Shown here one piece after another: positions 1 through 64,000 of a DNA stretch of 64,000 bases. Each line of letters starts with the position of its first letter. Position 1 is the stretch's first letter. Under the pieces are notes generated by a model. The model was not told the DNA's origin, did not search any database, and saw nothing but the letters and a program-made list of their open reading frames with translations. Position numbers and translations under genes: made by a program. Location: IMG/VR virus record IMGVR_UViG_3300021404_000006, positions 32,001 to 96,000 of that record; one strand, 5' to 3'. This stretch comes from a virus.

Positions 1-139
1 TGTCGTTCTACGGCGGATTCGTTTACCGAGACACGACTGACGAACTTCAAATCGCCTGGTCGGGTGGTACGCAGTAGAAAGCTTAACTCATAGAATTAGC
101 AGGAGGATTGCGCCTGGGCGGAATAGGAGGTGATGACCT

Positions 140-3100
140 GTGGCCGTCGCCTTTGATGTCGCAGGTGGCGGCAGCGGTACTTCCAGCAGCACTACCTACA
201 ACTGGACGCACACCGTAGGCGGCGGTGTCACCAACGGTGCGATCCTTGTCGGGGTTGCCACAGACGCTAGCGCTGACGGCGCGCTCACCACCACCGTCAC
301 TATCGGCGGAACAACCGCCACATCTCTCGGCAAGATCCACTGCGACAACACCACGCAGGGATACCTGCAAGTCTTCGGCCTGGCAACCGGGTCAACCACA
401 GGCTCCGTAGCAATCGCAACCACCGTGTCCGGTGGTACGCCCACCGACATCAACGGCGGCTCGCTGTCGTTCTCCGGTGTCAACCAGACCACCCCGTTCA
501 TCAACACCCTTACATCGCCAGCAGTAAACAACGGATGGGGTTCGGGCACTACCCCGTCAGGTACCACCCCCGGAGCCACGACCAGCGGCAACCTCGTCGC
601 CGGCTTCTGTGCCAACGGTAGCGCTATTGCGAGCGCCACCTCGCCGTCCACATCTCAGTTCATCGACAACTTCAAGACCACCGGCGACTTCGCGGCTGGC
701 TGCTCAGCAGGAGCAACCAGCGCGGCTACCGGCTCAGCCGTCACGATGGCTTGGACGGTTACCAGCGACTTTTGGGCTGTGCTCGTTACCGAAGTTCAGG
801 CAGCAGCGCCCACCTCAGCACCGCAGATTCCCCCACAGCCAGGCAGCAAGCAGTGGCAGCGCAGGCACCATCGCCATCAGCAGATAATTTCTGCGCCGCA
901 GCAGCTCATCACCCTTGACGCCTCAACCCCGGCAGCAGTCGATAACGTCAGCAGCGTCAGCACAACCGCCACCACCGCGTCATTCTCGCCCCCAGCTAAC
1001 TCGATGGTGGTTGTAGCGGTCGATGTCGGTCTCTTGTCATCGAACGCGACGATGACGATGACGCTGGCGGACTCGCTGTCGAACTCGTATACAGCAGGCC
1101 CGAACATCTGGGCGTTCTCAAATAACGGCGTCTGGTACTTCACCCACTACTACTCGTCTGCCCCCGGCTCGATCACCCTCACCGCGACGCGTAGTTTCGC
1201 CGGCCAGGGATTGTTCTCCGTGAAGACAATGGTGCTGAACGGGGCGAACAGCAATCAGAGCGGGGCGGCGGCCCCATCCGCCACTAGCGGTAACAACGCC
1301 ACGCTGGAAAGTTCCATCACCCCGACCCAGCTCAGTAGCTGGTGCTTCGCTACTACCTCCTCCAACGCGCTAGCGGGTACCGCAGCCGGGCTCACCGAAG
1401 ACCACAACTTCCACGACGGCACAAATGGCGCTCTTGCCACGCTGGGTCACGTCAACACGTCTAGCCTAAGCCCGGAGACGATTGGGTGGACCGCTACCGC
1501 ATCAGTGTTCTGGGCATGGGCAGGGCTTGAGATCCTGCCCGCATCCCCCGGCGGCGGCCTGACTGTCAGCGCTGGACTGGCTACAGCTACCGGAACTGCA
1601 CTTGACAGCAGCGGGGGCATGGCTGTCGGTATTACCTCTACGCTCGCTACAGGCACGGGTACTTCGCTCGCTCCTGCTGTCGGCCTTACTCCCGGCCTGG
1701 CTACAGGTGTAAGCGATACGGGCCAGTACGGCGGCGGCCCTAGCGGTATCGCTCTTGATGCTTCTACCCCCACAGCCGGATACAGCTCCTCCTTCGCACA
1801 CACGCCGTTGTGGACATCAGGCGAAGTATGGGGGGCCAACCCGCCTACCTTCACCCCGCCGGCAAAGTCCCTTGTCGTGGTGATGGCGAACATCGGATTC
1901 GGATCTGGTGCTGCCGGAACGTTTACGGTCACGGACGGGTCCAACACCTACACCAACTCCGCGACGATCAGCAATACCACCGCCACTACCGCCGTGCTAA
2001 TCGCCCAGTTCTACTACACCACGTCGCCGGGCGCTATCACGGTTACCATGTCCAACAGCAACACGACTATCAACAAGGACTACTTCCTGTTCGTCCAGGT
2101 ACTCACGGGGGCAGCAGCAAGCCAGACCGGCGCGGCTAGTTCAGCGATCTCGTCTGGTGCCACAACGTCCTTCGCGGTGAACAACTCGCTGACCCCGACC
2201 CAGACTGGCTCCTGGGTGTACGTTATCGGCAACAACGGCGGCTCAACTACGGGAGCAGCGGTCACCGGGACGACCACGGCGCTAACCGACAGCGGCGGCC
2301 ACCTGGCTTCCGGCGGGTACTTCAGCGACGCGTCGAACTCGGTGGATCAGTTCACCTGGGGCAAGTACAGCGCTAACCCCACAACGTCGCTGTCCGCACT
2401 GACCCTCGGCTGGACCTATTCCGGCGGCACCGCCGGGGCCAATACCTGGGCCGCGCTGGAGATCCTGCCTGATCTTACTGCCGGCGCTGGAACGTCCGTA
2501 GCCATAGGTATTACCCCTGCACTGGCCACAGGTACCGGCGGTGCCGGCAACATTACGGTTCTCTCCCCCGGCATCAGCGCAGGCCTGGCTACGGGTACAG
2601 GTACGGCCTTCGGTATCTCGATCGTAATTAATGCCGGGCTCGCTACAGGCACAGGTACTGCTTTTGCCCCGGGCATAGGAATTACGGCCGGCCTGGCTAC
2701 TGCTACGGGTACGGCGTTGGGGGCTAGTTACAGCATTACCCCGGCGCTTGCTACAGGTACGGGTGCCGCTCTCGCACCTGGTGTCGGCATTATTCCTGGC
2801 CTGGCCTCCGGTGTCGGTGCGGCTAACGCACCTAACATTGGCTTTACCCCGGGGCTCGCTACAGGTGCTGGCGCGGCACCGGGGATTTCGCAGGCTGTTA
2901 ACGCCGGGCTTGCTACAGGCACGGGTAATGCTTTTGCCCCTGCTGTCGGTCTCACTCCTGCCCTGGCTACTGCCACAGGTACGGCATCCGGTATTTCTAT
3001 CCGGATTAACGCTGGGCTAGCTACAGGCACAGGTGCCGCTCTTGCCCCTGCTGTCGGCCTTACCCCGGGCCTTGCTACAGGCACGGGCAATGCGGGCGGT

Positions 3101-4777
3101 ATCTCGATCCGGGTCAACGCCGGACTTGCCACTGGTACAGGCACAGCAGGCAACATTACTGTTCAGGCTCCAGGCATAAGCGCCGGGCTGGCTACTGCGA
3201 CAGGTACCGCAGGCGGGATCTCGATCGTAGTTAACGCAGGCCTTGCTACAGGCACTGGTACCGCAGGCAGCATCTCCATCCGGGTCAACGCCGGGCTCGC
3301 CACGGCCACGGGTACCGCACAGCCTGTCGCGGAGGCGACATTCTCCTTCTTCGCCGGACAGACCGGCCCGTCTTCTCCAAATGCATACACAGGTCCGTAC
3401 ATTGCCGCGCTCTCCTTCAAGGCAACTTCGTCGGGAACCTGGTTCTACAGTTACAGGTACTGGTGCCCTCCGGGCGGTGACACCGGCTCGCAGAAATTCG
3501 CACTGTGGATCGCAACGTCCAGCACAACCGGGAACCTTATTTCTGGTTCGGTAATCAACTCGGGCACGCTGACAACCGGGTGGAACGTCGTCACGCTGCC
3601 GACTCCCCTTCCGCTTACTTCCGGCGTTACTTACGTAGCGTGCACAGGCTGGACCGTTGTCAACGGATTCCCCTATACCGGGTTCCAGTTTGGCAGCGGC
3701 AACCCGTATTCCAGCGGCATCACCAGCGGGCCGATTTTCGCGTTCGCTGACGGAACCAGCGGCGGCTCTCCAGGTGAGCCAAACGGATTGCCGCAGTCTG
3801 TGTTCTCTACGACCTCCGCAGACCCGTCTACGAGCTTCCCGACGCAGGGATTTGATAGCAATTACCTCTGGATAGACGTAGCTGTATCAACCGGCGCACC
3901 CCCTGTTTCCCTCGCCGGGCTTGCTACAGGCACAGGTAGTGCTCTTCCTCCTGCGGTCGGTATCACAGCCGGGCTGGCTACGGCCACGGGGAGTGCTCTT
4001 GCTCCTGCTGTCGGTATTACCGCAGGACTCGCTACAGGCACCGGCACGGCATTCGCGCCGACTGTTCCTCGTACCCCAGGTCTTGCTACAGGCACAGGCA
4101 CGGCATCCGGTATCTCTGTTCGCGTAAACGCAGGCCTGGCTACGGGTACAGGATCTGCTCTTGCTCCTGTTGTTCTCCACCGGGCTAATGTCGATTTCAC
4201 TGGCAGCACGCTCGTGGACCCGAATACTCTGGGCGGCACGCTTTCCATAGCAGCTTTGGGCGGTACTCTTTCCGCCGCTAATACCCTGGGGGGCACGCTT
4301 TCTATAGCGCTTCTAGGCGGTACTCTTTCCGCTGCTAATACCTTGGGTGGCACTGCTTCTGTTACAACCAACACCCTTACAGGTACTCTTAGCGTAGCGG
4401 TAAATGCCCTTAGCGGAACGGATGTGACGGACAAGATGCAGGAAGTAGATATCATCCTCAACGAATTCAACGACGCCACTGTCACGTTCCAGATCCTGAA
4501 CAACGGCAGCCCGATGAACATCACGGGTATGACCGTCAACGCGCTGTTCAAGAAGACCCGGGGTGACCTGGACAGCGCAGGTACTACGAAGACCTACAGC
4601 TCGGCTGGCGGCTCTCCTGCCATTACCATAAACACGCCGACAACGGGATCGTGTACGCTGGCAGTTCCTGACGCTGATGTAGTTTACCCGAATATGACTT
4701 TCTACCGGATTGACGTGGTAAACGGCACTGTAACTACTACTGCCATCTTCGGTACCGTGACTATCATACAGCTGTAA
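140..4777 (+). CDS. Giant repetitive virion surface/fibre protein (N-terminal beta domains, GLATGTG repeats, DUF4082-like domain, BppU-like C-terminus)
   Basis: 1545-aa Gly/Ala/Thr/Ser-rich ORF, GGAGG RBS before GTG. Many (A/P)GLAT(G/A)TG repeats, a YRYW...KFALW...GWN...NYLWIDV segment resembling DUF4082, located in the structural module. Confidence 0.75.
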   Translation: MAVAFDVAGGGSGTSSSTTYNWTHTVGGGVTNGAILVGVATDASADGALTTTVTIGGTTATSLGKIHCDNTTQGYLQVFGLATGSTTGSVAIATTVSGGTPTDINGGSLSFSGVNQTTPFINTLTSPAVNNGWGSGTTPSGTTPGATTSGNLVAGFCANGSAIASATSPSTSQFIDNFKTTGDFAAGCSAGATSAATGSAVTMAWTVTSDFWAVLVTEVQAAAPTSAPQIPPQPGSKQWQRRHHRHQQIISAPQQLITLDASTPAAVDNVSSVSTTATTASFSPPANSMVVVAVDVGLLSSNATMTMTLADSLSNSYTAGPNIWAFSNNGVWYFTHYYSSAPGSITLTATRSFAGQGLFSVKTMVLNGANSNQSGAAAPSATSGNNATLESSITPTQLSSWCFATTSSNALAGTAAGLTEDHNFHDGTNGALATLGHVNTSSLSPETIGWTATASVFWAWAGLEILPASPGGGLTVSAGLATATGTALDSSGGMAVGITSTLATGTGTSLAPAVGLTPGLATGVSDTGQYGGGPSGIALDASTPTAGYSSSFAHTPLWTSGEVWGANPPTFTPPAKSLVVVMANIGFGSGAAGTFTVTDGSNTYTNSATISNTTATTAVLIAQFYYTTSPGAITVTMSNSNTTINKDYFLFVQVLTGAAASQTGAASSAISSGATTSFAVNNSLTPTQTGSWVYVIGNNGGSTTGAAVTGTTTALTDSGGHLASGGYFSDASNSVDQFTWGKYSANPTTSLSALTLGWTYSGGTAGANTWAALEILPDLTAGAGTSVAIGITPALATGTGGAGNITVLSPGISAGLATGTGTAFGISIVINAGLATGTGTAFAPGIGITAGLATATGTALGASYSITPALATGTGAALAPGVGIIPGLASGVGAANAPNIGFTPGLATGAGAAPGISQAVNAGLATGTGNAFAPAVGLTPALATATGTASGISIRINAGLATGTGAALAPAVGLTPGLATGTGNAGGISIRVNAGLATGTGTAGNITVQAPGISAGLATATGTAGGISIVVNAGLATGTGTAGSISIRVNAGLATATGTAQPVAEATFSFFAGQTGPSSPNAYTGPYIAALSFKATSSGTWFYSYRYWCPPGGDTGSQKFALWIATSSTTGNLISGSVINSGTLTTGWNVVTLPTPLPLTSGVTYVACTGWTVVNGFPYTGFQFGSGNPYSSGITSGPIFAFADGTSGGSPGEPNGLPQSVFSTTSADPSTSFPTQGFDSNYLWIDVAVSTGAPPVSLAGLATGTGSALPPAVGITAGLATATGSALAPAVGITAGLATGTGTAFAPTVPRTPGLATGTGTASGISVRVNAGLATGTGSALAPVVLHRANVDFTGSTLVDPNTLGGTLSIAALGGTLSAANTLGGTLSIALLGGTLSAANTLGGTASVTTNTLTGTLSVAVNALSGTDVTDKMQEVDIILNEFNDATVTFQILNNGSPMNITGMTVNALFKKTRGDLDSAGTTKTYSSAGGSPAITINTPTTGSCTLAVPDADVVYPNMTFYRIDVVNGTVTTTAIFGTVTIIQL

Positions 4778-4785
4778 GGGGAACT

Positions 4786-5775
4786 GTGACTAACGCGCCG
4801 ATTTATTACGACACTGCCGATCAGGTAGTGCCGATTACTGTTGCCTTCACCAAGGCTGACGGCACCCCTACTTCCCCTGCCTCGGTAGCTGTCGTAGTCA
4901 CTGATCCTCACGGTACTGCCACTACTTATACTTACGTTGGCGGGAACGTTGACCCGAACGCGGTTGTCAGTGACGGCAGCGGGACATTCCACGTCTGGCT
5001 TACCAACCCGGCCACTTCCGGCTTGTGGACTTACGTGTGGATGGGCTCTGGCGGCGCGGTAGCCCAGGGATTCCAGGTACTCACCGGCACCTTCCGCGTG
5101 CTCTCCTACAATGACACCGGCCTGGGAATGACCACCTGGTACTGCTCGAAGGAAGAGCTGAAGTCCAGGCTCCAGATCGCGGCGACCGACACTAAAGACG
5201 ACTACGAAATCCAGCTCGCCATTCAGGCCGTGACCGACTGGATTACCACGTACACCGGAAGGCATTTTTACCGTGTCTCCGAAGTCCGGACCTACGTGCC
5301 TACCAACGTGTGGAACCTGGAGGTCGATGACCTGGTTACCTGTACCAGCCTTGACCTTGACTACGACGGAGACGGCATTTACGAGGTCCACTGGACAGAG
5401 AACGTCAACTTCCAGATCTTGCGCTATCCCGCCAATCACAACCAGCACGACGCCGGCGTAGCCCGCCCGAACAACTACATCCAGGTAACCTCAGGAACTC
5501 CCGGCAATCCGGCTGGCGGCCAGTGGTTCCCGTGGCTCTGGCCTTTCACGCGCCAGGACAGGGTAAAGATCACCGGAATATGGGGCTGGCCTGATGTTCC
5601 CCCGAACGTTACGATGGCCGCGCTAATTCTCGCCTCTGACCTTTTCAAGGCTAAGGACGCTCCGTGGGGCGTAGCCGGAATCGGTGACATGGGAATGGTA
5701 AAAGTGCAGTCTAACCCGTGGGTGGTAGAGTTGCTAAGGCCGTACATAAACGTGTCTGCAAAAGTAGGAGTATAA
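4786..5775 (+). CDS. Head-to-tail adaptor with extra N-terminal domain
   Basis: YCSKEELKSRL...DDYEIQLAIQAVTDWITTYTGRHF and VPPNVTMAALILASDLFK motifs typical of gp6/gp15-like adaptors. Confidence 0.75.
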   Translation: MTNAPIYYDTADQVVPITVAFTKADGTPTSPASVAVVVTDPHGTATTYTYVGGNVDPNAVVSDGSGTFHVWLTNPATSGLWTYVWMGSGGAVAQGFQVLTGTFRVLSYNDTGLGMTTWYCSKEELKSRLQIAATDTKDDYEIQLAIQAVTDWITTYTGRHFYRVSEVRTYVPTNVWNLEVDDLVTCTSLDLDYDGDGIYEVHWTENVNFQILRYPANHNQHDAGVARPNNYIQVTSGTPGNPAGGQWFPWLWPFTRQDRVKITGIWGWPDVPPNVTMAALILASDLFKAKDAPWGVAGIGDMGMVKVQSNPWVVELLRPYINVSAKVGV

Positions 5776-5778
5776 ATC

Positions 5779-6042
5779 GTGAGTGACGAAGCCCGGATTA
5801 CCATGCGGTGTGATTCTTGCTTCCAGCTGGACACTGACCCGCGCCACCACGTTCTCCAGGAGGACGGATCGGTGCAGACCATGCACATGGACTGCTGCCG
5901 GGACAGCGGAAGTTGCGTTGATGACCACTGCCACAGGATTCTCACTGCCAGCGGCGAGAAGCGAGGCGACGAGCTGCTTCTGCACATTCTCCTGAACGGG
6001 AAGCCTCAGACAGAGCCGGTTACCTTGGAAGAGGAGGAGTAA
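5779..6042 (+). CDS. Small Cys/His-rich hypothetical protein
   Basis: 87-aa ORF tightly packed between neighbours; CDSC...HH...HMDCC...HCH. Confidence 0.6.
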   Translation: MSDEARITMRCDSCFQLDTDPRHHVLQEDGSVQTMHMDCCRDSGSCVDDHCHRILTASGEKRGDELLLHILLNGKPQTEPVTLEEEE

Positions 6043-6476
6043 TGGCTAGCGGTATGGCCTCCGGTGTAGCGGTCTCCTGCATTAACGGAATGATCGGCAA
6101 GACTGCTTTCGGTGCGTTCGGCGGGACCGCCACCAAGCTCAAGCTGATGTCCACGGCGGCTAACGAAGGCGCTGACGGCACTGAGATCTCCGGTGGTTCT
6201 TATCCTGCCGGCGGTATCTCGGCTACGGTATCCACTACATTCGGTGCAGGATCTTACGCCCTGGGCGTAGCTACCATTACCAACTCCGGCGCGGCTATCA
6301 GCCAGTCCAACATGCCTACGGTTGTAAGCCCCGGCGTAGTATCCGCTTCGCTCTGGGACACGGGCACCACGCCTGTTCGCTGGTGGTGGGGCGACCTTAC
6401 GACTGGTGTCGCAACCAACCTCGGGGACACCCTTACCTTCAATACCTCCTCGGTAACTATCCAGCTGAACGTGTAG
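6042..6476 (+). CDS. Putative virion structural protein
   Basis: GAGGAG RBS, TAATG coupling, G/T/S-rich beta protein with a GTEISGGSY motif. Confidence 0.6.
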   Translation: MASGMASGVAVSCINGMIGKTAFGAFGGTATKLKLMSTAANEGADGTEISGGSYPAGGISATVSTTFGAGSYALGVATITNSGAAISQSNMPTVVSPGVVSASLWDTGTTPVRWWWGDLTTGVATNLGDTLTFNTSSVTIQLNV

Positions 6477-6489
6477 GCAGGAACTTATT

Positions 6490-6750
6490 GTGCACGCTGT
6501 CAGTATGAAATCGTGGTATGACCAGGTAGATAGTGATTTTGACACACTCTGTCGGCTGTGGGCAGAAGATTGGCCTTGGAATCCTCCTCAGGACTTGCCT
6601 AAATATCACGGTGCTCAGGCAGCTTGGAACAGGCTAGAAGTCGCACACAAGCGCTCTGCTCCGGTAACTATTTTTCCTGTATACGATCCTGAAGAGGATC
6701 TTCGGGCTATATTCGACGCCATGAAACGTGCAGCTGCTGGTAGTCTCTAG
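6490..6750 (+). CDS. Hypothetical protein
   Basis: ORF fills the gap in a co-oriented operon. Confidence 0.45.
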   Translation: MHAVSMKSWYDQVDSDFDTLCRLWAEDWPWNPPQDLPKYHGAQAAWNRLEVAHKRSAPVTIFPVYDPEEDLRAIFDAMKRAAAGSL

Positions 6751-6752
6751 TC

Positions 6753-6989
6753 ATGCGATTCATCTTCGGTATGGGCACCAAGCTTCTGGTGTGGGAAACT
6801 TCCGTGGCTAAGGTATCGATGCGCATTGCCGGAGAGCCTGCGGAAGACGACGACTACGAAGAGGACTTCAAGCACATTCCCCAGGACCCGCACAGCACCA
6901 ACGGCGCGCACCTTGAGATCTCCCCTGACGCCATCGGAGCCTACGGCAAGAGGAAAATGGGATTCAGTGGCAGCGAAAACGCCGGCTAA
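6753..6989 (+). CDS. Hypothetical protein
   Basis: 78-aa ORF directly after the previous stop. Confidence 0.4.
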   Translation: MRFIFGMGTKLLVWETSVAKVSMRIAGEPAEDDDYEEDFKHIPQDPHSTNGAHLEISPDAIGAYGKRKMGFSGSENAG

Positions 6990-7980
6990 GAAAGCCGCGC
7001 CTAAGAAGGCCCTTGTCAAGGCTTCGAAGGCGAAGACCAAAGCGAAGACCCGGTACACCAAGGCTCAGCGGAAGGCTTACAGGGCTGCTGCAAAGACAGC
7101 TGTTGCCAGGGCGAGGGCGGCTTCGAGGACAGCTGCGGCTAAGGCGAGGTTCATACAGAACGCCAAGGGAGTGCAGCACCGGAGGGCTGTGAAGGCCGCC
7201 CAGAGTAAGGCTAAGCCCGGCAGGAGCGGTAAGCGCCTTCAGCCTGTTTCCGGTAAGCAGGCGGTAATCCGGTTGAAGAGCCAGGCTGCCCAGGCTGCCG
7301 GCTACATGCGCAGGACGCAGGTTTACACCTACCAGCAGGCAGCCTTTCTCACAGGCCTGGCCACGCTGGCGGCTAACAGGAAAGCACTTGCCCGCGCACT
7401 GGCCCGGAAGAAGCTGAAGCCTAAGAAAGTATCGAAGAAGACAACAGCTAAGACGGCTCCGAGGCGTCCGTCGAAGTACGCGGCTGTCGGGGCGAAGGCA
7501 GGAGCGGCAGCGGCGGCCAGGGTTAAGCCCGTCAGGGCCAAGGCGGCATCGAAGACCAGGAAGGCAGCAGGAGGAGTAACCCCGCCGGTTAACGATCCTG
7601 AGTGGATCACGGCAGGCAATGACAAGGACGTAGAGAACTGCGTAGCCGTAGCCGTAGCCAATCACCTGCTGCTGCACACCGGATACAGGGTAAGCAAGCT
7701 GGAAGTCAGTTACCTTCTCTACCGGGACTCTGTGTGGAAGGCCCTTGAAGTACTCGATTACCACGAGGATGTCTGGAAAAAGGTAGGGCTCAGCGAGTAC
7801 GGCATGATAAACCCTGAAGACGCAGAACCGGGAGACATCATCGGATTCGAAACCCCTAACGGTTCTCACTGCGGAGTACTTATGCCTGATAACAAAGTGA
7901 TAAGCTGGGGCGAAGTAGTACCGCTTGAATCCACGATAGACGAGGCATGGCAGGTGACATGGACAGTGACAAGCCAGTAG
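6967..7980 (+). CDS. Histone-H1-like Lys/Ala/Arg-rich protein with C-terminal papain-like Cys-His domain
   Basis: Probable GTG start at 6967; AAKTPAKKAAPKK-type basic tract, then NCVAVAVAN...SHCGVL...ISWG. Confidence 0.6.
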   Translation: MAAKTPAKKAAPKKALVKASKAKTKAKTRYTKAQRKAYRAAAKTAVARARAASRTAAAKARFIQNAKGVQHRRAVKAAQSKAKPGRSGKRLQPVSGKQAVIRLKSQAAQAAGYMRRTQVYTYQQAAFLTGLATLAANRKALARALARKKLKPKKVSKKTTAKTAPRRPSKYAAVGAKAGAAAAARVKPVRAKAASKTRKAAGGVTPPVNDPEWITAGNDKDVENCVAVAVANHLLLHTGYRVSKLEVSYLLYRDSVWKALEVLDYHEDVWKKVGLSEYGMINPEDAEPGDIIGFETPNGSHCGVLMPDNKVISWGEVVPLESTIDEAWQVTWTVTSQ

Positions 7981-8171
7981 ATCCTGATACCGCACGCGAG
8001 GTTCAGGATGCCATGGACGAGGCTATGAAGGAAATGCGCGATGAGGGCGTTACCCAGCTAGCCAGGTACATGAAGAGCAACTACACGGCTTTCCGCAAGC
8101 AGGGTTTCAGCCGCAAGCAGTCGTTCTCCTTCACGATCCTGCTCTACCAGAATCTCCTTCTCCATGGCTAG
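7947..8171 (+). CDS. Hypothetical protein
   Basis: ORF overlapping both neighbours in the operon. Confidence 0.5.
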   Translation: MAGDMDSDKPVDPDTAREVQDAMDEAMKEMRDEGVTQLARYMKSNYTAFRKQGFSRKQSFSFTILLYQNLLLHG

Positions 8172-8625
8172 CGTCAACCAGGTGAAGACAGCCCTGGCCG
8201 CGCAGATCCAGGCGCATACCGGGCTGACTACTCTGTCGCTCATGCCTGATCAGATCAACCCGCCGATAGCGGTAATTCTTCCCGGTGCACCTTACATCAA
8301 GTACGGCGTTACGCTGGGGGATTCTCTCATCGGACTGCCTCACGCCGTTCCGGTGCCTGCTGATATCAACCTGGTAATCTGCGTCTTCACCTCACGGGCA
8401 CCGTCTCTTGAGCGCGCTCAGCAGTCCGTAGACCAGTACCTGGGGCTTGAGCCGTCTGACACGGTAACGTCTATCCCCCTCGCCATATTCGCTGATCCTA
8501 CTCTCGGCAGGATTGTCGAGTACTGCGAGCCGTTGCAGGTAATCGCTTACGGAGACATTGAGATTGCCGGGCAGACCTATTTCCAGGGCAGGATCTCTGT
8601 AACCGCTTCTGTTGTACAGAGTTAG
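8164..8625 (+). CDS. Tail terminator protein
   Basis: Size, position, and PDQINPP...SIPLAIFADPTLG motifs typical of actinophage tail terminators. Confidence 0.65.
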   Translation: MASVNQVKTALAAQIQAHTGLTTLSLMPDQINPPIAVILPGAPYIKYGVTLGDSLIGLPHAVPVPADINLVICVFTSRAPSLERAQQSVDQYLGLEPSDTVTSIPLAIFADPTLGRIVEYCEPLQVIAYGDIEIAGQTYFQGRISVTASVVQS

Positions 8626-8633
8626 GAGTTTCC

Positions 8634-8984
8634 ATGGGATGGGCAAGCGGAGGCTATATCTTCGATGCGCTCTGCGAAGAACTTCAGAAATCCTTCCTGG
8701 TGCCTGCGACCAGGAAAAAGGTGCTTGTCAGGTTGATCAAGGCTCTTCAGCAGAATGACTGGGACACCGAGGGCGAGAGCCTTGACCAGTTCAAGGGTGA
8801 CAAGGTGGTCGTAGACGCATTCAGGGAATGCGGTGTCTATCTCTGGGGCACTCCTGAATGGGATCAGGCTTACGGCGAGAACTCCTTCGCTGAGAAAATA
8901 AATCTGGATACTGCGGGCACGCGCGAGGTAATACCTGAGTACGAAGAAGACGACGACTACCGGGAATTTAGGGGGCGCTGGTAA
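8634..8984 (+). CDS. Hypothetical protein
   Basis: AGGAG RBS, coupled to the next gene. Confidence 0.6.
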   Translation: MGWASGGYIFDALCEELQKSFLVPATRKKVLVRLIKALQQNDWDTEGESLDQFKGDKVVVDAFRECGVYLWGTPEWDQAYGENSFAEKINLDTAGTREVIPEYEEDDDYREFRGRW

Positions 8985-10072
8985 TGCGCATTCTCATGAT
9001 CCACCCTGGCCCGGAGTTTTCCGTAGCCGACGTGTTCAACGGGTGGAAGAAAGCATTCGAGGCTCAGGGGCACCAGGTCCACGTGTTCAACACCAACGAC
9101 CGCCTGTCGTTCTACAGCCAGACCTCTATCCCTGACTTCAAGAGCGGAAAGAAAGACCCGTGCAGCGAATGCGGCCAGCCAGTCTTCAAGCAGGCTATGG
9201 ACAAGGAAGACGCCGTGATCGCCGCGATGCAAGGAATGACCCACGACCTGTACGCTGTGTGGCCGCACATGGTATTCTTCGTGTCGGCGTTCTTCACTCC
9301 CGCGTGGGTCCTGGACCTTATCCGGCAGCGCCGTCACAAACTGGTGATCCTTCACACCGAGTCTCCCTACCAGGATGACGAGCAGCTGATGCGCTCGCAG
9401 TACGCTTCGCTGAACCTGCTCAACGACCCGGTGAACCTGGAAGAGTACGCGCAGCTCGCCCCAGCTATGTACATGCCCCATGCCTACGATCCTGACATCC
9501 ACTACCCAGGCCGGGTTAGCAAAAAAGACCTGGACTTCGCATTCATAGGCACTGTGTTCGATTCGCGCAGGGTGTTCTTCGAGGAGTTCTTCTCGCGCAT
9601 TGACGCAGACAGCAACCTGAAGATAGCCCTGGGCGGCGCAGCCTGGGACGGTAAGCACCTGGACGGTTCCCCTCTGCTCAGCTACCTGGGCCATCCCCGC
9701 GAGGAAGCCGTAGACAATCAGGAGACTGCTGACACCTACCGCCGTAGCCGGCTGGGCATTAACTTCTACCGCCGCGAAGCGGAGAAGGCGCACGCAGGAG
9801 AAGGCTGGGCTATCGGGCCGCGCGAGGTGGAGATGGCCGCCTGCGGTATCCCGTGGCTTCGTGACGCACGCGGGGAATCCGATGAGCTGTTCCCGTTCCT
9901 GCCGACGTTCAGTACGGCTGGCGAGGCCGCTGACCTGCTGCGCTGGTACCTGTCCGATGACGACCGCCGCGTAAAGCTGGGACGGCAGGCCCGTGCCGCG
10001 ATTAGGGACCGCACCTTCATGAATCACGCGAACATGCTCATGGACGAAATGAGCAGGGCAGGACTGCTGTGA
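8984..10072 (+). CDS. CgeB-like GT-B glycosyltransferase
   Basis: HTESPY, MPHAYDPDIHYP, DFAFIGTVFDSR, YRRSRLGINF, GPREVEMAACG motifs of the Glyco_trans_1_2/CgeB family. Confidence 0.8.
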   Translation: MRILMIHPGPEFSVADVFNGWKKAFEAQGHQVHVFNTNDRLSFYSQTSIPDFKSGKKDPCSECGQPVFKQAMDKEDAVIAAMQGMTHDLYAVWPHMVFFVSAFFTPAWVLDLIRQRRHKLVILHTESPYQDDEQLMRSQYASLNLLNDPVNLEEYAQLAPAMYMPHAYDPDIHYPGRVSKKDLDFAFIGTVFDSRRVFFEEFFSRIDADSNLKIALGGAAWDGKHLDGSPLLSYLGHPREEAVDNQETADTYRRSRLGINFYRREAEKAHAGEGWAIGPREVEMAACGIPWLRDARGESDELFPFLPTFSTAGEAADLLRWYLSDDDRRVKLGRQARAAIRDRTFMNHANMLMDEMSRAGLL

Positions 10073-10623
10073 CCAGGTATTACGTAGACATCTCTGCTGA
10101 CCTTATCAAGCAGATAAAAGGCGACGACTCTGCCTTTCCGGACGGCTGGCGTCTTGTCGAACGCTGGGGTCCGCGAGACCTGATGACGGAACGCTGGATA
10201 GTCGAAGACGATTATGCTCCGGCTTACCTGGAAGACTGCCTCGTAGAACCCGTACTCTGCCGGGTAAACGGGAAGGCGGTCATAGAAGAACGAATAGCTT
10301 GCCGTGTGAACTTAACTTTTCCTGAAGTACTTCTTAACCAGTTGCTCAAGAGCCACTTCATACCCTTTAGGTGTGATGGAGTTGCTGGACCCCGACTACG
10401 CATCCCGTCTCCTAAAAGACTGCGCACAGGATCTTGTGGTTCACCAGCACCTGATCTGGATGCGAGATCATTTCGAGGAGATGAACGGGACTGTGATTTC
10501 CATGGGCGACGACGGCAAACTCATAGACGGTCATCACCGCTGTACGCTGGTAGTTCTTACAGGAAAGTCATTGCAGGTCTACTTTCACAAGAAGCCTTAT
10601 CACGTGCAGCGCTTTATCCCTGA
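10069..10623 (+). CDS. Hypothetical protein (C-terminal extent uncertain)
   Basis: GTGA-coupled to the glycosyltransferase; the 3' half overlaps another ORF. Confidence 0.4.
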   Translation: MTRYYVDISADLIKQIKGDDSAFPDGWRLVERWGPRDLMTERWIVEDDYAPAYLEDCLVEPVLCRVNGKAVIEERIACRVNLTFPEVLLNQLLKSHFIPFRCDGVAGPRLRIPSPKRLRTGSCGSPAPDLDARSFRGDERDCDFHGRRRQTHRRSSPLYAGSSYRKVIAGLLSQEALSRAALYP

Positions 10624-10627
10624 GTGA
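10373..10627 (+). CDS. Small ParB/Srx-like domain protein
   Basis: LIDGHHR motif. Confidence 0.35.
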   Translation: MMELLDPDYASRLLKDCAQDLVVHQHLIWMRDHFEEMNGTVISMGDDGKLIDGHHRCTLVVLTGKSLQVYFHKKPYHVQRFIPE

Positions 10628-10690
10628 GGATTGCAGAACAACAACTTCGCGCTTACCCTAGGAATGTACAGACCTAACTAGGAGGCCGAA

Positions 10691-11125
10691 TTGTCGAGGA
10701 TTCACGGTCGCAATGGGATCGTCTATTTGGGCGTGAACCCTGCCGATGCAGCCAGCCCCATGGCATTCCTTTCCGACTGGAGCATTAACTTCTCCGTTGC
10801 GAAGGTTGACGTTACCGCAATGGGCGACCAGAACCTGATCTGGGTAGCCGGACTGCCCGACGCTTCCGGTGACTTCTCCGGATTCTTCGACACCGCTACC
10901 GCGCAGACTTACATTGCGGCTCAGGACGGCCAGCCCCGTAACTTCTACCTTTACCCGAGCACTCTCGGTTCGCAGGGCTCGTCCCCCGGCCAGTATTTCT
11001 TCGGCCAGGTACTGCCTGACTACTCGCTCGCCGGCGGCGTTGCCGCATCTGTGAGCCTGAAGTCCACCTGGAACGCAGCTAGCAGGATTTCCAGGTACCC
11101 TGTCAGCGGTATCGCAGGAACCTAA
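10691..11125 (+). CDS. Major tail (tube) protein
   Basis: AGGAGG RBS, TTG start, DWSINFSVAKVDVTAMGD...VAGLPDASGDFSGFFD motif, followed by a hairpin and the chaperone. Confidence 0.8.
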   Translation: MSRIHGRNGIVYLGVNPADAASPMAFLSDWSINFSVAKVDVTAMGDQNLIWVAGLPDASGDFSGFFDTATAQTYIAAQDGQPRNFYLYPSTLGSQGSSPGQYFFGQVLPDYSLAGGVAASVSLKSTWNAASRISRYPVSGIAGT

Positions 11126-11139
11126 TCCTAGCTTCCTAA

Positions 11140-11172
11140 CGATAGCCACTTCGGTAATCGAAGTGGCTATCG
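11140..11172 (+). terminator. Hairpin/terminator after tail tube gene
   Basis: CGATAGCCACTTCG-gtaat-CGAAGTGGCTATCG, 14-bp stem followed by a T-rich tract. Confidence 0.75.
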
Positions 11173-11213
11173 CTATTTGCTTTGTGTGATAGGATTCCGC
11201 GCAGGAGGTAAAA

Positions 11214-11627
11214 ATGCCTGTAGCTAAGAGGACCACTGCCGATCGCGAACTCGCTGTCATTCAGTTGTCGAACACAGAAGACGAGGCCCTTTCCGACGCC
11301 ACCGTAGAGGGGAAGACGGCTGCTAAGAAGCAGTGGGACTACGTAAGCCTGGGAGAAGAGAAGTTCAGGCTGCGTGAGAAGATCGGCGCTTTGGCCATGT
11401 TCAAGTGGTCGGCTGCCTCCGAGCTTTCCACCGAGGACCCGCGTGCCCTGGCTGCTATTTACGTCTTCCTGAAGAGCCTTATCCACAAGGAAGACTGGCA
11501 GGCTTTCGAGGACCATGCACTGGACGAGGACGCTGACGCTGAAGTTCTGCTTGACGTGATCACCAACGCCCTGGAAGTCATCTCGGGACGCCCTACCGCG
11601 CCGTCCTCACCCTCTTCCGCTGGATAG
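11214..11627 (+). CDS. Tail assembly chaperone (G)
   Basis: Between tail tube and tape measure genes; ends ...GRPTAPSSPSSAG. Confidence 0.75.
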   Translation: MPVAKRTTADRELAVIQLSNTEDEALSDATVEGKTAAKKQWDYVSLGEEKFRLREKIGALAMFKWSAASELSTEDPRALAAIYVFLKSLIHKEDWQAFEDHALDEDADAEVLLDVITNALEVISGRPTAPSSPSSAG

Positions 11628-12025
11628 TAAATTACCAGGGAGAGTTTGAGGGCAAGCTCCTGTGGTCAGGACACAGGATTACGGATTTCACGATCCGCGA
11701 GCTGGCGAACATGGCTTACTACCATCATGTCAGCAAGCTTCAGCCAGGACATAAGGACGAAGATCCCACTATCGAAGAACAGATCGAGCTTTTCGAGGAG
11801 CAGATAGGCCAGCGCATATCCGCCACCACCAAGGCCGAGGAAATGATGCGCCAGTCCATGATCTTGCGCGGCCTTGACCCGGACGCTAAGCCCGAGCTTT
11901 CTCCCGAACTGGCAGCTAGACTGGAACAGGACGCTATGAAGTCGGATACCGATGTCTTCTTCGCTGGCGACCTAAACAGGGAATTCAAGGGAAAGCCGGT
12001 CAGGGAAGGAGACGACGATTTCTGA
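11591..12025 (+). CDS. Tail assembly chaperone -1 frameshift extension (GT)
   Basis: The -1 frame is open from CCC TAC (11591) through PYRAVLTLFRW... into ORF 11711-12025. Confidence 0.65.
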   Translation, partial: PYRAVLTLFRWIVNYQGEFEGKLLWSGHRITDFTIRELANMAYYHHVSKLQPGHKDEDPTIEEQIELFEEQIGQRISATTKAEEMMRQSMILRGLDPDAKPELSPELAARLEQDAMKSDTDVFFAGDLNREFKGKPVREGDDDF

Positions 12026-12429
12026 TGAACGACGTTAATATCTCCCAGCGGGAAGTCGATGAGCTGTTCCAGGACATTGACGGCCCTGTCGGGCTGCTGA
12101 TGCGCGAGATAGCCGACCATATAGCCTTCGTTGCCGCAGCTACCGTGCGCGTGCTAGATCCTAGTAACCGGAAAATGACATGGAACTTCCATTCCTCCGC
12201 TTACTACACTGACCCCGGAAGGCGCGGAGGAGCATTCAAGCCGCCTGGCTATACCAAGCGGAACATCACGACAACTGTCGGGCACGCCAAGCTGCACAAC
12301 GACTACGTATTCGGCGGCGCGAACGCACCAGGGAATCCCGGCCTGTTTCTTGAAGAGCCAGCTGAGCAGGAGCACAGCAAGCACCCGTTCCTTACAACCG
12401 GGCTATGGTCTGTCGAAGGCTGGCTGTAA
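12025..12429 (+). CDS. Putative neck/HK97-gp10-like protein
   Basis: TGATG coupling; GLFLEEP...HPFLTTGL C-terminal pattern. Confidence 0.5.
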   Translation: MNDVNISQREVDELFQDIDGPVGLLMREIADHIAFVAAATVRVLDPSNRKMTWNFHSSAYYTDPGRRGGAFKPPGYTKRNITTTVGHAKLHNDYVFGGANAPGNPGLFLEEPAEQEHSKHPFLTTGLWSVEGWL

Positions 12430-12483
12430 CTCCAAGGGATTCTAGATTATGCTGGCGGCTGAATACAAAAGTTAGGAGACTAG

Positions 12484-15400
12484 ATGGCACGACTTCTCGG
12501 TGAAGCCCGTGTCTCTGTGCTGCCTGACGGTACCCGGTTCCGCCCTGAAACTGAAGCTGTGGTAAAGAAGGCCATAGCCGGGATAACAGGAAAGATACCT
12601 ATCTCTCCTGACCTTGATAAATTCCGCACCACCACGTCAGCGGAAGTAAAGGCTGCTCTCGCAGGCCTTAACCCTAAGATAAAAGTAAGCGCTTACGTTG
12701 ACGAAGCCACGCTGGCGAAGGTCGCCGCTGCCAAGAACGCGATGGCCACACCTGTAACGGCTCCTCTTAAAGTCACGACTGATCCCTCGGACCTCGCAGC
12801 TAAAAAAGCCTACCTGGGAATGTACTTCAAGGAAGCTCTAAGCCTTGACTACGCGGTTGACCCCACCAAGACGCGCCGCATGAAGACATTTCTTAACCGC
12901 TGGCTGTACACGAATCAGTACAACACGTCGCCGCTTGCCCTGAACTACACGGTTGACCCGGCGAAGGTCGCTACCATGAAGCGGCTGCTTGAGCAGTACA
13001 TGTCCGGTAACGCCCAGTTCGGTCTTTCCATCAGCCCCTCTCAGGTGGCAGCCCTCAAGGCAACGCTTGACAACCTTAACAGCCAGGCTCAGGTCGGAGT
13101 CAGCGTTGACCCCTCGGAGCTGGCACTGGCTGAGGCGACGCTGAACAGGATCAAGGACGTTAAAGTAGGGGTAATCCTGGACCCCGCTGAACTGAGGCGC
13201 ATAAAGACCTCCATTGACAGTTTCATGGCGAACAATGTCCTGCTCGGGTTCTCCGTAGACCCCGCTAAGCTGGCTATTGCCAAGAAGCAGGTAATGGGAG
13301 AATTCTCCCGGACAAAGATTACAATACCTGTTGACTTCGGCGTAGTGAGCGGCGGCAAGCTAATCGCCATGCAGAAGAGCTTTGACGCCCTGCTCAATTC
13401 CAATTTCGTACTGGGTGTAAACATCGCGCCTGCCATGGCAAAGATGGCTGCTTTCGCGGCGTACACCAAGAACCTGTTTAGCACGTCCGGCAGCTGGTTC
13501 AAGCTCAATGTAGCCCCCGCGATAGTACAGCTTCTCTCACTCCAGGCAGCTATTACCAGCGTTAAGAATACCTTCAGCCAAATGGGCAACAACGCGAACG
13601 TGGTAGCAGCTGTAACAGCGGCAGCAACCGCCCGAACGGCAAACGCCTTTATCACCATGGGGGCAGGCGGAGGCGGCGCGCTCGGATTCCTCACTAACAA
13701 GATCACGCTGTTCGCCGGAGTAATGGACCGCGTACTTCCCGCCGCGCTTACCCGCGTAGCAGTCTGGCACGTTGCCGCAGACGCGATACTTGAATTCGCT
13801 GCCGTGTTCGTCCCTGCTACGATCGCCGTAGTGGCATTCGGTGCTGCTGTAGCTCCCGTCGTATCGGACGCGGTAAACCGGCTCAAGGCAATGCAGCAAG
13901 CGGCGGCAGCTACAGGCACCAGCATCGGCATTTTCAACTACAACGCCCAGGGCGCTGTCGGCCCCATGCAGGCCCTTCAGAACAAGCTCCAGCCTGTAGT
14001 GTGGGAAGTCTTCGGAGACGCGATCACCGTAGCCGCGAAGAAGACAGGTATTTTCAGCACCCTGGTTACCCAGGTGGGTACGGTTGTGGAAGACCTTTCC
14101 GCCCGCATGACCCGGGCGTTTTCTTCCAACTCGATGGGTAACTTCCTGAAGAACGGTGCCCTGGACTTCCAGAGGTTCGGCACTATAATCGGTAACTTCG
14201 GCGGCGCTATCGGCAACATCATCAAGCAGGTGCCCGGATACGCGGAAGTATTCCTACAGCTGTTCACGAAGATATCAGCCGGAATCGAATGGTTCACAGC
14301 GATAGCCGGGCCGGTCATCAAGGCAGGACTCGCCCTGCACGGATTCTTCCTCTACGCAGGACTGGCTACAACCGCAGGCGTAGCGCTCCTGGCCGGCGTA
14401 GGGAACATGATTACGAAGTTCTTCACCTTCGCGACGGCCGCTACCAGCCTGACAGGCGTAGGCGCGAGGATAGCAACGTCGTTCAAGGCGGCCGGCGCAG
14501 CGGCAGCGGGCTTCGGAAAGAACCTGCTGCTGCTGGCCACCAACCCTTACATAATCGGCCTGGCTATCCTCGGCGCGGCGATCTACACCATCGTCAGCAA
14601 CTGGCATGCGGCTGACGCTGCCACTTCGCAGTTCATCTCCAACATGGAGAACTCCCTAGCAAACATGTCCGGGGGCTCGGCTATTCAGGCCATATCCATG
14701 GACCTGGGAAGCCTTACCCGGCAGATGAAGGAAGCAGGTTCGCAGCAGGCATTCGATTCCATTAACAAAAACTGGCAGAACCTGGGTAACACGGGTAGCC
14801 GCCTGAGCACGGACATGTCGCTCGCGGGACAGCATTTCAAGATGGCCTGGCAGGATATAACGGGGTCTAGCACCAACCCGCTAAAGGGCATGGCCGACGC
14901 TATAACCAATGTGGGCCATGCCCTGGGTAACATATTCCTCGGAAGCAGCGGCTTCGACCAGCAGTCCGCCGTATTCGCGAAGATGAAAGACAACATCAAC
15001 GCCCTGGAAACCGAGTTCCACAAGCTCACCGGAGAGCAGCAGAAGCTTCTGACTGTTGCCGGTGACCTGATGACAAACTTCAAGCTGGGGAACACGTCAA
15101 CGTTCACGTGGGCTCAGTCGCTGGGAATCCTGGACGCCGCCGGAGTACAGGCCAGCGACAGCCTTGACATGATGGTTACCAAGGTGGAGGGGCTGCTCGC
15201 GGGCTGGAAGCAGTTCGGGCTTAACGCCACCCAGATTGGCAACGCGGTCAACGCCATCTCCCTTCAGACGGAGATGCAGCAGTCTTCCATCACGACCCTT
15301 ACCGGGGCGTACTCGAACTTCATCGGCGTAGTTACCGGCGGAGAATCGGCATTCGCCACCTTCGGCCAGGGGATGTCCACCCTGAGCCAGGCACTGAACA

Positions 15401-17718
15401 GCGCGAGCGCAGGCAGTGTCACGTGGAGCAACAGCCTCGGTAAGCTCAGCACGAAGGGAACCGCAGCCGGCGCGTCCCTGAACGGCCTGTCCCAGGCGTC
15501 CCTTAACGCACGCGGAGCCTTCGCACAGCAGGTCGGCAGTGCCCAGAACCTGTACAACTCACTGCTTACCATGTCCGCCGTGTCAGCTAAGGGCGCTCAG
15601 GGCCAGAAAGACCTTGCATCTGCCGGCAGGGACATGGTGGCTATGCTCCTGCCCCTTGCCAACGGAAGCAAGACTGCCACGGCTGAGGTTTACGCACTCG
15701 CGCAGACCGCCGGCTACCAGGGGGCCGACAGCTTCAAGGCCCTTGCCAAGTGGGTCGGCGGAGTTAAGGCCCCGATGCAGGATCTTAACAAGCGAGAGCA
15801 GGATCTTACCGTATCGTCCGCTAACTTGCTGAAAGATACGCAGAACCTGGCTGGCGCTATGGGACAGACTCTCACGTCAGCGATATCCGGAGCTATATTC
15901 GCCGCTGAAAAAGGTCCGCAGGCTCTCCAGAAGCTGGCCGATGCCATGCAGGCTCTCCAGACAGGCAAGGGCTCCGTGACGGGAGTAGAGCAGGCGCTCA
16001 AGAGCGTCATTCCCGCGCTGGTTCAGATGACAGGAAGCCTGCCTAACGCCAGGGACCAGTTCCTTGCCATGGCGGGCGCTATGGGTATCGGCCACGATAA
16101 AGCCATTGCCATGTGGAACGCCGTAGAGCAGGGAAAGGGAGCGCTGGCCGGCGCTACCGGGGCTATAGGCTCTATGAGGAACGCTGTTACCAAGATAATC
16201 ACGGACTTCAACAACCAGGCCAAGGCGTCGGCTAACGCTAAGGACGCGCTTGACAAGTACAACACCGCGATCAAGAACAACGGGGTTAACTCCGACCAGG
16301 CCAAGGCAGCACGGGCCGCTCTTATCGCGGATCTTATCAAGGCCGGGGTAAACGCCAAGACCGCGAACTCGGACGTAGCCGCGTACAGCAATGCCGTAAA
16401 GAGCAACGGCGTCAACTCCGACCAGGCACGGAGTGCCCGCCTGCGGCTTATCAATGACATCTTGACCGCGAGCAACAACTCGAAGACCGGAAAGGCGGAC
16501 CTCGACGCCCTGACTAGCGCGGTGCGTAATCACTCGGCCAGCTCCGATCAGGTGCGAAGTGCGCGGGCACGCCTGATCGCTGACCTTGAGAAGACCGGGA
16601 CGAACTCCAAGACCGCTACCTCGCTGGTGGACGGGCTGATTTCCAGCATCAAGAAGATTCCGTCGTCCTGGTCCACCTCGATCAAGGTCAGCGCCACGGG
16701 ACAGTGGTCCATTACCGGCGTCTCCGCTAAGGTGCTGGCTGGGTTCGGCGGCGGGAGCGCGGCTAACATCCAGGCCATCGCCAATCAGAACGCCAGGCAG
16801 GTCATGGGCGGCGCTAAGGGCATGTTCGTCACGGACGGAACCACGCCCACGGCGGACGACGTTCTGGCGAGGGTATCCAAGGGCGAGCTGGTAGTCCCGG
16901 CGAACCTGGTGAAGCGCGGAGCGGTAGACCACCTCCGGGGGAAGATCCCCGGCTTCGCGGGCGGCGGCTATGTCGGCAACCCGGCCCAGGTCGGCGGGTT
17001 CATCGATACCGAGGAAAAGGCTACCGACGCGGCAGACATATCCGCTACCGCTAACGCTCTCCGGGCTGCTATCCAGTCGATGCTCAAGTCGGCTATCGCG
17101 GCTGCCAGCGCTATGAACGTGCCTAACGTGGGCTCCGGTGTGGCCCGCTGGAAGGGCACGGTAGACCAGGCGCTGAGGATGCTCGGGCTGTCTACTTCAC
17201 TGGACCGCCAGGTTCTGTACCAGATGCAGACGGAATCCGGTGGCAACCCGAACGCCATCAACCTCAGCGACTCCAATGCCGCAGCGGGCGACCCGTCTCG
17301 TGGGCTGATGCAGACGATTATGGCCACGTTCAAGGCGTACCACGTAGCGGGCACCAGCAGTAACATCTACGATCCCCTTGCCAATATCGCGGCTGCCATC
17401 AACTACGCCCGAAGCCGTTACGGGCCGACGCTGATGTCCGGCGGAATGGGCATGGGGTCTGGTCACGGCTACGCACTAGGCGGCCTTATCCCGTCGAAGG
17501 TATTCGACAGGGGCGGAACGCTCGCACCGGGGCCGAATATGGTCTACAACCTGACCGGCCGGCCCGAGCACGTTGTACCTACTGACGGCAGCCAGACCAT
17601 TACACTGGAGATAGCAGGAGGAGATTCGGATCTAGAGCAGCTGCTTGTCCAGGTAATCCGCAGGTATGCACGAATAAAGAGCGGCGGAAACGTGCAGCGT
17701 GCATTCGGGAGGAATTAG
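12484..17718 (+). CDS. Tape measure protein with C-terminal lytic transglycosylase (SLT) domain
   Basis: 1744 aa, Ala-rich helical with hydrophobic segments; QMQTESGGNPNAIN...SRGLMQ...NIAAAINY. Confidence 0.92.
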   Translation: MARLLGEARVSVLPDGTRFRPETEAVVKKAIAGITGKIPISPDLDKFRTTTSAEVKAALAGLNPKIKVSAYVDEATLAKVAAAKNAMATPVTAPLKVTTDPSDLAAKKAYLGMYFKEALSLDYAVDPTKTRRMKTFLNRWLYTNQYNTSPLALNYTVDPAKVATMKRLLEQYMSGNAQFGLSISPSQVAALKATLDNLNSQAQVGVSVDPSELALAEATLNRIKDVKVGVILDPAELRRIKTSIDSFMANNVLLGFSVDPAKLAIAKKQVMGEFSRTKITIPVDFGVVSGGKLIAMQKSFDALLNSNFVLGVNIAPAMAKMAAFAAYTKNLFSTSGSWFKLNVAPAIVQLLSLQAAITSVKNTFSQMGNNANVVAAVTAAATARTANAFITMGAGGGGALGFLTNKITLFAGVMDRVLPAALTRVAVWHVAADAILEFAAVFVPATIAVVAFGAAVAPVVSDAVNRLKAMQQAAAATGTSIGIFNYNAQGAVGPMQALQNKLQPVVWEVFGDAITVAAKKTGIFSTLVTQVGTVVEDLSARMTRAFSSNSMGNFLKNGALDFQRFGTIIGNFGGAIGNIIKQVPGYAEVFLQLFTKISAGIEWFTAIAGPVIKAGLALHGFFLYAGLATTAGVALLAGVGNMITKFFTFATAATSLTGVGARIATSFKAAGAAAAGFGKNLLLLATNPYIIGLAILGAAIYTIVSNWHAADAATSQFISNMENSLANMSGGSAIQAISMDLGSLTRQMKEAGSQQAFDSINKNWQNLGNTGSRLSTDMSLAGQHFKMAWQDITGSSTNPLKGMADAITNVGHALGNIFLGSSGFDQQSAVFAKMKDNINALETEFHKLTGEQQKLLTVAGDLMTNFKLGNTSTFTWAQSLGILDAAGVQASDSLDMMVTKVEGLLAGWKQFGLNATQIGNAVNAISLQTEMQQSSITTLTGAYSNFIGVVTGGESAFATFGQGMSTLSQALNSASAGSVTWSNSLGKLSTKGTAAGASLNGLSQASLNARGAFAQQVGSAQNLYNSLLTMSAVSAKGAQGQKDLASAGRDMVAMLLPLANGSKTATAEVYALAQTAGYQGADSFKALAKWVGGVKAPMQDLNKREQDLTVSSANLLKDTQNLAGAMGQTLTSAISGAIFAAEKGPQALQKLADAMQALQTGKGSVTGVEQALKSVIPALVQMTGSLPNARDQFLAMAGAMGIGHDKAIAMWNAVEQGKGALAGATGAIGSMRNAVTKIITDFNNQAKASANAKDALDKYNTAIKNNGVNSDQAKAARAALIADLIKAGVNAKTANSDVAAYSNAVKSNGVNSDQARSARLRLINDILTASNNSKTGKADLDALTSAVRNHSASSDQVRSARARLIADLEKTGTNSKTATSLVDGLISSIKKIPSSWSTSIKVSATGQWSITGVSAKVLAGFGGGSAANIQAIANQNARQVMGGAKGMFVTDGTTPTADDVLARVSKGELVVPANLVKRGAVDHLRGKIPGFAGGGYVGNPAQVGGFIDTEEKATDAADISATANALRAAIQSMLKSAIAAASAMNVPNVGSGVARWKGTVDQALRMLGLSTSLDRQVLYQMQTESGGNPNAINLSDSNAAAGDPSRGLMQTIMATFKAYHVAGTSSNIYDPLANIAAAINYARSRYGPTLMSGGMGMGSGHGYALGGLIPSKVFDRGGTLAPGPNMVYNLTGRPEHVVPTDGSQTITLEIAGGDSDLEQLLVQVIRRYARIKSGGNVQRAFGRN

Positions 17719-26977: not shown

Positions 26978-27154
26978 ATCACATCTGGAAATGCGAACTG
27001 TGCGGCGATTCTCACACAGCAGACAAGATCCTGAATCACCTGCGCCTTATGCACCCGGACAAAGACGCGGCTCCTGAATTCTGGCCTGACGGTGATCCCG
27101 TGATACTGGAAGACGCGGACGAGTTCTTCCTCTGAGCTGGTAAACTAGGTTAGT

Positions 27155-27475
27155 ATGTCCCGTACTCATCATGCTACCTGCGCATTCCGTCTTAGCTGCG
27201 GGTGCATCGCAGAGTACAATTCTTTCCCTGAGGCCCGGCAGCCTACCGTACTGTGCGGAAACTGCGGGAGGTCAGCCACGATCGACTTCCGCTACCCGGA
27301 CGACAGCGAATCCTGCCACGTTACCTGCCGGGCTGACAGGCCGGGGGGAGGAAGCGTCAGGGTGCGCTGCGGCAAGAGCAAAAGTCATAAAGGCAGCAAG
27401 CACTACGATCCCTCTGTTAGGCTGTCGTTTATCCTGCCAGCTAAGCTGAAGTCGGGAAGGACCGGGAACACGTGA
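27155..27475 (+). CDS. Cys-rich hypothetical protein
   Basis: CGC...CGNC...CHVTC...C...H...H. Confidence 0.45.
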   Translation: MSRTHHATCAFRLSCGCIAEYNSFPEARQPTVLCGNCGRSATIDFRYPDDSESCHVTCRADRPGGGSVRVRCGKSKSHKGSKHYDPSVRLSFILPAKLKSGRTGNT

Positions 27476-27813
27476 ACGAAGACCGGGACGGCGAGATCGC
27501 GATATGGGCGCTGGGCAGGTGGGAGTTTTTCGTACGTGACGGCAAGGGCTGCCCTGTCTGCGGGGCTATCGGAGAAGGACGCCACGGAACCTCGTGCCCC
27601 CACTGGAAGAAGCAGTTCAGGAAGAACGGCAAGGAACTATGAAACTCGGGCCTACTGACTACAACCGCGCTTCCCGTGACCTCGCAGTACGGACGTGGCT
27701 AACGGGCTGTTCGAAGAGAATCCGCTGGTGGACTAGCCAGACATGGAAAATGATTTACCTGCGGGACGCCTACGATCACGGCTACATTCACGGGTACACC
27801 GACAGGGGAGAAG

Positions 27814-28551
27814 ATGATGCCCAGGGTCCTGATCGCATGTGAGATGTCTGGCCGGGTACGCACGCAGTTCGCGCTTCGAGGATGGGACGCCTGGTCGGCT
27901 GACCTGTTGCCTGACGAGTCCGAGATGTGGACAGGCGTACCGCAGGGCAGGTTCAACCGCCATTACCAGGGCGACGTACTCACCATCATCAGGGACGACT
28001 GGGATCTGATCATCGCCCACCCGCCATGCGATCACCTTGGCCAGGTAGGCGCGCGGTACTGGAAAGAGAAACAGGCGGACGGACGCCAGCAGACAGCCGC
28101 CAAGTTCTTCAAGAAGATGATCGAACTCCCCTGCCCTAAAACCTACGTAGTAGTAGAGAATCCGCGTGGCATTATGTCCCAGTGGCGTGAGCCTGACCAG
28201 AAAGTCCAGCCCTGGTGGTTCGGTGACCCGCTGAAAAAAGAGACGTGCCTGTGGTACCGGGGTGCGTGGGGTCCTTCCCGGCCGATGCTGCGTGACTACG
28301 TATACGATGAGCTGCCCCACCTGGTGGCCACTCACACCCTGGCTGACTACCCGGACGGGGTGGGGCGCACGTGCACGGGCGGAGGGAGCTGGCGGACGGA
28401 CACGAAGAACGGCCTGACCGGCATGAACAAGAACTGGGAAGACAGCCAGGGACGGGCGCGGAGGCGTATACTGAGGTCCATCACACCAGAGGGATTCGCC
28501 CGAGCGGCAGCAGAACAGTGGGGTAGCTATGTTGAGGCCCGTCGCCCCTGA
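27814..28551 (+). CDS. Phage C5-cytosine DNA methyltransferase-like protein
   Basis: VLIACEMSG, WDLIIAHPPC, VVENP, QPWWFG, KKETCLW. Confidence 0.7.
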   Translation: MMPRVLIACEMSGRVRTQFALRGWDAWSADLLPDESEMWTGVPQGRFNRHYQGDVLTIIRDDWDLIIAHPPCDHLGQVGARYWKEKQADGRQQTAAKFFKKMIELPCPKTYVVVENPRGIMSQWREPDQKVQPWWFGDPLKKETCLWYRGAWGPSRPMLRDYVYDELPHLVATHTLADYPDGVGRTCTGGGSWRTDTKNGLTGMNKNWEDSQGRARRRILRSITPEGFARAAAEQWGSYVEARRP

Positions 28552-28783
28552 CCCTGACCTGATCGAGTGGCTGTGGTCTGCCGAGGGCAGGCTCTGGCAC
28601 CGTGAGGCCATCAGGAGGGTAGCCCATGCGCACGGGTGGTTCGCTGAAGTCAAAGAGGACCACGAGTGCTACGCGGACGACTGCGAGCCGTACCCCTTCA
28701 TTCCTCACGCTGACGGCATTATCGCATCCGATCTCAAAGCCTACGGAATCTCGGGTGTCCCGGTGGAATGGAAGCTGCACTAG
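28529..28783 (+). CDS. Hypothetical protein
   Basis: Co-oriented overlapping ORF. Confidence 0.45.
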   Translation: MLRPVAPDPDLIEWLWSAEGRLWHREAIRRVAHAHGWFAEVKEDHECYADDCEPYPFIPHADGIIASDLKAYGISGVPVEWKLH

Positions 28784-29280
28784 GAGCGTTGCAAGAAAGT
28801 ATGACGATGAACTACTACCTCGCCTGGCTCCATTTCGACTCTCGTGGAAGGATGAGCACGCGCCTGCCTGACGGGCACCGTGTCCTCCACGTCCTGCACA
28901 ACTCAGGCAGCAACCGGCATCCCCCGGCGCTGTGGGTCCTCGTGGAGGCAGTCGTGGCCACTCCGTCCTACACACCGCCGGCGGGCTTCCCTTCCTCTGA
29001 GGAGGTACCTGTCGAGTACCGCACCCCTACCCAGCCCCCGTCCCAGTCAATGCCGATGTCAGCAGTACCGGCTCCCGTGCCCACGCGAGACTACCGGGGC
29101 GACACAGGAGAGTTCACTTACCGCGAGTCTGACTACCGTGAGCAGGACTACCGCGAGCACACGGACGCCGGCCAGAACGGGCGCACCCGGTACCCGGAAC
29201 TCTCCCCGGAAGCACGCGACGACGACTACCGCCAGAACTACGTCCCGGGGATTCCGATGTCCCCTGCTAGCAGGGGGTAA
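28780..29280 (+). CDS. Hypothetical protein with Pro-rich and DYRE-repeat tail
   Basis: Co-oriented ORF, DYRE/YRE repeats. Confidence 0.5.
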   Translation, partial: LGALQESMTMNYYLAWLHFDSRGRMSTRLPDGHRVLHVLHNSGSNRHPPALWVLVEAVVATPSYTPPAGFPSSEEVPVEYRTPTQPPSQSMPMSAVPAPVPTRDYRGDTGEFTYRESDYREQDYREHTDAGQNGRTRYPELSPEARDDDYRQNYVPGIPMSPASRG

Positions 29281-29283
29281 ACC

Positions 29284-29580
29284 GTGTTCACCAAGGTCCA
29301 TCCGGTAACCAGCATCGATGACGCCCTGACTCAGCTAGACACCCGTGTTCCGCTGCTTCACTCAGAGCTGGTGCTGATCGTGCAGAGCCTGTACGACCTG
29401 GCATTCCGCGAGGGTGCCCGTCAGGGGCGGCAGGCCGGGGTCGAAGCCATGCAGAATGCCGGGCGCGAGCAGGAAGACCCCGGTCTGCTGGTGGACCCCG
29501 GCCTGTCGTACCGAGACCCCACCACAATTATCCGCGAGCGCCTGGCAGCCACCGAACGCGCAAGGAACGGCAAATCCTGA
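29284..29580 (+). CDS. Hypothetical protein
   Basis: Operon packing. Confidence 0.5.
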   Translation: MFTKVHPVTSIDDALTQLDTRVPLLHSELVLIVQSLYDLAFREGARQGRQAGVEAMQNAGREQEDPGLLVDPGLSYRDPTTIIRERLAATERARNGKS

Positions 29581-29581
29581 G

Positions 29582-30037
29582 GTGACCTACTACCTGGGTG
29601 TCGATCCCGGCCCGAGCACAGGCATTGCCCTGCTGAACCTGGAAGACGGCTGCTCGCCGGAGTGGACCGTCTTCCAGGTTAACGGGGCCGGCGCACCCTG
29701 GCTGCTGACTGAGCTTTGCCGGGCCTTCTGCCCCCGGGCGGTGTCCTACGAGGAATTCGTGGCGTCCAACCGGGCGGGAACCAAAGGGAAAGCAGCCCAG
29801 GAGACACGAAGAATCGCTGACCAGGTTGAACCGATCGCCAGAGCGAACTGCCGCCGCAGTACTCCTGTTTACGTAGTTGCGCGCAGGGCTACCGATGTAT
29901 TTGGCTGGGCTACTGAGAAGCGGCTGGAGAAATCGGGGTTCCCGCTCGGGCCGAAGTTCAGGGACGCACGAGCCGCAGGCAAGCACGTGCTGTACCTTGC
30001 AGTGCGAGACGGAAAGGAGCGAGATCCGCTGGCGTGA
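29582..30037 (+). CDS. RuvC-like Holliday junction resolvase
   Basis: YLGVDPGPSTGIA N-terminal RNase-H motif, VSYEEF, RDARAAGKH. Confidence 0.65.
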   Translation: MTYYLGVDPGPSTGIALLNLEDGCSPEWTVFQVNGAGAPWLLTELCRAFCPRAVSYEEFVASNRAGTKGKAAQETRRIADQVEPIARANCRRSTPVYVVARRATDVFGWATEKRLEKSGFPLGPKFRDARAAGKHVLYLAVRDGKERDPLA

Positions 30038-30261
30038 ACAACGAAGTTAATACCTGCTGCCCCGTCTGCGGTACCTGGTTTTACCGTGCGCCTGGTTCAC
30101 GGCAAAAGTACGACAAGCCGCTATGCCGGAAAATAGGGTTGAACAAAGCTGCGCGAATCCGGCGAAAGAAGGCCAGTACACGCCGGCTCTCCTAATGACG
30201 ACAACGGTCCTGTCTCGTAGACTGAAGAAGATATCTATGTCTACAGCAAGGAGGCAGGCTG

Positions 30262-30897
30262 GTGGACCCGGCAACCATTTCGGCAGTCATCCTTGCAGTC
30301 GCTACGATTATAGGCTTGGTAGTCGCTTATATCCAGTGGCGCGAAAATCACAGCGACCGGATCAGCGGAAAGCTCAGTCATACGGTAAAGACTATTATCC
30401 AGCAGGAAAGCGAGCCTATTAAAGCCGCTGTCAGCGATCATTCGGTCAGGCTTACCCAGACGGGCGACAGGCTGAACAGGATCGAAGAACTGCTGAAGGA
30501 TATTGCCCAGGATCAGCGCCAGTCTAATGACACTGTTACCAAGATGGGCGTAAAAGTAGACATGTACTGGGCTAGCCTGGAGGCACTGGCTATGAACTCA
30601 GCGAAGGGGCTGCACCAGCCTGATCCCCGCCGTCAGCGCATTGACGACCTGCTAGAAGCGTTCATGGAAGGCGTGCTTACCGACAGCGAGCGCATTGAAC
30701 TGAAGAAAATCCTGGTGCAGATCCGCAATTACGAGCCAGAAGGCCCAGACCTTGAATTTCCCGTGTACCCTGGCGAGCATACCCTTGCTGCTATCCTCCT
30801 TAGTACAATAGATATGGTAGATCCTGCTAGGATAGCATTGCTCGGACACGCTGCGCACAGGTCGGTTGCGCACAAGCTAAAAAGGGAGGGTAAGTAA
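30262..30897 (+). CDS. Membrane-anchored coiled-coil protein
   Basis: N-terminal TM segment, GGAGG RBS. Confidence 0.6.
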   Translation: MDPATISAVILAVATIIGLVVAYIQWRENHSDRISGKLSHTVKTIIQQESEPIKAAVSDHSVRLTQTGDRLNRIEELLKDIAQDQRQSNDTVTKMGVKVDMYWASLEALAMNSAKGLHQPDPRRQRIDDLLEAFMEGVLTDSERIELKKILVQIRNYEPEGPDLEFPVYPGEHTLAAILLSTIDMVDPARIALLGHAAHRSVAHKLKREGK

Positions 30898-31259
30898 TGA
30901 GTAATCCAGAAGCGAATTTCATGCTTGCCGCTGAAAAGGCAATAGCCGATCTTCAGGATGAAGTTAAGAAAGGCCGTACTGCGGCGCGCAGGAAAACAGC
31001 ATGGAATATAATTCTCAGCATCGTTGCCGCAGCTACCATCCTGCTCGGCCTTCAGCTCCACCAGCAGGCAGTTTCCTCGTGTCAGGCTGGCAATGACCGG
31101 GCAACGGGCACGATTGTGACGATAGACAGGCTGACATTTCTTCTCGAAGGCCCGCATCCTAGTGCGAAGGTACAGAAAGCAGCCGCTGAGTACGAAGCTT
31201 ACGTAGCCCAGCACAATGCCCCCCGAAACTGCACGCAGGCCTATCACATCATCCCGTAA
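30897..31259 (+). CDS. Membrane protein
   Basis: Single TM segment, coupled start. Confidence 0.6.
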   Translation: MSNPEANFMLAAEKAIADLQDEVKKGRTAARRKTAWNIILSIVAAATILLGLQLHQQAVSSCQAGNDRATGTIVTIDRLTFLLEGPHPSAKVQKAAAEYEAYVAQHNAPRNCTQAYHIIP

Positions 31260-31296
31260 ACCCGGCTGATAGAATTCCCAAGGGGAGGAGGTAAGC

Positions 31297-31629
31297 ATGG
31301 AGGAAAACAAGAACACTGACGGCACGGTGATGAGCAAGCTAAAGCCGATCGTGACCATGCTTACCGAAGCCCTGATCAAGGACTTCGCTCCTGCGTACCG
31401 TAAAGCAGAAGAAGCAGAACTGTGGATTCGCACGGCTGAGGACAACACAGAAGCCGTGGTTACCGCAGAACAGCTTCAGAAAGACGTGGAGACCTGGCTG
31501 CTGGGACTGGAAGCCGAAATGGAAAACGACTCTGACCGTCAGTACGCCAAGATGGTCACGAACATGATCCGCAAGAACCCCGGCTGGGTAAAGCTGCTAA
31601 CCAACCGGGTTAAGCGCAGGATCTCATGA
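31297..31629 (+). CDS. Hypothetical protein
   Basis: GGAGG RBS. Confidence 0.6.
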   Translation: MEENKNTDGTVMSKLKPIVTMLTEALIKDFAPAYRKAEEAELWIRTAEDNTEAVVTAEQLQKDVETWLLGLEAEMENDSDRQYAKMVTNMIRKNPGWVKLLTNRVKRRIS

Positions 31630-32081
31630 GGGACCCGCTAAGGTACCACCGTGGTCACAAGGACAAGCACGGAACGTTCGGCAATGACACGTTCGGGCGG
31701 GTAGCGGAAAAGGTAGCCCGGTTCCTGGGCACCCCGAAGTTCATCGGCATCCAGACGGCCATCGTAATCTGCTGGATTATCCTCAATGTGACTGCCGTGG
31801 TGCATCACTGGGACCCGTACCCGTTCATCCTGCTCAACCTCACGTTTTCTACCCAGTCCGCTTACGCCGCGCCCATGATCCTGCTCGCGCAGACACGGCA
31901 GGCTGACCGCGACAAGGCCAGCGAGGAAGCAGACGCCCGCCACCGCGAGGAACTGGCCCTCAGCCAGAGCCAGCAGCTCAAGGTCAACCTGGACCTGACT
32001 ACGGCCATCCACACCATGACCGAACAGCAGATGACAATCTTGAACATCATCGAAAGCCGGGGAATTAACCCCGGGGGTTAG
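31626..32081 (+). CDS. DUF1003 membrane protein
   Basis: WDPYPFILLNLTFSTQSAYAAPMILLAQTRQ. Confidence 0.85.
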   Translation: MRDPLRYHRGHKDKHGTFGNDTFGRVAEKVARFLGTPKFIGIQTAIVICWIILNVTAVVHHWDPYPFILLNLTFSTQSAYAAPMILLAQTRQADRDKASEEADARHREELALSQSQQLKVNLDLTTAIHTMTEQQMTILNIIESRGINPGG

Positions 32082-32095
32082 GCGTTCCAGCTAGC

Positions 32096-32845
32096 ATGAC
32101 CAGCACAACGCACATCATCACCGTCATGAACCGGGCCTGGCAGGCCATCCAGCGCAACCATCCCGAAGTCCCGGCCGTGATGATCGTCACAGGCCGCCGC
32201 CGCCACAAGTCCGAGGGCAACATCCGGGGCCAGCACTGCCGGGAGACCTGGCACGTGGACGGTCACGAAGGCCGTCAGGCAGAGGTGTGGGTGTCCGGCG
32301 AGCGGCTAGCCGAGGGTCCCGAGGCAGTAATGCAGACAATGCTCCACGAGGCCGCGCACGCGCTCGCCGTAGTCCGGGGACTGAAGGACACATCCAACAA
32401 GAACCGCTACCATAACAAGGTCTTCGTCAAGCTAGCCGAGGAACTAGGGCTGGAAGGCCCTGAGTCCTCGGGAGGCCCGGCGCTCGGCTACTCTGACTGC
32501 TCCATCACCAAGAGGACTGCCGAGGTCTACGACTACGAGATCAAGCAGCTGGGCGAGGCATGCAAGAACTTCGTCGCGGCGCGCGAGCAGGAAACTGCCG
32601 CTCCCCGGAAGGCATCGGTCAAGGCGTTCTGCCAGTGCCCCGAGGGAGAAAACGAGCTGACCTGGACCAAGAAGTTCAGCAAGAAGCTACAGGACCACGG
32701 TGTTCCGCCTATCCTGTGCGGTATCTGCCGACAGGCGTTCGTGCCTGAAGACGACCCGGAAGAGCCTGTCGATAGAAATGCCGTTCTAGTACACCTGCAA
32801 GAGAAAGCCTGCCTGCTCAAGCGGCTTACAGGAGAGGATCTGTAA
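32096..32845 (+). CDS. SprT-like zinc metalloprotease
   Basis: TMLHEAAH...RYHNKVF, C-terminal CxC...CGIC. Confidence 0.7.
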   Translation: MTSTTHIITVMNRAWQAIQRNHPEVPAVMIVTGRRRHKSEGNIRGQHCRETWHVDGHEGRQAEVWVSGERLAEGPEAVMQTMLHEAAHALAVVRGLKDTSNKNRYHNKVFVKLAEELGLEGPESSGGPALGYSDCSITKRTAEVYDYEIKQLGEACKNFVAAREQETAAPRKASVKAFCQCPEGENELTWTKKFSKKLQDHGVPPILCGICRQAFVPEDDPEEPVDRNAVLVHLQEKACLLKRLTGEDL

Positions 32846-33064
32846 ATGGACCCCCGGCACTATCCCCACCCGCAGATACCTGGTCATATGATCGTCGTGG
32901 ACCTGGACTCCCGCACCCCTCTGACCGAACTGGAAGCCGACGCCCTGAACAATGCAGTCGGGTACATGACGGACGCACGGCATAAGCTGACCGAGGATAT
33001 CCGCAAAACAACTCAGCGCCTCGTGCTGTCCGGAGAGAAGATAAACGGACAGGTGAAAGAGTAA
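32846..33064 (+). CDS. Hypothetical protein
   Basis: Operon packing. Confidence 0.5.
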   Translation: MDPRHYPHPQIPGHMIVVDLDSRTPLTELEADALNNAVGYMTDARHKLTEDIRKTTQRLVLSGEKINGQVKE

Positions 33065-33315
33065 TGGACCCGAAAGAAGTACTCATGCACTATCGCGCGG
33101 CACGGGCGGCCGGAGAGGAGAGTGCGTGCGGGAATAAGATTCGTCACGAGGAGGAGCGCAAGGCGGAACGGCACGCGCTCAATCTAAACCGGCGGCCGGC
33201 AGTACTGGCCGGAGAGAAGAACCGTGTAGAGCCCTACCCGTGCCCGTTCTGTTTTTTCTGGCACGTCGGCCGGAAGATGACTACCGAAGAACGGGAAAAA
33301 TATGGAGAAAAGTAA
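33064..33315 (+). CDS. Zn-finger hypothetical protein
   Basis: CGNKIRH...PYPCPFC..WHVG. Confidence 0.6.
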   Translation: MDPKEVLMHYRAARAAGEESACGNKIRHEEERKAERHALNLNRRPAVLAGEKNRVEPYPCPFCFFWHVGRKMTTEEREKYGEK

Positions 33316-33550
33316 GATCCATCCTTCGCACAAGATGAGGGACAATGACTGGGGTGACGACCGGCACTGCATGGAAACCTGCGAAGGGTGCAGCTATTCC
33401 CACTGCTATGTGTGCAGGACCGGCGACGGCATAGACGATGATGAACTTCAGGTACCGTGCATCGGCTTCCCCTGGTACGAGGGCGTGTGGAAAGCTGCCG
33501 CCCTGATCGGCAGGAAGTCCGGCACAGGCTGGCCGAAGAAACCCGCCTAG
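33302..33550 (+). CDS. Cys-rich hypothetical protein
   Basis: Overlapping co-oriented ORF. Confidence 0.45.
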   Translation: MEKSKIHPSHKMRDNDWGDDRHCMETCEGCSYSHCYVCRTGDGIDDDELQVPCIGFPWYEGVWKAAALIGRKSGTGWPKKPA

Positions 33551-33565
33551 CGTACGCTCCGGTTT

Positions 33566-34108
33566 ATGAGGAACAATCATAAATGGACGTTCAGTACTCT
33601 CCAGGCATTCATTGAGCAGCGAATAGACAACCTGGAGAAGATGCTAAACGAGCGCTACCAGACGCAGACAAAGGCAACCGACGCGGCATTCGTAGCCCAG
33701 CAGACCGCTATGAAAACTGCGTTCGACGCGGCCGACAAGGCTGTACAGGCTGCCCTGGCTGCGGCAAAGGAAGCAGCGGCAAAGGCAGAGGCGGCGGCTA
33801 AGGACAGGTTTGCTGCGGTGAACGAATTCCGTGGCCAGCTATCCGACCAGGCCGCCACCCTTGTCAGCCGCACCGAGCACAATGCTCAGCTACAGGCGCT
33901 AGCCGACAAGATTGATGTTCTCGGAGCACGCCTTAACGCCCTGGAACTACGGCTTACTTCGCGCCTTGACCTGGGCCAGGGGCACGATGAGGGTAGCTCC
34001 CACCAGACCGATAGCCGCCAGCGGTCCATGGCTCTGGCCGGCCAGTGGATCGCCCTCGCGGTTATCGCTATCGGTCTGGTAGTCACTATCCTCGTAGCAG
34101 TCCTCTAA
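33566..34108 (+). CDS. Coiled-coil protein with C-terminal TM anchor
   Basis: AAKEAAAKAE...NEFRGQLSD, C-terminal hydrophobic helix. Confidence 0.65.
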   Translation: MRNNHKWTFSTLQAFIEQRIDNLEKMLNERYQTQTKATDAAFVAQQTAMKTAFDAADKAVQAALAAAKEAAAKAEAAAKDRFAAVNEFRGQLSDQAATLVSRTEHNAQLQALADKIDVLGARLNALELRLTSRLDLGQGHDEGSSHQTDSRQRSMALAGQWIALAVIAIGLVVTILVAVL

Positions 34109-34139
34109 CTACCTAAAGAACTACCCAAACTACCTAAAA

Positions 34140-35264
34140 CTAGACAGGATTGATCTGAAGCAGCCGGGTCTGGGACGCGGACAAGTTGATGCTCGCCGCT
34201 GAGAACGCCCCTCCCGTAGTCCCTGCCCACACGTCCGTAGCCGTGGCGGTCGGGGTGCTGATGTTGAGCTGGTCCAGGGTGAACAGCGCCGACGCGGCCC
34301 CCGAGCCCATGTTCACGAAGCAGACGGCCTGCCCGCCGAGCGGATCGGGCTTCACGAGAGCCTGGATGTTTCCCACCGTTACGGAGTAACCGCACTGCTG
34401 GCCGCTCTGGTCGATCGCAATGAGGTGCTGGTTGGACAGGTCGGCTACCGCAGCGGCGGGCAGCGCGGTCAGGTCAGCCGAGATAAGCAGCGGGCTTGCC
34501 TCCATCGCCCACACCGCGAGCTGGTTCCGGAGATCCTGGACGGTCCACCCGCTGATGCCGGGATAGCCGGGCGCAACCATGTCCAGGTCGTTCCAGTGCC
34601 CCGGACCCGCGTACCCGTGCAGGTGCAGGTCGGCGGCGAGCGCGCTCTGCATGGCCGGGTAGGCGTTCGCCTGGGTCAGCGGGTACTCGTCAGGGGCGAC
34701 GCGCCACATGTTCGCGAAGCCGGCTGAGTCCTGCACGGTCTTCAGGAAGCCTGTCTTTCCCATCTGGTAGACCGGAAGCTCCTGCGAGTACACGACTGAC
34801 GGGTTGAAGTCCCGAAGCGCCTGGCCGAAGAGCCGGTAGTCCTCCGTCAGCGTGTCCTGGTTGGTGTAGGACGGCAGTCCCCCGCACAGGTCCACTTTCA
34901 CCAGGTCGATGCCCCAGTTAGCGAAGGTCTGCGCGTCAAGGGCGTAGTGGCCGCCGCTGCCGGTGAGATGCTGGCAGGTCTGGGTGCCGATCGACGTGTA
35001 GATGCCCATCTTCAGCCCGAGCCCGTGGAGCTGGGCAGCGAGCCAGGGCATGCCGCTGGGGAACTTGGCCGGGTCGGGCTGGAGGGTGCCGTCCGCTGCG
35101 CGTGCCGCGCTGGCCCACCCGTCGTCCAGGTTGAAGTACGTGTAGCCGGCAGCAGACAGGCCGCTGCTTACGAGAGCCTGAGCCTGGGTGAGGACAAGCT
35201 GCTCGCTGATCGCGGCGCGGAAGGCATACCAGGTGTTGAAGCCCATAACAGGAAGATTAGTCAC
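34140..35264 (-). CDS. Glycoside hydrolase family 27 (alpha-galactosidase/melibiase)
   Basis: PVMGFNTW, YFNLDDGW, KFPSGM, WGIDLVKVDLC, GHWNDLDM. Confidence 0.9.
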   Translation of the reverse strand: MTNLPVMGFNTWYAFRAAISEQLVLTQAQALVSSGLSAAGYTYFNLDDGWASAARAADGTLQPDPAKFPSGMPWLAAQLHGLGLKMGIYTSIGTQTCQHLTGSGGHYALDAQTFANWGIDLVKVDLCGGLPSYTNQDTLTEDYRLFGQALRDFNPSVVYSQELPVYQMGKTGFLKTVQDSAGFANMWRVAPDEYPLTQANAYPAMQSALAADLHLHGYAGPGHWNDLDMVAPGYPGISGWTVQDLRNQLAVWAMEASPLLISADLTALPAAAVADLSNQHLIAIDQSGQQCGYSVTVGNIQALVKPDPLGGQAVCFVNMGSGAASALFTLDQLNISTPTATATDVWAGTTGGAFSAASINLSASQTRLLQINPV

Positions 35265-35281
35265 GTTCTCACCTTACAGGA

Positions 35282-37339
35282 TTACCTAATCGGGCAGGCA
35301 CCTGAGGAACATTCCTCGTTGGTGCCGTCTTCGATCGCGGTGGCTACCGCTGCCTCGTACTGCTCGCGGGTAATGCGAGTGTACGGGGCCTGTGGCCTGC
35401 TTGCATCCACCATGATTGTCGTTCCCTTCAGGTAAGGCAGGTAAGCCGCCAGGATGCTGTACAGCTCCGGCTCGGACATGCTGCCCTCGGGAATGTTTAC
35501 CGTGTAGCTGACCGCGTTGTCTGCCCAGCATTCCTGATAAACCCTCTGGACGTTAAGCATGTCCGAGACAGACAGGTCTTCCGTGCTCTCCACCACGTCA
35601 TCAGGAAATCCGAGCGACCGCACCTGGCTGAGCAGGATGTCCTCGGTAGGGTAAACGACTACGGCAGTCATTCCCGACATGTCATATACGTCGTCTTCCA
35701 CCGTGAATCCCTTGCTCATTGCTTCCATCACGGTCTGGAACTGGGCGTCGTCGCGCTTGGAAAAACGAACGCGGCGCTCGAAGTACCTGGCGTAGATCGG
35801 GTGGATGCCCTCAGAGACCCCTGGGAGCTTCGCTACGGACCCTGTAGGGGCGACGGTGGTCACCTTTACCGGCTCGGGGATACGGAGCTTGAAGGCGTAC
35901 TCACGGGCCTCCTGGCGCACCTTGACGTACAGCTCCCTGAGTTCCTTCGGAGCGTAGGCCGGAATGTCACTGTACCTGACGCCGCGCTTGGCCCAGTATC
36001 CCTGCACGCCGAGGTGGCCTAGTCCGATCCTGCGGTTCCTGGCGAGCTTGGCCCGCTGGCCGTCGTCATTCACGTCGCCGTAGGTGGCACGGATGAGAAA
36101 ACGGGTCATCAGCCGGTGGGCCTCAAACATTTCCTCCCGCGTTTTATCCCAGAAATAGTCCATGTTGACGTGGCCGAGGTTGCAGTTCTCCCATGCTTCC
36201 AGCGGGATTTCGCCGCACGGGTTGGTCGCTATTATTTCCCCGATTTCACCTTTCTGGCTAAGCGAGGAATTCCAGTAGCCCGGCTCGCCATTAGCCAGCA
36301 TTCCCTTGACAACCATGGCGTGAACCGCATGCGCCTGATACTGCATAGAATTCGTAGTACTGCCCGGTCCCTTCAAGGACGCGAGGAACTCATCGTCTAT
36401 TTCTACGGAGATATTGGTGGTCCAGTGCAGCCCTGGAATCTTCTTGCACTCCAGGAAATTAAAAATATGAGGGTCGTCCCAGCGGACAATGGACATGCGC
36501 GCCGACCTGCGATTCCCCCCAGAGACAACACATTCTGCTATCGCGTGCTCGATCTCCATGGCATCTAGTGGCGTGAACTCGCGCTTGTCGAACGACCTGT
36601 TGAGAATCGTCGCTACTTCCAGCAGCATGCGCGCGAGAGGAGCAGGACCGCTGGCAGTACCCCCGAAGGTAAGTAGCGGAGACCCGCTCGGACGGACCCC
36701 GGACACGTCGTAGATCACGTCACTGCTGCCTGCAACACACGACTCTTCTTTTCCGTAAAAGGTATCGATGAGATCGCACAGGGCGTCTGCCCAGCCTTCA
36801 CGGCTGTCCTCTACCTCAAGGTCGGGGTAGCTCTCAGCGATGAACTTGTCACTCAGATATGGGTGAAGCTCGGCCATGTCCGCGTGCGCTGAATCGCAGA
36901 TGACATGCGGCTGGACCTGGCAGACAGGAGCACCGTACCTGCCGGTGTACCTGCCGGAGTAGTTGGAGCCGACGCCGCCGCCTTCCATCAGCCGCAGGAA
37001 ACTGAAACGGAAATGGTCGGAGAGCGAATTGCCCCAGCCGGCTACGTGACAGTTGAACAGGTGCTGGCGTTCCGATACTCCTGTAGCCCACAGGTGCCGT
37101 CCGGCCGGAATGATCGCAAACTGGTTCATGTAATGGCAGAGCCGGTTGTACTCGTCCCATACTTCGTCCGGCCAGGTCCAGTCTTTTTCCGGCTGCCCGT
37201 AGACAAGGGCCAGGTTGCCGCGTGCTACCCTTCGCACAGTCTCGGGCCAGGTTTCCCTGCTGCCGTCCTCCTTGTCCCTTGCGTACGTCCTGTTGTAGAC
37301 AACTTCTCCGGTAGGACCAAACGGTACAGCAGCAGACAC
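35282..37339 (-). CDS. nrdJ: Class II (AdoCbl-dependent) ribonucleotide reductase
   Basis: YNRTYAR, LMEGGGVGSN, VVSGGNRRSA, TNPCGEI, CNLG, TTVAPTGS, C-terminal CSSGACP; GTG at 37339 with AGGAG RBS. Confidence 0.92.
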   Translation of the reverse strand: MSAAVPFGPTGEVVYNRTYARDKEDGSRETWPETVRRVARGNLALVYGQPEKDWTWPDEVWDEYNRLCHYMNQFAIIPAGRHLWATGVSERQHLFNCHVAGWGNSLSDHFRFSFLRLMEGGGVGSNYSGRYTGRYGAPVCQVQPHVICDSAHADMAELHPYLSDKFIAESYPDLEVEDSREGWADALCDLIDTFYGKEESCVAGSSDVIYDVSGVRPSGSPLLTFGGTASGPAPLARMLLEVATILNRSFDKREFTPLDAMEIEHAIAECVVSGGNRRSARMSIVRWDDPHIFNFLECKKIPGLHWTTNISVEIDDEFLASLKGPGSTTNSMQYQAHAVHAMVVKGMLANGEPGYWNSSLSQKGEIGEIIATNPCGEIPLEAWENCNLGHVNMDYFWDKTREEMFEAHRLMTRFLIRATYGDVNDDGQRAKLARNRRIGLGHLGVQGYWAKRGVRYSDIPAYAPKELRELYVKVRQEAREYAFKLRIPEPVKVTTVAPTGSVAKLPGVSEGIHPIYARYFERRVRFSKRDDAQFQTVMEAMSKGFTVEDDVYDMSGMTAVVVYPTEDILLSQVRSLGFPDDVVESTEDLSVSDMLNVQRVYQECWADNAVSYTVNIPEGSMSEPELYSILAAYLPYLKGTTIMVDASRPQAPYTRITREQYEAAVATAIEDGTNEECSSGACPIR

Positions 37340-37436
37340 AGGGGGCTCCTCGGTGGCTTCATCAGGGATGTACATCCTATGATGCGCGGTCCTGGTACGG
37401 GCAGCTACCTCTTGTATTACCAGCCATAGAGTGCTA

Positions 37437-37470
37437 GCAACCCCCCGGCGACTGATCGCCAGGGGGTTGC
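37437..37470 (-). terminator. GC-rich hairpin after the Ro60 gene
   Basis: GCAACCCCC-C-GGCGA-ctga-TCGCC-A-GGGGGTTGC. Confidence 0.65.
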
Positions 37471-37484
37471 CGCAGGTCAACAGT

Positions 37485-39116
37485 CTAGCTGAAGTCGCCC
37501 CGGGAGAACCCGGAAATGATATTCGGGGTGTCCGCGTCGAAGCCGGCTACGTCCAGCATGCCGGAATCGGCCGGGTCAGCGATCGTGAAGCCCGTGGAGG
37601 TCATGCCCACCACGATCAGCTTCGCGTCGATCCCCGTCTTCTGCCGGTACTGGCGCAGGGACTCGAACGGGTGCACGCTGCCTGCGTACGTCTCGTTGTC
37701 GGTGGAGACGATGAACGTGTCGTACTCAGCCTTGTTCTGGAGAGCCCAGCGCATCGGCAGGGAGCAGTCCGTACGACCGAAGTTGATGCCCCGGATGGTG
37801 CTCAGGTTGTCGTCCAGGCGGCGGCGCGGCGAGACGGCCAGGTGACGGAACGTGTCAGCGAATCCCATGACCTCGTAGTCCGGCTCGGTTGCCATCGTGA
37901 CCATGGCCATGGCCATCGCGCCTTCCGCGCAGCTGACTACGCCGCCCGGTGCAGCGCTGCGCATCGAACTGGACACGTCCATGCCGATCAGCGTGCGCAT
38001 CCCGGCCGGCTCCACGGTCCCGAAGGACGTGTAGAACGACTGGTCCAGCGTGTCCGTGATCCGGGTGCTCGGCGTCCACGTGCTGTCGCCCTTGATGCTG
38101 TGCCCGAGAGCGTACGTCTTGAGGGCGTACAGGAGCTTGACCGGGTGAACACGGCCCTTGCGGAGCTTGTCTTCGTCGGTCAGCTGGTTGATGATCTTGT
38201 CCAGCGTCGCGCCCTTGGTCAGGCCGAGGTTCGTCAGCCGGGGGAGCTGGCGGATCAGGGCGGTGATGGGCATCCCCTGGTCGATCAGCGCCTCCCAGGT
38301 TTCCGGGTAGGTCAGCGCGATGTCGGGCAGGGCCTCCCACGGCAGGCCGGGGAACTCGCGGATCACGTCGGCGTAAACGCTCTTCTTCGCAGCGGGCATC
38401 TTGGCGAGGCCCTGCACGATGTAGAACGGGTGCGCCCACTCAGGGAACACGGGGATACCGTCGCCGCCACGGAACACACTGCCGTCTCGGCCGCAGGCCC
38501 AGTCGAACAGGGCGCGCTTGTCTGTGTCCGTGGTCTTCGGGTGAACCGTGCGGAGCACGTCGCGGTGCGTCCAGTCCTGGCGCTGGCGGTACTTGATCAT
38601 CTGGTACGACAGGTCACGGGTGTTCTTGTTCAGGTACCAGCTTGCCACGGCCTTCTTGACCGACCGGCCCCAGCCGCGAAGGTGCTCGGCGTATTCAACG
38701 AAGATGAACAGGTGCGTGCCGGTGCGAACGATGTCGTTGAACACTGTTCGCGCGTAACGCTTGTCGTTGTCCGACCCGAACGCGAACACAGCCGCGAGCG
38801 CGAACAGCGCGGGGTTCTGGCGCGGCGCACGGCCGGCTACGGAGATGTCCCTGATCAGCGTAACCAGGCGAGCGCCGTTGTTCTTGGCGAAGTCGATAAC
38901 GAACGCCGCGTTCTGCCGGGTGTACTCCTGCTCCTTCTGGTAGTACGTGCCGCCGTCCGTGCCGAGGGTGAGGAACCGCTTCATCCGGTCTTCCCCTGCG
39001 ACCTCGAACACGTAGCCGCCCGCGTTGTTCTGAACCTGGTCATCGCGGCCGAAAACCTTCTCCGTCTGGGGCGTGACCGTATTCCTCGTGCGGATGCCGG
39101 AGAGTGCGTCGTTCAT
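37485..39116 (-). CDS. rsr: Ro60/TROVE-vWA ribonucleoprotein (Rsr orthologue), 543 aa
   Basis: NNAGGYVF, RFLTLGTDGGTYY, RTGTHLF, GWGR, KYRQRQDWTHRDVLR, RVHP, MIDAS DVSSSM, TDCSLPM, TDNET, GFD; ATG at 39116 with AGGAG RBS. Confidence 0.95.
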   Translation of the reverse strand: MNDALSGIRTRNTVTPQTEKVFGRDDQVQNNAGGYVFEVAGEDRMKRFLTLGTDGGTYYQKEQEYTRQNAAFVIDFAKNNGARLVTLIRDISVAGRAPRQNPALFALAAVFAFGSDNDKRYARTVFNDIVRTGTHLFIFVEYAEHLRGWGRSVKKAVASWYLNKNTRDLSYQMIKYRQRQDWTHRDVLRTVHPKTTDTDKRALFDWACGRDGSVFRGGDGIPVFPEWAHPFYIVQGLAKMPAAKKSVYADVIREFPGLPWEALPDIALTYPETWEALIDQGMPITALIRQLPRLTNLGLTKGATLDKIINQLTDEDKLRKGRVHPVKLLYALKTYALGHSIKGDSTWTPSTRITDTLDQSFYTSFGTVEPAGMRTLIGMDVSSSMRSAAPGGVVSCAEGAMAMAMVTMATEPDYEVMGFADTFRHLAVSPRRRLDDNLSTIRGINFGRTDCSLPMRWALQNKAEYDTFIVSTDNETYAGSVHPFESLRQYRQKTGIDAKLIVVGMTSTGFTIADPADSGMLDVAGFDADTPNIISGFSRGDFS

Positions 39117-39150
39117 CTGTGTCTCCTCTTTCAATCTGGCCGGGCATAGG

Positions 39151-39302
39151 TAAAGCCCTGGTGAGCGTGTTGTAGGAACCGGGAAGTGTGCTTTTATCAT
39201 GCGTCGCACTCCGCTCCCCGAGGGGAACAGGCGGGATTCAAACCCGCATTTTCTTTTGCTGAGAAAGATAACCGATTGCCTGTCCGGCTCACCAGGGCTT
39301 TA
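39151..39302 (-). ncRNA. Y RNA-like (YrlA-type) RNA, 4th in array
   Basis: 16-bp terminal stem, GAGCCGGACAGGCAATCGGTTATC motif, T-arm GCGGG-TTTGAAT-CCCGC, closed acceptor-like stem, D-like arm; next to Ro60. Confidence 0.8.
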
Positions 39303-39313
39303 ACCTGGCTGAG

Positions 39314-39452
39314 CAAGACGAACGTGTGTTCTGCACCGGGTATTTATACTGCTGCTCCATCCGCTGAGCTACCCCGGGAATTATCCCAGGAGAGGGATTC
39401 GAACCCCCGTCCTTCAGTTCCGAAGATAACCGATTGCATCCGGCTCGTCTTG
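39314..39452 (-). ncRNA. Y RNA-like (YrlA-type) RNA, 3rd in array
   Basis: Terminal stem CAAGACGAGC/GTTCGTCTTG, GAGCCGGATGCAATCGGTTATC, T-arm GGGGG-TTCGAAT-CCCTC, closed acceptor stem, D-arm TAGCTCAGCGGATGGAGC. Confidence 0.88.
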
Positions 39453-39468
39453 AAGTATTTAGTTGTAG

Positions 39469-39610
39469 CACGGCGAACATGTGATTGGCAACCGGGTCGG
39501 CTCCCTGGTGGGGGAGCTTTCTGCCCTATGCAGGCCTGGCTTTGCCCTTGCGGGGTGCCTGGCAGTGGAATCGAACCATTGATAACCGATTGGCCGTCCG
39601 GCTCGCCGTG
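39469..39610 (-). ncRNA. Y RNA-like (YrlA-type) RNA, 2nd in array
   Basis: Terminal stem CACGGCGAGC/GTTCGCCGTG, GAGCCGGACGGCCAATCGGTTATC, T-loop TGG-TTCGATT-CCA, further hairpins. Confidence 0.8.
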
Positions 39611-39626
39611 AAGCTATTGAGTTGGG

Positions 39627-39700
39627 AGGCGTGCGAACGTGTGTGTGACTACCGGGGGAATCTGCGAAGTGATAACCGATAGTCTTCCGGCTCGCTGCCT
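39627..39700 (-). ncRNA. Minimal Y RNA-like RNA (no tRNA module), 1st in array
   Basis: AGGCAGCGAGCCGGAAGACTATCGGTTATC...CCGGTAGTC-ACACACAC-GTTCGCACGCCT; same two-stem frame as the other three units. Confidence 0.75.
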
Positions 39701-39703
39701 ATG

Positions 39704-39732
39704 AGTGTACCCTACACCATTTTAGTGGCACG
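39704..39732 (-). promoter_or_regulatory. Putative sigma70-type promoter for the Y RNA-Ro60 operon
   Basis: Minus-strand TACACT (39709-39704) just before the first RNA, with a GTGCCA-like -35 about 16-17 bp upstream. Confidence 0.4.
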
Positions 39733-39750
39733 GGGTGCATCGTTTCGTAC

Positions 39751-39793
39751 AACTTCCTGGCTGCCGGATGTATTCCCCGGTCAGCCGGAGGTT
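39751..39793 (-). terminator. Hairpin terminating the secreted-protein gene and insulating the Y RNA array
   Basis: AACTTCCTGGCTG-CCGG...CCGG-T-CAGCCGGAGGTT immediately after the stop at 39795. Confidence 0.5.
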
Positions 39794-39794
39794 T

Positions 39795-40754
39795 CTAGAC
39801 GATGCCTACGCCGCCCTTGATGTAGAAGTTGTCGGCTCCGAAGTTCGACACGTCAAGGTACAGGGCACCCGTGGAGGTACCGTCCTGCGTCGATACCACC
39901 GGGGACGCGTTCCAGTCGGTGTTAGCCGCCTGCAACGGCGCACCTGCGTTGCCGTGGCTGACGTTGCCGTGGTTTCCGTAGTCGTTGGCGCTGACCTTCA
40001 CGTGCGCGAACCGCACCAGCTCGTTCGGTGCCGAATGGCTGAGCGAGCCTGCGTCAGACGCCGGGACCGGGGTGCCCGTGATGGCAGGAGCCTTGGCGGT
40101 GTCGGAGATAACGCCCGCGTCCGTCTCGGTGAAGACAGCGCCCGTGAACGCCGGCGAGACGAAGGAGCCCACCATGGCCGGGTGGTTCAGGTCAGTCGCC
40201 TGGAAGGACACGCTGTCCGCCGGGTTGCCGCTGAAGGCGTGGAACGGGTTCGACTTCATGTCAACGTCCACCGTGTCGTTCACCGGCACGTTGGTCAGCA
40301 GAGCCTTGAAAGAGAGGTTGCCCATGGCGTTAGTCGCGCCCATCGGGTTAACCACGCCGTTCTCGCACGGGTTGCCGTTCTGGATTGCAGGACCGAAGGT
40401 GCCAGTAGCGGCTACAACGTCCACCAGCCCGTTCCCGATGTTGATGTCACCGATCTGTGCTGCCTGCCCCGTGGCTTCGTCGCAGAGGCCCAGGCCCACG
40501 CCTCCGAGCACGTTCATCGGGGTGCTTACCGGCAGGTTGCTCAGGCTGCTGTTACCCGAGCTGCCGATGTAGCTGTTCTCGTGGGTGAAAGCCACCTGGT
40601 TAAGCGAGTGCGCGAACCATCCTGCGACCGCGTTAGTGCCTGCGTTGCTGTAAGTCACGGTGGAGGTAACGGCCGCGTTCGCCGTGGCGCTGAGCGAAAG
40701 CCCGCCCGCGAGCACGGCTGCGCCGGCTGCGAAAAGCCATTTCTTACTTAGCAT
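39795..40754 (-). CDS. Secreted beta-rich hypothetical protein
   Basis: Sec signal MLSKKWLFAAGAAVLAGGLSLSATANA. Confidence 0.75.
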   Translation of the reverse strand: MLSKKWLFAAGAAVLAGGLSLSATANAAVTSTVTYSNAGTNAVAGWFAHSLNQVAFTHENSYIGSSGNSSLSNLPVSTPMNVLGGVGLGLCDEATGQAAQIGDINIGNGLVDVVAATGTFGPAIQNGNPCENGVVNPMGATNAMGNLSFKALLTNVPVNDTVDVDMKSNPFHAFSGNPADSVSFQATDLNHPAMVGSFVSPAFTGAVFTETDAGVISDTAKAPAITGTPVPASDAGSLSHSAPNELVRFAHVKVSANDYGNHGNVSHGNAGAPLQAANTDWNASPVVSTQDGTSTGALYLDVSNFGADNFYIKGGVGIV

Positions 40755-40837
40755 TGCCTGCCTTCCTTAATGCTTTGCTTCCGGGGTGAACTCCGCTACT
40801 CTATCTTATCTTCCCAGAGCAGGGTGTGACTTTCCCG

Positions 40838-41236
40838 TTAACCGAGGATCTTTACGAGCATCTTGCAGTCGCAGTGCTGGGGATCAGACGCAGGCTTATC
40901 GCACCAGCCGCTGTGCTTCGGGTAATCGGGGTGCAGTTTTCCGTAGATCTTCCAGCAGGTGCACAGCTTGTCGCTGTACCAGCGGTAGCCGGGCTTGCGC
41001 GTGCCCGTGTACGAGCGGTGCCGCCTGCATCCGGTCACGATGGTGCGCCTGGCGAACTCCAGCGTCACGTCGGTCCAGCCCTCGGTAGCATCGGCGTTGG
41101 TCGCCTCCACCCTGATAGCCGTGTGATCGTGCGATCCCTTGCAGTGGGCGAACATGCCGCTCACCGCGATGCGGTTGCAGTACTGGACCTTGCCGCTCGC
41201 CTTGGTTACCTTGAAGATCCTGTCGTCCTTAGCCAC
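40838..41236 (-). CDS. Cys/His-rich hypothetical protein
   Basis: Co-oriented ORF. Confidence 0.5.
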   Translation of the reverse strand: MAKDDRIFKVTKASGKVQYCNRIAVSGMFAHCKGSHDHTAIRVEATNADATEGWTDVTLEFARRTIVTGCRRHRSYTGTRKPGYRWYSDKLCTCWKIYGKLHPDYPKHSGWCDKPASDPQHCDCKMLVKILG

Positions 41237-41477
41237 GGGTGGCCGCCGGAGGAGAGGGGTATGTCACGGGTGCCCAGTACTCTACGGAGATGTCGTCGTG
41301 GCCGCTCCAGTGATAGAAAGTTACTCCGTCGAAGTAGCCCAGGTCCGCGTTGCCGTCGCCGTCGATGATCCATACCAGCTCACCGTCTAGCTTCGAAGGC
41401 GGCCCTGTCTTGCTCTTGGCTTCGTAGTCGAACGCGCGCCACTTGGGCCGGACGTTATCCGCCGTGCACATCAGCAT
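41229..41477 (-). CDS. Hypothetical protein (DUF551-like C-terminus)
   Basis: VEYWAPVTYPSPP ending. Confidence 0.45.
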   Translation of the reverse strand: MLMCTADNVRPKWRAFDYEAKSKTGPPSKLDGELVWIIDGDGNADLGYFDGVTFYHWSGHDDISVEYWAPVTYPSPPAATRG

Positions 41478-41727
41478 TCCCGTAGTCGTATTCGTTCACT
41501 GCCTTGTCCAGGTACTTCCGTACTTCCTCAAGCGACGGCCTGACCGCGTTGAGCTGCCTGATGAATGCCCTGATGTGAGGCGGCATGTCGTTGGGAAGGT
41601 CTTCCATTCGCAGGCCGTAGCAGAAGATCAGCTCATGCACGCCGCCTTCGCAGTTAGCCTTCCATCCCAGGTCGGCGCTGTGCTCATACCGGGTCATCTT
41701 CATCTTCCTCCTTGTAGTAATACGCAT
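41455..41727 (-). CDS. Hypothetical protein
   Basis: Operon packing. Confidence 0.45.
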   Translation of the reverse strand: MRITTRRKMKMTRYEHSADLGWKANCEGGVHELIFCYGLRMEDLPNDMPPHIRAFIRQLNAVRPSLEEVRKYLDKAVNEYDYGNADVHGG

Positions 41728-41909
41728 CGAAGAAACAGCTGTTCCACTGGCCTTTGATCTCGTAGAACTCCAGGTGCGAACTAGACTGGCCCACTACCAT
41801 TTGCCGGATGGTATAAACCTTTCCTAGCTCCAGGACTTCAGCGGCTTGCGCGCGTTCTCGCTGGTAGCCAGCGTCGAACGTGACGCACTTGGCGTGGACT
41901 GGAAACATG
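41684..41909 (-). CDS. Hypothetical protein
   Basis: AGGAGG RBS before MFPVHAKC. Confidence 0.5.
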
Positions 41910-41915
41910 GTCCTC

Positions 41916-43907
41916 CTAGATATAGATTTTCTGGCCGCCGAGGAACGACCGGACGATGCGCGGATCGCGCACCAGGTCACCCAGCTGGCCCGCCTTGTTC
42001 TTCATCAGCTCGCGCCACCGTGACTCGATCGTGTTCACCGCCACGATGTCGATGATGCTCACCGGCTCTGTCTGCCCGGCACGGTGCAGCCTGTCCTCAG
42101 CCTGGTCGCGCTGCCAGAATGCCGGCGGGGACTCAAGGAAGACAGCGGTGTGGGAACGCGTGAGCGTCAGGCCCACGCCTCCGGCTACCACGTTGGCGCA
42201 CAGCAAGTCCAGCTCTCCCGCTTGAAAAGCGTGGCGCGCGGCGTCTTTCTTCTTCGCGTTAACCTGCCCGGTTATATAGGCCACGCGGTAGCCTGCTTTC
42301 TCCGCGCGAGCCCCGGCCAAGTTGACCAGCTGGGTGTGCGGAGCGAAGCACAGGATAGGCTCGCCGCCGGACTCCTCCATGATCTGCATCAGCTCATCGA
42401 TCTTCCAGCACGGCTCGCGCATGGACACCTTGTAGTGCGGGATCATCTCGCCGTAGGTGAGGCTGCCTTCCTTTTCGTCCAGCACCATCTCGATTTCGAC
42501 ATCGCACGCGGAGCTGGCCATCTGGGTTAGGCGCTGCATCTGGGCGAGAGTGGACATGACAGGCAGCGGCTCATCCGTATCCGGAATGTGAGCCAGCATG
42601 TCCGCTTCCATTTCGTCGTAGGCCTTGCGGTAAGCAGCAGGGATTTCGACGGCGCGGGTGCTGTAGGTCTTGTCAGGGAGATCGCTCAGTACATCCCGTT
42701 TCGAGATGTACCGCATCGTGCCCTGCATCATGGTGTAGAACTCCTGGCGGTTTACTGTCGTCAGGCCTTCCACGTGAGGCTTGCCGTAGTCCCGGGGCGT
42801 GCGGTCGGAGTAACGGTAGGCGTAGCGCTCCTGGTCGGGGAAGCTGCGTACGTCCAGTACCGTGCTGGCCCGCCAGAAGCCGTTCACGTCACGGGTGATC
42901 GGGGTGCCGGACATGGGGAACACGTAATCGACTACGCGCGCTATCTTCCCGGCCGCGCCTGACTGCTTCGTGGTGGTGTTGCAGAGTGCGTGCGCCTCGT
43001 CCATGACGATGGTCTTCGGGGCGAGGAAGTCAAGCAGCGGGGGCAGCACGTGCCGTTCGGAATCGATTGGCCGTATGATGCTGTAGCCCTTGGACGGCAG
43101 GATCTTAGGGCAGTCCTCGTGACGCGGCATCCTCGCGCCCTTGACGCCGGCCTTTGCCTCATCGAACTGCTTCTGTAGCCGCCTGTTCCACTCGATCCGG
43201 TACCCGCAGCGCTCACACGCGCCTAGCTCGGGAGGCTGCATGTCCTGCCGGAAGACGTGCCAGCTCATCACGTACACCTGGTAGCGGGAGCTGAGCTTCC
43301 TGCGGTTCGGTCCCTGGTAACGGGCTACCGTCCAGCCGGGGAAGCACTTGCCTATCTCTTCCATCCAGGTGCCGCAGACAGAGGCGGGAGCGACTACGAA
43401 TACGGGGAAGGGATCTAGGCCCCGCGCCTGTAGCTCCGCGATCGTCAGAAGAGCAGTAAAGGTTTTACCTGTACCCGCTGCGTCACCGAAGAAGAACCGC
43501 TTGTTCAGCGCGCCGACGTAAGCGCCGGACAGCTGGTGGGGCATCGGGGTACGGTCGATCGTACTCAGGTCGAATTTCAGGTCTTCAGGGTTCTGGTACT
43601 CCGCGAAGCGGCGCTCGAACTCGCCGGCGATCCACAGGTTGAGGTCAGGTTCCGGCCTCCACTTGAAGCCATGCCGTTCCGCGAGCGCCGCGAGCTGGGT
43701 AACCATCGCCCAGGTGAGCGGCAGCGACATCTCCCCGGTGCCGTCCTTGGTTTTCTTGGGGATAGCGGTGAGCTGGCACTTGCCCGGCAGCAGTAGTTGT
43801 CCGATCTCCCGTACCTGCCAGTCGCCGCCGATGACGCTGATCCTCATCTGGGCTTCGGAGCCTACGCGCCCCGTGAGGATTCCAACGTCGTACCGGCCGT
43901 CGTTCAT
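41916..43907 (-). CDS. SNF2-family DNA helicase
   Basis: GDAAGTGKT, VVAPAS, MDEAH, SGTP, GGVGLTL, QAEDRLHRAGQ. Confidence 0.92.
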   Translation of the reverse strand: MNDGRYDVGILTGRVGSEAQMRISVIGGDWQVREIGQLLLPGKCQLTAIPKKTKDGTGEMSLPLTWAMVTQLAALAERHGFKWRPEPDLNLWIAGEFERRFAEYQNPEDLKFDLSTIDRTPMPHQLSGAYVGALNKRFFFGDAAGTGKTFTALLTIAELQARGLDPFPVFVVAPASVCGTWMEEIGKCFPGWTVARYQGPNRRKLSSRYQVYVMSWHVFRQDMQPPELGACERCGYRIEWNRRLQKQFDEAKAGVKGARMPRHEDCPKILPSKGYSIIRPIDSERHVLPPLLDFLAPKTIVMDEAHALCNTTTKQSGAAGKIARVVDYVFPMSGTPITRDVNGFWRASTVLDVRSFPDQERYAYRYSDRTPRDYGKPHVEGLTTVNRQEFYTMMQGTMRYISKRDVLSDLPDKTYSTRAVEIPAAYRKAYDEMEADMLAHIPDTDEPLPVMSTLAQMQRLTQMASSACDVEIEMVLDEKEGSLTYGEMIPHYKVSMREPCWKIDELMQIMEESGGEPILCFAPHTQLVNLAGARAEKAGYRVAYITGQVNAKKKDAARHAFQAGELDLLCANVVAGGVGLTLTRSHTAVFLESPPAFWQRDQAEDRLHRAGQTEPVSIIDIVAVNTIESRWRELMKNKAGQLGDLVRDPRIVRSFLGGQKIYI

Positions 43908-43933
43908 GCAGTTCCTAACACTTGACGCACAGG

Positions 43934-44325
43934 TTATATTCCGAGGATGCCGCAGACGATGCAGATGAGTACGGCTATCAGGATGAGGATGAAAATAAAC
44001 ACACCGTCAGAACCTGTCGAACTGGAAAAAGAAGAACCACAGGATCATGGCCACGCCGACAATTGTCAATACTGAGAAGAATGCGATGAGAGCGGTACCC
44101 CACCAGGGCATGATGCTTCCTTAATGCTTTTCTCTGATGTGCTGATCGAGAAGGGTAGCAGCCTGGTCTTCCCAGTCGCACGGTTCGCTGACCCAATCGC
44201 ACTCGTCGCAGTCAGCAACAAAGCGCCGGGTCTCGTGAACTGGCATGATGACTCCTTTACATGTCGAAGATCGCGAACAGGCACCACGCGAGTACCGCGA
44301 CGGCGAGAATTAGTGCAGCAACCAT
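43934..44325 (-). other. Cluster of four microprotein ORFs (22, 41, 34, 22 aa)
   Basis: 44325-44257, 44246-44121, 44111-44007, 44002-43934; abutting, the first three with an AAGGA(G) RBS. Confidence 0.55.
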
Positions 44326-44354
44326 GATGACTCCTTAATGCTTGTCGAATTGAA

Positions 44355-44410
44355 GAAGGCCCCGGCCCTGGGAGCGTCATCTCACATTGTTGTGACAGGC
44401 CGGGACCTTC
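44355..44410 (-). terminator. Hairpin downstream of the SSB-like gene
   Basis: GAAGG-C-CCCGGCC...GGCCGGG-A-CCTTC with inner TCACA/TGTGA stem. Confidence 0.5.
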
Positions 44411-44428
44411 AGCTTTTAACCGCCGGGG

Positions 44429-45433
44429 TTAGCTGATCCCCTGAAGCTTAGCGAGAAGAGCTGCCTTCTCGTCGCTCATTGCCGGGGCCGGGGGCGGCGG
44501 GGGAGTGAAGGCCACCTCAGGAATCGGCGCAGCCGCAGGGGCAGTAGGCGTCGTGAGGGACGGTGCGGTCGTCGTCGGGGCCAGCACAGGAGCAGCTGCC
44601 GCAGGAGGCGCAGAAACCGTAGGTGCGGCAGGCGGGACAGGAGCCATTTGCATCACAGACGTGACGGCCGGAGCAGCAACCAGGCTCGCAGGGGCCGGAG
44701 CAGGGACAGAAATGGCCGCAGTAGGGTCCACGCTGCCTGCCGGCATTGCGTACTGGAAGTCGTACAGCTTGGTCGCGTTGAAGCCGACCGTCCTGGATGC
44801 CTGTTCCCCGGCCGATATCATGATCATCTGGGCACCCGCCTTAGGATATCCGGAAGGATCTCCGGCGGCTGTCATCGCACGCACGAGGTTATCGGTGACC
44901 GGACCCTTCTTGAGCCACAGGGAGGCAATGCCGTCAGGGAATACCTGGGTATGGGAGCCGTCACTGGAGCCGGTGACCTGGACCTTGACCACGAGCACGA
45001 GCTTGGGGCGGGTGAGGTCATCCTGCCCGTTCTTCTTGAAATACTGCAAAACGCCCTGCGGGGTCTTCTGGTGCTGCACGTCCGCGTTGGTCACGTCGGC
45101 CAGGACGGTCATCTGGAGCCAGGAACCCTGCGGCCTGTTGTTCTGGTTGAAGAACTTGCTGGTTACGGAAGGGCCGCCACCACCCGTGGGCTGGTTGAAG
45201 AAGTCTTCGAGGGTGCCGCGTGCGGCGATCTGCGGGGGAACGGCTGCCGCCTGCTGGAATCCCTGCTGAATACCCTGGGCGTGGGGAACTCCCTGCTGGA
45301 AAACAGGGGGAGCGGGAGCCGGAACAGGGGCGGGAGCCGGAGCTGCGGCGGCCTGGGTAGCGGCTATAAGGTACTGCGCAGCAGCGTTGGGGTCGATAGC
45401 GTTGAGCTGCGCGTATACGTTCTGGTCAAACAC
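44429..45433 (-). CDS. Putative ssDNA-binding protein with Pro/Ala-rich linkers
   Basis: Lies among helicase and Cas4-like genes; C-terminal KAALLAKLQG tail. Confidence 0.5.
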   Translation of the reverse strand: MFDQNVYAQLNAIDPNAAAQYLIAATQAAAAPAPAPVPAPAPPVFQQGVPHAQGIQQGFQQAAAVPPQIAARGTLEDFFNQPTGGGGPSVTSKFFNQNNRPQGSWLQMTVLADVTNADVQHQKTPQGVLQYFKKNGQDDLTRPKLVLVVKVQVTGSSDGSHTQVFPDGIASLWLKKGPVTDNLVRAMTAAGDPSGYPKAGAQMIMISAGEQASRTVGFNATKLYDFQYAMPAGSVDPTAAISVPAPAPASLVAAPAVTSVMQMAPVPPAAPTVSAPPAAAAPVLAPTTTAPSLTTPTAPAAAPIPEVAFTPPPPPAPAMSDEKAALLAKLQGIS

Positions 45434-45547
45434 GGTGCCTCATTCTGTTGTCTCGCTGGAAGATGATCTTGATTTGTCTGGATGATTTTCTCGGCTGGTA
45501 AAAGTAACAGCCAGGACTTCGCTTTTATTTCCTGTGCCTGGTACCTC

Positions 45548-45856
45548 CTAGTATACAGGTTCGGGCAGTTCTGCGAACGCCGAATCGATCTTCCCGGTTA
45601 GGTCTTCGTAACTGCTGCCACTGAACCATGCGTCGCCGCTGTGCTCACCGTAGGCACGCCACGGGTCTTCCATGGATTCCTGCCGCAAGCGCACGCGCCA
45701 CAGCACGTAGCCCCTGTATTTCTGGCCACTTCCGGATGGTATTTCCGGCTGACCGTCCGGCCGGATGGCCGGCTCAGGTGTGTACTCCATGCCGCACATG
45801 CTACCCCGCCGTACTGTCCGGACAGATGCTCTTGACAGAAATAACTCCCTGATCAA
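45548..45856 (-). CDS. Hypothetical protein (start uncertain)
   Basis: Co-oriented ORF; true start probably at MCGME/MEY. Confidence 0.4.
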   Translation of the reverse strand: MIRELFLSRASVRTVRRGSMCGMEYTPEPAIRPDGQPEIPSGSGQKYRGYVLWRVRLRQESMEDPWRAYGEHSGDAWFSGSSYEDLTGKIDSAFAELPEPVY

Positions 45857-45878
45857 CGTTGATCAGGGAGTTATTTCT
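45837..45878. repeat. Perfect 42-bp palindrome (probable terminator)
   Basis: AGAAATAACTCCCTGATCAAC|GTTGATCAGGGAGTTATTTCT. Confidence 0.9.
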
Positions 45879-45888
45879 CCAGGTATGA

Positions 45889-47991
45889 CTACGCGTGCGC
45901 GATATCTACGTAAGCCGCGCCCCACCAGTCGGACGTGACAGACCAGTTGGCCGTCTGCGCCGATCCGGTAGCAGGCGCGTAGCCGCCCGCCGAGTTGCCC
46001 GCTCCGCTGCTGGTGTCCTGGTTCTCGATGAACTTGGAGACAACCGGGGACGTGGCCGAGGTAACGGCTGATCCGTTAGCCGCGAACTCGCCCATCAGGT
46101 CACTGGAGCTGGCTGCGGTGCCGGTAACCGAAGTGGTTGCCCCGCTGCCGTAATTCACGCCGTGGCCGGCGAAAGGCGTCGTCTGGTTAACTCCGGTGAA
46201 AGACTCCGACCCGCCGGTAACTTCCAGGACAGTTCCCGAGCAGCCGGTAACCGACGCGTTGATCGTGTTGGTTCCGCTGGGCGGGTTGGCGAGTCCCCAG
46301 ACGGTGAGTACGCCCGCGTGCTGGTTATCAGTGTGAACGGCGGTGATCTCCGTCATGGATGTCGTGCCGTCCTTTACGACCGGCGCGCACCCGGCGTCGT
46401 TGTTGTCACCGATGGTGAAGTCCGCGACGATCGCCCGGTTAGTGCCGGACCCTACGACCTGCGTCCACGAGAGGCTGGTTGCGCTGGCGTGCTTACCGCC
46501 GCCCGTCGCGTCGAACGCCACTGACGTGCCGGCAGCAGAGGTGGTGAACGTCTGGTCGGACCCGTTGGTTGTGCCCGTGCCGTTGGTGGCGTTCAGCCGG
46601 TAGTGGTAGGTGGTGGAGGCAGCAAGCCCGGTGAGCGCTGCGGATTCGTTGACTGCTGAGCTGCCTGATCCGGCGCTCCCCGGTGAGGCGGGGGCCGTGC
46701 TGCCGTAGCTGGTGGTGGTTCCGTACTGGAACTGGTAGGTGGTGGACTGGCCCTCTGGGTTGACGTTGCCGTTAAGGGTTGCACCGCTGCTGGTAACGCC
46801 TGTCGCGGCGGTCGTGTTAACCACGGGAGCTAGCGGTGAACTGGTGAGCCCGATCGTTACCCCGGCGGTAGTCACCGAGGACTCGTAGGCGCTGACCGCG
46901 TTCGCCTCATCGGTCGCAGTCGGGTCATGACTCAGCGACGTGTTCCCGGTGCAGGCGGTAGAGGGGTTGCACACCGGCAGGTAGTAGTCGGCGCGCTCCC
47001 ACGCGGACCCGTTCCACCTCAGGTGCCCGGACGTGGAGTTAGCCACCCAGAGGTTGGGGCCAGACGTTGGGTAGGACGGGTTGTTCCAGGTGGAGAAGCC
47101 GTCTCCGTAGGAAACGTTTACCCTTGTGGTGCCGTCGTTGGCAAGGCCGTCGCTGATCGCGGTGTCGTTACTGAAGGTGATGTTAGAGCCGGTGTCTGCG
47201 GCGAACCCGGACCCGGCGTAGTTAACCGCCGTGTCGTTGTTCGCGTTCATGTACGAGCCGCTGATGTCCGCGAGGTCGAACGCGACGCCCGAAAAGCTGC
47301 TGCCGTCTCCCGAGTAGGGCCAGTCGCCGTTAACCAGGTTGTGGCTTACGTCTACAGGGCTGCCGCTGGCACCGTTTGTCTGTACCAGCCCGAATACGTC
47401 TTCCGAAACGGAGCTGCCGTAATGACTGGTAATGCGGTTCCAGTCGATCACTCCCCCGGGAATGGTGATGTTCTCAGTGTGCACCGCGCCGGCCAGCCAG
47501 TCAGACTGGTTGTACTTGCCGATGTCTGTGAAGTTGTTGTACTCAACCGTGAAGCCGCTGACCGTCGAGCCCTCGCCGTTGACGAGAATGCCCTGCGTGG
47601 CGTCCACCTCGTTGTGCGTGAAGCTGAAGGCAGCCGGGTTGTCCAGGTAAACCGCCTGCTGGTGAACGGGAGTGCTACCCGGGCTGGTAGCTGTGAACGT
47701 CGTGTTGGTGACGGTCAGGCTCGGCCTGGGGGAAGCGCCGCCCGCGACGCCGAGCCCGGCAGAAGTAATCGTTGCGCCGCTGATGGTCACGGCAGCCGAG
47801 GTGCTGATCGTGACGGCAGGGGTGTTTACGTCAGTGCTGGTGTAGCAGCCGGAGTATGTACCTCCCGTAGTGATCGTAATTGGAGCACAGGTAGTGGCAT
47901 GTGCGGGCATCGCCGCGAAAGTAGCTATGCCGCCGGCCGTAAGCAGGAACCCTGCTCCGGCGGCGACAGCCCTTTTCTTGAGGCTTTTCAT
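45889..47991 (-). CDS. Secreted protein: parallel beta-helix-like domain, FN3, C-terminal beta domain
   Basis: Signal peptide ending AHA, ITITTGGTYSG start, FN3 (GLAASTTYHYRLNATN), C-terminal domain shared with the 140-4777 protein. Confidence 0.8.
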   Translation of the reverse strand: MKSLKKRAVAAGAGFLLTAGGIATFAAMPAHATTCAPITITTGGTYSGCYTSTDVNTPAVTISTSAAVTISGATITSAGLGVAGGASPRPSLTVTNTTFTATSPGSTPVHQQAVYLDNPAAFSFTHNEVDATQGILVNGEGSTVSGFTVEYNNFTDIGKYNQSDWLAGAVHTENITIPGGVIDWNRITSHYGSSVSEDVFGLVQTNGASGSPVDVSHNLVNGDWPYSGDGSSFSGVAFDLADISGSYMNANNDTAVNYAGSGFAADTGSNITFSNDTAISDGLANDGTTRVNVSYGDGFSTWNNPSYPTSGPNLWVANSTSGHLRWNGSAWERADYYLPVCNPSTACTGNTSLSHDPTATDEANAVSAYESSVTTAGVTIGLTSSPLAPVVNTTAATGVTSSGATLNGNVNPEGQSTTYQFQYGTTTSYGSTAPASPGSAGSGSSAVNESAALTGLAASTTYHYRLNATNGTGTTNGSDQTFTTSAAGTSVAFDATGGGKHASATSLSWTQVVGSGTNRAIVADFTIGDNNDAGCAPVVKDGTTSMTEITAVHTDNQHAGVLTVWGLANPPSGTNTINASVTGCSGTVLEVTGGSESFTGVNQTTPFAGHGVNYGSGATTSVTGTAASSSDLMGEFAANGSAVTSATSPVVSKFIENQDTSSGAGNSAGGYAPATGSAQTANWSVTSDWWGAAYVDIAHA

Positions 47992-48013
47992 GCTCCCAAG
48001 GTTAGCGTTGAAA

Positions 48014-48949
48014 TTACCTGGCTGCTGCTGTTCCCGGGCATCCCTTGACGTTCGGGTTGACAGCGGCATCTGGGCGGAAGAACGGGCAGTACTGGCAGTC
48101 CGCTTCGCTCGGGGTCGCCGGGATCTGCCAGAAGTCCATCTCCTTGTTGACTACGAATACGGCAAGCTGCTCACGGATCTGCGTCTTCTCGATCAGGTAC
48201 GCAACCGCCGCCATGTCCTCCGCAGTGATCACGTGCTCCCACACGTACATGTCGTCCATCGTGGAATGGGTACGCGGCCAGGACACCAGGCAGATACGGT
48301 CAACGCGGAAACCCTCGTGCATGTAGCCGACCGCGTACAGGAGCATCTGCATGTAATAGTGGTGAGGGGGACCGTGCCTGCGGAGCTTGTCCCTGACTCC
48401 CTCGGACTGGCACTTGTGATCGTTCAGCGTGAAAGTCTGGGCGTCGTAAAGGTCAGCGGTACCGGGATGAGGACTTACCGTGCCGGGGTCGGGGGTAACG
48501 CGTTTCTCCGTGAACCAGCGGATAGAGGCGTCTATGTTCAAGAGCCGGTTAGGGGGAGTGGTAGCGCGTACTTCCTCTATCAGCCGCTCCGCTTCCCACT
48601 TGAAAGCCTGTTCGAGAAACGCATGGATAGCTGTACCGACAATAGACGCCCACGGGTCGTGCATATTATTAGTGCCGCTGGACCCAAGCGATACTCCAGC
48701 CATCTTACCGACAAGCTGGCGGTCGCATAGGTGCCCCAGTTCACTTGGCCCAAGATGCCTCTGCACATTTCGCGGGAGCCTGTCGGCGTAGCGTACAACG
48801 ACTTCACGGAGTTCCTGACTGTAGCGCTGCGCCCATGCTGAGTTCCCGTTCATGGCGAGTACGGGAGACTGGACTTTATTCTGCTGGGACCAGGCGTCAA
48901 GGGAAATAGGGTTAGTCACGGTGGTCCTTAGGGCGGTAGGCGCATTCAC
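48014..48949 (-). CDS. Cas4/RecB-like PD-(D/E)XK exonuclease
   Basis: GPSELGHLCDRQ, GTAIH, GTADLYD...DHK, QMLLY, CQYCPF...C. Confidence 0.8.
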   Translation of the reverse strand: MNAPTALRTTVTNPISLDAWSQQNKVQSPVLAMNGNSAWAQRYSQELREVVVRYADRLPRNVQRHLGPSELGHLCDRQLVGKMAGVSLGSSGTNNMHDPWASIVGTAIHAFLEQAFKWEAERLIEEVRATTPPNRLLNIDASIRWFTEKRVTPDPGTVSPHPGTADLYDAQTFTLNDHKCQSEGVRDKLRRHGPPHHYYMQMLLYAVGYMHEGFRVDRICLVSWPRTHSTMDDMYVWEHVITAEDMAAVAYLIEKTQIREQLAVFVVNKEMDFWQIPATPSEADCQYCPFFRPDAAVNPNVKGCPGTAAAR

Positions 48950-49123
48950 ACTGAGGGTCTTCGCACGTGCCGTCAGGGGTGTCGTGCCAGTGGTTCCATT
49001 TATCGCACGCAGGGCATTCGCGGGATTTCGGCTCAGGGCGCGGGACTACGGCGTGCTGGCCCTTCATAGGCCCGGTGTACGGTTCGTCGTGTGCATTGCC
49101 GTTACGATCCCACCAGCGATTAG

Positions 49124-49351
49124 TCACCGGCTTGCCTCCATCACTGAACGCACGGCAAGCACTTCGTATCCCTTGAGAGCTGTGGACCATGCTGCCCGTG
49201 CTACCGCAGTCAGCTCGTCCCGTGCGTATACCTTCTCAGTGAAGGTCTTCTCTCCGTCTACGCTGACTTCGAATTCGATTGCAAAACGACGGAGGCGCGG
49301 GTCTTCCTCGCTGAACTGAGCACGCTTAGGCCTAGGCATCGGTGTCCTCAA
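49124..49351 (-). CDS. Hypothetical protein
   Basis: Co-oriented small ORF. Confidence 0.4.
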   Translation of the reverse strand: MRTPMPRPKRAQFSEEDPRLRRFAIEFEVSVDGEKTFTEKVYARDELTAVARAAWSTALKGYEVLAVRSVMEASR

Positions 49352-49389
49352 CTATCATGCATATCACTAGCTCATTGCCTTCTGACAGG

Positions 49390-49827
49390 TCAATCACTGC
49401 AACCCCTTATGCCACGGTGCACCCTGTTCTTCTGCACGCGCTTGAGTTCCCAGTAAGGCTCGCCCTTCTTCGCCCACTTGACGTAGGTGGCGGGGTCCTT
49501 GCTCTTCATCGACTCGGTGTCAACCCGCCAGGCACCTTCCCTCGCGGAAAGGGTATAAGCAGGGTGCGCGCCGTAAGGGTCGGCGGGAATGTCGAACACG
49601 TCGGGAGTCTCAAGGCCGTTAGCGGCTGTGAATGCGGCGATCTCCTGCTGAATAGCCTTCTTGTGCTGAGCCAGGGTCTCTTCCGCTTCGCGCTTCCGCA
49701 CTTCGAGTTCGGGCAGCTGGGCCATGAGCAGGGCGAGGCGGGAATTCTCCTCGGGCTCAACCTTCAGGCGAGTCTTTACCTTGGGCTGGGGTACTGCCGT
49801 GTCCTCAGTGGACGGTGGCGTAGTCAT
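49390..49827 (-). CDS. Hypothetical coiled-coil protein
   Basis: Co-oriented ORF. Confidence 0.55.
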   Translation of the reverse strand: MTTPPSTEDTAVPQPKVKTRLKVEPEENSRLALLMAQLPELEVRKREAEETLAQHKKAIQQEIAAFTAANGLETPDVFDIPADPYGAHPAYTLSAREGAWRVDTESMKSKDPATYVKWAKKGEPYWELKRVQKNRVHRGIRGCSD

Positions 49828-49873
49828 GCTTCGGAGTATAACAGGCAATTAGGACACAGGGCTTAAACACAGG

Positions 49874-49912
49874 GAAAGCTGGCTACCAGTGACGGTAGCC
49901 AGCTTTCTTTTT
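49874..49912. terminator. Rho-independent terminator (likely bidirectional)
   Basis: GAAAGCTGGCTACC-agtgac-GGTAGCCAGCTTTC-TTTTT. Confidence 0.8.
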
Positions 49913-49920
49913 GCTACGGC

Positions 49921-51957
49921 TTACGCCGGGGTAGTGAAGGTGAAGCTTGCCCACTCACTGGAGTGCGCGCCTTCCGCGCCCTGAGCGCGAACGGCGAGGG
50001 TGTAGGTAGTGACAGGACTCAGGCCGCCGAACTGCTGAGTGTAAAGCTGCTGCCCTGGAACCAGGTCCACGTAACGCGGGTAGGTGTCGATGACCGGCCC
50101 GAGCTTCTTGCCCTTGCAGACCGCTACCTGCCACCGGGTGACGCCGGGGTGAACCTGGGGTGCCGGAGCGAAGGAGAACTTGACGGAGTGCCGCCCCGCA
50201 GCCAGCAGCTTCAGGTTAAGAGGGGCAGCGAACCCCCAGGCGGGAGCAGAAGGAGGGGGCAGCGCTGCGGCAAGGTCACCGTACAGGGCCTGGTCGCACT
50301 CGCCCTTGGCAGCGGTGTTCTTGAAGTGCGCCTGTGCGAGGGTGACCGCAGCTGTAGTAAGCGGGCCGAAGTTGCTGTCCACGGGGAACAGCGTCGGGAT
50401 CGCGGTGGCAAAGCCCCACTTGACCAGGTTCTGCTGAAGGGTCTTGACCATCGTGCCCGTGCTGCCCTGCTTCAGCGGGAAGGGAGACGCCGGAGGCGGG
50501 GGCACCGGAGAGATGCCCTGCATGCGCACCGCGCAGTTGAACACGTCGCCGCTGATCGGCTTGACCTTGACGCCCTCGGCGGTGTCGTACGCGCTGACGT
50601 ACTCCGTGGCAGACACAGCCATGCCGATGTGGCCGAACAAGTTGGCGGGGAAGAGGTGGGTGCCAACGGTCACCGGGAACGGAGCCGGTCCAGCGCCGGT
50701 AAAGGCAACCAGGTCTCCGGCCTGAACGTCAGCCGGGTTAAGGATGAGCGCCGCGCCGGGCAGCTTGCTGCCTGCCCATTCCATCTCGTAGGGAACCAGC
50801 GCGGCCCCGATGTTCGAAGGACCGCCTGGCATCGGGATTCCGGCCTGGTTAGCCGCGTACCAGACAAGCCCTGAGCAGTCGAACTTCTGCGGCACCGTGG
50901 TTCCGAAGCGGTCGGGGTTGACCTCGGTGTAGCCTTCGCCCACCTTGGACTGCATCACGGCCATCATCTTCGCTACCTTTTCCGCCATGGTTGACGGCAC
51001 GGGCGGCGGGGGCGTCGGAACAGGGACCGGGGGCGGCGGAGGCGTAGGTACTGGCGGAGGAGTGGGAAAGGGAGGAGCGGCTGCCAGGTCATTGAAGAGG
51101 GCCTGGTCGCATACTCCTGCGGTAACCCCGCGCTGCCCGAGGAAGACCTGGGCGGCGGTAACCGCTGCCGCTGTAAGCGGCCCGTAGTTCCCGTCTGCCG
51201 TCAGCATGAGGTTGATGCCGAGCTGGCCGCCGAAAGCCGAGATCCACTTGTTGATGTTCCGCTGAAGGGTGTGCACAGGTCCCGTGAGGGTTACGTCAAC
51301 ATCTCCCTGCTTCAGCGGGAGAGTCGGATTCGACGGAGGGGCAACGGTGCCAAAGCAGTAGGAGTAGAACAGGTCGCTGTCGAAGGCGTTGTTGCTGGCG
51401 TACTGGGTGGCGTCAGCCTGCGGGTAGCCGCAACCGGAAGGCGAGCAGATGTGCTGACCGATCCAGTGCGCCGACCACAGAATCCACTGACTACGGCTGA
51501 TGCCCAGCGCGCTCACGGCGTTGATGACAGCCTGGCTGTCTCCGGCGGAGCAGTAGATGATCGGCTTGCCGCCGTCGTTCCTGCCGCCAGCCGGGGCAAG
51601 AGGGAGGTTATCCTTGACAAACTGGGCTGCCTGTGCGGCGGTGGCGTCGCCCGGCTCGCAGTCGATGCAGCGAGCGCCCTGGCGGCCATTCGGGGTGATC
51701 GAGAGGATGATCGCGGACGGGAAGTCAGCCTTGAACGCAGCGATGTTGGTGAAAAACCCGTTGTAGTAGCCGGCGTAAACCGGCAGGCCCTTTGTACAGC
51801 CGGCAGGAGAAATGGCATCCTGCCCGTGCAGAGTTAGCAAACTGGAGGTCGCGTTCGCAGTACTGAATCCCTGCTTTAGCCTCCATGACCGGGTAAGCAG
51901 GAACGGAGACGGAGCCCCGAATTTCTTACCGGACCAGTCCTTATCGGAGTGAGTCAT
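49921..51957 (-). CDS. Multidomain endolysin (GH25-like muramidase, PG-binding, NlpC/P60, PG-binding, FN3)
   Basis: IDCEPGD...W.AHW...ATQY; LKQGD...LQRN...DGNYGPLTAAAV; FDCSGLV...GHIGM; second PG-binding domain; GLSPVTTYTLAVRA. Confidence 0.85.
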   Translation of the reverse strand: MTHSDKDWSGKKFGAPSPFLLTRSWRLKQGFSTANATSSLLTLHGQDAISPAGCTKGLPVYAGYYNGFFTNIAAFKADFPSAIILSITPNGRQGARCIDCEPGDATAAQAAQFVKDNLPLAPAGGRNDGGKPIIYCSAGDSQAVINAVSALGISRSQWILWSAHWIGQHICSPSGCGYPQADATQYASNNAFDSDLFYSYCFGTVAPPSNPTLPLKQGDVDVTLTGPVHTLQRNINKWISAFGGQLGINLMLTADGNYGPLTAAAVTAAQVFLGQRGVTAGVCDQALFNDLAAAPPFPTPPPVPTPPPPPVPVPTPPPPVPSTMAEKVAKMMAVMQSKVGEGYTEVNPDRFGTTVPQKFDCSGLVWYAANQAGIPMPGGPSNIGAALVPYEMEWAGSKLPGAALILNPADVQAGDLVAFTGAGPAPFPVTVGTHLFPANLFGHIGMAVSATEYVSAYDTAEGVKVKPISGDVFNCAVRMQGISPVPPPPASPFPLKQGSTGTMVKTLQQNLVKWGFATAIPTLFPVDSNFGPLTTAAVTLAQAHFKNTAAKGECDQALYGDLAAALPPPSAPAWGFAAPLNLKLLAAGRHSVKFSFAPAPQVHPGVTRWQVAVCKGKKLGPVIDTYPRYVDLVPGQQLYTQQFGGLSPVTTYTLAVRAQGAEGAHSSEWASFTFTTPA

Positions 51958-52140
51958 GCTTTCCTCTCTAGTTAGCGCCTGTTCCAGGATACGCCCTGAG
52001 GATAGCAGTAACGAGGGGCGAGGGGCGAGGCCGGGCAGCTAGCACCAAAGGGCGGCTGCGGGGGGTGGGCAGCGCACGCCCTGGTGCGAGGGAAGGCCGC
52101 CCGGCCTCGCGTATCCCCTCCAACGCCCTGCGTCGCGGAT

Positions 52141-52419
52141 CTATTCCGCATCCGCAAGAATTTTGCGACGGCACTCGTACCAGTGACCCGACCTGATGTT
52201 CTGGAGGTACCAGTCTGCCACCACAGTCCTCGGCGGGCAGTCCAGGTACCTGTCGTCTTGATGATGCAAGGGGTGAAGGAGAGGCTTGCCGTCGAAGTGC
52301 GTCCACTCGGCGGGCTCAGACATCACCGGCTCTGGCTCGCAGCGGCAGAAGATACCGAGCATCCGCCTCATGATGATCAGGCCTACCCACCTGGGTCCGG
52401 TGCTGCTGGTGAGCACCAT
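52141..52419 (-). CDS. Hypothetical protein
   Basis: Coupled ORF. Confidence 0.45.
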   Translation of the reverse strand: MVLTSSTGPRWVGLIIMRRMLGIFCRCEPEPVMSEPAEWTHFDGKPLLHPLHHQDDRYLDCPPRTVVADWYLQNIRSGHWYECRRKILADAE

Positions 52420-52643
52420 CAGTCTGTGATCTCGTATATGTCTATCTCTCCGGGGGAGTTCGGCACGGCTACCCGCTTATCGCGGCGCAGGCCGCTGAGC
52501 ACGGTCTCCGTGTACTCTTCGCTGGCGGACATCTCAAGCTCGCGCTTCAGCTCCTCCAGGTTCTCGTACTGTTCCTCGGAGCCGTCTCCGCAGTGCACGA
52601 TGATCATTGGCTTCCCTCTCTTACAGCTGAGGCCCTTAACCAC
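52419..52643 (-). CDS. Hypothetical acidic protein
   Basis: Coupled ORF; start probably MIIVHC. Confidence 0.45.
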   Translation of the reverse strand: MVKGLSCKRGKPMIIVHCGDGSEEQYENLEELKRELEMSASEEYTETVLSGLRRDKRVAVPNSPGEIDIYEITD

Positions 52644-52661
52644 GACGGTTAAGGGCCTCAG
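52627..52661 (-). terminator. Hairpin after gene 52674-53372
   Basis: CTGAGGCCCTTAACC-acgac-GGTTAAGGGCCTCAG. Confidence 0.7.
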
Positions 52662-52673
52662 TCCGCCGGTTGT

Positions 52674-53372
52674 TCAGTCGCCGTAGAAGCGCTTGTTCTT
52701 GTAGACCTTGATGTTCTTGGCAGCTCGCGGCTTGCTTCCCCTGTGATCGAACGACAGCGCTGCCGCCGCGCGGGCCTGCTTCTTGAGTGCCGGGGTGAGC
52801 TTGTACGGCAGCACGCCCTCTTTTGACTTGCTCTCCAGCTTCTCCACGGTGCGCACCGACGCCTCCGCCGCCGAGCCGGCCCGCTGGGCGATGTTGGACG
52901 CAAGGCCGGCGATGTGCCGCTCGGGCGTCACGGTGACGTTGGTCATGGTGTCCGGCCGGGTGCGCGCGTCGCGCTTGCGGATCTTGAACTCCGATGTCCG
53001 CAGGGCGTACGGGTTCTTCCGCGCGGCCCGGCGCATGCCGGCAGCTGCCCGGTTGTCGGTTACGTACGCTACCTTGAAGGCCGCCGTCTGCTCTAGCAGG
53101 AAACGGATGCTGACCTCGGTGCCGGTATTGTCGGTGGCAAGGAAGCCGACGCTGACAACGGGCTCGCCGTCCTTGTCGGCAGGGTGAACGCTGATCGTAG
53201 ATGCGTCAACGTCCTTGAGTTCCAGTGCGGGAATGAGCTTGTCCAGTGCGTCCTTGGTCGCTTCTCCGATGGTGCAGTGGCACGGGTCGCCCGGGACGGC
53301 TCTGGCAAAGTGATCTTCTGTGACGGTGAGGATTACCTCGGGTGATTTGATGCGCATACCCGTGTGAACCAC
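52674..53372 (-). CDS. Hypothetical protein with basic C-terminus
   Basis: 232-aa ORF with GC-typical codon pattern. Confidence 0.6.
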   Translation of the reverse strand: MVHTGMRIKSPEVILTVTEDHFARAVPGDPCHCTIGEATKDALDKLIPALELKDVDASTISVHPADKDGEPVVSVGFLATDNTGTEVSIRFLLEQTAAFKVAYVTDNRAAAGMRRAARKNPYALRTSEFKIRKRDARTRPDTMTNVTVTPERHIAGLASNIAQRAGSAAEASVRTVEKLESKSKEGVLPYKLTPALKKQARAAAALSFDHRGSKPRAAKNIKVYKNKRFYGD

Positions 53373-53557
53373 TACTCTGCGTTGTCTATTCCCTGTTCTG
53401 AAAATTCTTCATGAAGATCGCGGCAGCCCATGCACCCTTCACACCTGTCGTACCAGTTGTCATCTAGGTCGTAACAGCCTGTACCTTTTGTGGGCCTGCC
53501 GCAGCAGTCGCACACATAGTCGCACCAGTCAGGAAGTGCGGACTCCTCTTTGGCCAT
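53372..53557 (-). CDS. Small Cys-rich protein
   Basis: CDCC...CEGC; coupled. Confidence 0.45.
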   Translation of the reverse strand: MAKEESALPDWCDYVCDCCGRPTKGTGCYDLDDNWYDRCEGCMGCRDLHEEFSEQGIDNAE

Positions 53558-53566
53558 GTCCGGACC

Positions 53567-56041
53567 CTACCTCATCACCATGTTGACCGGCTTCGCCTGG
53601 ACGAAAACGACAAAGCTTCTCCGGCTGTTGCCTACGCCTGTAGTTGCCCAGCGGATATCCTGCCTTGCCAGCTGGTCCTTGACTTCACTCGCGCCGATCC
53701 TCGGCAGCCCGTTGGGGACGGCGTGCTGGGAGTTGTACTGCGTACGGAGCATTCCCAGCGTCGGGCTGTTAGACAGGCGGCTGTCGGTCGTCTTGATGTC
53801 AGCCGGGAACAGGTCGAAGTTCTCCGTGAGCCACGCGCCGAACTCGTCGCTGCGTACCTGTGCGGAATCCCTGGACATGACTACGGCATGCGGGACCGGC
53901 CAGCGGTTGTCGGTACGGTACATGGCGCACTCGTAGATCAGCTTCGCGAGAATGGCCGGGTACTCGGGCTTGCCGTTTCTCAGCCAGTTGAGCCTTGCCT
54001 CGTTGGTGGTAGCCGGAGTACCGTCGCAGGGAATGTGCGTAATCCGCTCGGCTACACCCTGCGCGTCCATCCGCAGTGCGTTGCGCGGGTTCTGGCAGAT
54101 AAGGAAATTGAACAGCTTGGGCGCGCTTACCCGGTTGCTGTACTTGCGCGAAGCGGAAAGGTCTCCGGTGCCGGAGGCAAGATCGTTGAACCGGGAGATC
54201 GCCTGTTTGCCTGCGGGCGGAGGCTCGTCCATCCACACCATGCGCGCCCCCATCATGGCCGCGATCTCTTCCTCTGCTGAGGAAGAGGAATCATTCCCGA
54301 GGATCTTGTCCGGGGTTACCTTAACCGCGTAGTTTCCGAGCACCTTGTACAGGATTTCTGAAAAAGTTGACTTGCCTCCCTGCGGCGGCCCGTCCAGCAC
54401 CGGGTGCATCTTAGAGGTAGCGCCCCACAGCAGGACGCCTGCCATCTCGCGCAGTGCCCACGCCCTTATCTCAGGGTCTGGCCAGATCGCTTCCAGCAGC
54501 CGGTCGAACGCAGGCGTGGGGCCGGGGTACGGAGCGCACAGGGCTGTCTTCAGGTGCACCGGGTTAACCGGGCCGAAATCGGTAGCGAACCTGAGTGCCG
54601 GGTACCTGAGCGACCACGGCTGGCCGCCTGCCCACAGCACGTCCGGCTCGGTGTCAAGGTCGCTTACCCTCACGCTGTAGCTGCCGTCCGCGAGGAACGA
54701 CTTGATGAGTGCGTTGCCGATGGCATTCTGGCCGGACGTACCGAGGAACTTACCCCGGATCTTGATCAGCCTCTCCTTGCGGGCGGCGTCTTTGTCTATG
54801 TCCTGCTGGCTGGCAGCCGTGCCCTGCGCCTCAAGCTCTTCAGAAAGCTGGGCCTCTGTCTTCAGGGAACCAGCCAGCTCCATCACGATCGTCGCCGCGC
54901 GCTCCAGCCTCTCGGACTTGGTGCCCCAGCGCTCCCAGTAGGTGCCGGTGTTCTCCAGCCAGCAGCCTTCGTCGGAGGTAAGACGGAAGTTAACCACGGC
55001 AAAATCACGCACGACCTTACCGAGAACAGTGTCGTTGGCCGCTGGCGGTTCGAACGGGTAACCCGGCGGGTTAAGGCGCTCGGCTACAGTCCGCCGGGTT
55101 AGCGGCTCCCCGATCGCTACCGCGTGCTCGGCAAGCTCGGCTGCCTTGTGCTGCACCTCTTCGACGGACTTCGGCCGCAGCCTCTCCGCCTCGCGGGCAA
55201 GTACCTCAGCAGCCAGCTCCTCGTAGGGCATGCCCGACCAGTTCTCCCAGACGGCCATCTCCTCGCGGTCCCATTTCTCTGACTTCGCCTGCGCGGAGCG
55301 GATCTTCTCCGCAATGTAGGCGTCGCGTCCGCGCCATTCGCCGTCGCGGTTAGGCATGATGACCGCAAGGCGCTCGTAAATCGATGACTCGTCAAGCCCC
55401 GCGCGCACCATAGAGCAGACCACGGCAAGGCATTCGTCGTGCGAGGTGATCTCGTAACCGTCGTCTTCCCACGCGCCCGCCAGGCCGGCGGTTCCCGCAG
55501 TGCCTTCGCGCCCGTACTGGGGGAAGATGCGGTCACGGGTAAGGGCCTCAAGAATTTCCGCTGTCGCTTCAACCGGCTCGTTGCCTACTGCCGTGTACAT
55601 CAGCCCTGACTTGTGACGGCCTTCTACATACGAGAAGCCGTTGGACTTAACGTCGCCCCACACGGTCGGCCCTTGCTTCGGCCACAGGTGCAGCAGTTCT
55701 TCCGGAACTGTCAGCACCACGTGCGCTCGCGCGCCGTCCTCGCGAACGGAGGTAACGATCTCGGACAGCTCGCCAAGTTCTATGTAGGTGTTCCCGATCT
55801 CCCATTCTTCCGGGTGGTCGATGTCGATGACGATCGTGCGGCTGGTCCTGGAGCAGGCGATGCCCCACTGGAACTCACCGAACTCAGGGTGAGGCGGCTT
55901 GCCGGCCGCACGGAACTCACGGTCGGACACGGAACCGAATTCAAGATCTTCGTAGCTTCCGGAGACACAGGCGATCTTGCCGCCCTCACTGTCGTTGTAC
56001 CAGCGGAGCCAGGTAAAAGAGAAGCCGCTCATGCTGCCCAC
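53567..56041 (-). CDS. Primase-helicase (prim-pol plus D5/SF3 helicase)
   Basis: IVIDID, GDVKSNGF, Walker A GPPQGGKST, Walker B WMDE, LICQN. Confidence 0.85.
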   Translation of the reverse strand: MGSMSGFSFTWLRWYNDSEGGKIACVSGSYEDLEFGSVSDREFRAAGKPPHPEFGEFQWGIACSRTSRTIVIDIDHPEEWEIGNTYIELGELSEIVTSVREDGARAHVVLTVPEELLHLWPKQGPTVWGDVKSNGFSYVEGRHKSGLMYTAVGNEPVEATAEILEALTRDRIFPQYGREGTAGTAGLAGAWEDDGYEITSHDECLAVVCSMVRAGLDESSIYERLAVIMPNRDGEWRGRDAYIAEKIRSAQAKSEKWDREEMAVWENWSGMPYEELAAEVLAREAERLRPKSVEEVQHKAAELAEHAVAIGEPLTRRTVAERLNPPGYPFEPPAANDTVLGKVVRDFAVVNFRLTSDEGCWLENTGTYWERWGTKSERLERAATIVMELAGSLKTEAQLSEELEAQGTAASQQDIDKDAARKERLIKIRGKFLGTSGQNAIGNALIKSFLADGSYSVRVSDLDTEPDVLWAGGQPWSLRYPALRFATDFGPVNPVHLKTALCAPYPGPTPAFDRLLEAIWPDPEIRAWALREMAGVLLWGATSKMHPVLDGPPQGGKSTFSEILYKVLGNYAVKVTPDKILGNDSSSSAEEEIAAMMGARMVWMDEPPPAGKQAISRFNDLASGTGDLSASRKYSNRVSAPKLFNFLICQNPRNALRMDAQGVAERITHIPCDGTPATTNEARLNWLRNGKPEYPAILAKLIYECAMYRTDNRWPVPHAVVMSRDSAQVRSDEFGAWLTENFDLFPADIKTTDSRLSNSPTLGMLRTQYNSQHAVPNGLPRIGASEVKDQLARQDIRWATTGVGNSRRSFVVFVQAKPVNMVMR

Positions 56042-56305
56042 GGTACCAGCCCAGGGGGAGGGGCGCAGGCAGATGTGGGTAACCCACTGGGCTGACTGCT
56101 GGGGAGCCTCAATCCCTTACTACATAGGAAGTGGCTATATGGGTAACTTCTACTATTATTAATTCTAAGAGAGAGAGAGATATAGAGATTATGGGGGTTA
56201 CAGGGGGTCTAGGGGATCTCAGAACTCAATGGGAAAAACCCTGCCCATGTACCCAGTTTTCCGATAGCCCTCCTAAGCCCCCCGCTGGCTGGTACAGTCC
56301 CTGGC

Positions 56306-57808
56306 ATGAGCACCGAGGATGTCCTCGCAAGGCAGGCAGCGCTCAGCCACTTGGACATACACACGCCCATGGCGCTGGAAGAAAAGCCCAAACCGAAACC
56401 CAAGCGCAAGCCGAAGCAGGATGCGCGAGCGAAGGCATCTCAGGCGGGCTACAAGAAGGCACTGAGGGCGTCTACCCGTGAGCAGCGGATCAGGAAGTCG
56501 GAAGAGGCACGCGTCCGCAGGGCACAAGAGAAACTGGCGGCCAGGGAAGCCGAGCGGCAGGCGAAGATAGACGAGGCCGCTGAAGGTTACTGCGAGCTGC
56601 CCGCTGTCGTACTGCGCGACGGCACGGTCAGGCACATCGACTACCCCACAGCCATCGAGATCGTCAGCCAGTACCTGGGCGCGCTCGGCGTGGACGTGGA
56701 GCACAGCGGCTACGACACAGGGGACAAGCGGTACGAGCTGCGGACGGTCCAGCTGGGCGGCAGGGACATGACCGTGGTGTTCGACGCGGACTCGGCGGCC
56801 CAGCGGATGATCGTCAAGTGGGCGCTGGCCTCAGCCGAGAAGCTGCACGCGTTCGCCGCCATCGCTGACCTGATCCCGCTCGTGCTGGCCGGCCTGACCG
56901 ACTGGGATACCGCCTGGGGCAAGATGTACGACGGCGTGCTGTACGTGAAGCTGACTGACCCGCGCCTGGCAGGATCGGAAGCCAACGGGCTGAAAGACCT
57001 AGCCCGCGACATGCTGCACGAGTACGCCGTAAGCCCTGAAGCCGAGAAGAAGAAGAACGCTCTCTTCAAGGCGATCGGCTGCAACATCAACACCGACAGC
57101 TCCACCCCTGCCGAGAAGAACGGCTGGAACATGGTGAGCAAGTTCGCGGTGACCATGATCCGCTACGCCGGGTGTGACGTACTGGACCTGGCTGCCGTAC
57201 TGGATGCGCTCCCCCCGCTCCCTGTGCCTGAGTCCGTGCTTGACCGCGAAAGGGAAGTCCAGGCATCGTGCGCCCGGGTAGCCCTTGACGGCTTCGCCCT
57301 GGACTACGAGCACATCAAGGCGAAGATCGCGGAACACGAGGCCAGCAAAGCAGAGCACCAGCGCAACACCGAGATCCTGACTGACGGCAAGGTCGTCAAC
57401 CCGAGCGCTCCCGGCGTCGGCGCTGCCCTGATCGAGCTGTACCCGCACCTCGCATCGGTACTTGACCGCAGCGAGGACACAGGAGAGCCGAGCGCAGCCA
57501 AGAAGTCCCTCGCCAAGATCCAGGGCGACGGTATCGATGCGGTTACAGCCAGGGAGATCCTGGCCTACCGGCACGATGTTACGACGCTCAGCCTGCTTCT
57601 CCGGCCCTTGGAGAACCTGTGCGTGAACGGCGACGGCAGAATGCGGCCCACGGTTTACACGATCAACGCCGACACCGGCCGCATGTCCTGCGTACGTCCC
57701 AACGGCCAGCAGTTCTCGCGGCGCGGCGGCATCAGGGCATGCGTCGTAGCCGGCCTGATGGATATCGAACTCGTTAACGGCAAGTGGAGGGTGGTGCTGG
57801 CAGCGTGA
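56306..57808 (+). CDS. Family A DNA polymerase, N-terminal subunit (3'-5' exonuclease and thumb)
   Basis: GVDVEHSG, YAGCDV, ADTGRMSCVRPNGQQ...GGIRACVVA, then stop. Confidence 0.85.
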   Translation: MSTEDVLARQAALSHLDIHTPMALEEKPKPKPKRKPKQDARAKASQAGYKKALRASTREQRIRKSEEARVRRAQEKLAAREAERQAKIDEAAEGYCELPAVVLRDGTVRHIDYPTAIEIVSQYLGALGVDVEHSGYDTGDKRYELRTVQLGGRDMTVVFDADSAAQRMIVKWALASAEKLHAFAAIADLIPLVLAGLTDWDTAWGKMYDGVLYVKLTDPRLAGSEANGLKDLARDMLHEYAVSPEAEKKKNALFKAIGCNINTDSSTPAEKNGWNMVSKFAVTMIRYAGCDVLDLAAVLDALPPLPVPESVLDREREVQASCARVALDGFALDYEHIKAKIAEHEASKAEHQRNTEILTDGKVVNPSAPGVGAALIELYPHLASVLDRSEDTGEPSAAKKSLAKIQGDGIDAVTAREILAYRHDVTTLSLLLRPLENLCVNGDGRMRPTVYTINADTGRMSCVRPNGQQFSRRGGIRACVVAGLMDIELVNGKWRVVLAA

Positions 57809-57957
57809 AGACTGGGATCAGGTATATATTTCACGGGTGGTTCATAACTGTTGGCCCGTGGCAGATTAGGATAATTCTCCCCAAAGGAGGCCGGTTTAAT
57901 AACGGCTCACGGTGGCATTCTCGCTGGTACCGCTGGGCTGAGGAGCAGGATTACTGA
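57805..57957 (+). CDS. 50-aa Trp-rich ORF inserted between polymerase halves
   Basis: GTGA-coupled to the polymerase N-half and TGATG-coupled to the next ORF. Confidence 0.45.
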   Translation: MKTGIRYIFHGWFITVGPWQIRIILPKGGRFNNGSRWHSRWYRWAEEQDY

Positions 57958-58142
57958 TGCGAACTGAGTATGTTTCTCCCTTTGACATGGACCCCGGTAA
58001 CGGGTGGGACGGCCACAAGGACTGGCTTAACTACCGGGAGCAGTTCGTACGCGGCGAAGATGCTGACTGGGCTTTCGAACAGATGCTATTCCGGGTATCT
58101 TCTACGATTCCTCATGCAGCAAAGAGGCGACGTGAAGACTGA
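57957..58142 (+). CDS. 61-aa ORF inserted between polymerase halves
   Basis: GAGGAG RBS; overlaps the start of the polymerase C-half. Confidence 0.5.
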   Translation: MRTEYVSPFDMDPGNGWDGHKDWLNYREQFVRGEDADWAFEQMLFRVSSTIPHAAKRRRED

Positions 58143-58893
58143 AATGATAGGCATTTCTGCCGACTTCAGCGGCTGCGAGATCATCGTCGCGGCAGGCTTG
58201 TCGGGAGACAGGCAGCTCTACGAGGCAGAGACCAGCTCCCGGTGCTACGCGTGCGACGGCGACCCGTGCTCGTGCGGCAAGTACCATACCGGCCTGCACT
58301 GGCTGGCGGCTCACCTGACATTCGGGAAGGATGCCGTCAAGGAGCACCGCTACCAGGCCAAGGCGGTTATCTTCCGCAAGCTGTTCGGCGGTCAGCCCGA
58401 CTCCGATGTCGCGGCTAAGATCGCCCGGGTATTCGACACTGAGATCGCTCCCGTCTACAAGGCGTGGGACGACTGGCTCCGCGTGATGTACACCCAGGGC
58501 AGCCTGCTCTACCGTGACTACTCCGGCCACGGCGAGAACTATTCCATGAACCTGGAAGGCCGCAAGCGCTATGCGATTTACCGGACCTATTCAGGCCGCC
58601 AGATCTATTCAGGCAAGGGCGAGCACGCCGTAGGCAACTACGCCATTCAGGGAACAGCACGTGAACTTCTGGTAGACGGAATTCGTGTCTGGAGCCATTC
58701 GAGGTGGGGCCACCTGCCTATCCTCCCGGTGCACGACCAGATCATTGCGTTCGTACCCAGGGAGGAAGCAGACGAGGCCAGCGCCGTACTGCGCAGGTGC
58801 ATGGAAACGGATGTGCTTTCCACTGATGACTGGAACGTGCACATCGACGCTGACCTGGACAAGCCATTCAAAGCGTGGCCGGATAGCTCGTGA
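58132..58893 (+). CDS. Family A DNA polymerase, C-terminal catalytic subunit
   Basis: ISADFSGCE (motif A), RYQAKAVIF..LFG (motif B), NYAIQGTA, PVHDQI (motif C); GTG start with GAGG RBS. Confidence 0.85.
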   Translation: MKTEMIGISADFSGCEIIVAAGLSGDRQLYEAETSSRCYACDGDPCSCGKYHTGLHWLAAHLTFGKDAVKEHRYQAKAVIFRKLFGGQPDSDVAAKIARVFDTEIAPVYKAWDDWLRVMYTQGSLLYRDYSGHGENYSMNLEGRKRYAIYRTYSGRQIYSGKGEHAVGNYAIQGTARELLVDGIRVWSHSRWGHLPILPVHDQIIAFVPREEADEASAVLRRCMETDVLSTDDWNVHIDADLDKPFKAWPDSS

Positions 58894-58956
58894 TTTGCTT
58901 TTAGTGATATCGTGGTAGGCGTACCCATGAGGGGTGAATGAGTTAGGGATAATAAA

Positions 58957-59166
58957 ATGCACAGCTATGAAGTCGCGTACAGGACAGGGCCTGCGGACTA
59001 CAAGGCCGAAGAGGTAGTAGCGGATTTCTACGAGACGCAGGCGACACAAGGCGCGCACATGATAGCCGATTTCCGTCTGGATGACGGCAAGTACATCGCT
59101 ACCTTCGCTGACGTGCTTAGCGTTAAGCTGCTTAACCGAGAAGCGGCTTGCGATCTAGTGGTATAG
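58957..59166 (+). CDS. Hypothetical protein
   Basis: Co-oriented ORF. Confidence 0.45.
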   Translation: MHSYEVAYRTGPADYKAEEVVADFYETQATQGAHMIADFRLDDGKYIATFADVLSVKLLNREAACDLVV

Positions 59167-59173
59167 TACTTCC

Positions 59174-60160
59174 ATGGCCATCGTATTCAAGCCAGGCGTA
59201 AAGCCGAACGATCCGCATCAGCCACGGCTTTACTTCAGCGCTTTCCGGCGTGCAGGCGCAGCAGCCCCTGCCTCAGTTGACTACTACTCGCAGCTTCGCA
59301 ACATCGGAATGCTCGGCAATGCTGACTGGGGTGACTGCGTAGAGGCCAGCAACGGCCACATGGTGGAGCAGCAGACTAACCTCGGGCAGGGCACCGAGTA
59401 CGTAGTCGCTGAGACTGCCGCGCTTGCCGAGTACAGCGCCATTACCGGCTTCAACCCGAACGCAGGCCCTCCCGGTTCTAACCCGACCGACCAGGGCACG
59501 GTAATCCAGGACGGCCTGAACGACCTTCGCAAGAACGGCCTCGGTCCCCACAAGATCGCCGCGTTCGCTCAGCTTAACCCCGGGAACATGGCGGACGTGA
59601 AGCTCGCGATCTCCGAGTTCGGCATCATCGACATCGGCTTCCCGTTCCCGGCGTCCGCGATGGACCAGTTCAACGCGGGCCAGCCGTGGGACGTGGTTCA
59701 GGGTTCCCCGATCGACGGCGGTCACTGCGTGTCCGTGGCGGGATACGACGCCGCGTACCTGTACGTGTACACCTGGGGCGCGGTGCAGAAGATGACCTAC
59801 GCGTTCTGGAACACCTACGTAGCCGGCAGCAGCGGCGAGGCGTGGGCTGTCGTCAGCCAGGACTGGGTGAACGCGAACACGGGCAAGGACCCCGAAGGCG
59901 TGGACGCACAGGCTCTCGGCGCGCAGTTCGCGTCGCTCACCGGCCAGCCTAACCCGTTCCCCGCGCCCGCTCCTACCCCCACGCCTACCCCGACGCCTAC
60001 GCCTACCCCGGTTCCTGTTCCGCCGCCTGTACCCGTGGGTCCGGACGCTGCGGAGCTGGCTCTCGCCAAGGCGGCACGCAGGTTCCTCGCCTCGTGGTGG
60101 CCGACGCCTAAGTACCTGGTCACGGCGCTCCAGAAGTGGCTCGCTGACAAGGGACTGTAA
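59174..60160 (+). CDS. Papain-like (C1/C39-type) cysteine peptidase with Pro-Thr linker
   Basis: GDCVEAS...GGHCVSVAGYD...YTWG; (PT)n linker. Confidence 0.75.
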   Translation: MAIVFKPGVKPNDPHQPRLYFSAFRRAGAAAPASVDYYSQLRNIGMLGNADWGDCVEASNGHMVEQQTNLGQGTEYVVAETAALAEYSAITGFNPNAGPPGSNPTDQGTVIQDGLNDLRKNGLGPHKIAAFAQLNPGNMADVKLAISEFGIIDIGFPFPASAMDQFNAGQPWDVVQGSPIDGGHCVSVAGYDAAYLYVYTWGAVQKMTYAFWNTYVAGSSGEAWAVVSQDWVNANTGKDPEGVDAQALGAQFASLTGQPNPFPAPAPTPTPTPTPTPTPVPVPPPVPVGPDAAELALAKAARRFLASWWPTPKYLVTALQKWLADKGL

Positions 60161-60172
60161 ATCTGACGACAG

Positions 60173-60208
60173 CTTTAAGTTTTTCGCAGAAATGCGAAAA
60201 ACTTAAAG
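60173..60208. terminator. AT-rich hairpin terminator
   Basis: CTTTAAGTTTTTCGCA-gaaa-TGCGAAAAACTTAAAG. Confidence 0.75.
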
Positions 60209-60260
60209 TTGCCCGATTTCAAAATCCCCCCTTAATCCGAAATAGGCCGAGATAGCGATT

Positions 60261-60341
60261 ATGATAACCTGGCTTCTTATCGTTCTGATCGTCATTGTCA
60301 CCGTTCTGCTCGGAGTCTTTCTGACGAGCCAGAGCAAGTAG
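60261..60341 (+). CDS. 26-aa single-TM peptide
   Basis: MITWLLIVLIVIVTVLLGVFLTSQSK. Confidence 0.5.
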   Translation: MITWLLIVLIVIVTVLLGVFLTSQSK

Positions 60342-60368
60342 TACCCTGGAAGGCGGAAGGAGGTAATT

Positions 60369-60443
60369 ATGGCAACCTGGCTAGTAGTGCTGATCGTCGT
60401 TCTCGCCGTCCTGCTCGGCATTTTCCTTATCCGTCATCTATAA
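60369..60443 (+). CDS. 24-aa single-TM peptide (paralog)
   Basis: AAGGAGG RBS; MATWLVVLIVVLAVLLGIFLIRHL. Confidence 0.6.
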   Translation: MATWLVVLIVVLAVLLGIFLIRHL

Positions 60444-60451
60444 TCACGGCT

Positions 60452-60808
60452 ATGGACATGAACAACCCGCTAGCGGACCTGCTTGCGAAGAAAGAGCAGG
60501 CTAAGGCTGAAGTGGCTAAGGCCACTAGCGCGGCTGAGGCCTTGCTTGCCGATCTCGAAGCCCAGGACGCGGTGAACGCCGCTGCTTCGACTGTAGACAC
60601 GAAGCACCGGCTTCCCAGCGCTTACGCGCCCGGCGACCCCAGGAACGGCGTAGCGCCCTCGGGCGGCGACCAGCTTCACGATGCCCTGGAAAGCAGTTTC
60701 CGGCCGGTCAATAAGGACAACATCTCCCAGACCACGCTTCCGTCCTCGCATACGGTGGACTTCGCGCAGAAGATCAGGGACGCGCGCCGGCCTTACGGCA
60801 ACCATTAG
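60452..60808 (+). CDS. Hypothetical protein
   Basis: Co-oriented ORF. Confidence 0.55.
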   Translation: MDMNNPLADLLAKKEQAKAEVAKATSAAEALLADLEAQDAVNAAASTVDTKHRLPSAYAPGDPRNGVAPSGGDQLHDALESSFRPVNKDNISQTTLPSSHTVDFAQKIRDARRPYGNH

Positions 60809-60855
60809 GAAATCCCGGCCATGAACGAAGTTCAAGACCGGGATTCCTCCTTTTC

Positions 60856-61044
60856 TTACTTATCTCGCGGTACTGCGTAGATCTGCCATCCGTGCCTGCC
60901 GTTAGGGCCTGCTACCGGGTCCTTCTGGTACCCGAATAGCCATCCTTCTATTCCTTCTATGGCGGCTAGAGATATGTACATGTCCCGCAGTTCTATCGCT
61001 TCTCTTTTTGTCGCGGCATGGTCTATGACGCTTTTCTCAGCCAT
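60856..61044 (-). CDS. Hypothetical protein
   Basis: Small ORF with RBS-like GCAGG. Confidence 0.4.
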   Translation of the reverse strand: MAEKSVIDHAATKREAIELRDMYISLAAIEGIEGWLFGYQKDPVAGPNGRHGWQIYAVPRDK

Positions 61045-61185
61045 GTGAACCTGCCTGCGTGCTAGTGGGGTGCCCCTTCATTTCAAAGGGGCGCGGTTCG
61101 CCTCCTGCGTTTACGTCGGCGCGGTTTTCGATGCTGGGGTCTGGACATCGTTTCGCCTCCTCGTATTCGACTTTGAACCGAGAGC

Positions 61186-61494
61186 CTAGAACAGGTATTC
61201 GTCTGGATTATCGCGGATATTCATCCCGAGGTCATCCCGCAAAAAGCGGAACCGGGAATTCGATATCGCTACCATGCCCTTCCGCCAGCCAAGCTGCACT
61301 GCGATCTGGCCCTCCATGCGGCCGAGTACCTTGATCCGGGGCAGGGGGTCGCTGCCGTACCCGTTTCCCTGCATCTGCACGGACTCAGTTCCGACCTCAC
61401 TGCCGGTGTCCCCCTGCTGCCGCTGCTGCGGCAGGTCTGCGGCCTTGGCCTGCTCCTGCTGCTCAGTGTTCTCTGGTTGTGCCGGTGTAGTCAT
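61186..61494 (-). CDS. Hypothetical protein
   Basis: GGAGGTG RBS. Confidence 0.6.
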   Translation of the reverse strand: MTTPAQPENTEQQEQAKAADLPQQRQQGDTGSEVGTESVQMQGNGYGSDPLPRIKVLGRMEGQIAVQLGWRKGMVAISNSRFRFLRDDLGMNIRDNPDEYLF

Positions 61495-61668
61495 CTGTGC
61501 TCACCTCCCTCCGTTGTTGTAGCTCCCTTGGTAGAGCCACGCCAAAGCCGCAGGTATTCCCTCATCTTGCAACACTTTCTCTAATTTTTTCAACTTCTGG
61601 CAGACAGCCGGAGAAATGCTACTGTAGTAGCTGGAACCAGGTTAAACCCGGACAAGGAGGAGACAGGC

Positions 61669-62490
61669 ATGAAGACCCGGTGGCGTGCTGCGGTAGTTGC
61701 AGCCGCTGGCGTGATGGCGGCGGCGGCTGCTCTCACTTTCACCCCCGTAGCGCACGCGGCTAACCCCGTCCCGCTGCCCGTCCCGCTTCAGTCGGGGCAC
61801 CCGTTCGCCACGCAGAAGAACGGGCCTGAGATCTACAGCTGGGGACCGGGTGCCAACAACCCCGGCAACTGCTCGAACCCGAACCGCAGTGAGCTGAGCA
61901 GTGACGGCACGAACGCGGTCCTGACGACCAACGGCCAGTCCGGGGACTGCAATGACCTCCAGTCGCCGCACACTTATCCGACTACTGACGGTTACGTGTA
62001 CGAAACGTACATGTACGACTCGAACTGGTCTCAGTGGGCCAGCTACTGGATGTACGGGAACAACTGGCCGACCGACGGAGAGATCGACAGCGTGGAGGGT
62101 GGCTCCGGTACCAGCTTCACCAGCTACCACTATGAAGGCCCTAGCGGTCCTGCCAGCTACTCCACCTGCAACAACTCCAATGGCTGCGACGCGAACGCGA
62201 CTCCGCTCCAGATCGGGCCTTCCGGGGCTAACATCTCCTCGGGCTGGCACACCGTAGACATCTCCTACGGCGGCCACGGCGCTGGCCAGGGCGAGGTCTG
62301 CGTGTGGTTCGACGGGCACCAGTACGGCTGCGTGTACGGGTCTAACGTCCTGAACGGCGGCACCGACCCCGGTTACTGGTTCACGTACTCCACGGGCTCC
62401 TGCCAGTCCGCCAACAACGGCAGCGTGTGCAACGGCAATTACCCGGACCCCGGCACCATCAAGGTGCAGTGGATTCGCATCTTCACGTAA
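61669..62490 (+). CDS. Secreted GH16-like glycoside hydrolase
   Basis: Signal peptide ending AHA; W..YWM..NNWPTDGEIDSVEG (ExDxxE); GWHT...WFDG. Confidence 0.8.
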   Translation: MKTRWRAAVVAAAGVMAAAAALTFTPVAHAANPVPLPVPLQSGHPFATQKNGPEIYSWGPGANNPGNCSNPNRSELSSDGTNAVLTTNGQSGDCNDLQSPHTYPTTDGYVYETYMYDSNWSQWASYWMYGNNWPTDGEIDSVEGGSGTSFTSYHYEGPSGPASYSTCNNSNGCDANATPLQIGPSGANISSGWHTVDISYGGHGAGQGEVCVWFDGHQYGCVYGSNVLNGGTDPGYWFTYSTGSCQSANNGSVCNGNYPDPGTIKVQWIRIFT

Positions 62491-62951
62491 TGCCGTCTAA
62501 CTACAGCACCAGGAGTTCGAAGAAGCCGCAGGCCCGCAAGCCTCCGGCTTCTTCGCCTTCACCTGCCCCCGTTCCCAGGGACATAGGCGAGAAGACAGCG
62601 GGCTACGAACGCGAGCAGCGGCATCCTAGCGGCCCGGCGTGGAAAAGGGTCGTAGCCAACGTCATAGCGGCTCACAATGGCATCTGCCATCTCTGCTACC
62701 ATCCCGGCGCACAGCAGGCCGACCACGTTATCCAGTACGCCGAAGGCGGCGGCGACACCGTGGAAAACCTGCGGCCCGCGCACGGATCGGCCGGAAAGCA
62801 GAAGAACAGGTGCCCCGTGTGCGGCCTCAACTGCAACAACATCCGGGGCGCGCTGTCGGTGGAGGCCGGCCGCCGGAAGATCGCGCGGAGGCAGGAGCAG
62901 GGAGCAGGGATAACCCCGGAGGTTAACGAGGACGCAGGACGGGAATGGTAG
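62490..62951 (+). CDS. HNH endonuclease (packaging-associated type)
   Basis: ICHLC...ADHVI...GG.D..ENLRPAH...CNNIRG. Confidence 0.8.
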   Translation: MPSNYSTRSSKKPQARKPPASSPSPAPVPRDIGEKTAGYEREQRHPSGPAWKRVVANVIAAHNGICHLCYHPGAQQADHVIQYAEGGGDTVENLRPAHGSAGKQKNRCPVCGLNCNNIRGALSVEAGRRKIARRQEQGAGITPEVNEDAGREW

Positions 62952-62968
62952 CGAGTACGATAGGGATT

Positions 62969-64000: not shown

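What the first reader, a model, noticed from the sequence alone, without database searches (positions are those of the whole stretch)
39314..39452. Circularly permuted tRNA mimic with near-canonical D and T arms
Seen (minus strand): after TTATC come ACTG-AAGGAC, the T-arm GGGGG-TTCGAAT-CCCTC, an acceptor-like stem closed by a loop (TCCTGGGA-TAAT-TCCCGGGG), TAGCTC-AGCGGATG-GAGC as D-arm, and CAGT pairing back to ACTG. The tRNA is opened at the anticodon and the Ro-binding stem takes its place, so there is no anticodon and no CCA end. Known: this is the YrlA architecture. The neighbouring units have more degenerate versions (T-loop TTTGAAT or TTCGATT, altered D-arms). Inference: the graded divergence suggests different partners, such as modification enzymes, RNase P, T-box-like sensors or toxins.
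Basis: partly seen in the sequence, partly recalled or inferred. Interest (0 to 1): 0.7.

Follow-up and report, generated by a model that had tools for sequence, protein, structure and literature searches.

The report
Phage Y RNA with tRNA-like module
This is a small non-coding RNA gene of the known YrlA (bacterial Y RNA) type, one of four in a row in front of a phage's Ro60 gene, and its middle part really is a tRNA with its ends rearranged; it is a new and divergent member of a known family rather than a new kind of element.

Summary
Window 39317-39449 (minus strand) is unit 3 of four tandem Y-RNA-like genes directly upstream of a phage rsr/Ro60 gene (37485-39116, minus). It has a closing stem with a conserved 5' motif. 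Inside that lie a T arm, a closed 7-bp acceptor-like hairpin, a canonical D arm and a 4-bp anticodon-stem-like helix.

- **tRNA test:** ARAGORN finds no tRNA in the native sequence. It calls a 73-nt tRNA once the two halves are re-joined (0 of 1000 shuffles).
- **Family test:** a covariance model built only from eight other phages' units, including the published ET08 YrlA, scores it 63.7 bits (E 1.6e-13). This is the best hit in the 118.9-kb phage genome.
- **Rfam:** the YrlA model gives 22.8 bits against a cut-off of 69. The published ET08 copy also fails, at 37.4 bits.
- **Covariation:** stems covary across 37 related units.
- **Neighbours:** units 2 and 4 keep a T arm but no canonical D arm. 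Unit 1 is a plain hairpin.
- **Expression:** contigs from three soil metatranscriptomes cover the array.
- **Elsewhere in the genome:** two more Y-like units lie in the phage's tRNA cluster.

The "circularly permuted tRNA" reading of YrlA is already in print.

The parts
39317..39449 (-). Unit 3 (the finding): complete YrlA-type Y RNA gene, 133 nt
   Evidence: Model R1, built without any sequence of this phage: 63.7 bits, E 1.6e-13, model 1-132 of 132. Rfam YrlA 22.8 bits on 39350-39416. Fold.
39425..39446 (-). Unit 3, conserved 5' strand motif (presumed Ro60/Rsr-binding strand), ending in the YUAY element UUAU(C)
   Evidence: Exact pattern match, 4 in the window against 0.00 expected. The same motif lies upstream of rsr in other phage contigs.
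39443..39449 (-). Unit 3, outer closing stem, 5' strand (pairs with 39317-39323)
   Evidence: MFE and centroid folds. Helix 1 has changes on both sides in 5 of 7 pairs across 37 units.
39317..39323 (-). Unit 3, outer closing stem, 3' strand
39332..39339 (-). Unit 3, 3' strand of the inner (Ro-binding) stem; pairs with 39427-39438 leaving one bulged A
   Evidence: Duplex fold of the two arms. Helix 2 is 98.3% paired across 37 units.
39414..39418 (-). Unit 3, tRNA positions 39-43 (3' strand of the anticodon-stem-like helix)
   Evidence: 4 of 5 pairs with 39348-39352. 5 of 5 with different letters in L014_c, L023_c and L023_d. ARAGORN drawing.
39409..39413 (-). Unit 3, 5-nt variable loop; its last C is placed to pair with G15 (Levitt pair)
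   Evidence: Positions 15:48 are G:C here and A:U in the L014 counterpart. G:C in 9, A:U in 4, other in 2 of 15 units.
39392..39408 (-). Unit 3, T arm (5-bp stem, 7-nt UUCGAAU loop)
   Evidence: Helix 3 is 97.8% paired, with 3 of 5 pairs changed on both sides.
39372..39391 (-). Unit 3, closed acceptor-like hairpin (7 acceptor-type pairs, one further closing pair, 4-nt loop)
   Evidence: 7 of 7 pairs. Across 15 units, own strands pair at 6.33 of 7 against 3.64 of 7 for strands taken from different units.
39354..39371 (-). Unit 3, U8-A9 and the D arm (4-bp stem, 8-nt loop with GG)
39348..39352 (-). Unit 3, tRNA positions 27-31 (5' strand of the anticodon-stem-like helix)
39629..39697 (-). Unit 1: short Y-RNA-like hairpin with the same closing-stem motif and no tRNA-like module
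   Evidence: Motif. Fold -21 kcal/mol, z -2.88. Its own arms rank 1 of 37. 74% identical to L014 unit a. Not found by R1 at E up to 1.
39472..39607 (-). Unit 2: Y-RNA-like unit with a weak T arm (UUCGAUU loop), three further hairpins and no canonical D arm
   Evidence: R1 33.9 bits, E 4.2e-06.. Its own arms rank 1 of 37.
39160..39293 (-). Unit 4: Y-RNA-like unit with a 5-bp/7-nt hairpin before the T arm, a T arm (UUUGAAU loop), an 8-bp acceptor-like hairpin and a non-canonical D-like hairpin (14-nt loop, no GG)
   Evidence: R1 55.8 bits, E 1.5e-11. Fold z -2.60.. Rfam tRNA 22.2 bits (below its cut-off of 29) across its hairpin and T arm.
37485..39116 (-). rsr / Ro60 orthologue (543 aa), the presumed protein partner
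   Evidence: Pfam vWA_Ro60 2.2e-65 and TROVE 5.6e-40. PHROG 850 RNA-binding protein. PDB 2nvo (D. radiodurans Rsr) 8.8e-112.
39698..39794 (-). Intergenic stretch upstream of unit 1, where a promoter would be expected (none identified)
   Evidence: The sigma-70 consensus scan found 0 sites. One metatranscriptome contig reaches 39731. GC falls to 0.53-0.58 across most of the array (one 200-nt window reaches 0.605) against 0.62-0.69 in the flanks.

Best explanation
The finding is a gene for a YrlA-class bacterial Y RNA carried by a phage. It is the third of four tandem Y-RNA-like units in front of the phage's Ro60 (rsr) gene.

**Proposed mechanism.**
1. The array is transcribed on the minus strand from upstream of unit 1, possibly together with rsr, and cut into RNAs of about 70-135 nt.
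2. In each RNA the 5' and 3' ends pair into a bulged stem. Its conserved 5' strand (GAGCCGGA...AUCGGUUAUC) binds the outer face of the phage Ro60 ring.
3. In unit 3 the rest of the RNA folds like a tRNA whose acceptor end is closed by a loop. Its anticodon stem runs on into the Ro60-binding stem.
4. This L-shaped module is what host tRNA-recognising proteins would see. Candidates are TruB, Dus enzymes, possibly RNase P because of the 7-bp acceptor-like stem, and an effector such as PNPase. The RNA would tether or gate Ro60 during infection.

**Shown here:**
- the sequence anatomy;
- its tRNA-likeness;
- its homology and covariation with other phage YrlA-type units;
- the adjacent intact rsr gene;
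- presence of the array in RNA libraries.

**Inferred from work on other species:** Ro60 binding, processing, modification, and the effector.
For: **Context.**
- The window is part of a complete 118,922-bp phage record.
- rsr lies immediately downstream on the same strand.

**Repeated design.**
- There are 4 exact motif matches against 0.00 expected.
- Start-to-start spacing is 158, 156 and 90 nt.

**tRNA-likeness.**
- Rfam YrlA aligns to the T, AS and D part: model positions 23-85, 22.8 bits, E 0.028 in an 801-nt search.
- The re-permuted unit is called a tRNA. The native unit is not, nor are 0 of 1000 shuffles. Of 18,248 other windows treated the same way, only the 2 that overlap the unit are called.

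**Independent family model.** R1 was built from 8 units of other phages, including the published ET08 YrlA.
- Unit 3 scores 63.7 bits, E 1.6e-13, full length. This is the top hit over the whole genome (window plus L025-L028).

**Covariation.**
- On the 37 units that R1 finds in 15 sources, 96.5% of cells pair, against 81.3% in shuffles (0 of 500 reach it) and 28-43% with slid partners. 16 of 23 pairs change on both sides.
- The acceptor-like stem pairs at 6.33 of 7 with its own strand and 3.64 of 7 with other units' strands. It is fully paired in 10 of 15 units, against 4 of 210 cross-combinations.
- The anticodon-stem-like helix is 4 of 5 here. It is 5 of 5 with three different sequences in L014_c, L023_c and L023_d.
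- The Levitt pair switches from G:C here to A:U in L014_c.
- The closing arms pair better with their own partner than with the mean of the others in 37 of 37 units, and rank first in 15 of 37.

**RNA libraries.**
- In three soil metatranscriptome runs from three studies, contigs at 99% identity or more cover the array.
- One 569-nt contig spans 39163-39731 across all four units. One 407-nt contig spans 39159-39562. Two overlapping contigs span 39155-39653.
- The per-contig depth figures are 63.5 and 53, against 2-4 for the other contigs of this stretch in the same runs. The tool warns that such figures cannot rank genes.

**Literature** (passages and sections read).
- YrlA RNAs lie within 4 kb of rsr on the same strand in 254 bacteria and 22 phages. 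M. smegmatis YrlA and YrlB are cut from one precursor upstream of rsr (PMC4201824).
- Two Y-like RNAs upstream of a Thermus phage Ro60 bind it in vitro (PMC12135203).
Against: - Rfam's own YrlA model does not reach its cut-off (22.8 against 69 bits) and aligns only the tRNA-like core.
- The 5' motif departs from the published GNCGAAN0-1G by one position (GCCGGA).
- The folding energy of unit 3 is not better than shuffles (z -1.47).
- Its own arms rank only 8 of 37 in the duplex test.
- An alternative small hairpin competes with the anticodon-stem-like helix in the MFE fold.
- The alignment used for the pair counts was fitted to the model, which favours the structure.
- The RNA-library evidence comes from contigs only. 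These show neither strand nor ends nor level, and DNA carry-over is not excluded.
- No binding, processing or modification was or could be tested.
- The host is unknown.
Confidence: 0.9

Rival explanations
1. The array is mainly a cis-acting leader of the rsr mRNA. In this reading it is a structured 5' UTR through which Rsr (or uncharged or damaged tRNA-sensing factors) controls rsr translation or stability, and it does not yield free trans-acting RNAs.
For: - Unit 4 ends 43 nt before the rsr start codon.
- No convincing terminator lies between the array and rsr. The scan found one weak minus-strand site, which sits inside unit 4's own stem.
- Co-transcription with rsr is known for M. smegmatis (PMC4201824).
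Against: - Each unit closes on itself with its own covarying stem, like free Y RNAs.
- Two further units with the same stem design or the same tRNA-like module lie about 66 kb away in the tRNA cluster on the other strand, far from rsr.
- All three RNA-library contigs stop within 39155-39163, at the predicted 3' end of unit 4, and do not run into rsr. This is a weak hint only, because no DNA contig bridges the place.
- The two readings are not exclusive.
Confidence: 0.06
2. It is a permuted or broken tRNA gene. That would make it either a decayed remnant of a tRNA pair or a precursor that is rearranged into a working tRNA.
For: - The re-permuted sequence passes ARAGORN.
- Part of the unit is 91% identical over 35 nt to tRNA-Arg genes of two actinophages.
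- The literature discusses an origin of YrlA from dimeric tRNA transcripts, and a resemblance to permuted pre-tRNAs (10.1101/312249).
Against: - There is no anticodon loop. The tRNA call used 7 native flanking bases as a stand-in loop, so the anticodon it names is meaningless.
- The place of the anticodon loop is taken by a conserved stem whose motif recurs upstream of rsr in many phages.
- The design is conserved with covariation, which is not what decay gives.
- The unit is not close to any of the phage's own 28 tRNAs (best local score 33 of a possible 66).
- No bacterial enzyme for such a rearrangement is known (10.1101/312249).
Confidence: 0.02
3. The tRNA-like module works mainly as a decoy, independently of Ro60. 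It would soak up host tRNA-directed defence nucleases or toxins, or tRNA-modifying enzymes, during infection.
For: - The phage invests heavily in tRNA supply, with 28 ARAGORN tRNAs.
- The module is a close tRNA mimic.
- The closed acceptor end and missing anticodon loop would make it resistant to enzymes that attack those sites (inference).
Against: - No defence or counter-defence gene was linked to it here.
- Units 1, 2 and 4 lack a full tRNA module yet keep the Ro-stem motif, so the stem is the common denominator.
- There is tight linkage to rsr in 9 of the 15 loci found by the motif.
Confidence: 0.04

Closest known systems
Mycobacterium smegmatis YrlA (Chen et al. 2014, PMC4201824)
   Same: - Lies upstream of rsr on the same strand, with further Y RNAs beside it.
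- Has a T arm, closed acceptor-like stem and D arm.
[quoted passage not shown]
   Different: - No sequence comparison was made here, because the M. smegmatis sequence was not fetched.
- Here there are four tandem units instead of two.
- The bases after the acceptor-like 3' strand do not begin with C, so a CCA end would need trimming.
- Cleavage was not tested.
Mycobacteriophage ET08 YrlA (named in Chen et al. 2014; L024:2198-2339 here)
   Same: - Phage-borne and upstream of the Ro-like gene.
- Same order of parts.
- Also flanked by short hairpin units: three units in a row in ET08.
- Also below the Rfam cut-off, at 37.4 bits.
   Different: - ET08 has a local hairpin plus an AGGUC variable loop, and only 3 of 5 pairs at positions 27-31/39-43. 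This unit has 4 of 5 and no local hairpin in the preferred reading.
- The ET08 motif reads GGCCGA rather than GAGCCGGA.
- The Rsr proteins are 46% identical.
Salmonella Typhimurium YrlA (Rfam RF02553; crystal structure described in 10.1101/312249)
   Same: - tRNA-like L-shape with a closed acceptor stem and no anticodon loop.
- The anticodon stem continues into the Ro60-binding module.
- Conserved UA near the junction, described there as resembling circularly permuted tRNAs (passages read).
   Different: - 6-bp acceptor-like stem there, 7 bp here.
- The Rfam model aligns only positions 23-85 of 114 to this unit.
Thermus phage phiLo Yrl1/Yrl2 (PMC12135203)
   Same: Y-RNA-like genes directly upstream of a phage Ro60 gene. 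They were shown to bind it and to form complexes with host PNPase in vitro (passages read).
   Different: - The passages read mention a CGAA motif and a stem-bulge-stem for those RNAs, but no tRNA-like module.
- Two units rather than four.
Deinococcus radiodurans Yrn1
   Same: Ro60-bound Y RNA with a T-arm-like element.
   Different: - The order of the T and D elements relative to the 5' end is opposite, and the hairpin between them takes the place of the anticodon arm (PMC4201824).
- That order is seen here only in another phage's unit, L023:689-823, not in the window.

Membership tests
YrlA-class bacterial Y RNA (Chen et al. 2014) | Encoded within about 4 kb of a Ro60/Rsr orthologue, on the same strand | tested here: met
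   The unit ends at 39317 and rsr starts at 39116, both on the minus strand. rsr has TROVE and vWA_Ro60 domains and matches PDB 2nvo at 8.8e-112.
YrlA-class bacterial Y RNA (Chen et al. 2014) | 5' and 3' ends form a long stem that carries the Ro60-binding site | tested here: met
   MFE and centroid folds. Helices 1 and 2 are 94.4% and 98.3% paired across 37 units, with changes on both sides in 5 of 7 and 3 of 5 pairs. The four paralogues in the window covary in the variable part of the stem.
YrlA-class bacterial Y RNA (Chen et al. 2014) | GNCGAAN0-1G motif near the 5' end | tested here: inconclusive
   All four units read GCCGGA at that place, one position off the published motif. ET08 reads GCCGA. 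Whether the variant binds Rsr is not testable here.
YrlA-class bacterial Y RNA (Chen et al. 2014) | Conserved T and D stem-loops with a variable stem-loop (AS) between them, in the order T - AS - D | tested here: met
YrlA-class bacterial Y RNA (Chen et al. 2014) | Conserved YUAY after the 5' strand of the stem | tested here: met
   UUAU within GGUUAUC in all four units.
YrlA-class bacterial Y RNA (Chen et al. 2014) | tRNA tertiary-pair nucleotides kept, with a Levitt pair 15:48 that covaries | tested here: met
   G15:C48 here and A15:U48 in the L014 counterpart. G:C in 9, A:U in 4, other in 2 of 15 parsed units. GG in the D loop and UUCGA in the T loop.
YrlA-class bacterial Y RNA (Chen et al. 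2014) | Bound by Rsr; carries pseudouridine 55 and dihydrouridine | not testable with these tools
   Needs immunoprecipitation and modification mapping.
Rfam RF02553 (YrlA) | Score at or above the gathering cut-off of 69 bits | tested here: not met
   22.8 bits on model positions 23-85. The same model gives 37.4 for the published ET08 YrlA, 36.6 for phage Sparky, 35.4 for the L014 counterpart and 35.7 for this phage's tRNA-cluster copy. It gives 0 YrlA matches at the cut-off in 10 related loci. The cut-off therefore excludes every actinophage example tested.
Actinophage YrlA-type units (model R1 built here from 8 units of other phages) | Significant full-length match to sequence plus structure | tested here: met
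   63.7 bits, E 1.6e-13, positions 1-132 of 132. E-values are rough because calibration was shortened.
tRNA (RF00005 / ARAGORN) | Contiguous cloverleaf with free acceptor ends and an anticodon loop | tested here: not met
   ARAGORN finds 0 in the window and 0 in the native unit. Rfam has no tRNA match on the unit; the 22.2-bit match at 39223-39358 spans units 3 and 4 and is below its cut-off of 29.
tmRNA, including permuted tmRNA | tRNA-like domain plus a tag reading frame | tested here: not met
   Only a 15.5-bit fragment match to the T-arm region, against a cut-off of 47. ARAGORN finds no tmRNA.

The most novel reading that the evidence does not exclude
The phage carries a six-member Y-RNA repertoire: four graded units in front of rsr and two more embedded among its tRNA genes. 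One of the two in the tRNA cluster is a full YrlA mimic sitting directly after a tRNA-Pro gene. In this reading the members are distinct adaptors, released by the tRNA-processing machinery. They couple phage Ro60 to different host tRNA-handling or RNA-decay enzymes, or shield tRNAs from host defence. The tRNA-cluster copies would be living examples of the proposed birth of YrlA from neighbouring tRNA genes.
Probability: 0.15. Interest if true: 0.6.

Novelty: new member of a known kind. Interest (0 to 1): 0.35.

Why it matters
**What this report adds.** YrlA-type Y RNAs, their tRNA mimicry and their presence in phages are established.
- This is a divergent member that the curated Rfam model misses, as it misses every other actinophage example tested here. 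Phage Y RNAs are therefore being under-annotated. In ET08 a hypothetical ORF is even called across them.
- Tandem sets of three or more Y-like units upstream of rsr recur in at least five related phage records besides this one. The units range from a plain hairpin to a full cloverleaf without an anticodon loop.
- This phage also has Y-like units inside its tRNA cluster, far from rsr. The published searches found nearly all candidates within 4 kb of rsr.

**If confirmed by RNA work.** Such phages would be convenient systems for asking what the tRNA-like module of Y RNAs is for. The papers read here state that this question is still open.

Tried and rejected
- **Folding energy as evidence.** It is not significant for unit 3 (z -1.47) or unit 2 (z -0.93), so I relied on comparative evidence instead.
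- **Close relatives.**
  - Megablast of 37400-40800 against the phage collection gave no match.
  - The search for related loci with the Rsr protein in viral contigs gave 17 pattern matches but no relative.
  - Relatives were reached only through the RNA motif.
- **blastn of the array against phages.** Only two 35-nt matches to tRNA-Arg genes. This is generic tRNA similarity.
- **Origin from the phage's own tRNAs.** Best local score is 33 of 66, so this was rejected.
- **MAFFT alignments A1-A3.**
  - They put the 3' strand of the variable acceptor-like stem in inconsistent columns. I therefore measured that stem without an alignment and gave the model only its two outer pairs.
  - RNAalifold on A1 proposed a local pairing of the 5' motif with itself (columns 5-10 with 20-25). 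It never covaries, and I did not adopt it.
- **Motif hit L012.** It has no closing stem and looks like chance or coding sequence.
- **Promoter scan.** Nothing found.
- **Phage-encoded partners.** No RtcB, CCA-adding enzyme or PNPase domain in the genome. Pfam scans of 71 ORFs also found none (11, 60; these were a subset of the 144 ORF candidates listed).
- **Plus-strand ORF 39186-39611.** No Pfam family at E up to 0.1. I take it as spurious.
- **Read laying.**
  - Stretches of 36500-42500 without cover in the runs say nothing.
  - The DNA(?) run X4 holds mostly 35-nt pieces at 90-95% identity on the T arm. These are other organisms' tRNAs and are no evidence.
  - No DNA contig bridges 39155-39163, so the common stop of the three RNA contigs there is less than the tool's "weak hint".
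- **Tools and papers not available.**
  - The 2020 Annual Review on bacterial Ro60 is not held.
  - Supplementary tables of PMC4201824, which list Y RNA candidates per genome, were not seen. They may already record multiple units per phage.
Full report
**What is at the coordinates.**
Read on the minus strand, 39449 to 39317 is a 133-nt unit. Its parts, in order, are:
- a 7-nt strand that pairs with the last 7 nt of the unit;
- the motif GAGCCGGA, a few variable bases, then AUCGGUUAUC;
- ACUG(A);
- a 5-nt variable loop;
- a T arm with a 5-bp stem and a UUCGAAU loop;
- a hairpin in which the seven bases after the T stem pair 7 of 7 with the seven bases before U8-A9, plus one further closing pair around a 4-nt loop;
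- a D arm with a 4-bp stem and an 8-nt loop that begins with A and contains GG;
- A26 and GCAGU, which pairs back to ACUG;
- a short linker;
- the 3' strands of the two closing stems.

**Context.**
- The window is bases 32001-96000 of a complete 118,922-bp phage record with direct terminal repeats.
- It carries tail, tape-measure, thymidylate synthase, ribonucleotide reductase, helicase, primase and polymerase genes.
- Portal, protease and capsid genes lie outside the window.
- Immediately downstream of the unit, on the same strand, lies a 543-aa Ro60 orthologue at 37485-39116. It matches vWA_Ro60 at 2.2e-65, TROVE at 5.6e-40 and D. radiodurans Rsr (PDB 2nvo) at 8.8e-112.
- 357 phage records in the phage collection encode a Ro-like protein, mostly phages of Mycobacterium and Streptomyces. 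None is more than 49.5% identical to this one.

**Four units, not one.**
The 5' motif occurs four times on the minus strand between 39267 and 39693, against 0.00 expected by chance. Start-to-start spacing is 158, 156 and 90 nt. Each unit closes on itself, and in each the variable bases inside the motif are matched by complementary bases in its own 3' strand.

| Unit | Coordinates | Content |
|---|---|---|
| 1 | 39629-39697 | Plain hairpin |
| 2 | 39472-39607 | Weak T arm (UUCGAUU loop) and three other hairpins |
| 3 | 39317-39449 | The finding |
| 4 | 39160-39293 | 5-bp/7-nt hairpin, T arm (UUUGAAU loop), 8-bp acceptor-like hairpin, D-like hairpin with a 14-nt loop and no GG |

Unit 4 ends 43 nt before the rsr start codon. 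GC falls to 0.53-0.58 across most of the array (one 200-nt window reaches 0.605), against 0.62-0.69 in the coding flanks. The plus-strand ORF across the array has no Pfam match.

**Is the tRNA likeness real?**
- ARAGORN finds no tRNA or tmRNA in the whole window and none in the native unit.
- I joined the 3' half of the module (acceptor-like 5' strand through GCAGU) to the 5' half (ACUGA through the acceptor-like 3' strand plus one base). Seven native flanking bases stood in for the missing loop.
- ARAGORN then called a 73-nt tRNA with all four arms. The anticodon it names comes from the stand-in loop and means nothing.
- None of 1000 shuffles of that sequence was called.
- The same slicing recipe on 18,248 other 133-nt windows was called in only two cases. 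Both overlap this unit.
- Rfam's YrlA model aligns its positions 23-85 (T arm, AS, D arm) to 39350-39416 at 22.8 bits.
- The folding energy of the unit is not better than that of shuffles (z -1.47). Thermodynamics alone would not have singled it out.

**Relatives.**
- No close relative of the DNA or of the Rsr protein was found directly.
- A scan of viral contigs for the 5' motif returned 15 loci.
- In 9 of the 15, an rsr homologue lies in the fetched DNA downstream of the motif.
- Several carry tandem sets: five units in L014 (the closest; the fetched N-terminal 65 residues of its Rsr are 61.5% identical), five in L021, seven or eight in L023, four in L009.
- The published example, mycobacteriophage ET08, has three units in a row upstream of its Ro-like gene. 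The annotated hypothetical gene gp219 lies across them.
- L014:10613-10741 is the counterpart of unit 3 at 73% identity. Unit 3 is at most 68% identical to its own neighbours.
- Unit 1 likewise matches L014 unit a at 74%. Units 2 and 4 have no clear counterpart.

**Independent family test.**
I built a covariance model (R1) from eight units of other phages only, with a structure of 23 pairs. The seeds include ET08 and Sparky. Results over the whole phage genome:

| Hit | Bits | E-value |
|---|---|---|
| Unit 3 (full length, best hit) | 63.7 | 1.6e-13 |
| Unit 4 | 55.8 | 1.5e-11 |
| Unit 2 | 33.9 | 4.2e-06 |
| Unit at genome 5707-5798 | 32.7 | 8.2e-06 |

- Real tRNAs gave only partial or weaker matches.
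- Unit 1, which has no tRNA-like part, was not found at E up to 1.
- E-values from this model are rough.

**Covariation.**
- Across 15 sources R1 found 37 units at E up to 1e-4.
- On their model-guided alignment, 96.5% of cells form standard pairs.
- That compares with 81.3% in 500 shuffles (none reaches the observed value) and 28-43% when partners are slid by 1-3 columns.
- 16 of 23 pairs show changes on both sides.
- That alignment is fitted to the model, so I also made alignment-free counts on the 15 of 19 listed units that have a canonical D arm:
  - The acceptor-like stem pairs at 6.33 of 7 within a unit and 3.64 of 7 between units.
  - It is fully paired in 10 of 15 units, against 4 of 210 cross-combinations.
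  - Positions 15:48 are G:C in 9, A:U in 4 and other in 2.
It is 5 of 5 with three different sequences in L014_c, L023_c and L023_d.
- The ET08/Sparky-type units have 2-3 of 5 there and a local hairpin instead. 14 of 15 units were printed before the script stopped.
- The MFE fold of unit 3 prefers an alternative small hairpin at that place.
- For the closing arms, each of 37 units pairs better with its own 3' arm than with the mean of the others. 15 of 37 rank first; unit 3 ranks 8th.

**Rfam membership.**
- At Rfam's own cut-off nothing in the window matches any family.
- YrlA reaches 22.8 of 69 bits, so by that criterion the unit is not a member.
- The same model gives 37.4 bits to the published ET08 YrlA, 36.6 to Sparky, 35.4 to the L014 counterpart and 35.7 to another copy in this genome.
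- It calls no YrlA in ten related loci.
- The cut-off therefore fails for the actinophage branch as a whole. I do not read it as evidence against membership of the family as defined in the paper.

**Expression hint.**
- Four public runs hold part of 39100-39800. Three are soil metatranscriptomes from three studies.
- Their contigs lie on the stretch at 99% identity or more.
- One 569-nt contig covers 39163-39731, across all four units. One 407-nt contig covers 39159-39562. Two overlapping contigs cover 39155-39653.
- All three sets stop within 9 nt of the predicted 3' end of unit 4 (39160) with no loose end. No DNA contig bridges that place, so this is at most a faint hint of an RNA end.
- The per-contig depth figures for the two long contigs are 63.5 and 53. 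The other contigs of this phage stretch in the same runs show 2-4. The tool states that such figures cannot rank genes and that DNA can be present in RNA libraries.
- A Listeria phage study reports highly transcribed regions upstream of an Rsr-like gene and suggests they are Y RNAs (PMC12282133, passage read).

**More units elsewhere in the genome (outside the window).**
- The best Rfam YrlA match in the genome is at 4577-4703 on the plus strand: 35.7 bits over the full model. It has a T arm, a long acceptor-like hairpin, a canonical D arm and its own closing stem.
- It sits 3 nt after tRNA-Pro(cgg) and before another tRNA-Pro-like gene.
- At 5705-5800, between tRNA-Leu(cag) and tRNA-Thr(tgt), lies a unit with an exact copy of the rsr-array 5' motif and a closing stem, but no tRNA-like part.
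- It is 74% identical to L015:1507-1595, which also sits beside a tRNA gene with no rsr in the fetched DNA. L011, L018 and L022 are similar.
- The published survey found nearly all candidates within 4 kb of rsr on the same strand (PMC4201824, section read). I could not see its supplementary tables.

**How it most likely works.**
- Shown here: the anatomy, the homology, the covariation, the intact neighbouring rsr gene, and presence in RNA libraries.
- Taken from work on other species (PMC4201824; 10.1101/312249; PMC12135203; passages and sections read):
  - Y RNAs bind the outer face of Ro60, mainly through the 5' strand of the stem.
  - They gate the Ro60 cavity and tether Ro60 to PNPase.
  - The YrlA module folds as an L-shaped tRNA mimic and is modified by TruB and DusA.
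  - The 7-bp acceptor-like stem of M. smegmatis YrlA makes it an RNase P substrate, followed by CCA addition.
- Inference: unit 3, with 7 of 7 acceptor-type pairs, is the member of this array most likely to be seen by RNase P and other tRNA enzymes.
- The phage encodes no RtcB, CCA-adding enzyme or PNPase. Any such partner would therefore be the host's.
- What the module recruits is unknown in every system.

**Rivals.**
- A purely cis-acting rsr leader is made unlikely by the self-contained units and the distant copies.
- A decayed or rearranging tRNA gene is made unlikely by the conserved Ro-stem in place of an anticodon loop and by the covariation.
- A Ro60-independent decoy is not excluded but has no support.

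**Novelty.**
- This unit is a new, divergent member.
- Three things may be new:
  - the recurrence of tandem sets of three to eight units in phages;
  - the graded series within one array;
  - Y-like units inside a phage tRNA cluster.
- My three literature searches found no description of these. The library lacks most subscription papers and the supplements were closed, so I do not claim they are unreported.

Noticed in passing
outside the window: G000:C1:4577-4703 (+) = L001:1501-1627: A fifth, full YrlA-type unit: T arm, long closed acceptor-like hairpin, canonical D arm and its own closing stem. It lies inside the phage's tRNA cluster, 3 nt after tRNA-Pro(cgg), about 66 kb from rsr and on the other strand. 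It is the best Rfam YrlA match in the genome (35.7 bits, full model; fold z -2.15).
   Followed up: partly
outside the window: G000:C1:5705-5800 (+) = L025:5707-5798: A sixth Y-like unit between tRNA-Leu(cag) and tRNA-Thr(tgt). It has an exact copy of the rsr-array 5' motif and a closing stem, but no tRNA-like part (R1 32.7 bits). Similar units sit beside tRNA genes in L011, L015, L018 and L022, where no rsr is in the fetched DNA.
   Followed up: partly
L023:689-823 (+): In another phage's array, one unit with the usual closing-stem motif holds a tRNA-like part in the normal order: D arm, short anticodon-like hairpin, T arm. Rfam tRNA scores it 32.8 bits at 726-797. The tRNA here is inserted by its acceptor end rather than permuted, which is the Yrn1-like orientation.
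   Followed up: no
outside the window: G000:C1:4795-4866, 6113-6215, 7464-7540, 9960-10035 (+): Several structured elements in the tRNA cluster are not called by ARAGORN:
- a second tRNA-Pro-like gene (Rfam tRNA 41 bits);
- a closed multi-hairpin element with a T-arm-like hairpin;
- two cloverleaf-like sequences with odd D arms, one followed by an encoded CCA.
   Followed up: no
L024:2297-2470 (mycobacteriophage ET08 gp219): The annotated hypothetical protein gene gp219 lies across the published YrlA and the next Y-like unit upstream of the Ro-like gene. It is probably a spurious ORF call over RNA genes.
   Followed up: no
window 39255-39271 (-); L009:12330-12440 (-); L014:10760-10832 (+): A hairpin right after GGUUAUC, with the stem UUUCU/AGAAA and a 7-nt loop, recurs with nearly the same stem sequence in unit 4 and in units of two other phages. 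It is conserved rather than covarying, and in unit 4 it looks like an anticodon arm placed before the T arm.
   Followed up: no
window 34140-35264 (-): A phage-borne alpha-galactosidase (Melibiase_2 1.1e-54 plus its C-terminal domain) lies two genes downstream of rsr, next to a class II ribonucleotide reductase. This is an unusual cargo for a phage.
   Followed up: no
window 56306-57808 and 57970-58893 (+): Two adjacent ORFs match successive parts of the same DNA polymerase family (PHROG 17, profile positions 720-1003 and 1009-1225). The polymerase gene appears to be split or interrupted.
   Followed up: no
window 39155-39731: Three soil metatranscriptome runs from three studies hold contigs that cover the Y RNA array at 99% identity or more. 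All stop within 9 nt of the predicted 3' end of unit 4.
   Followed up: partly
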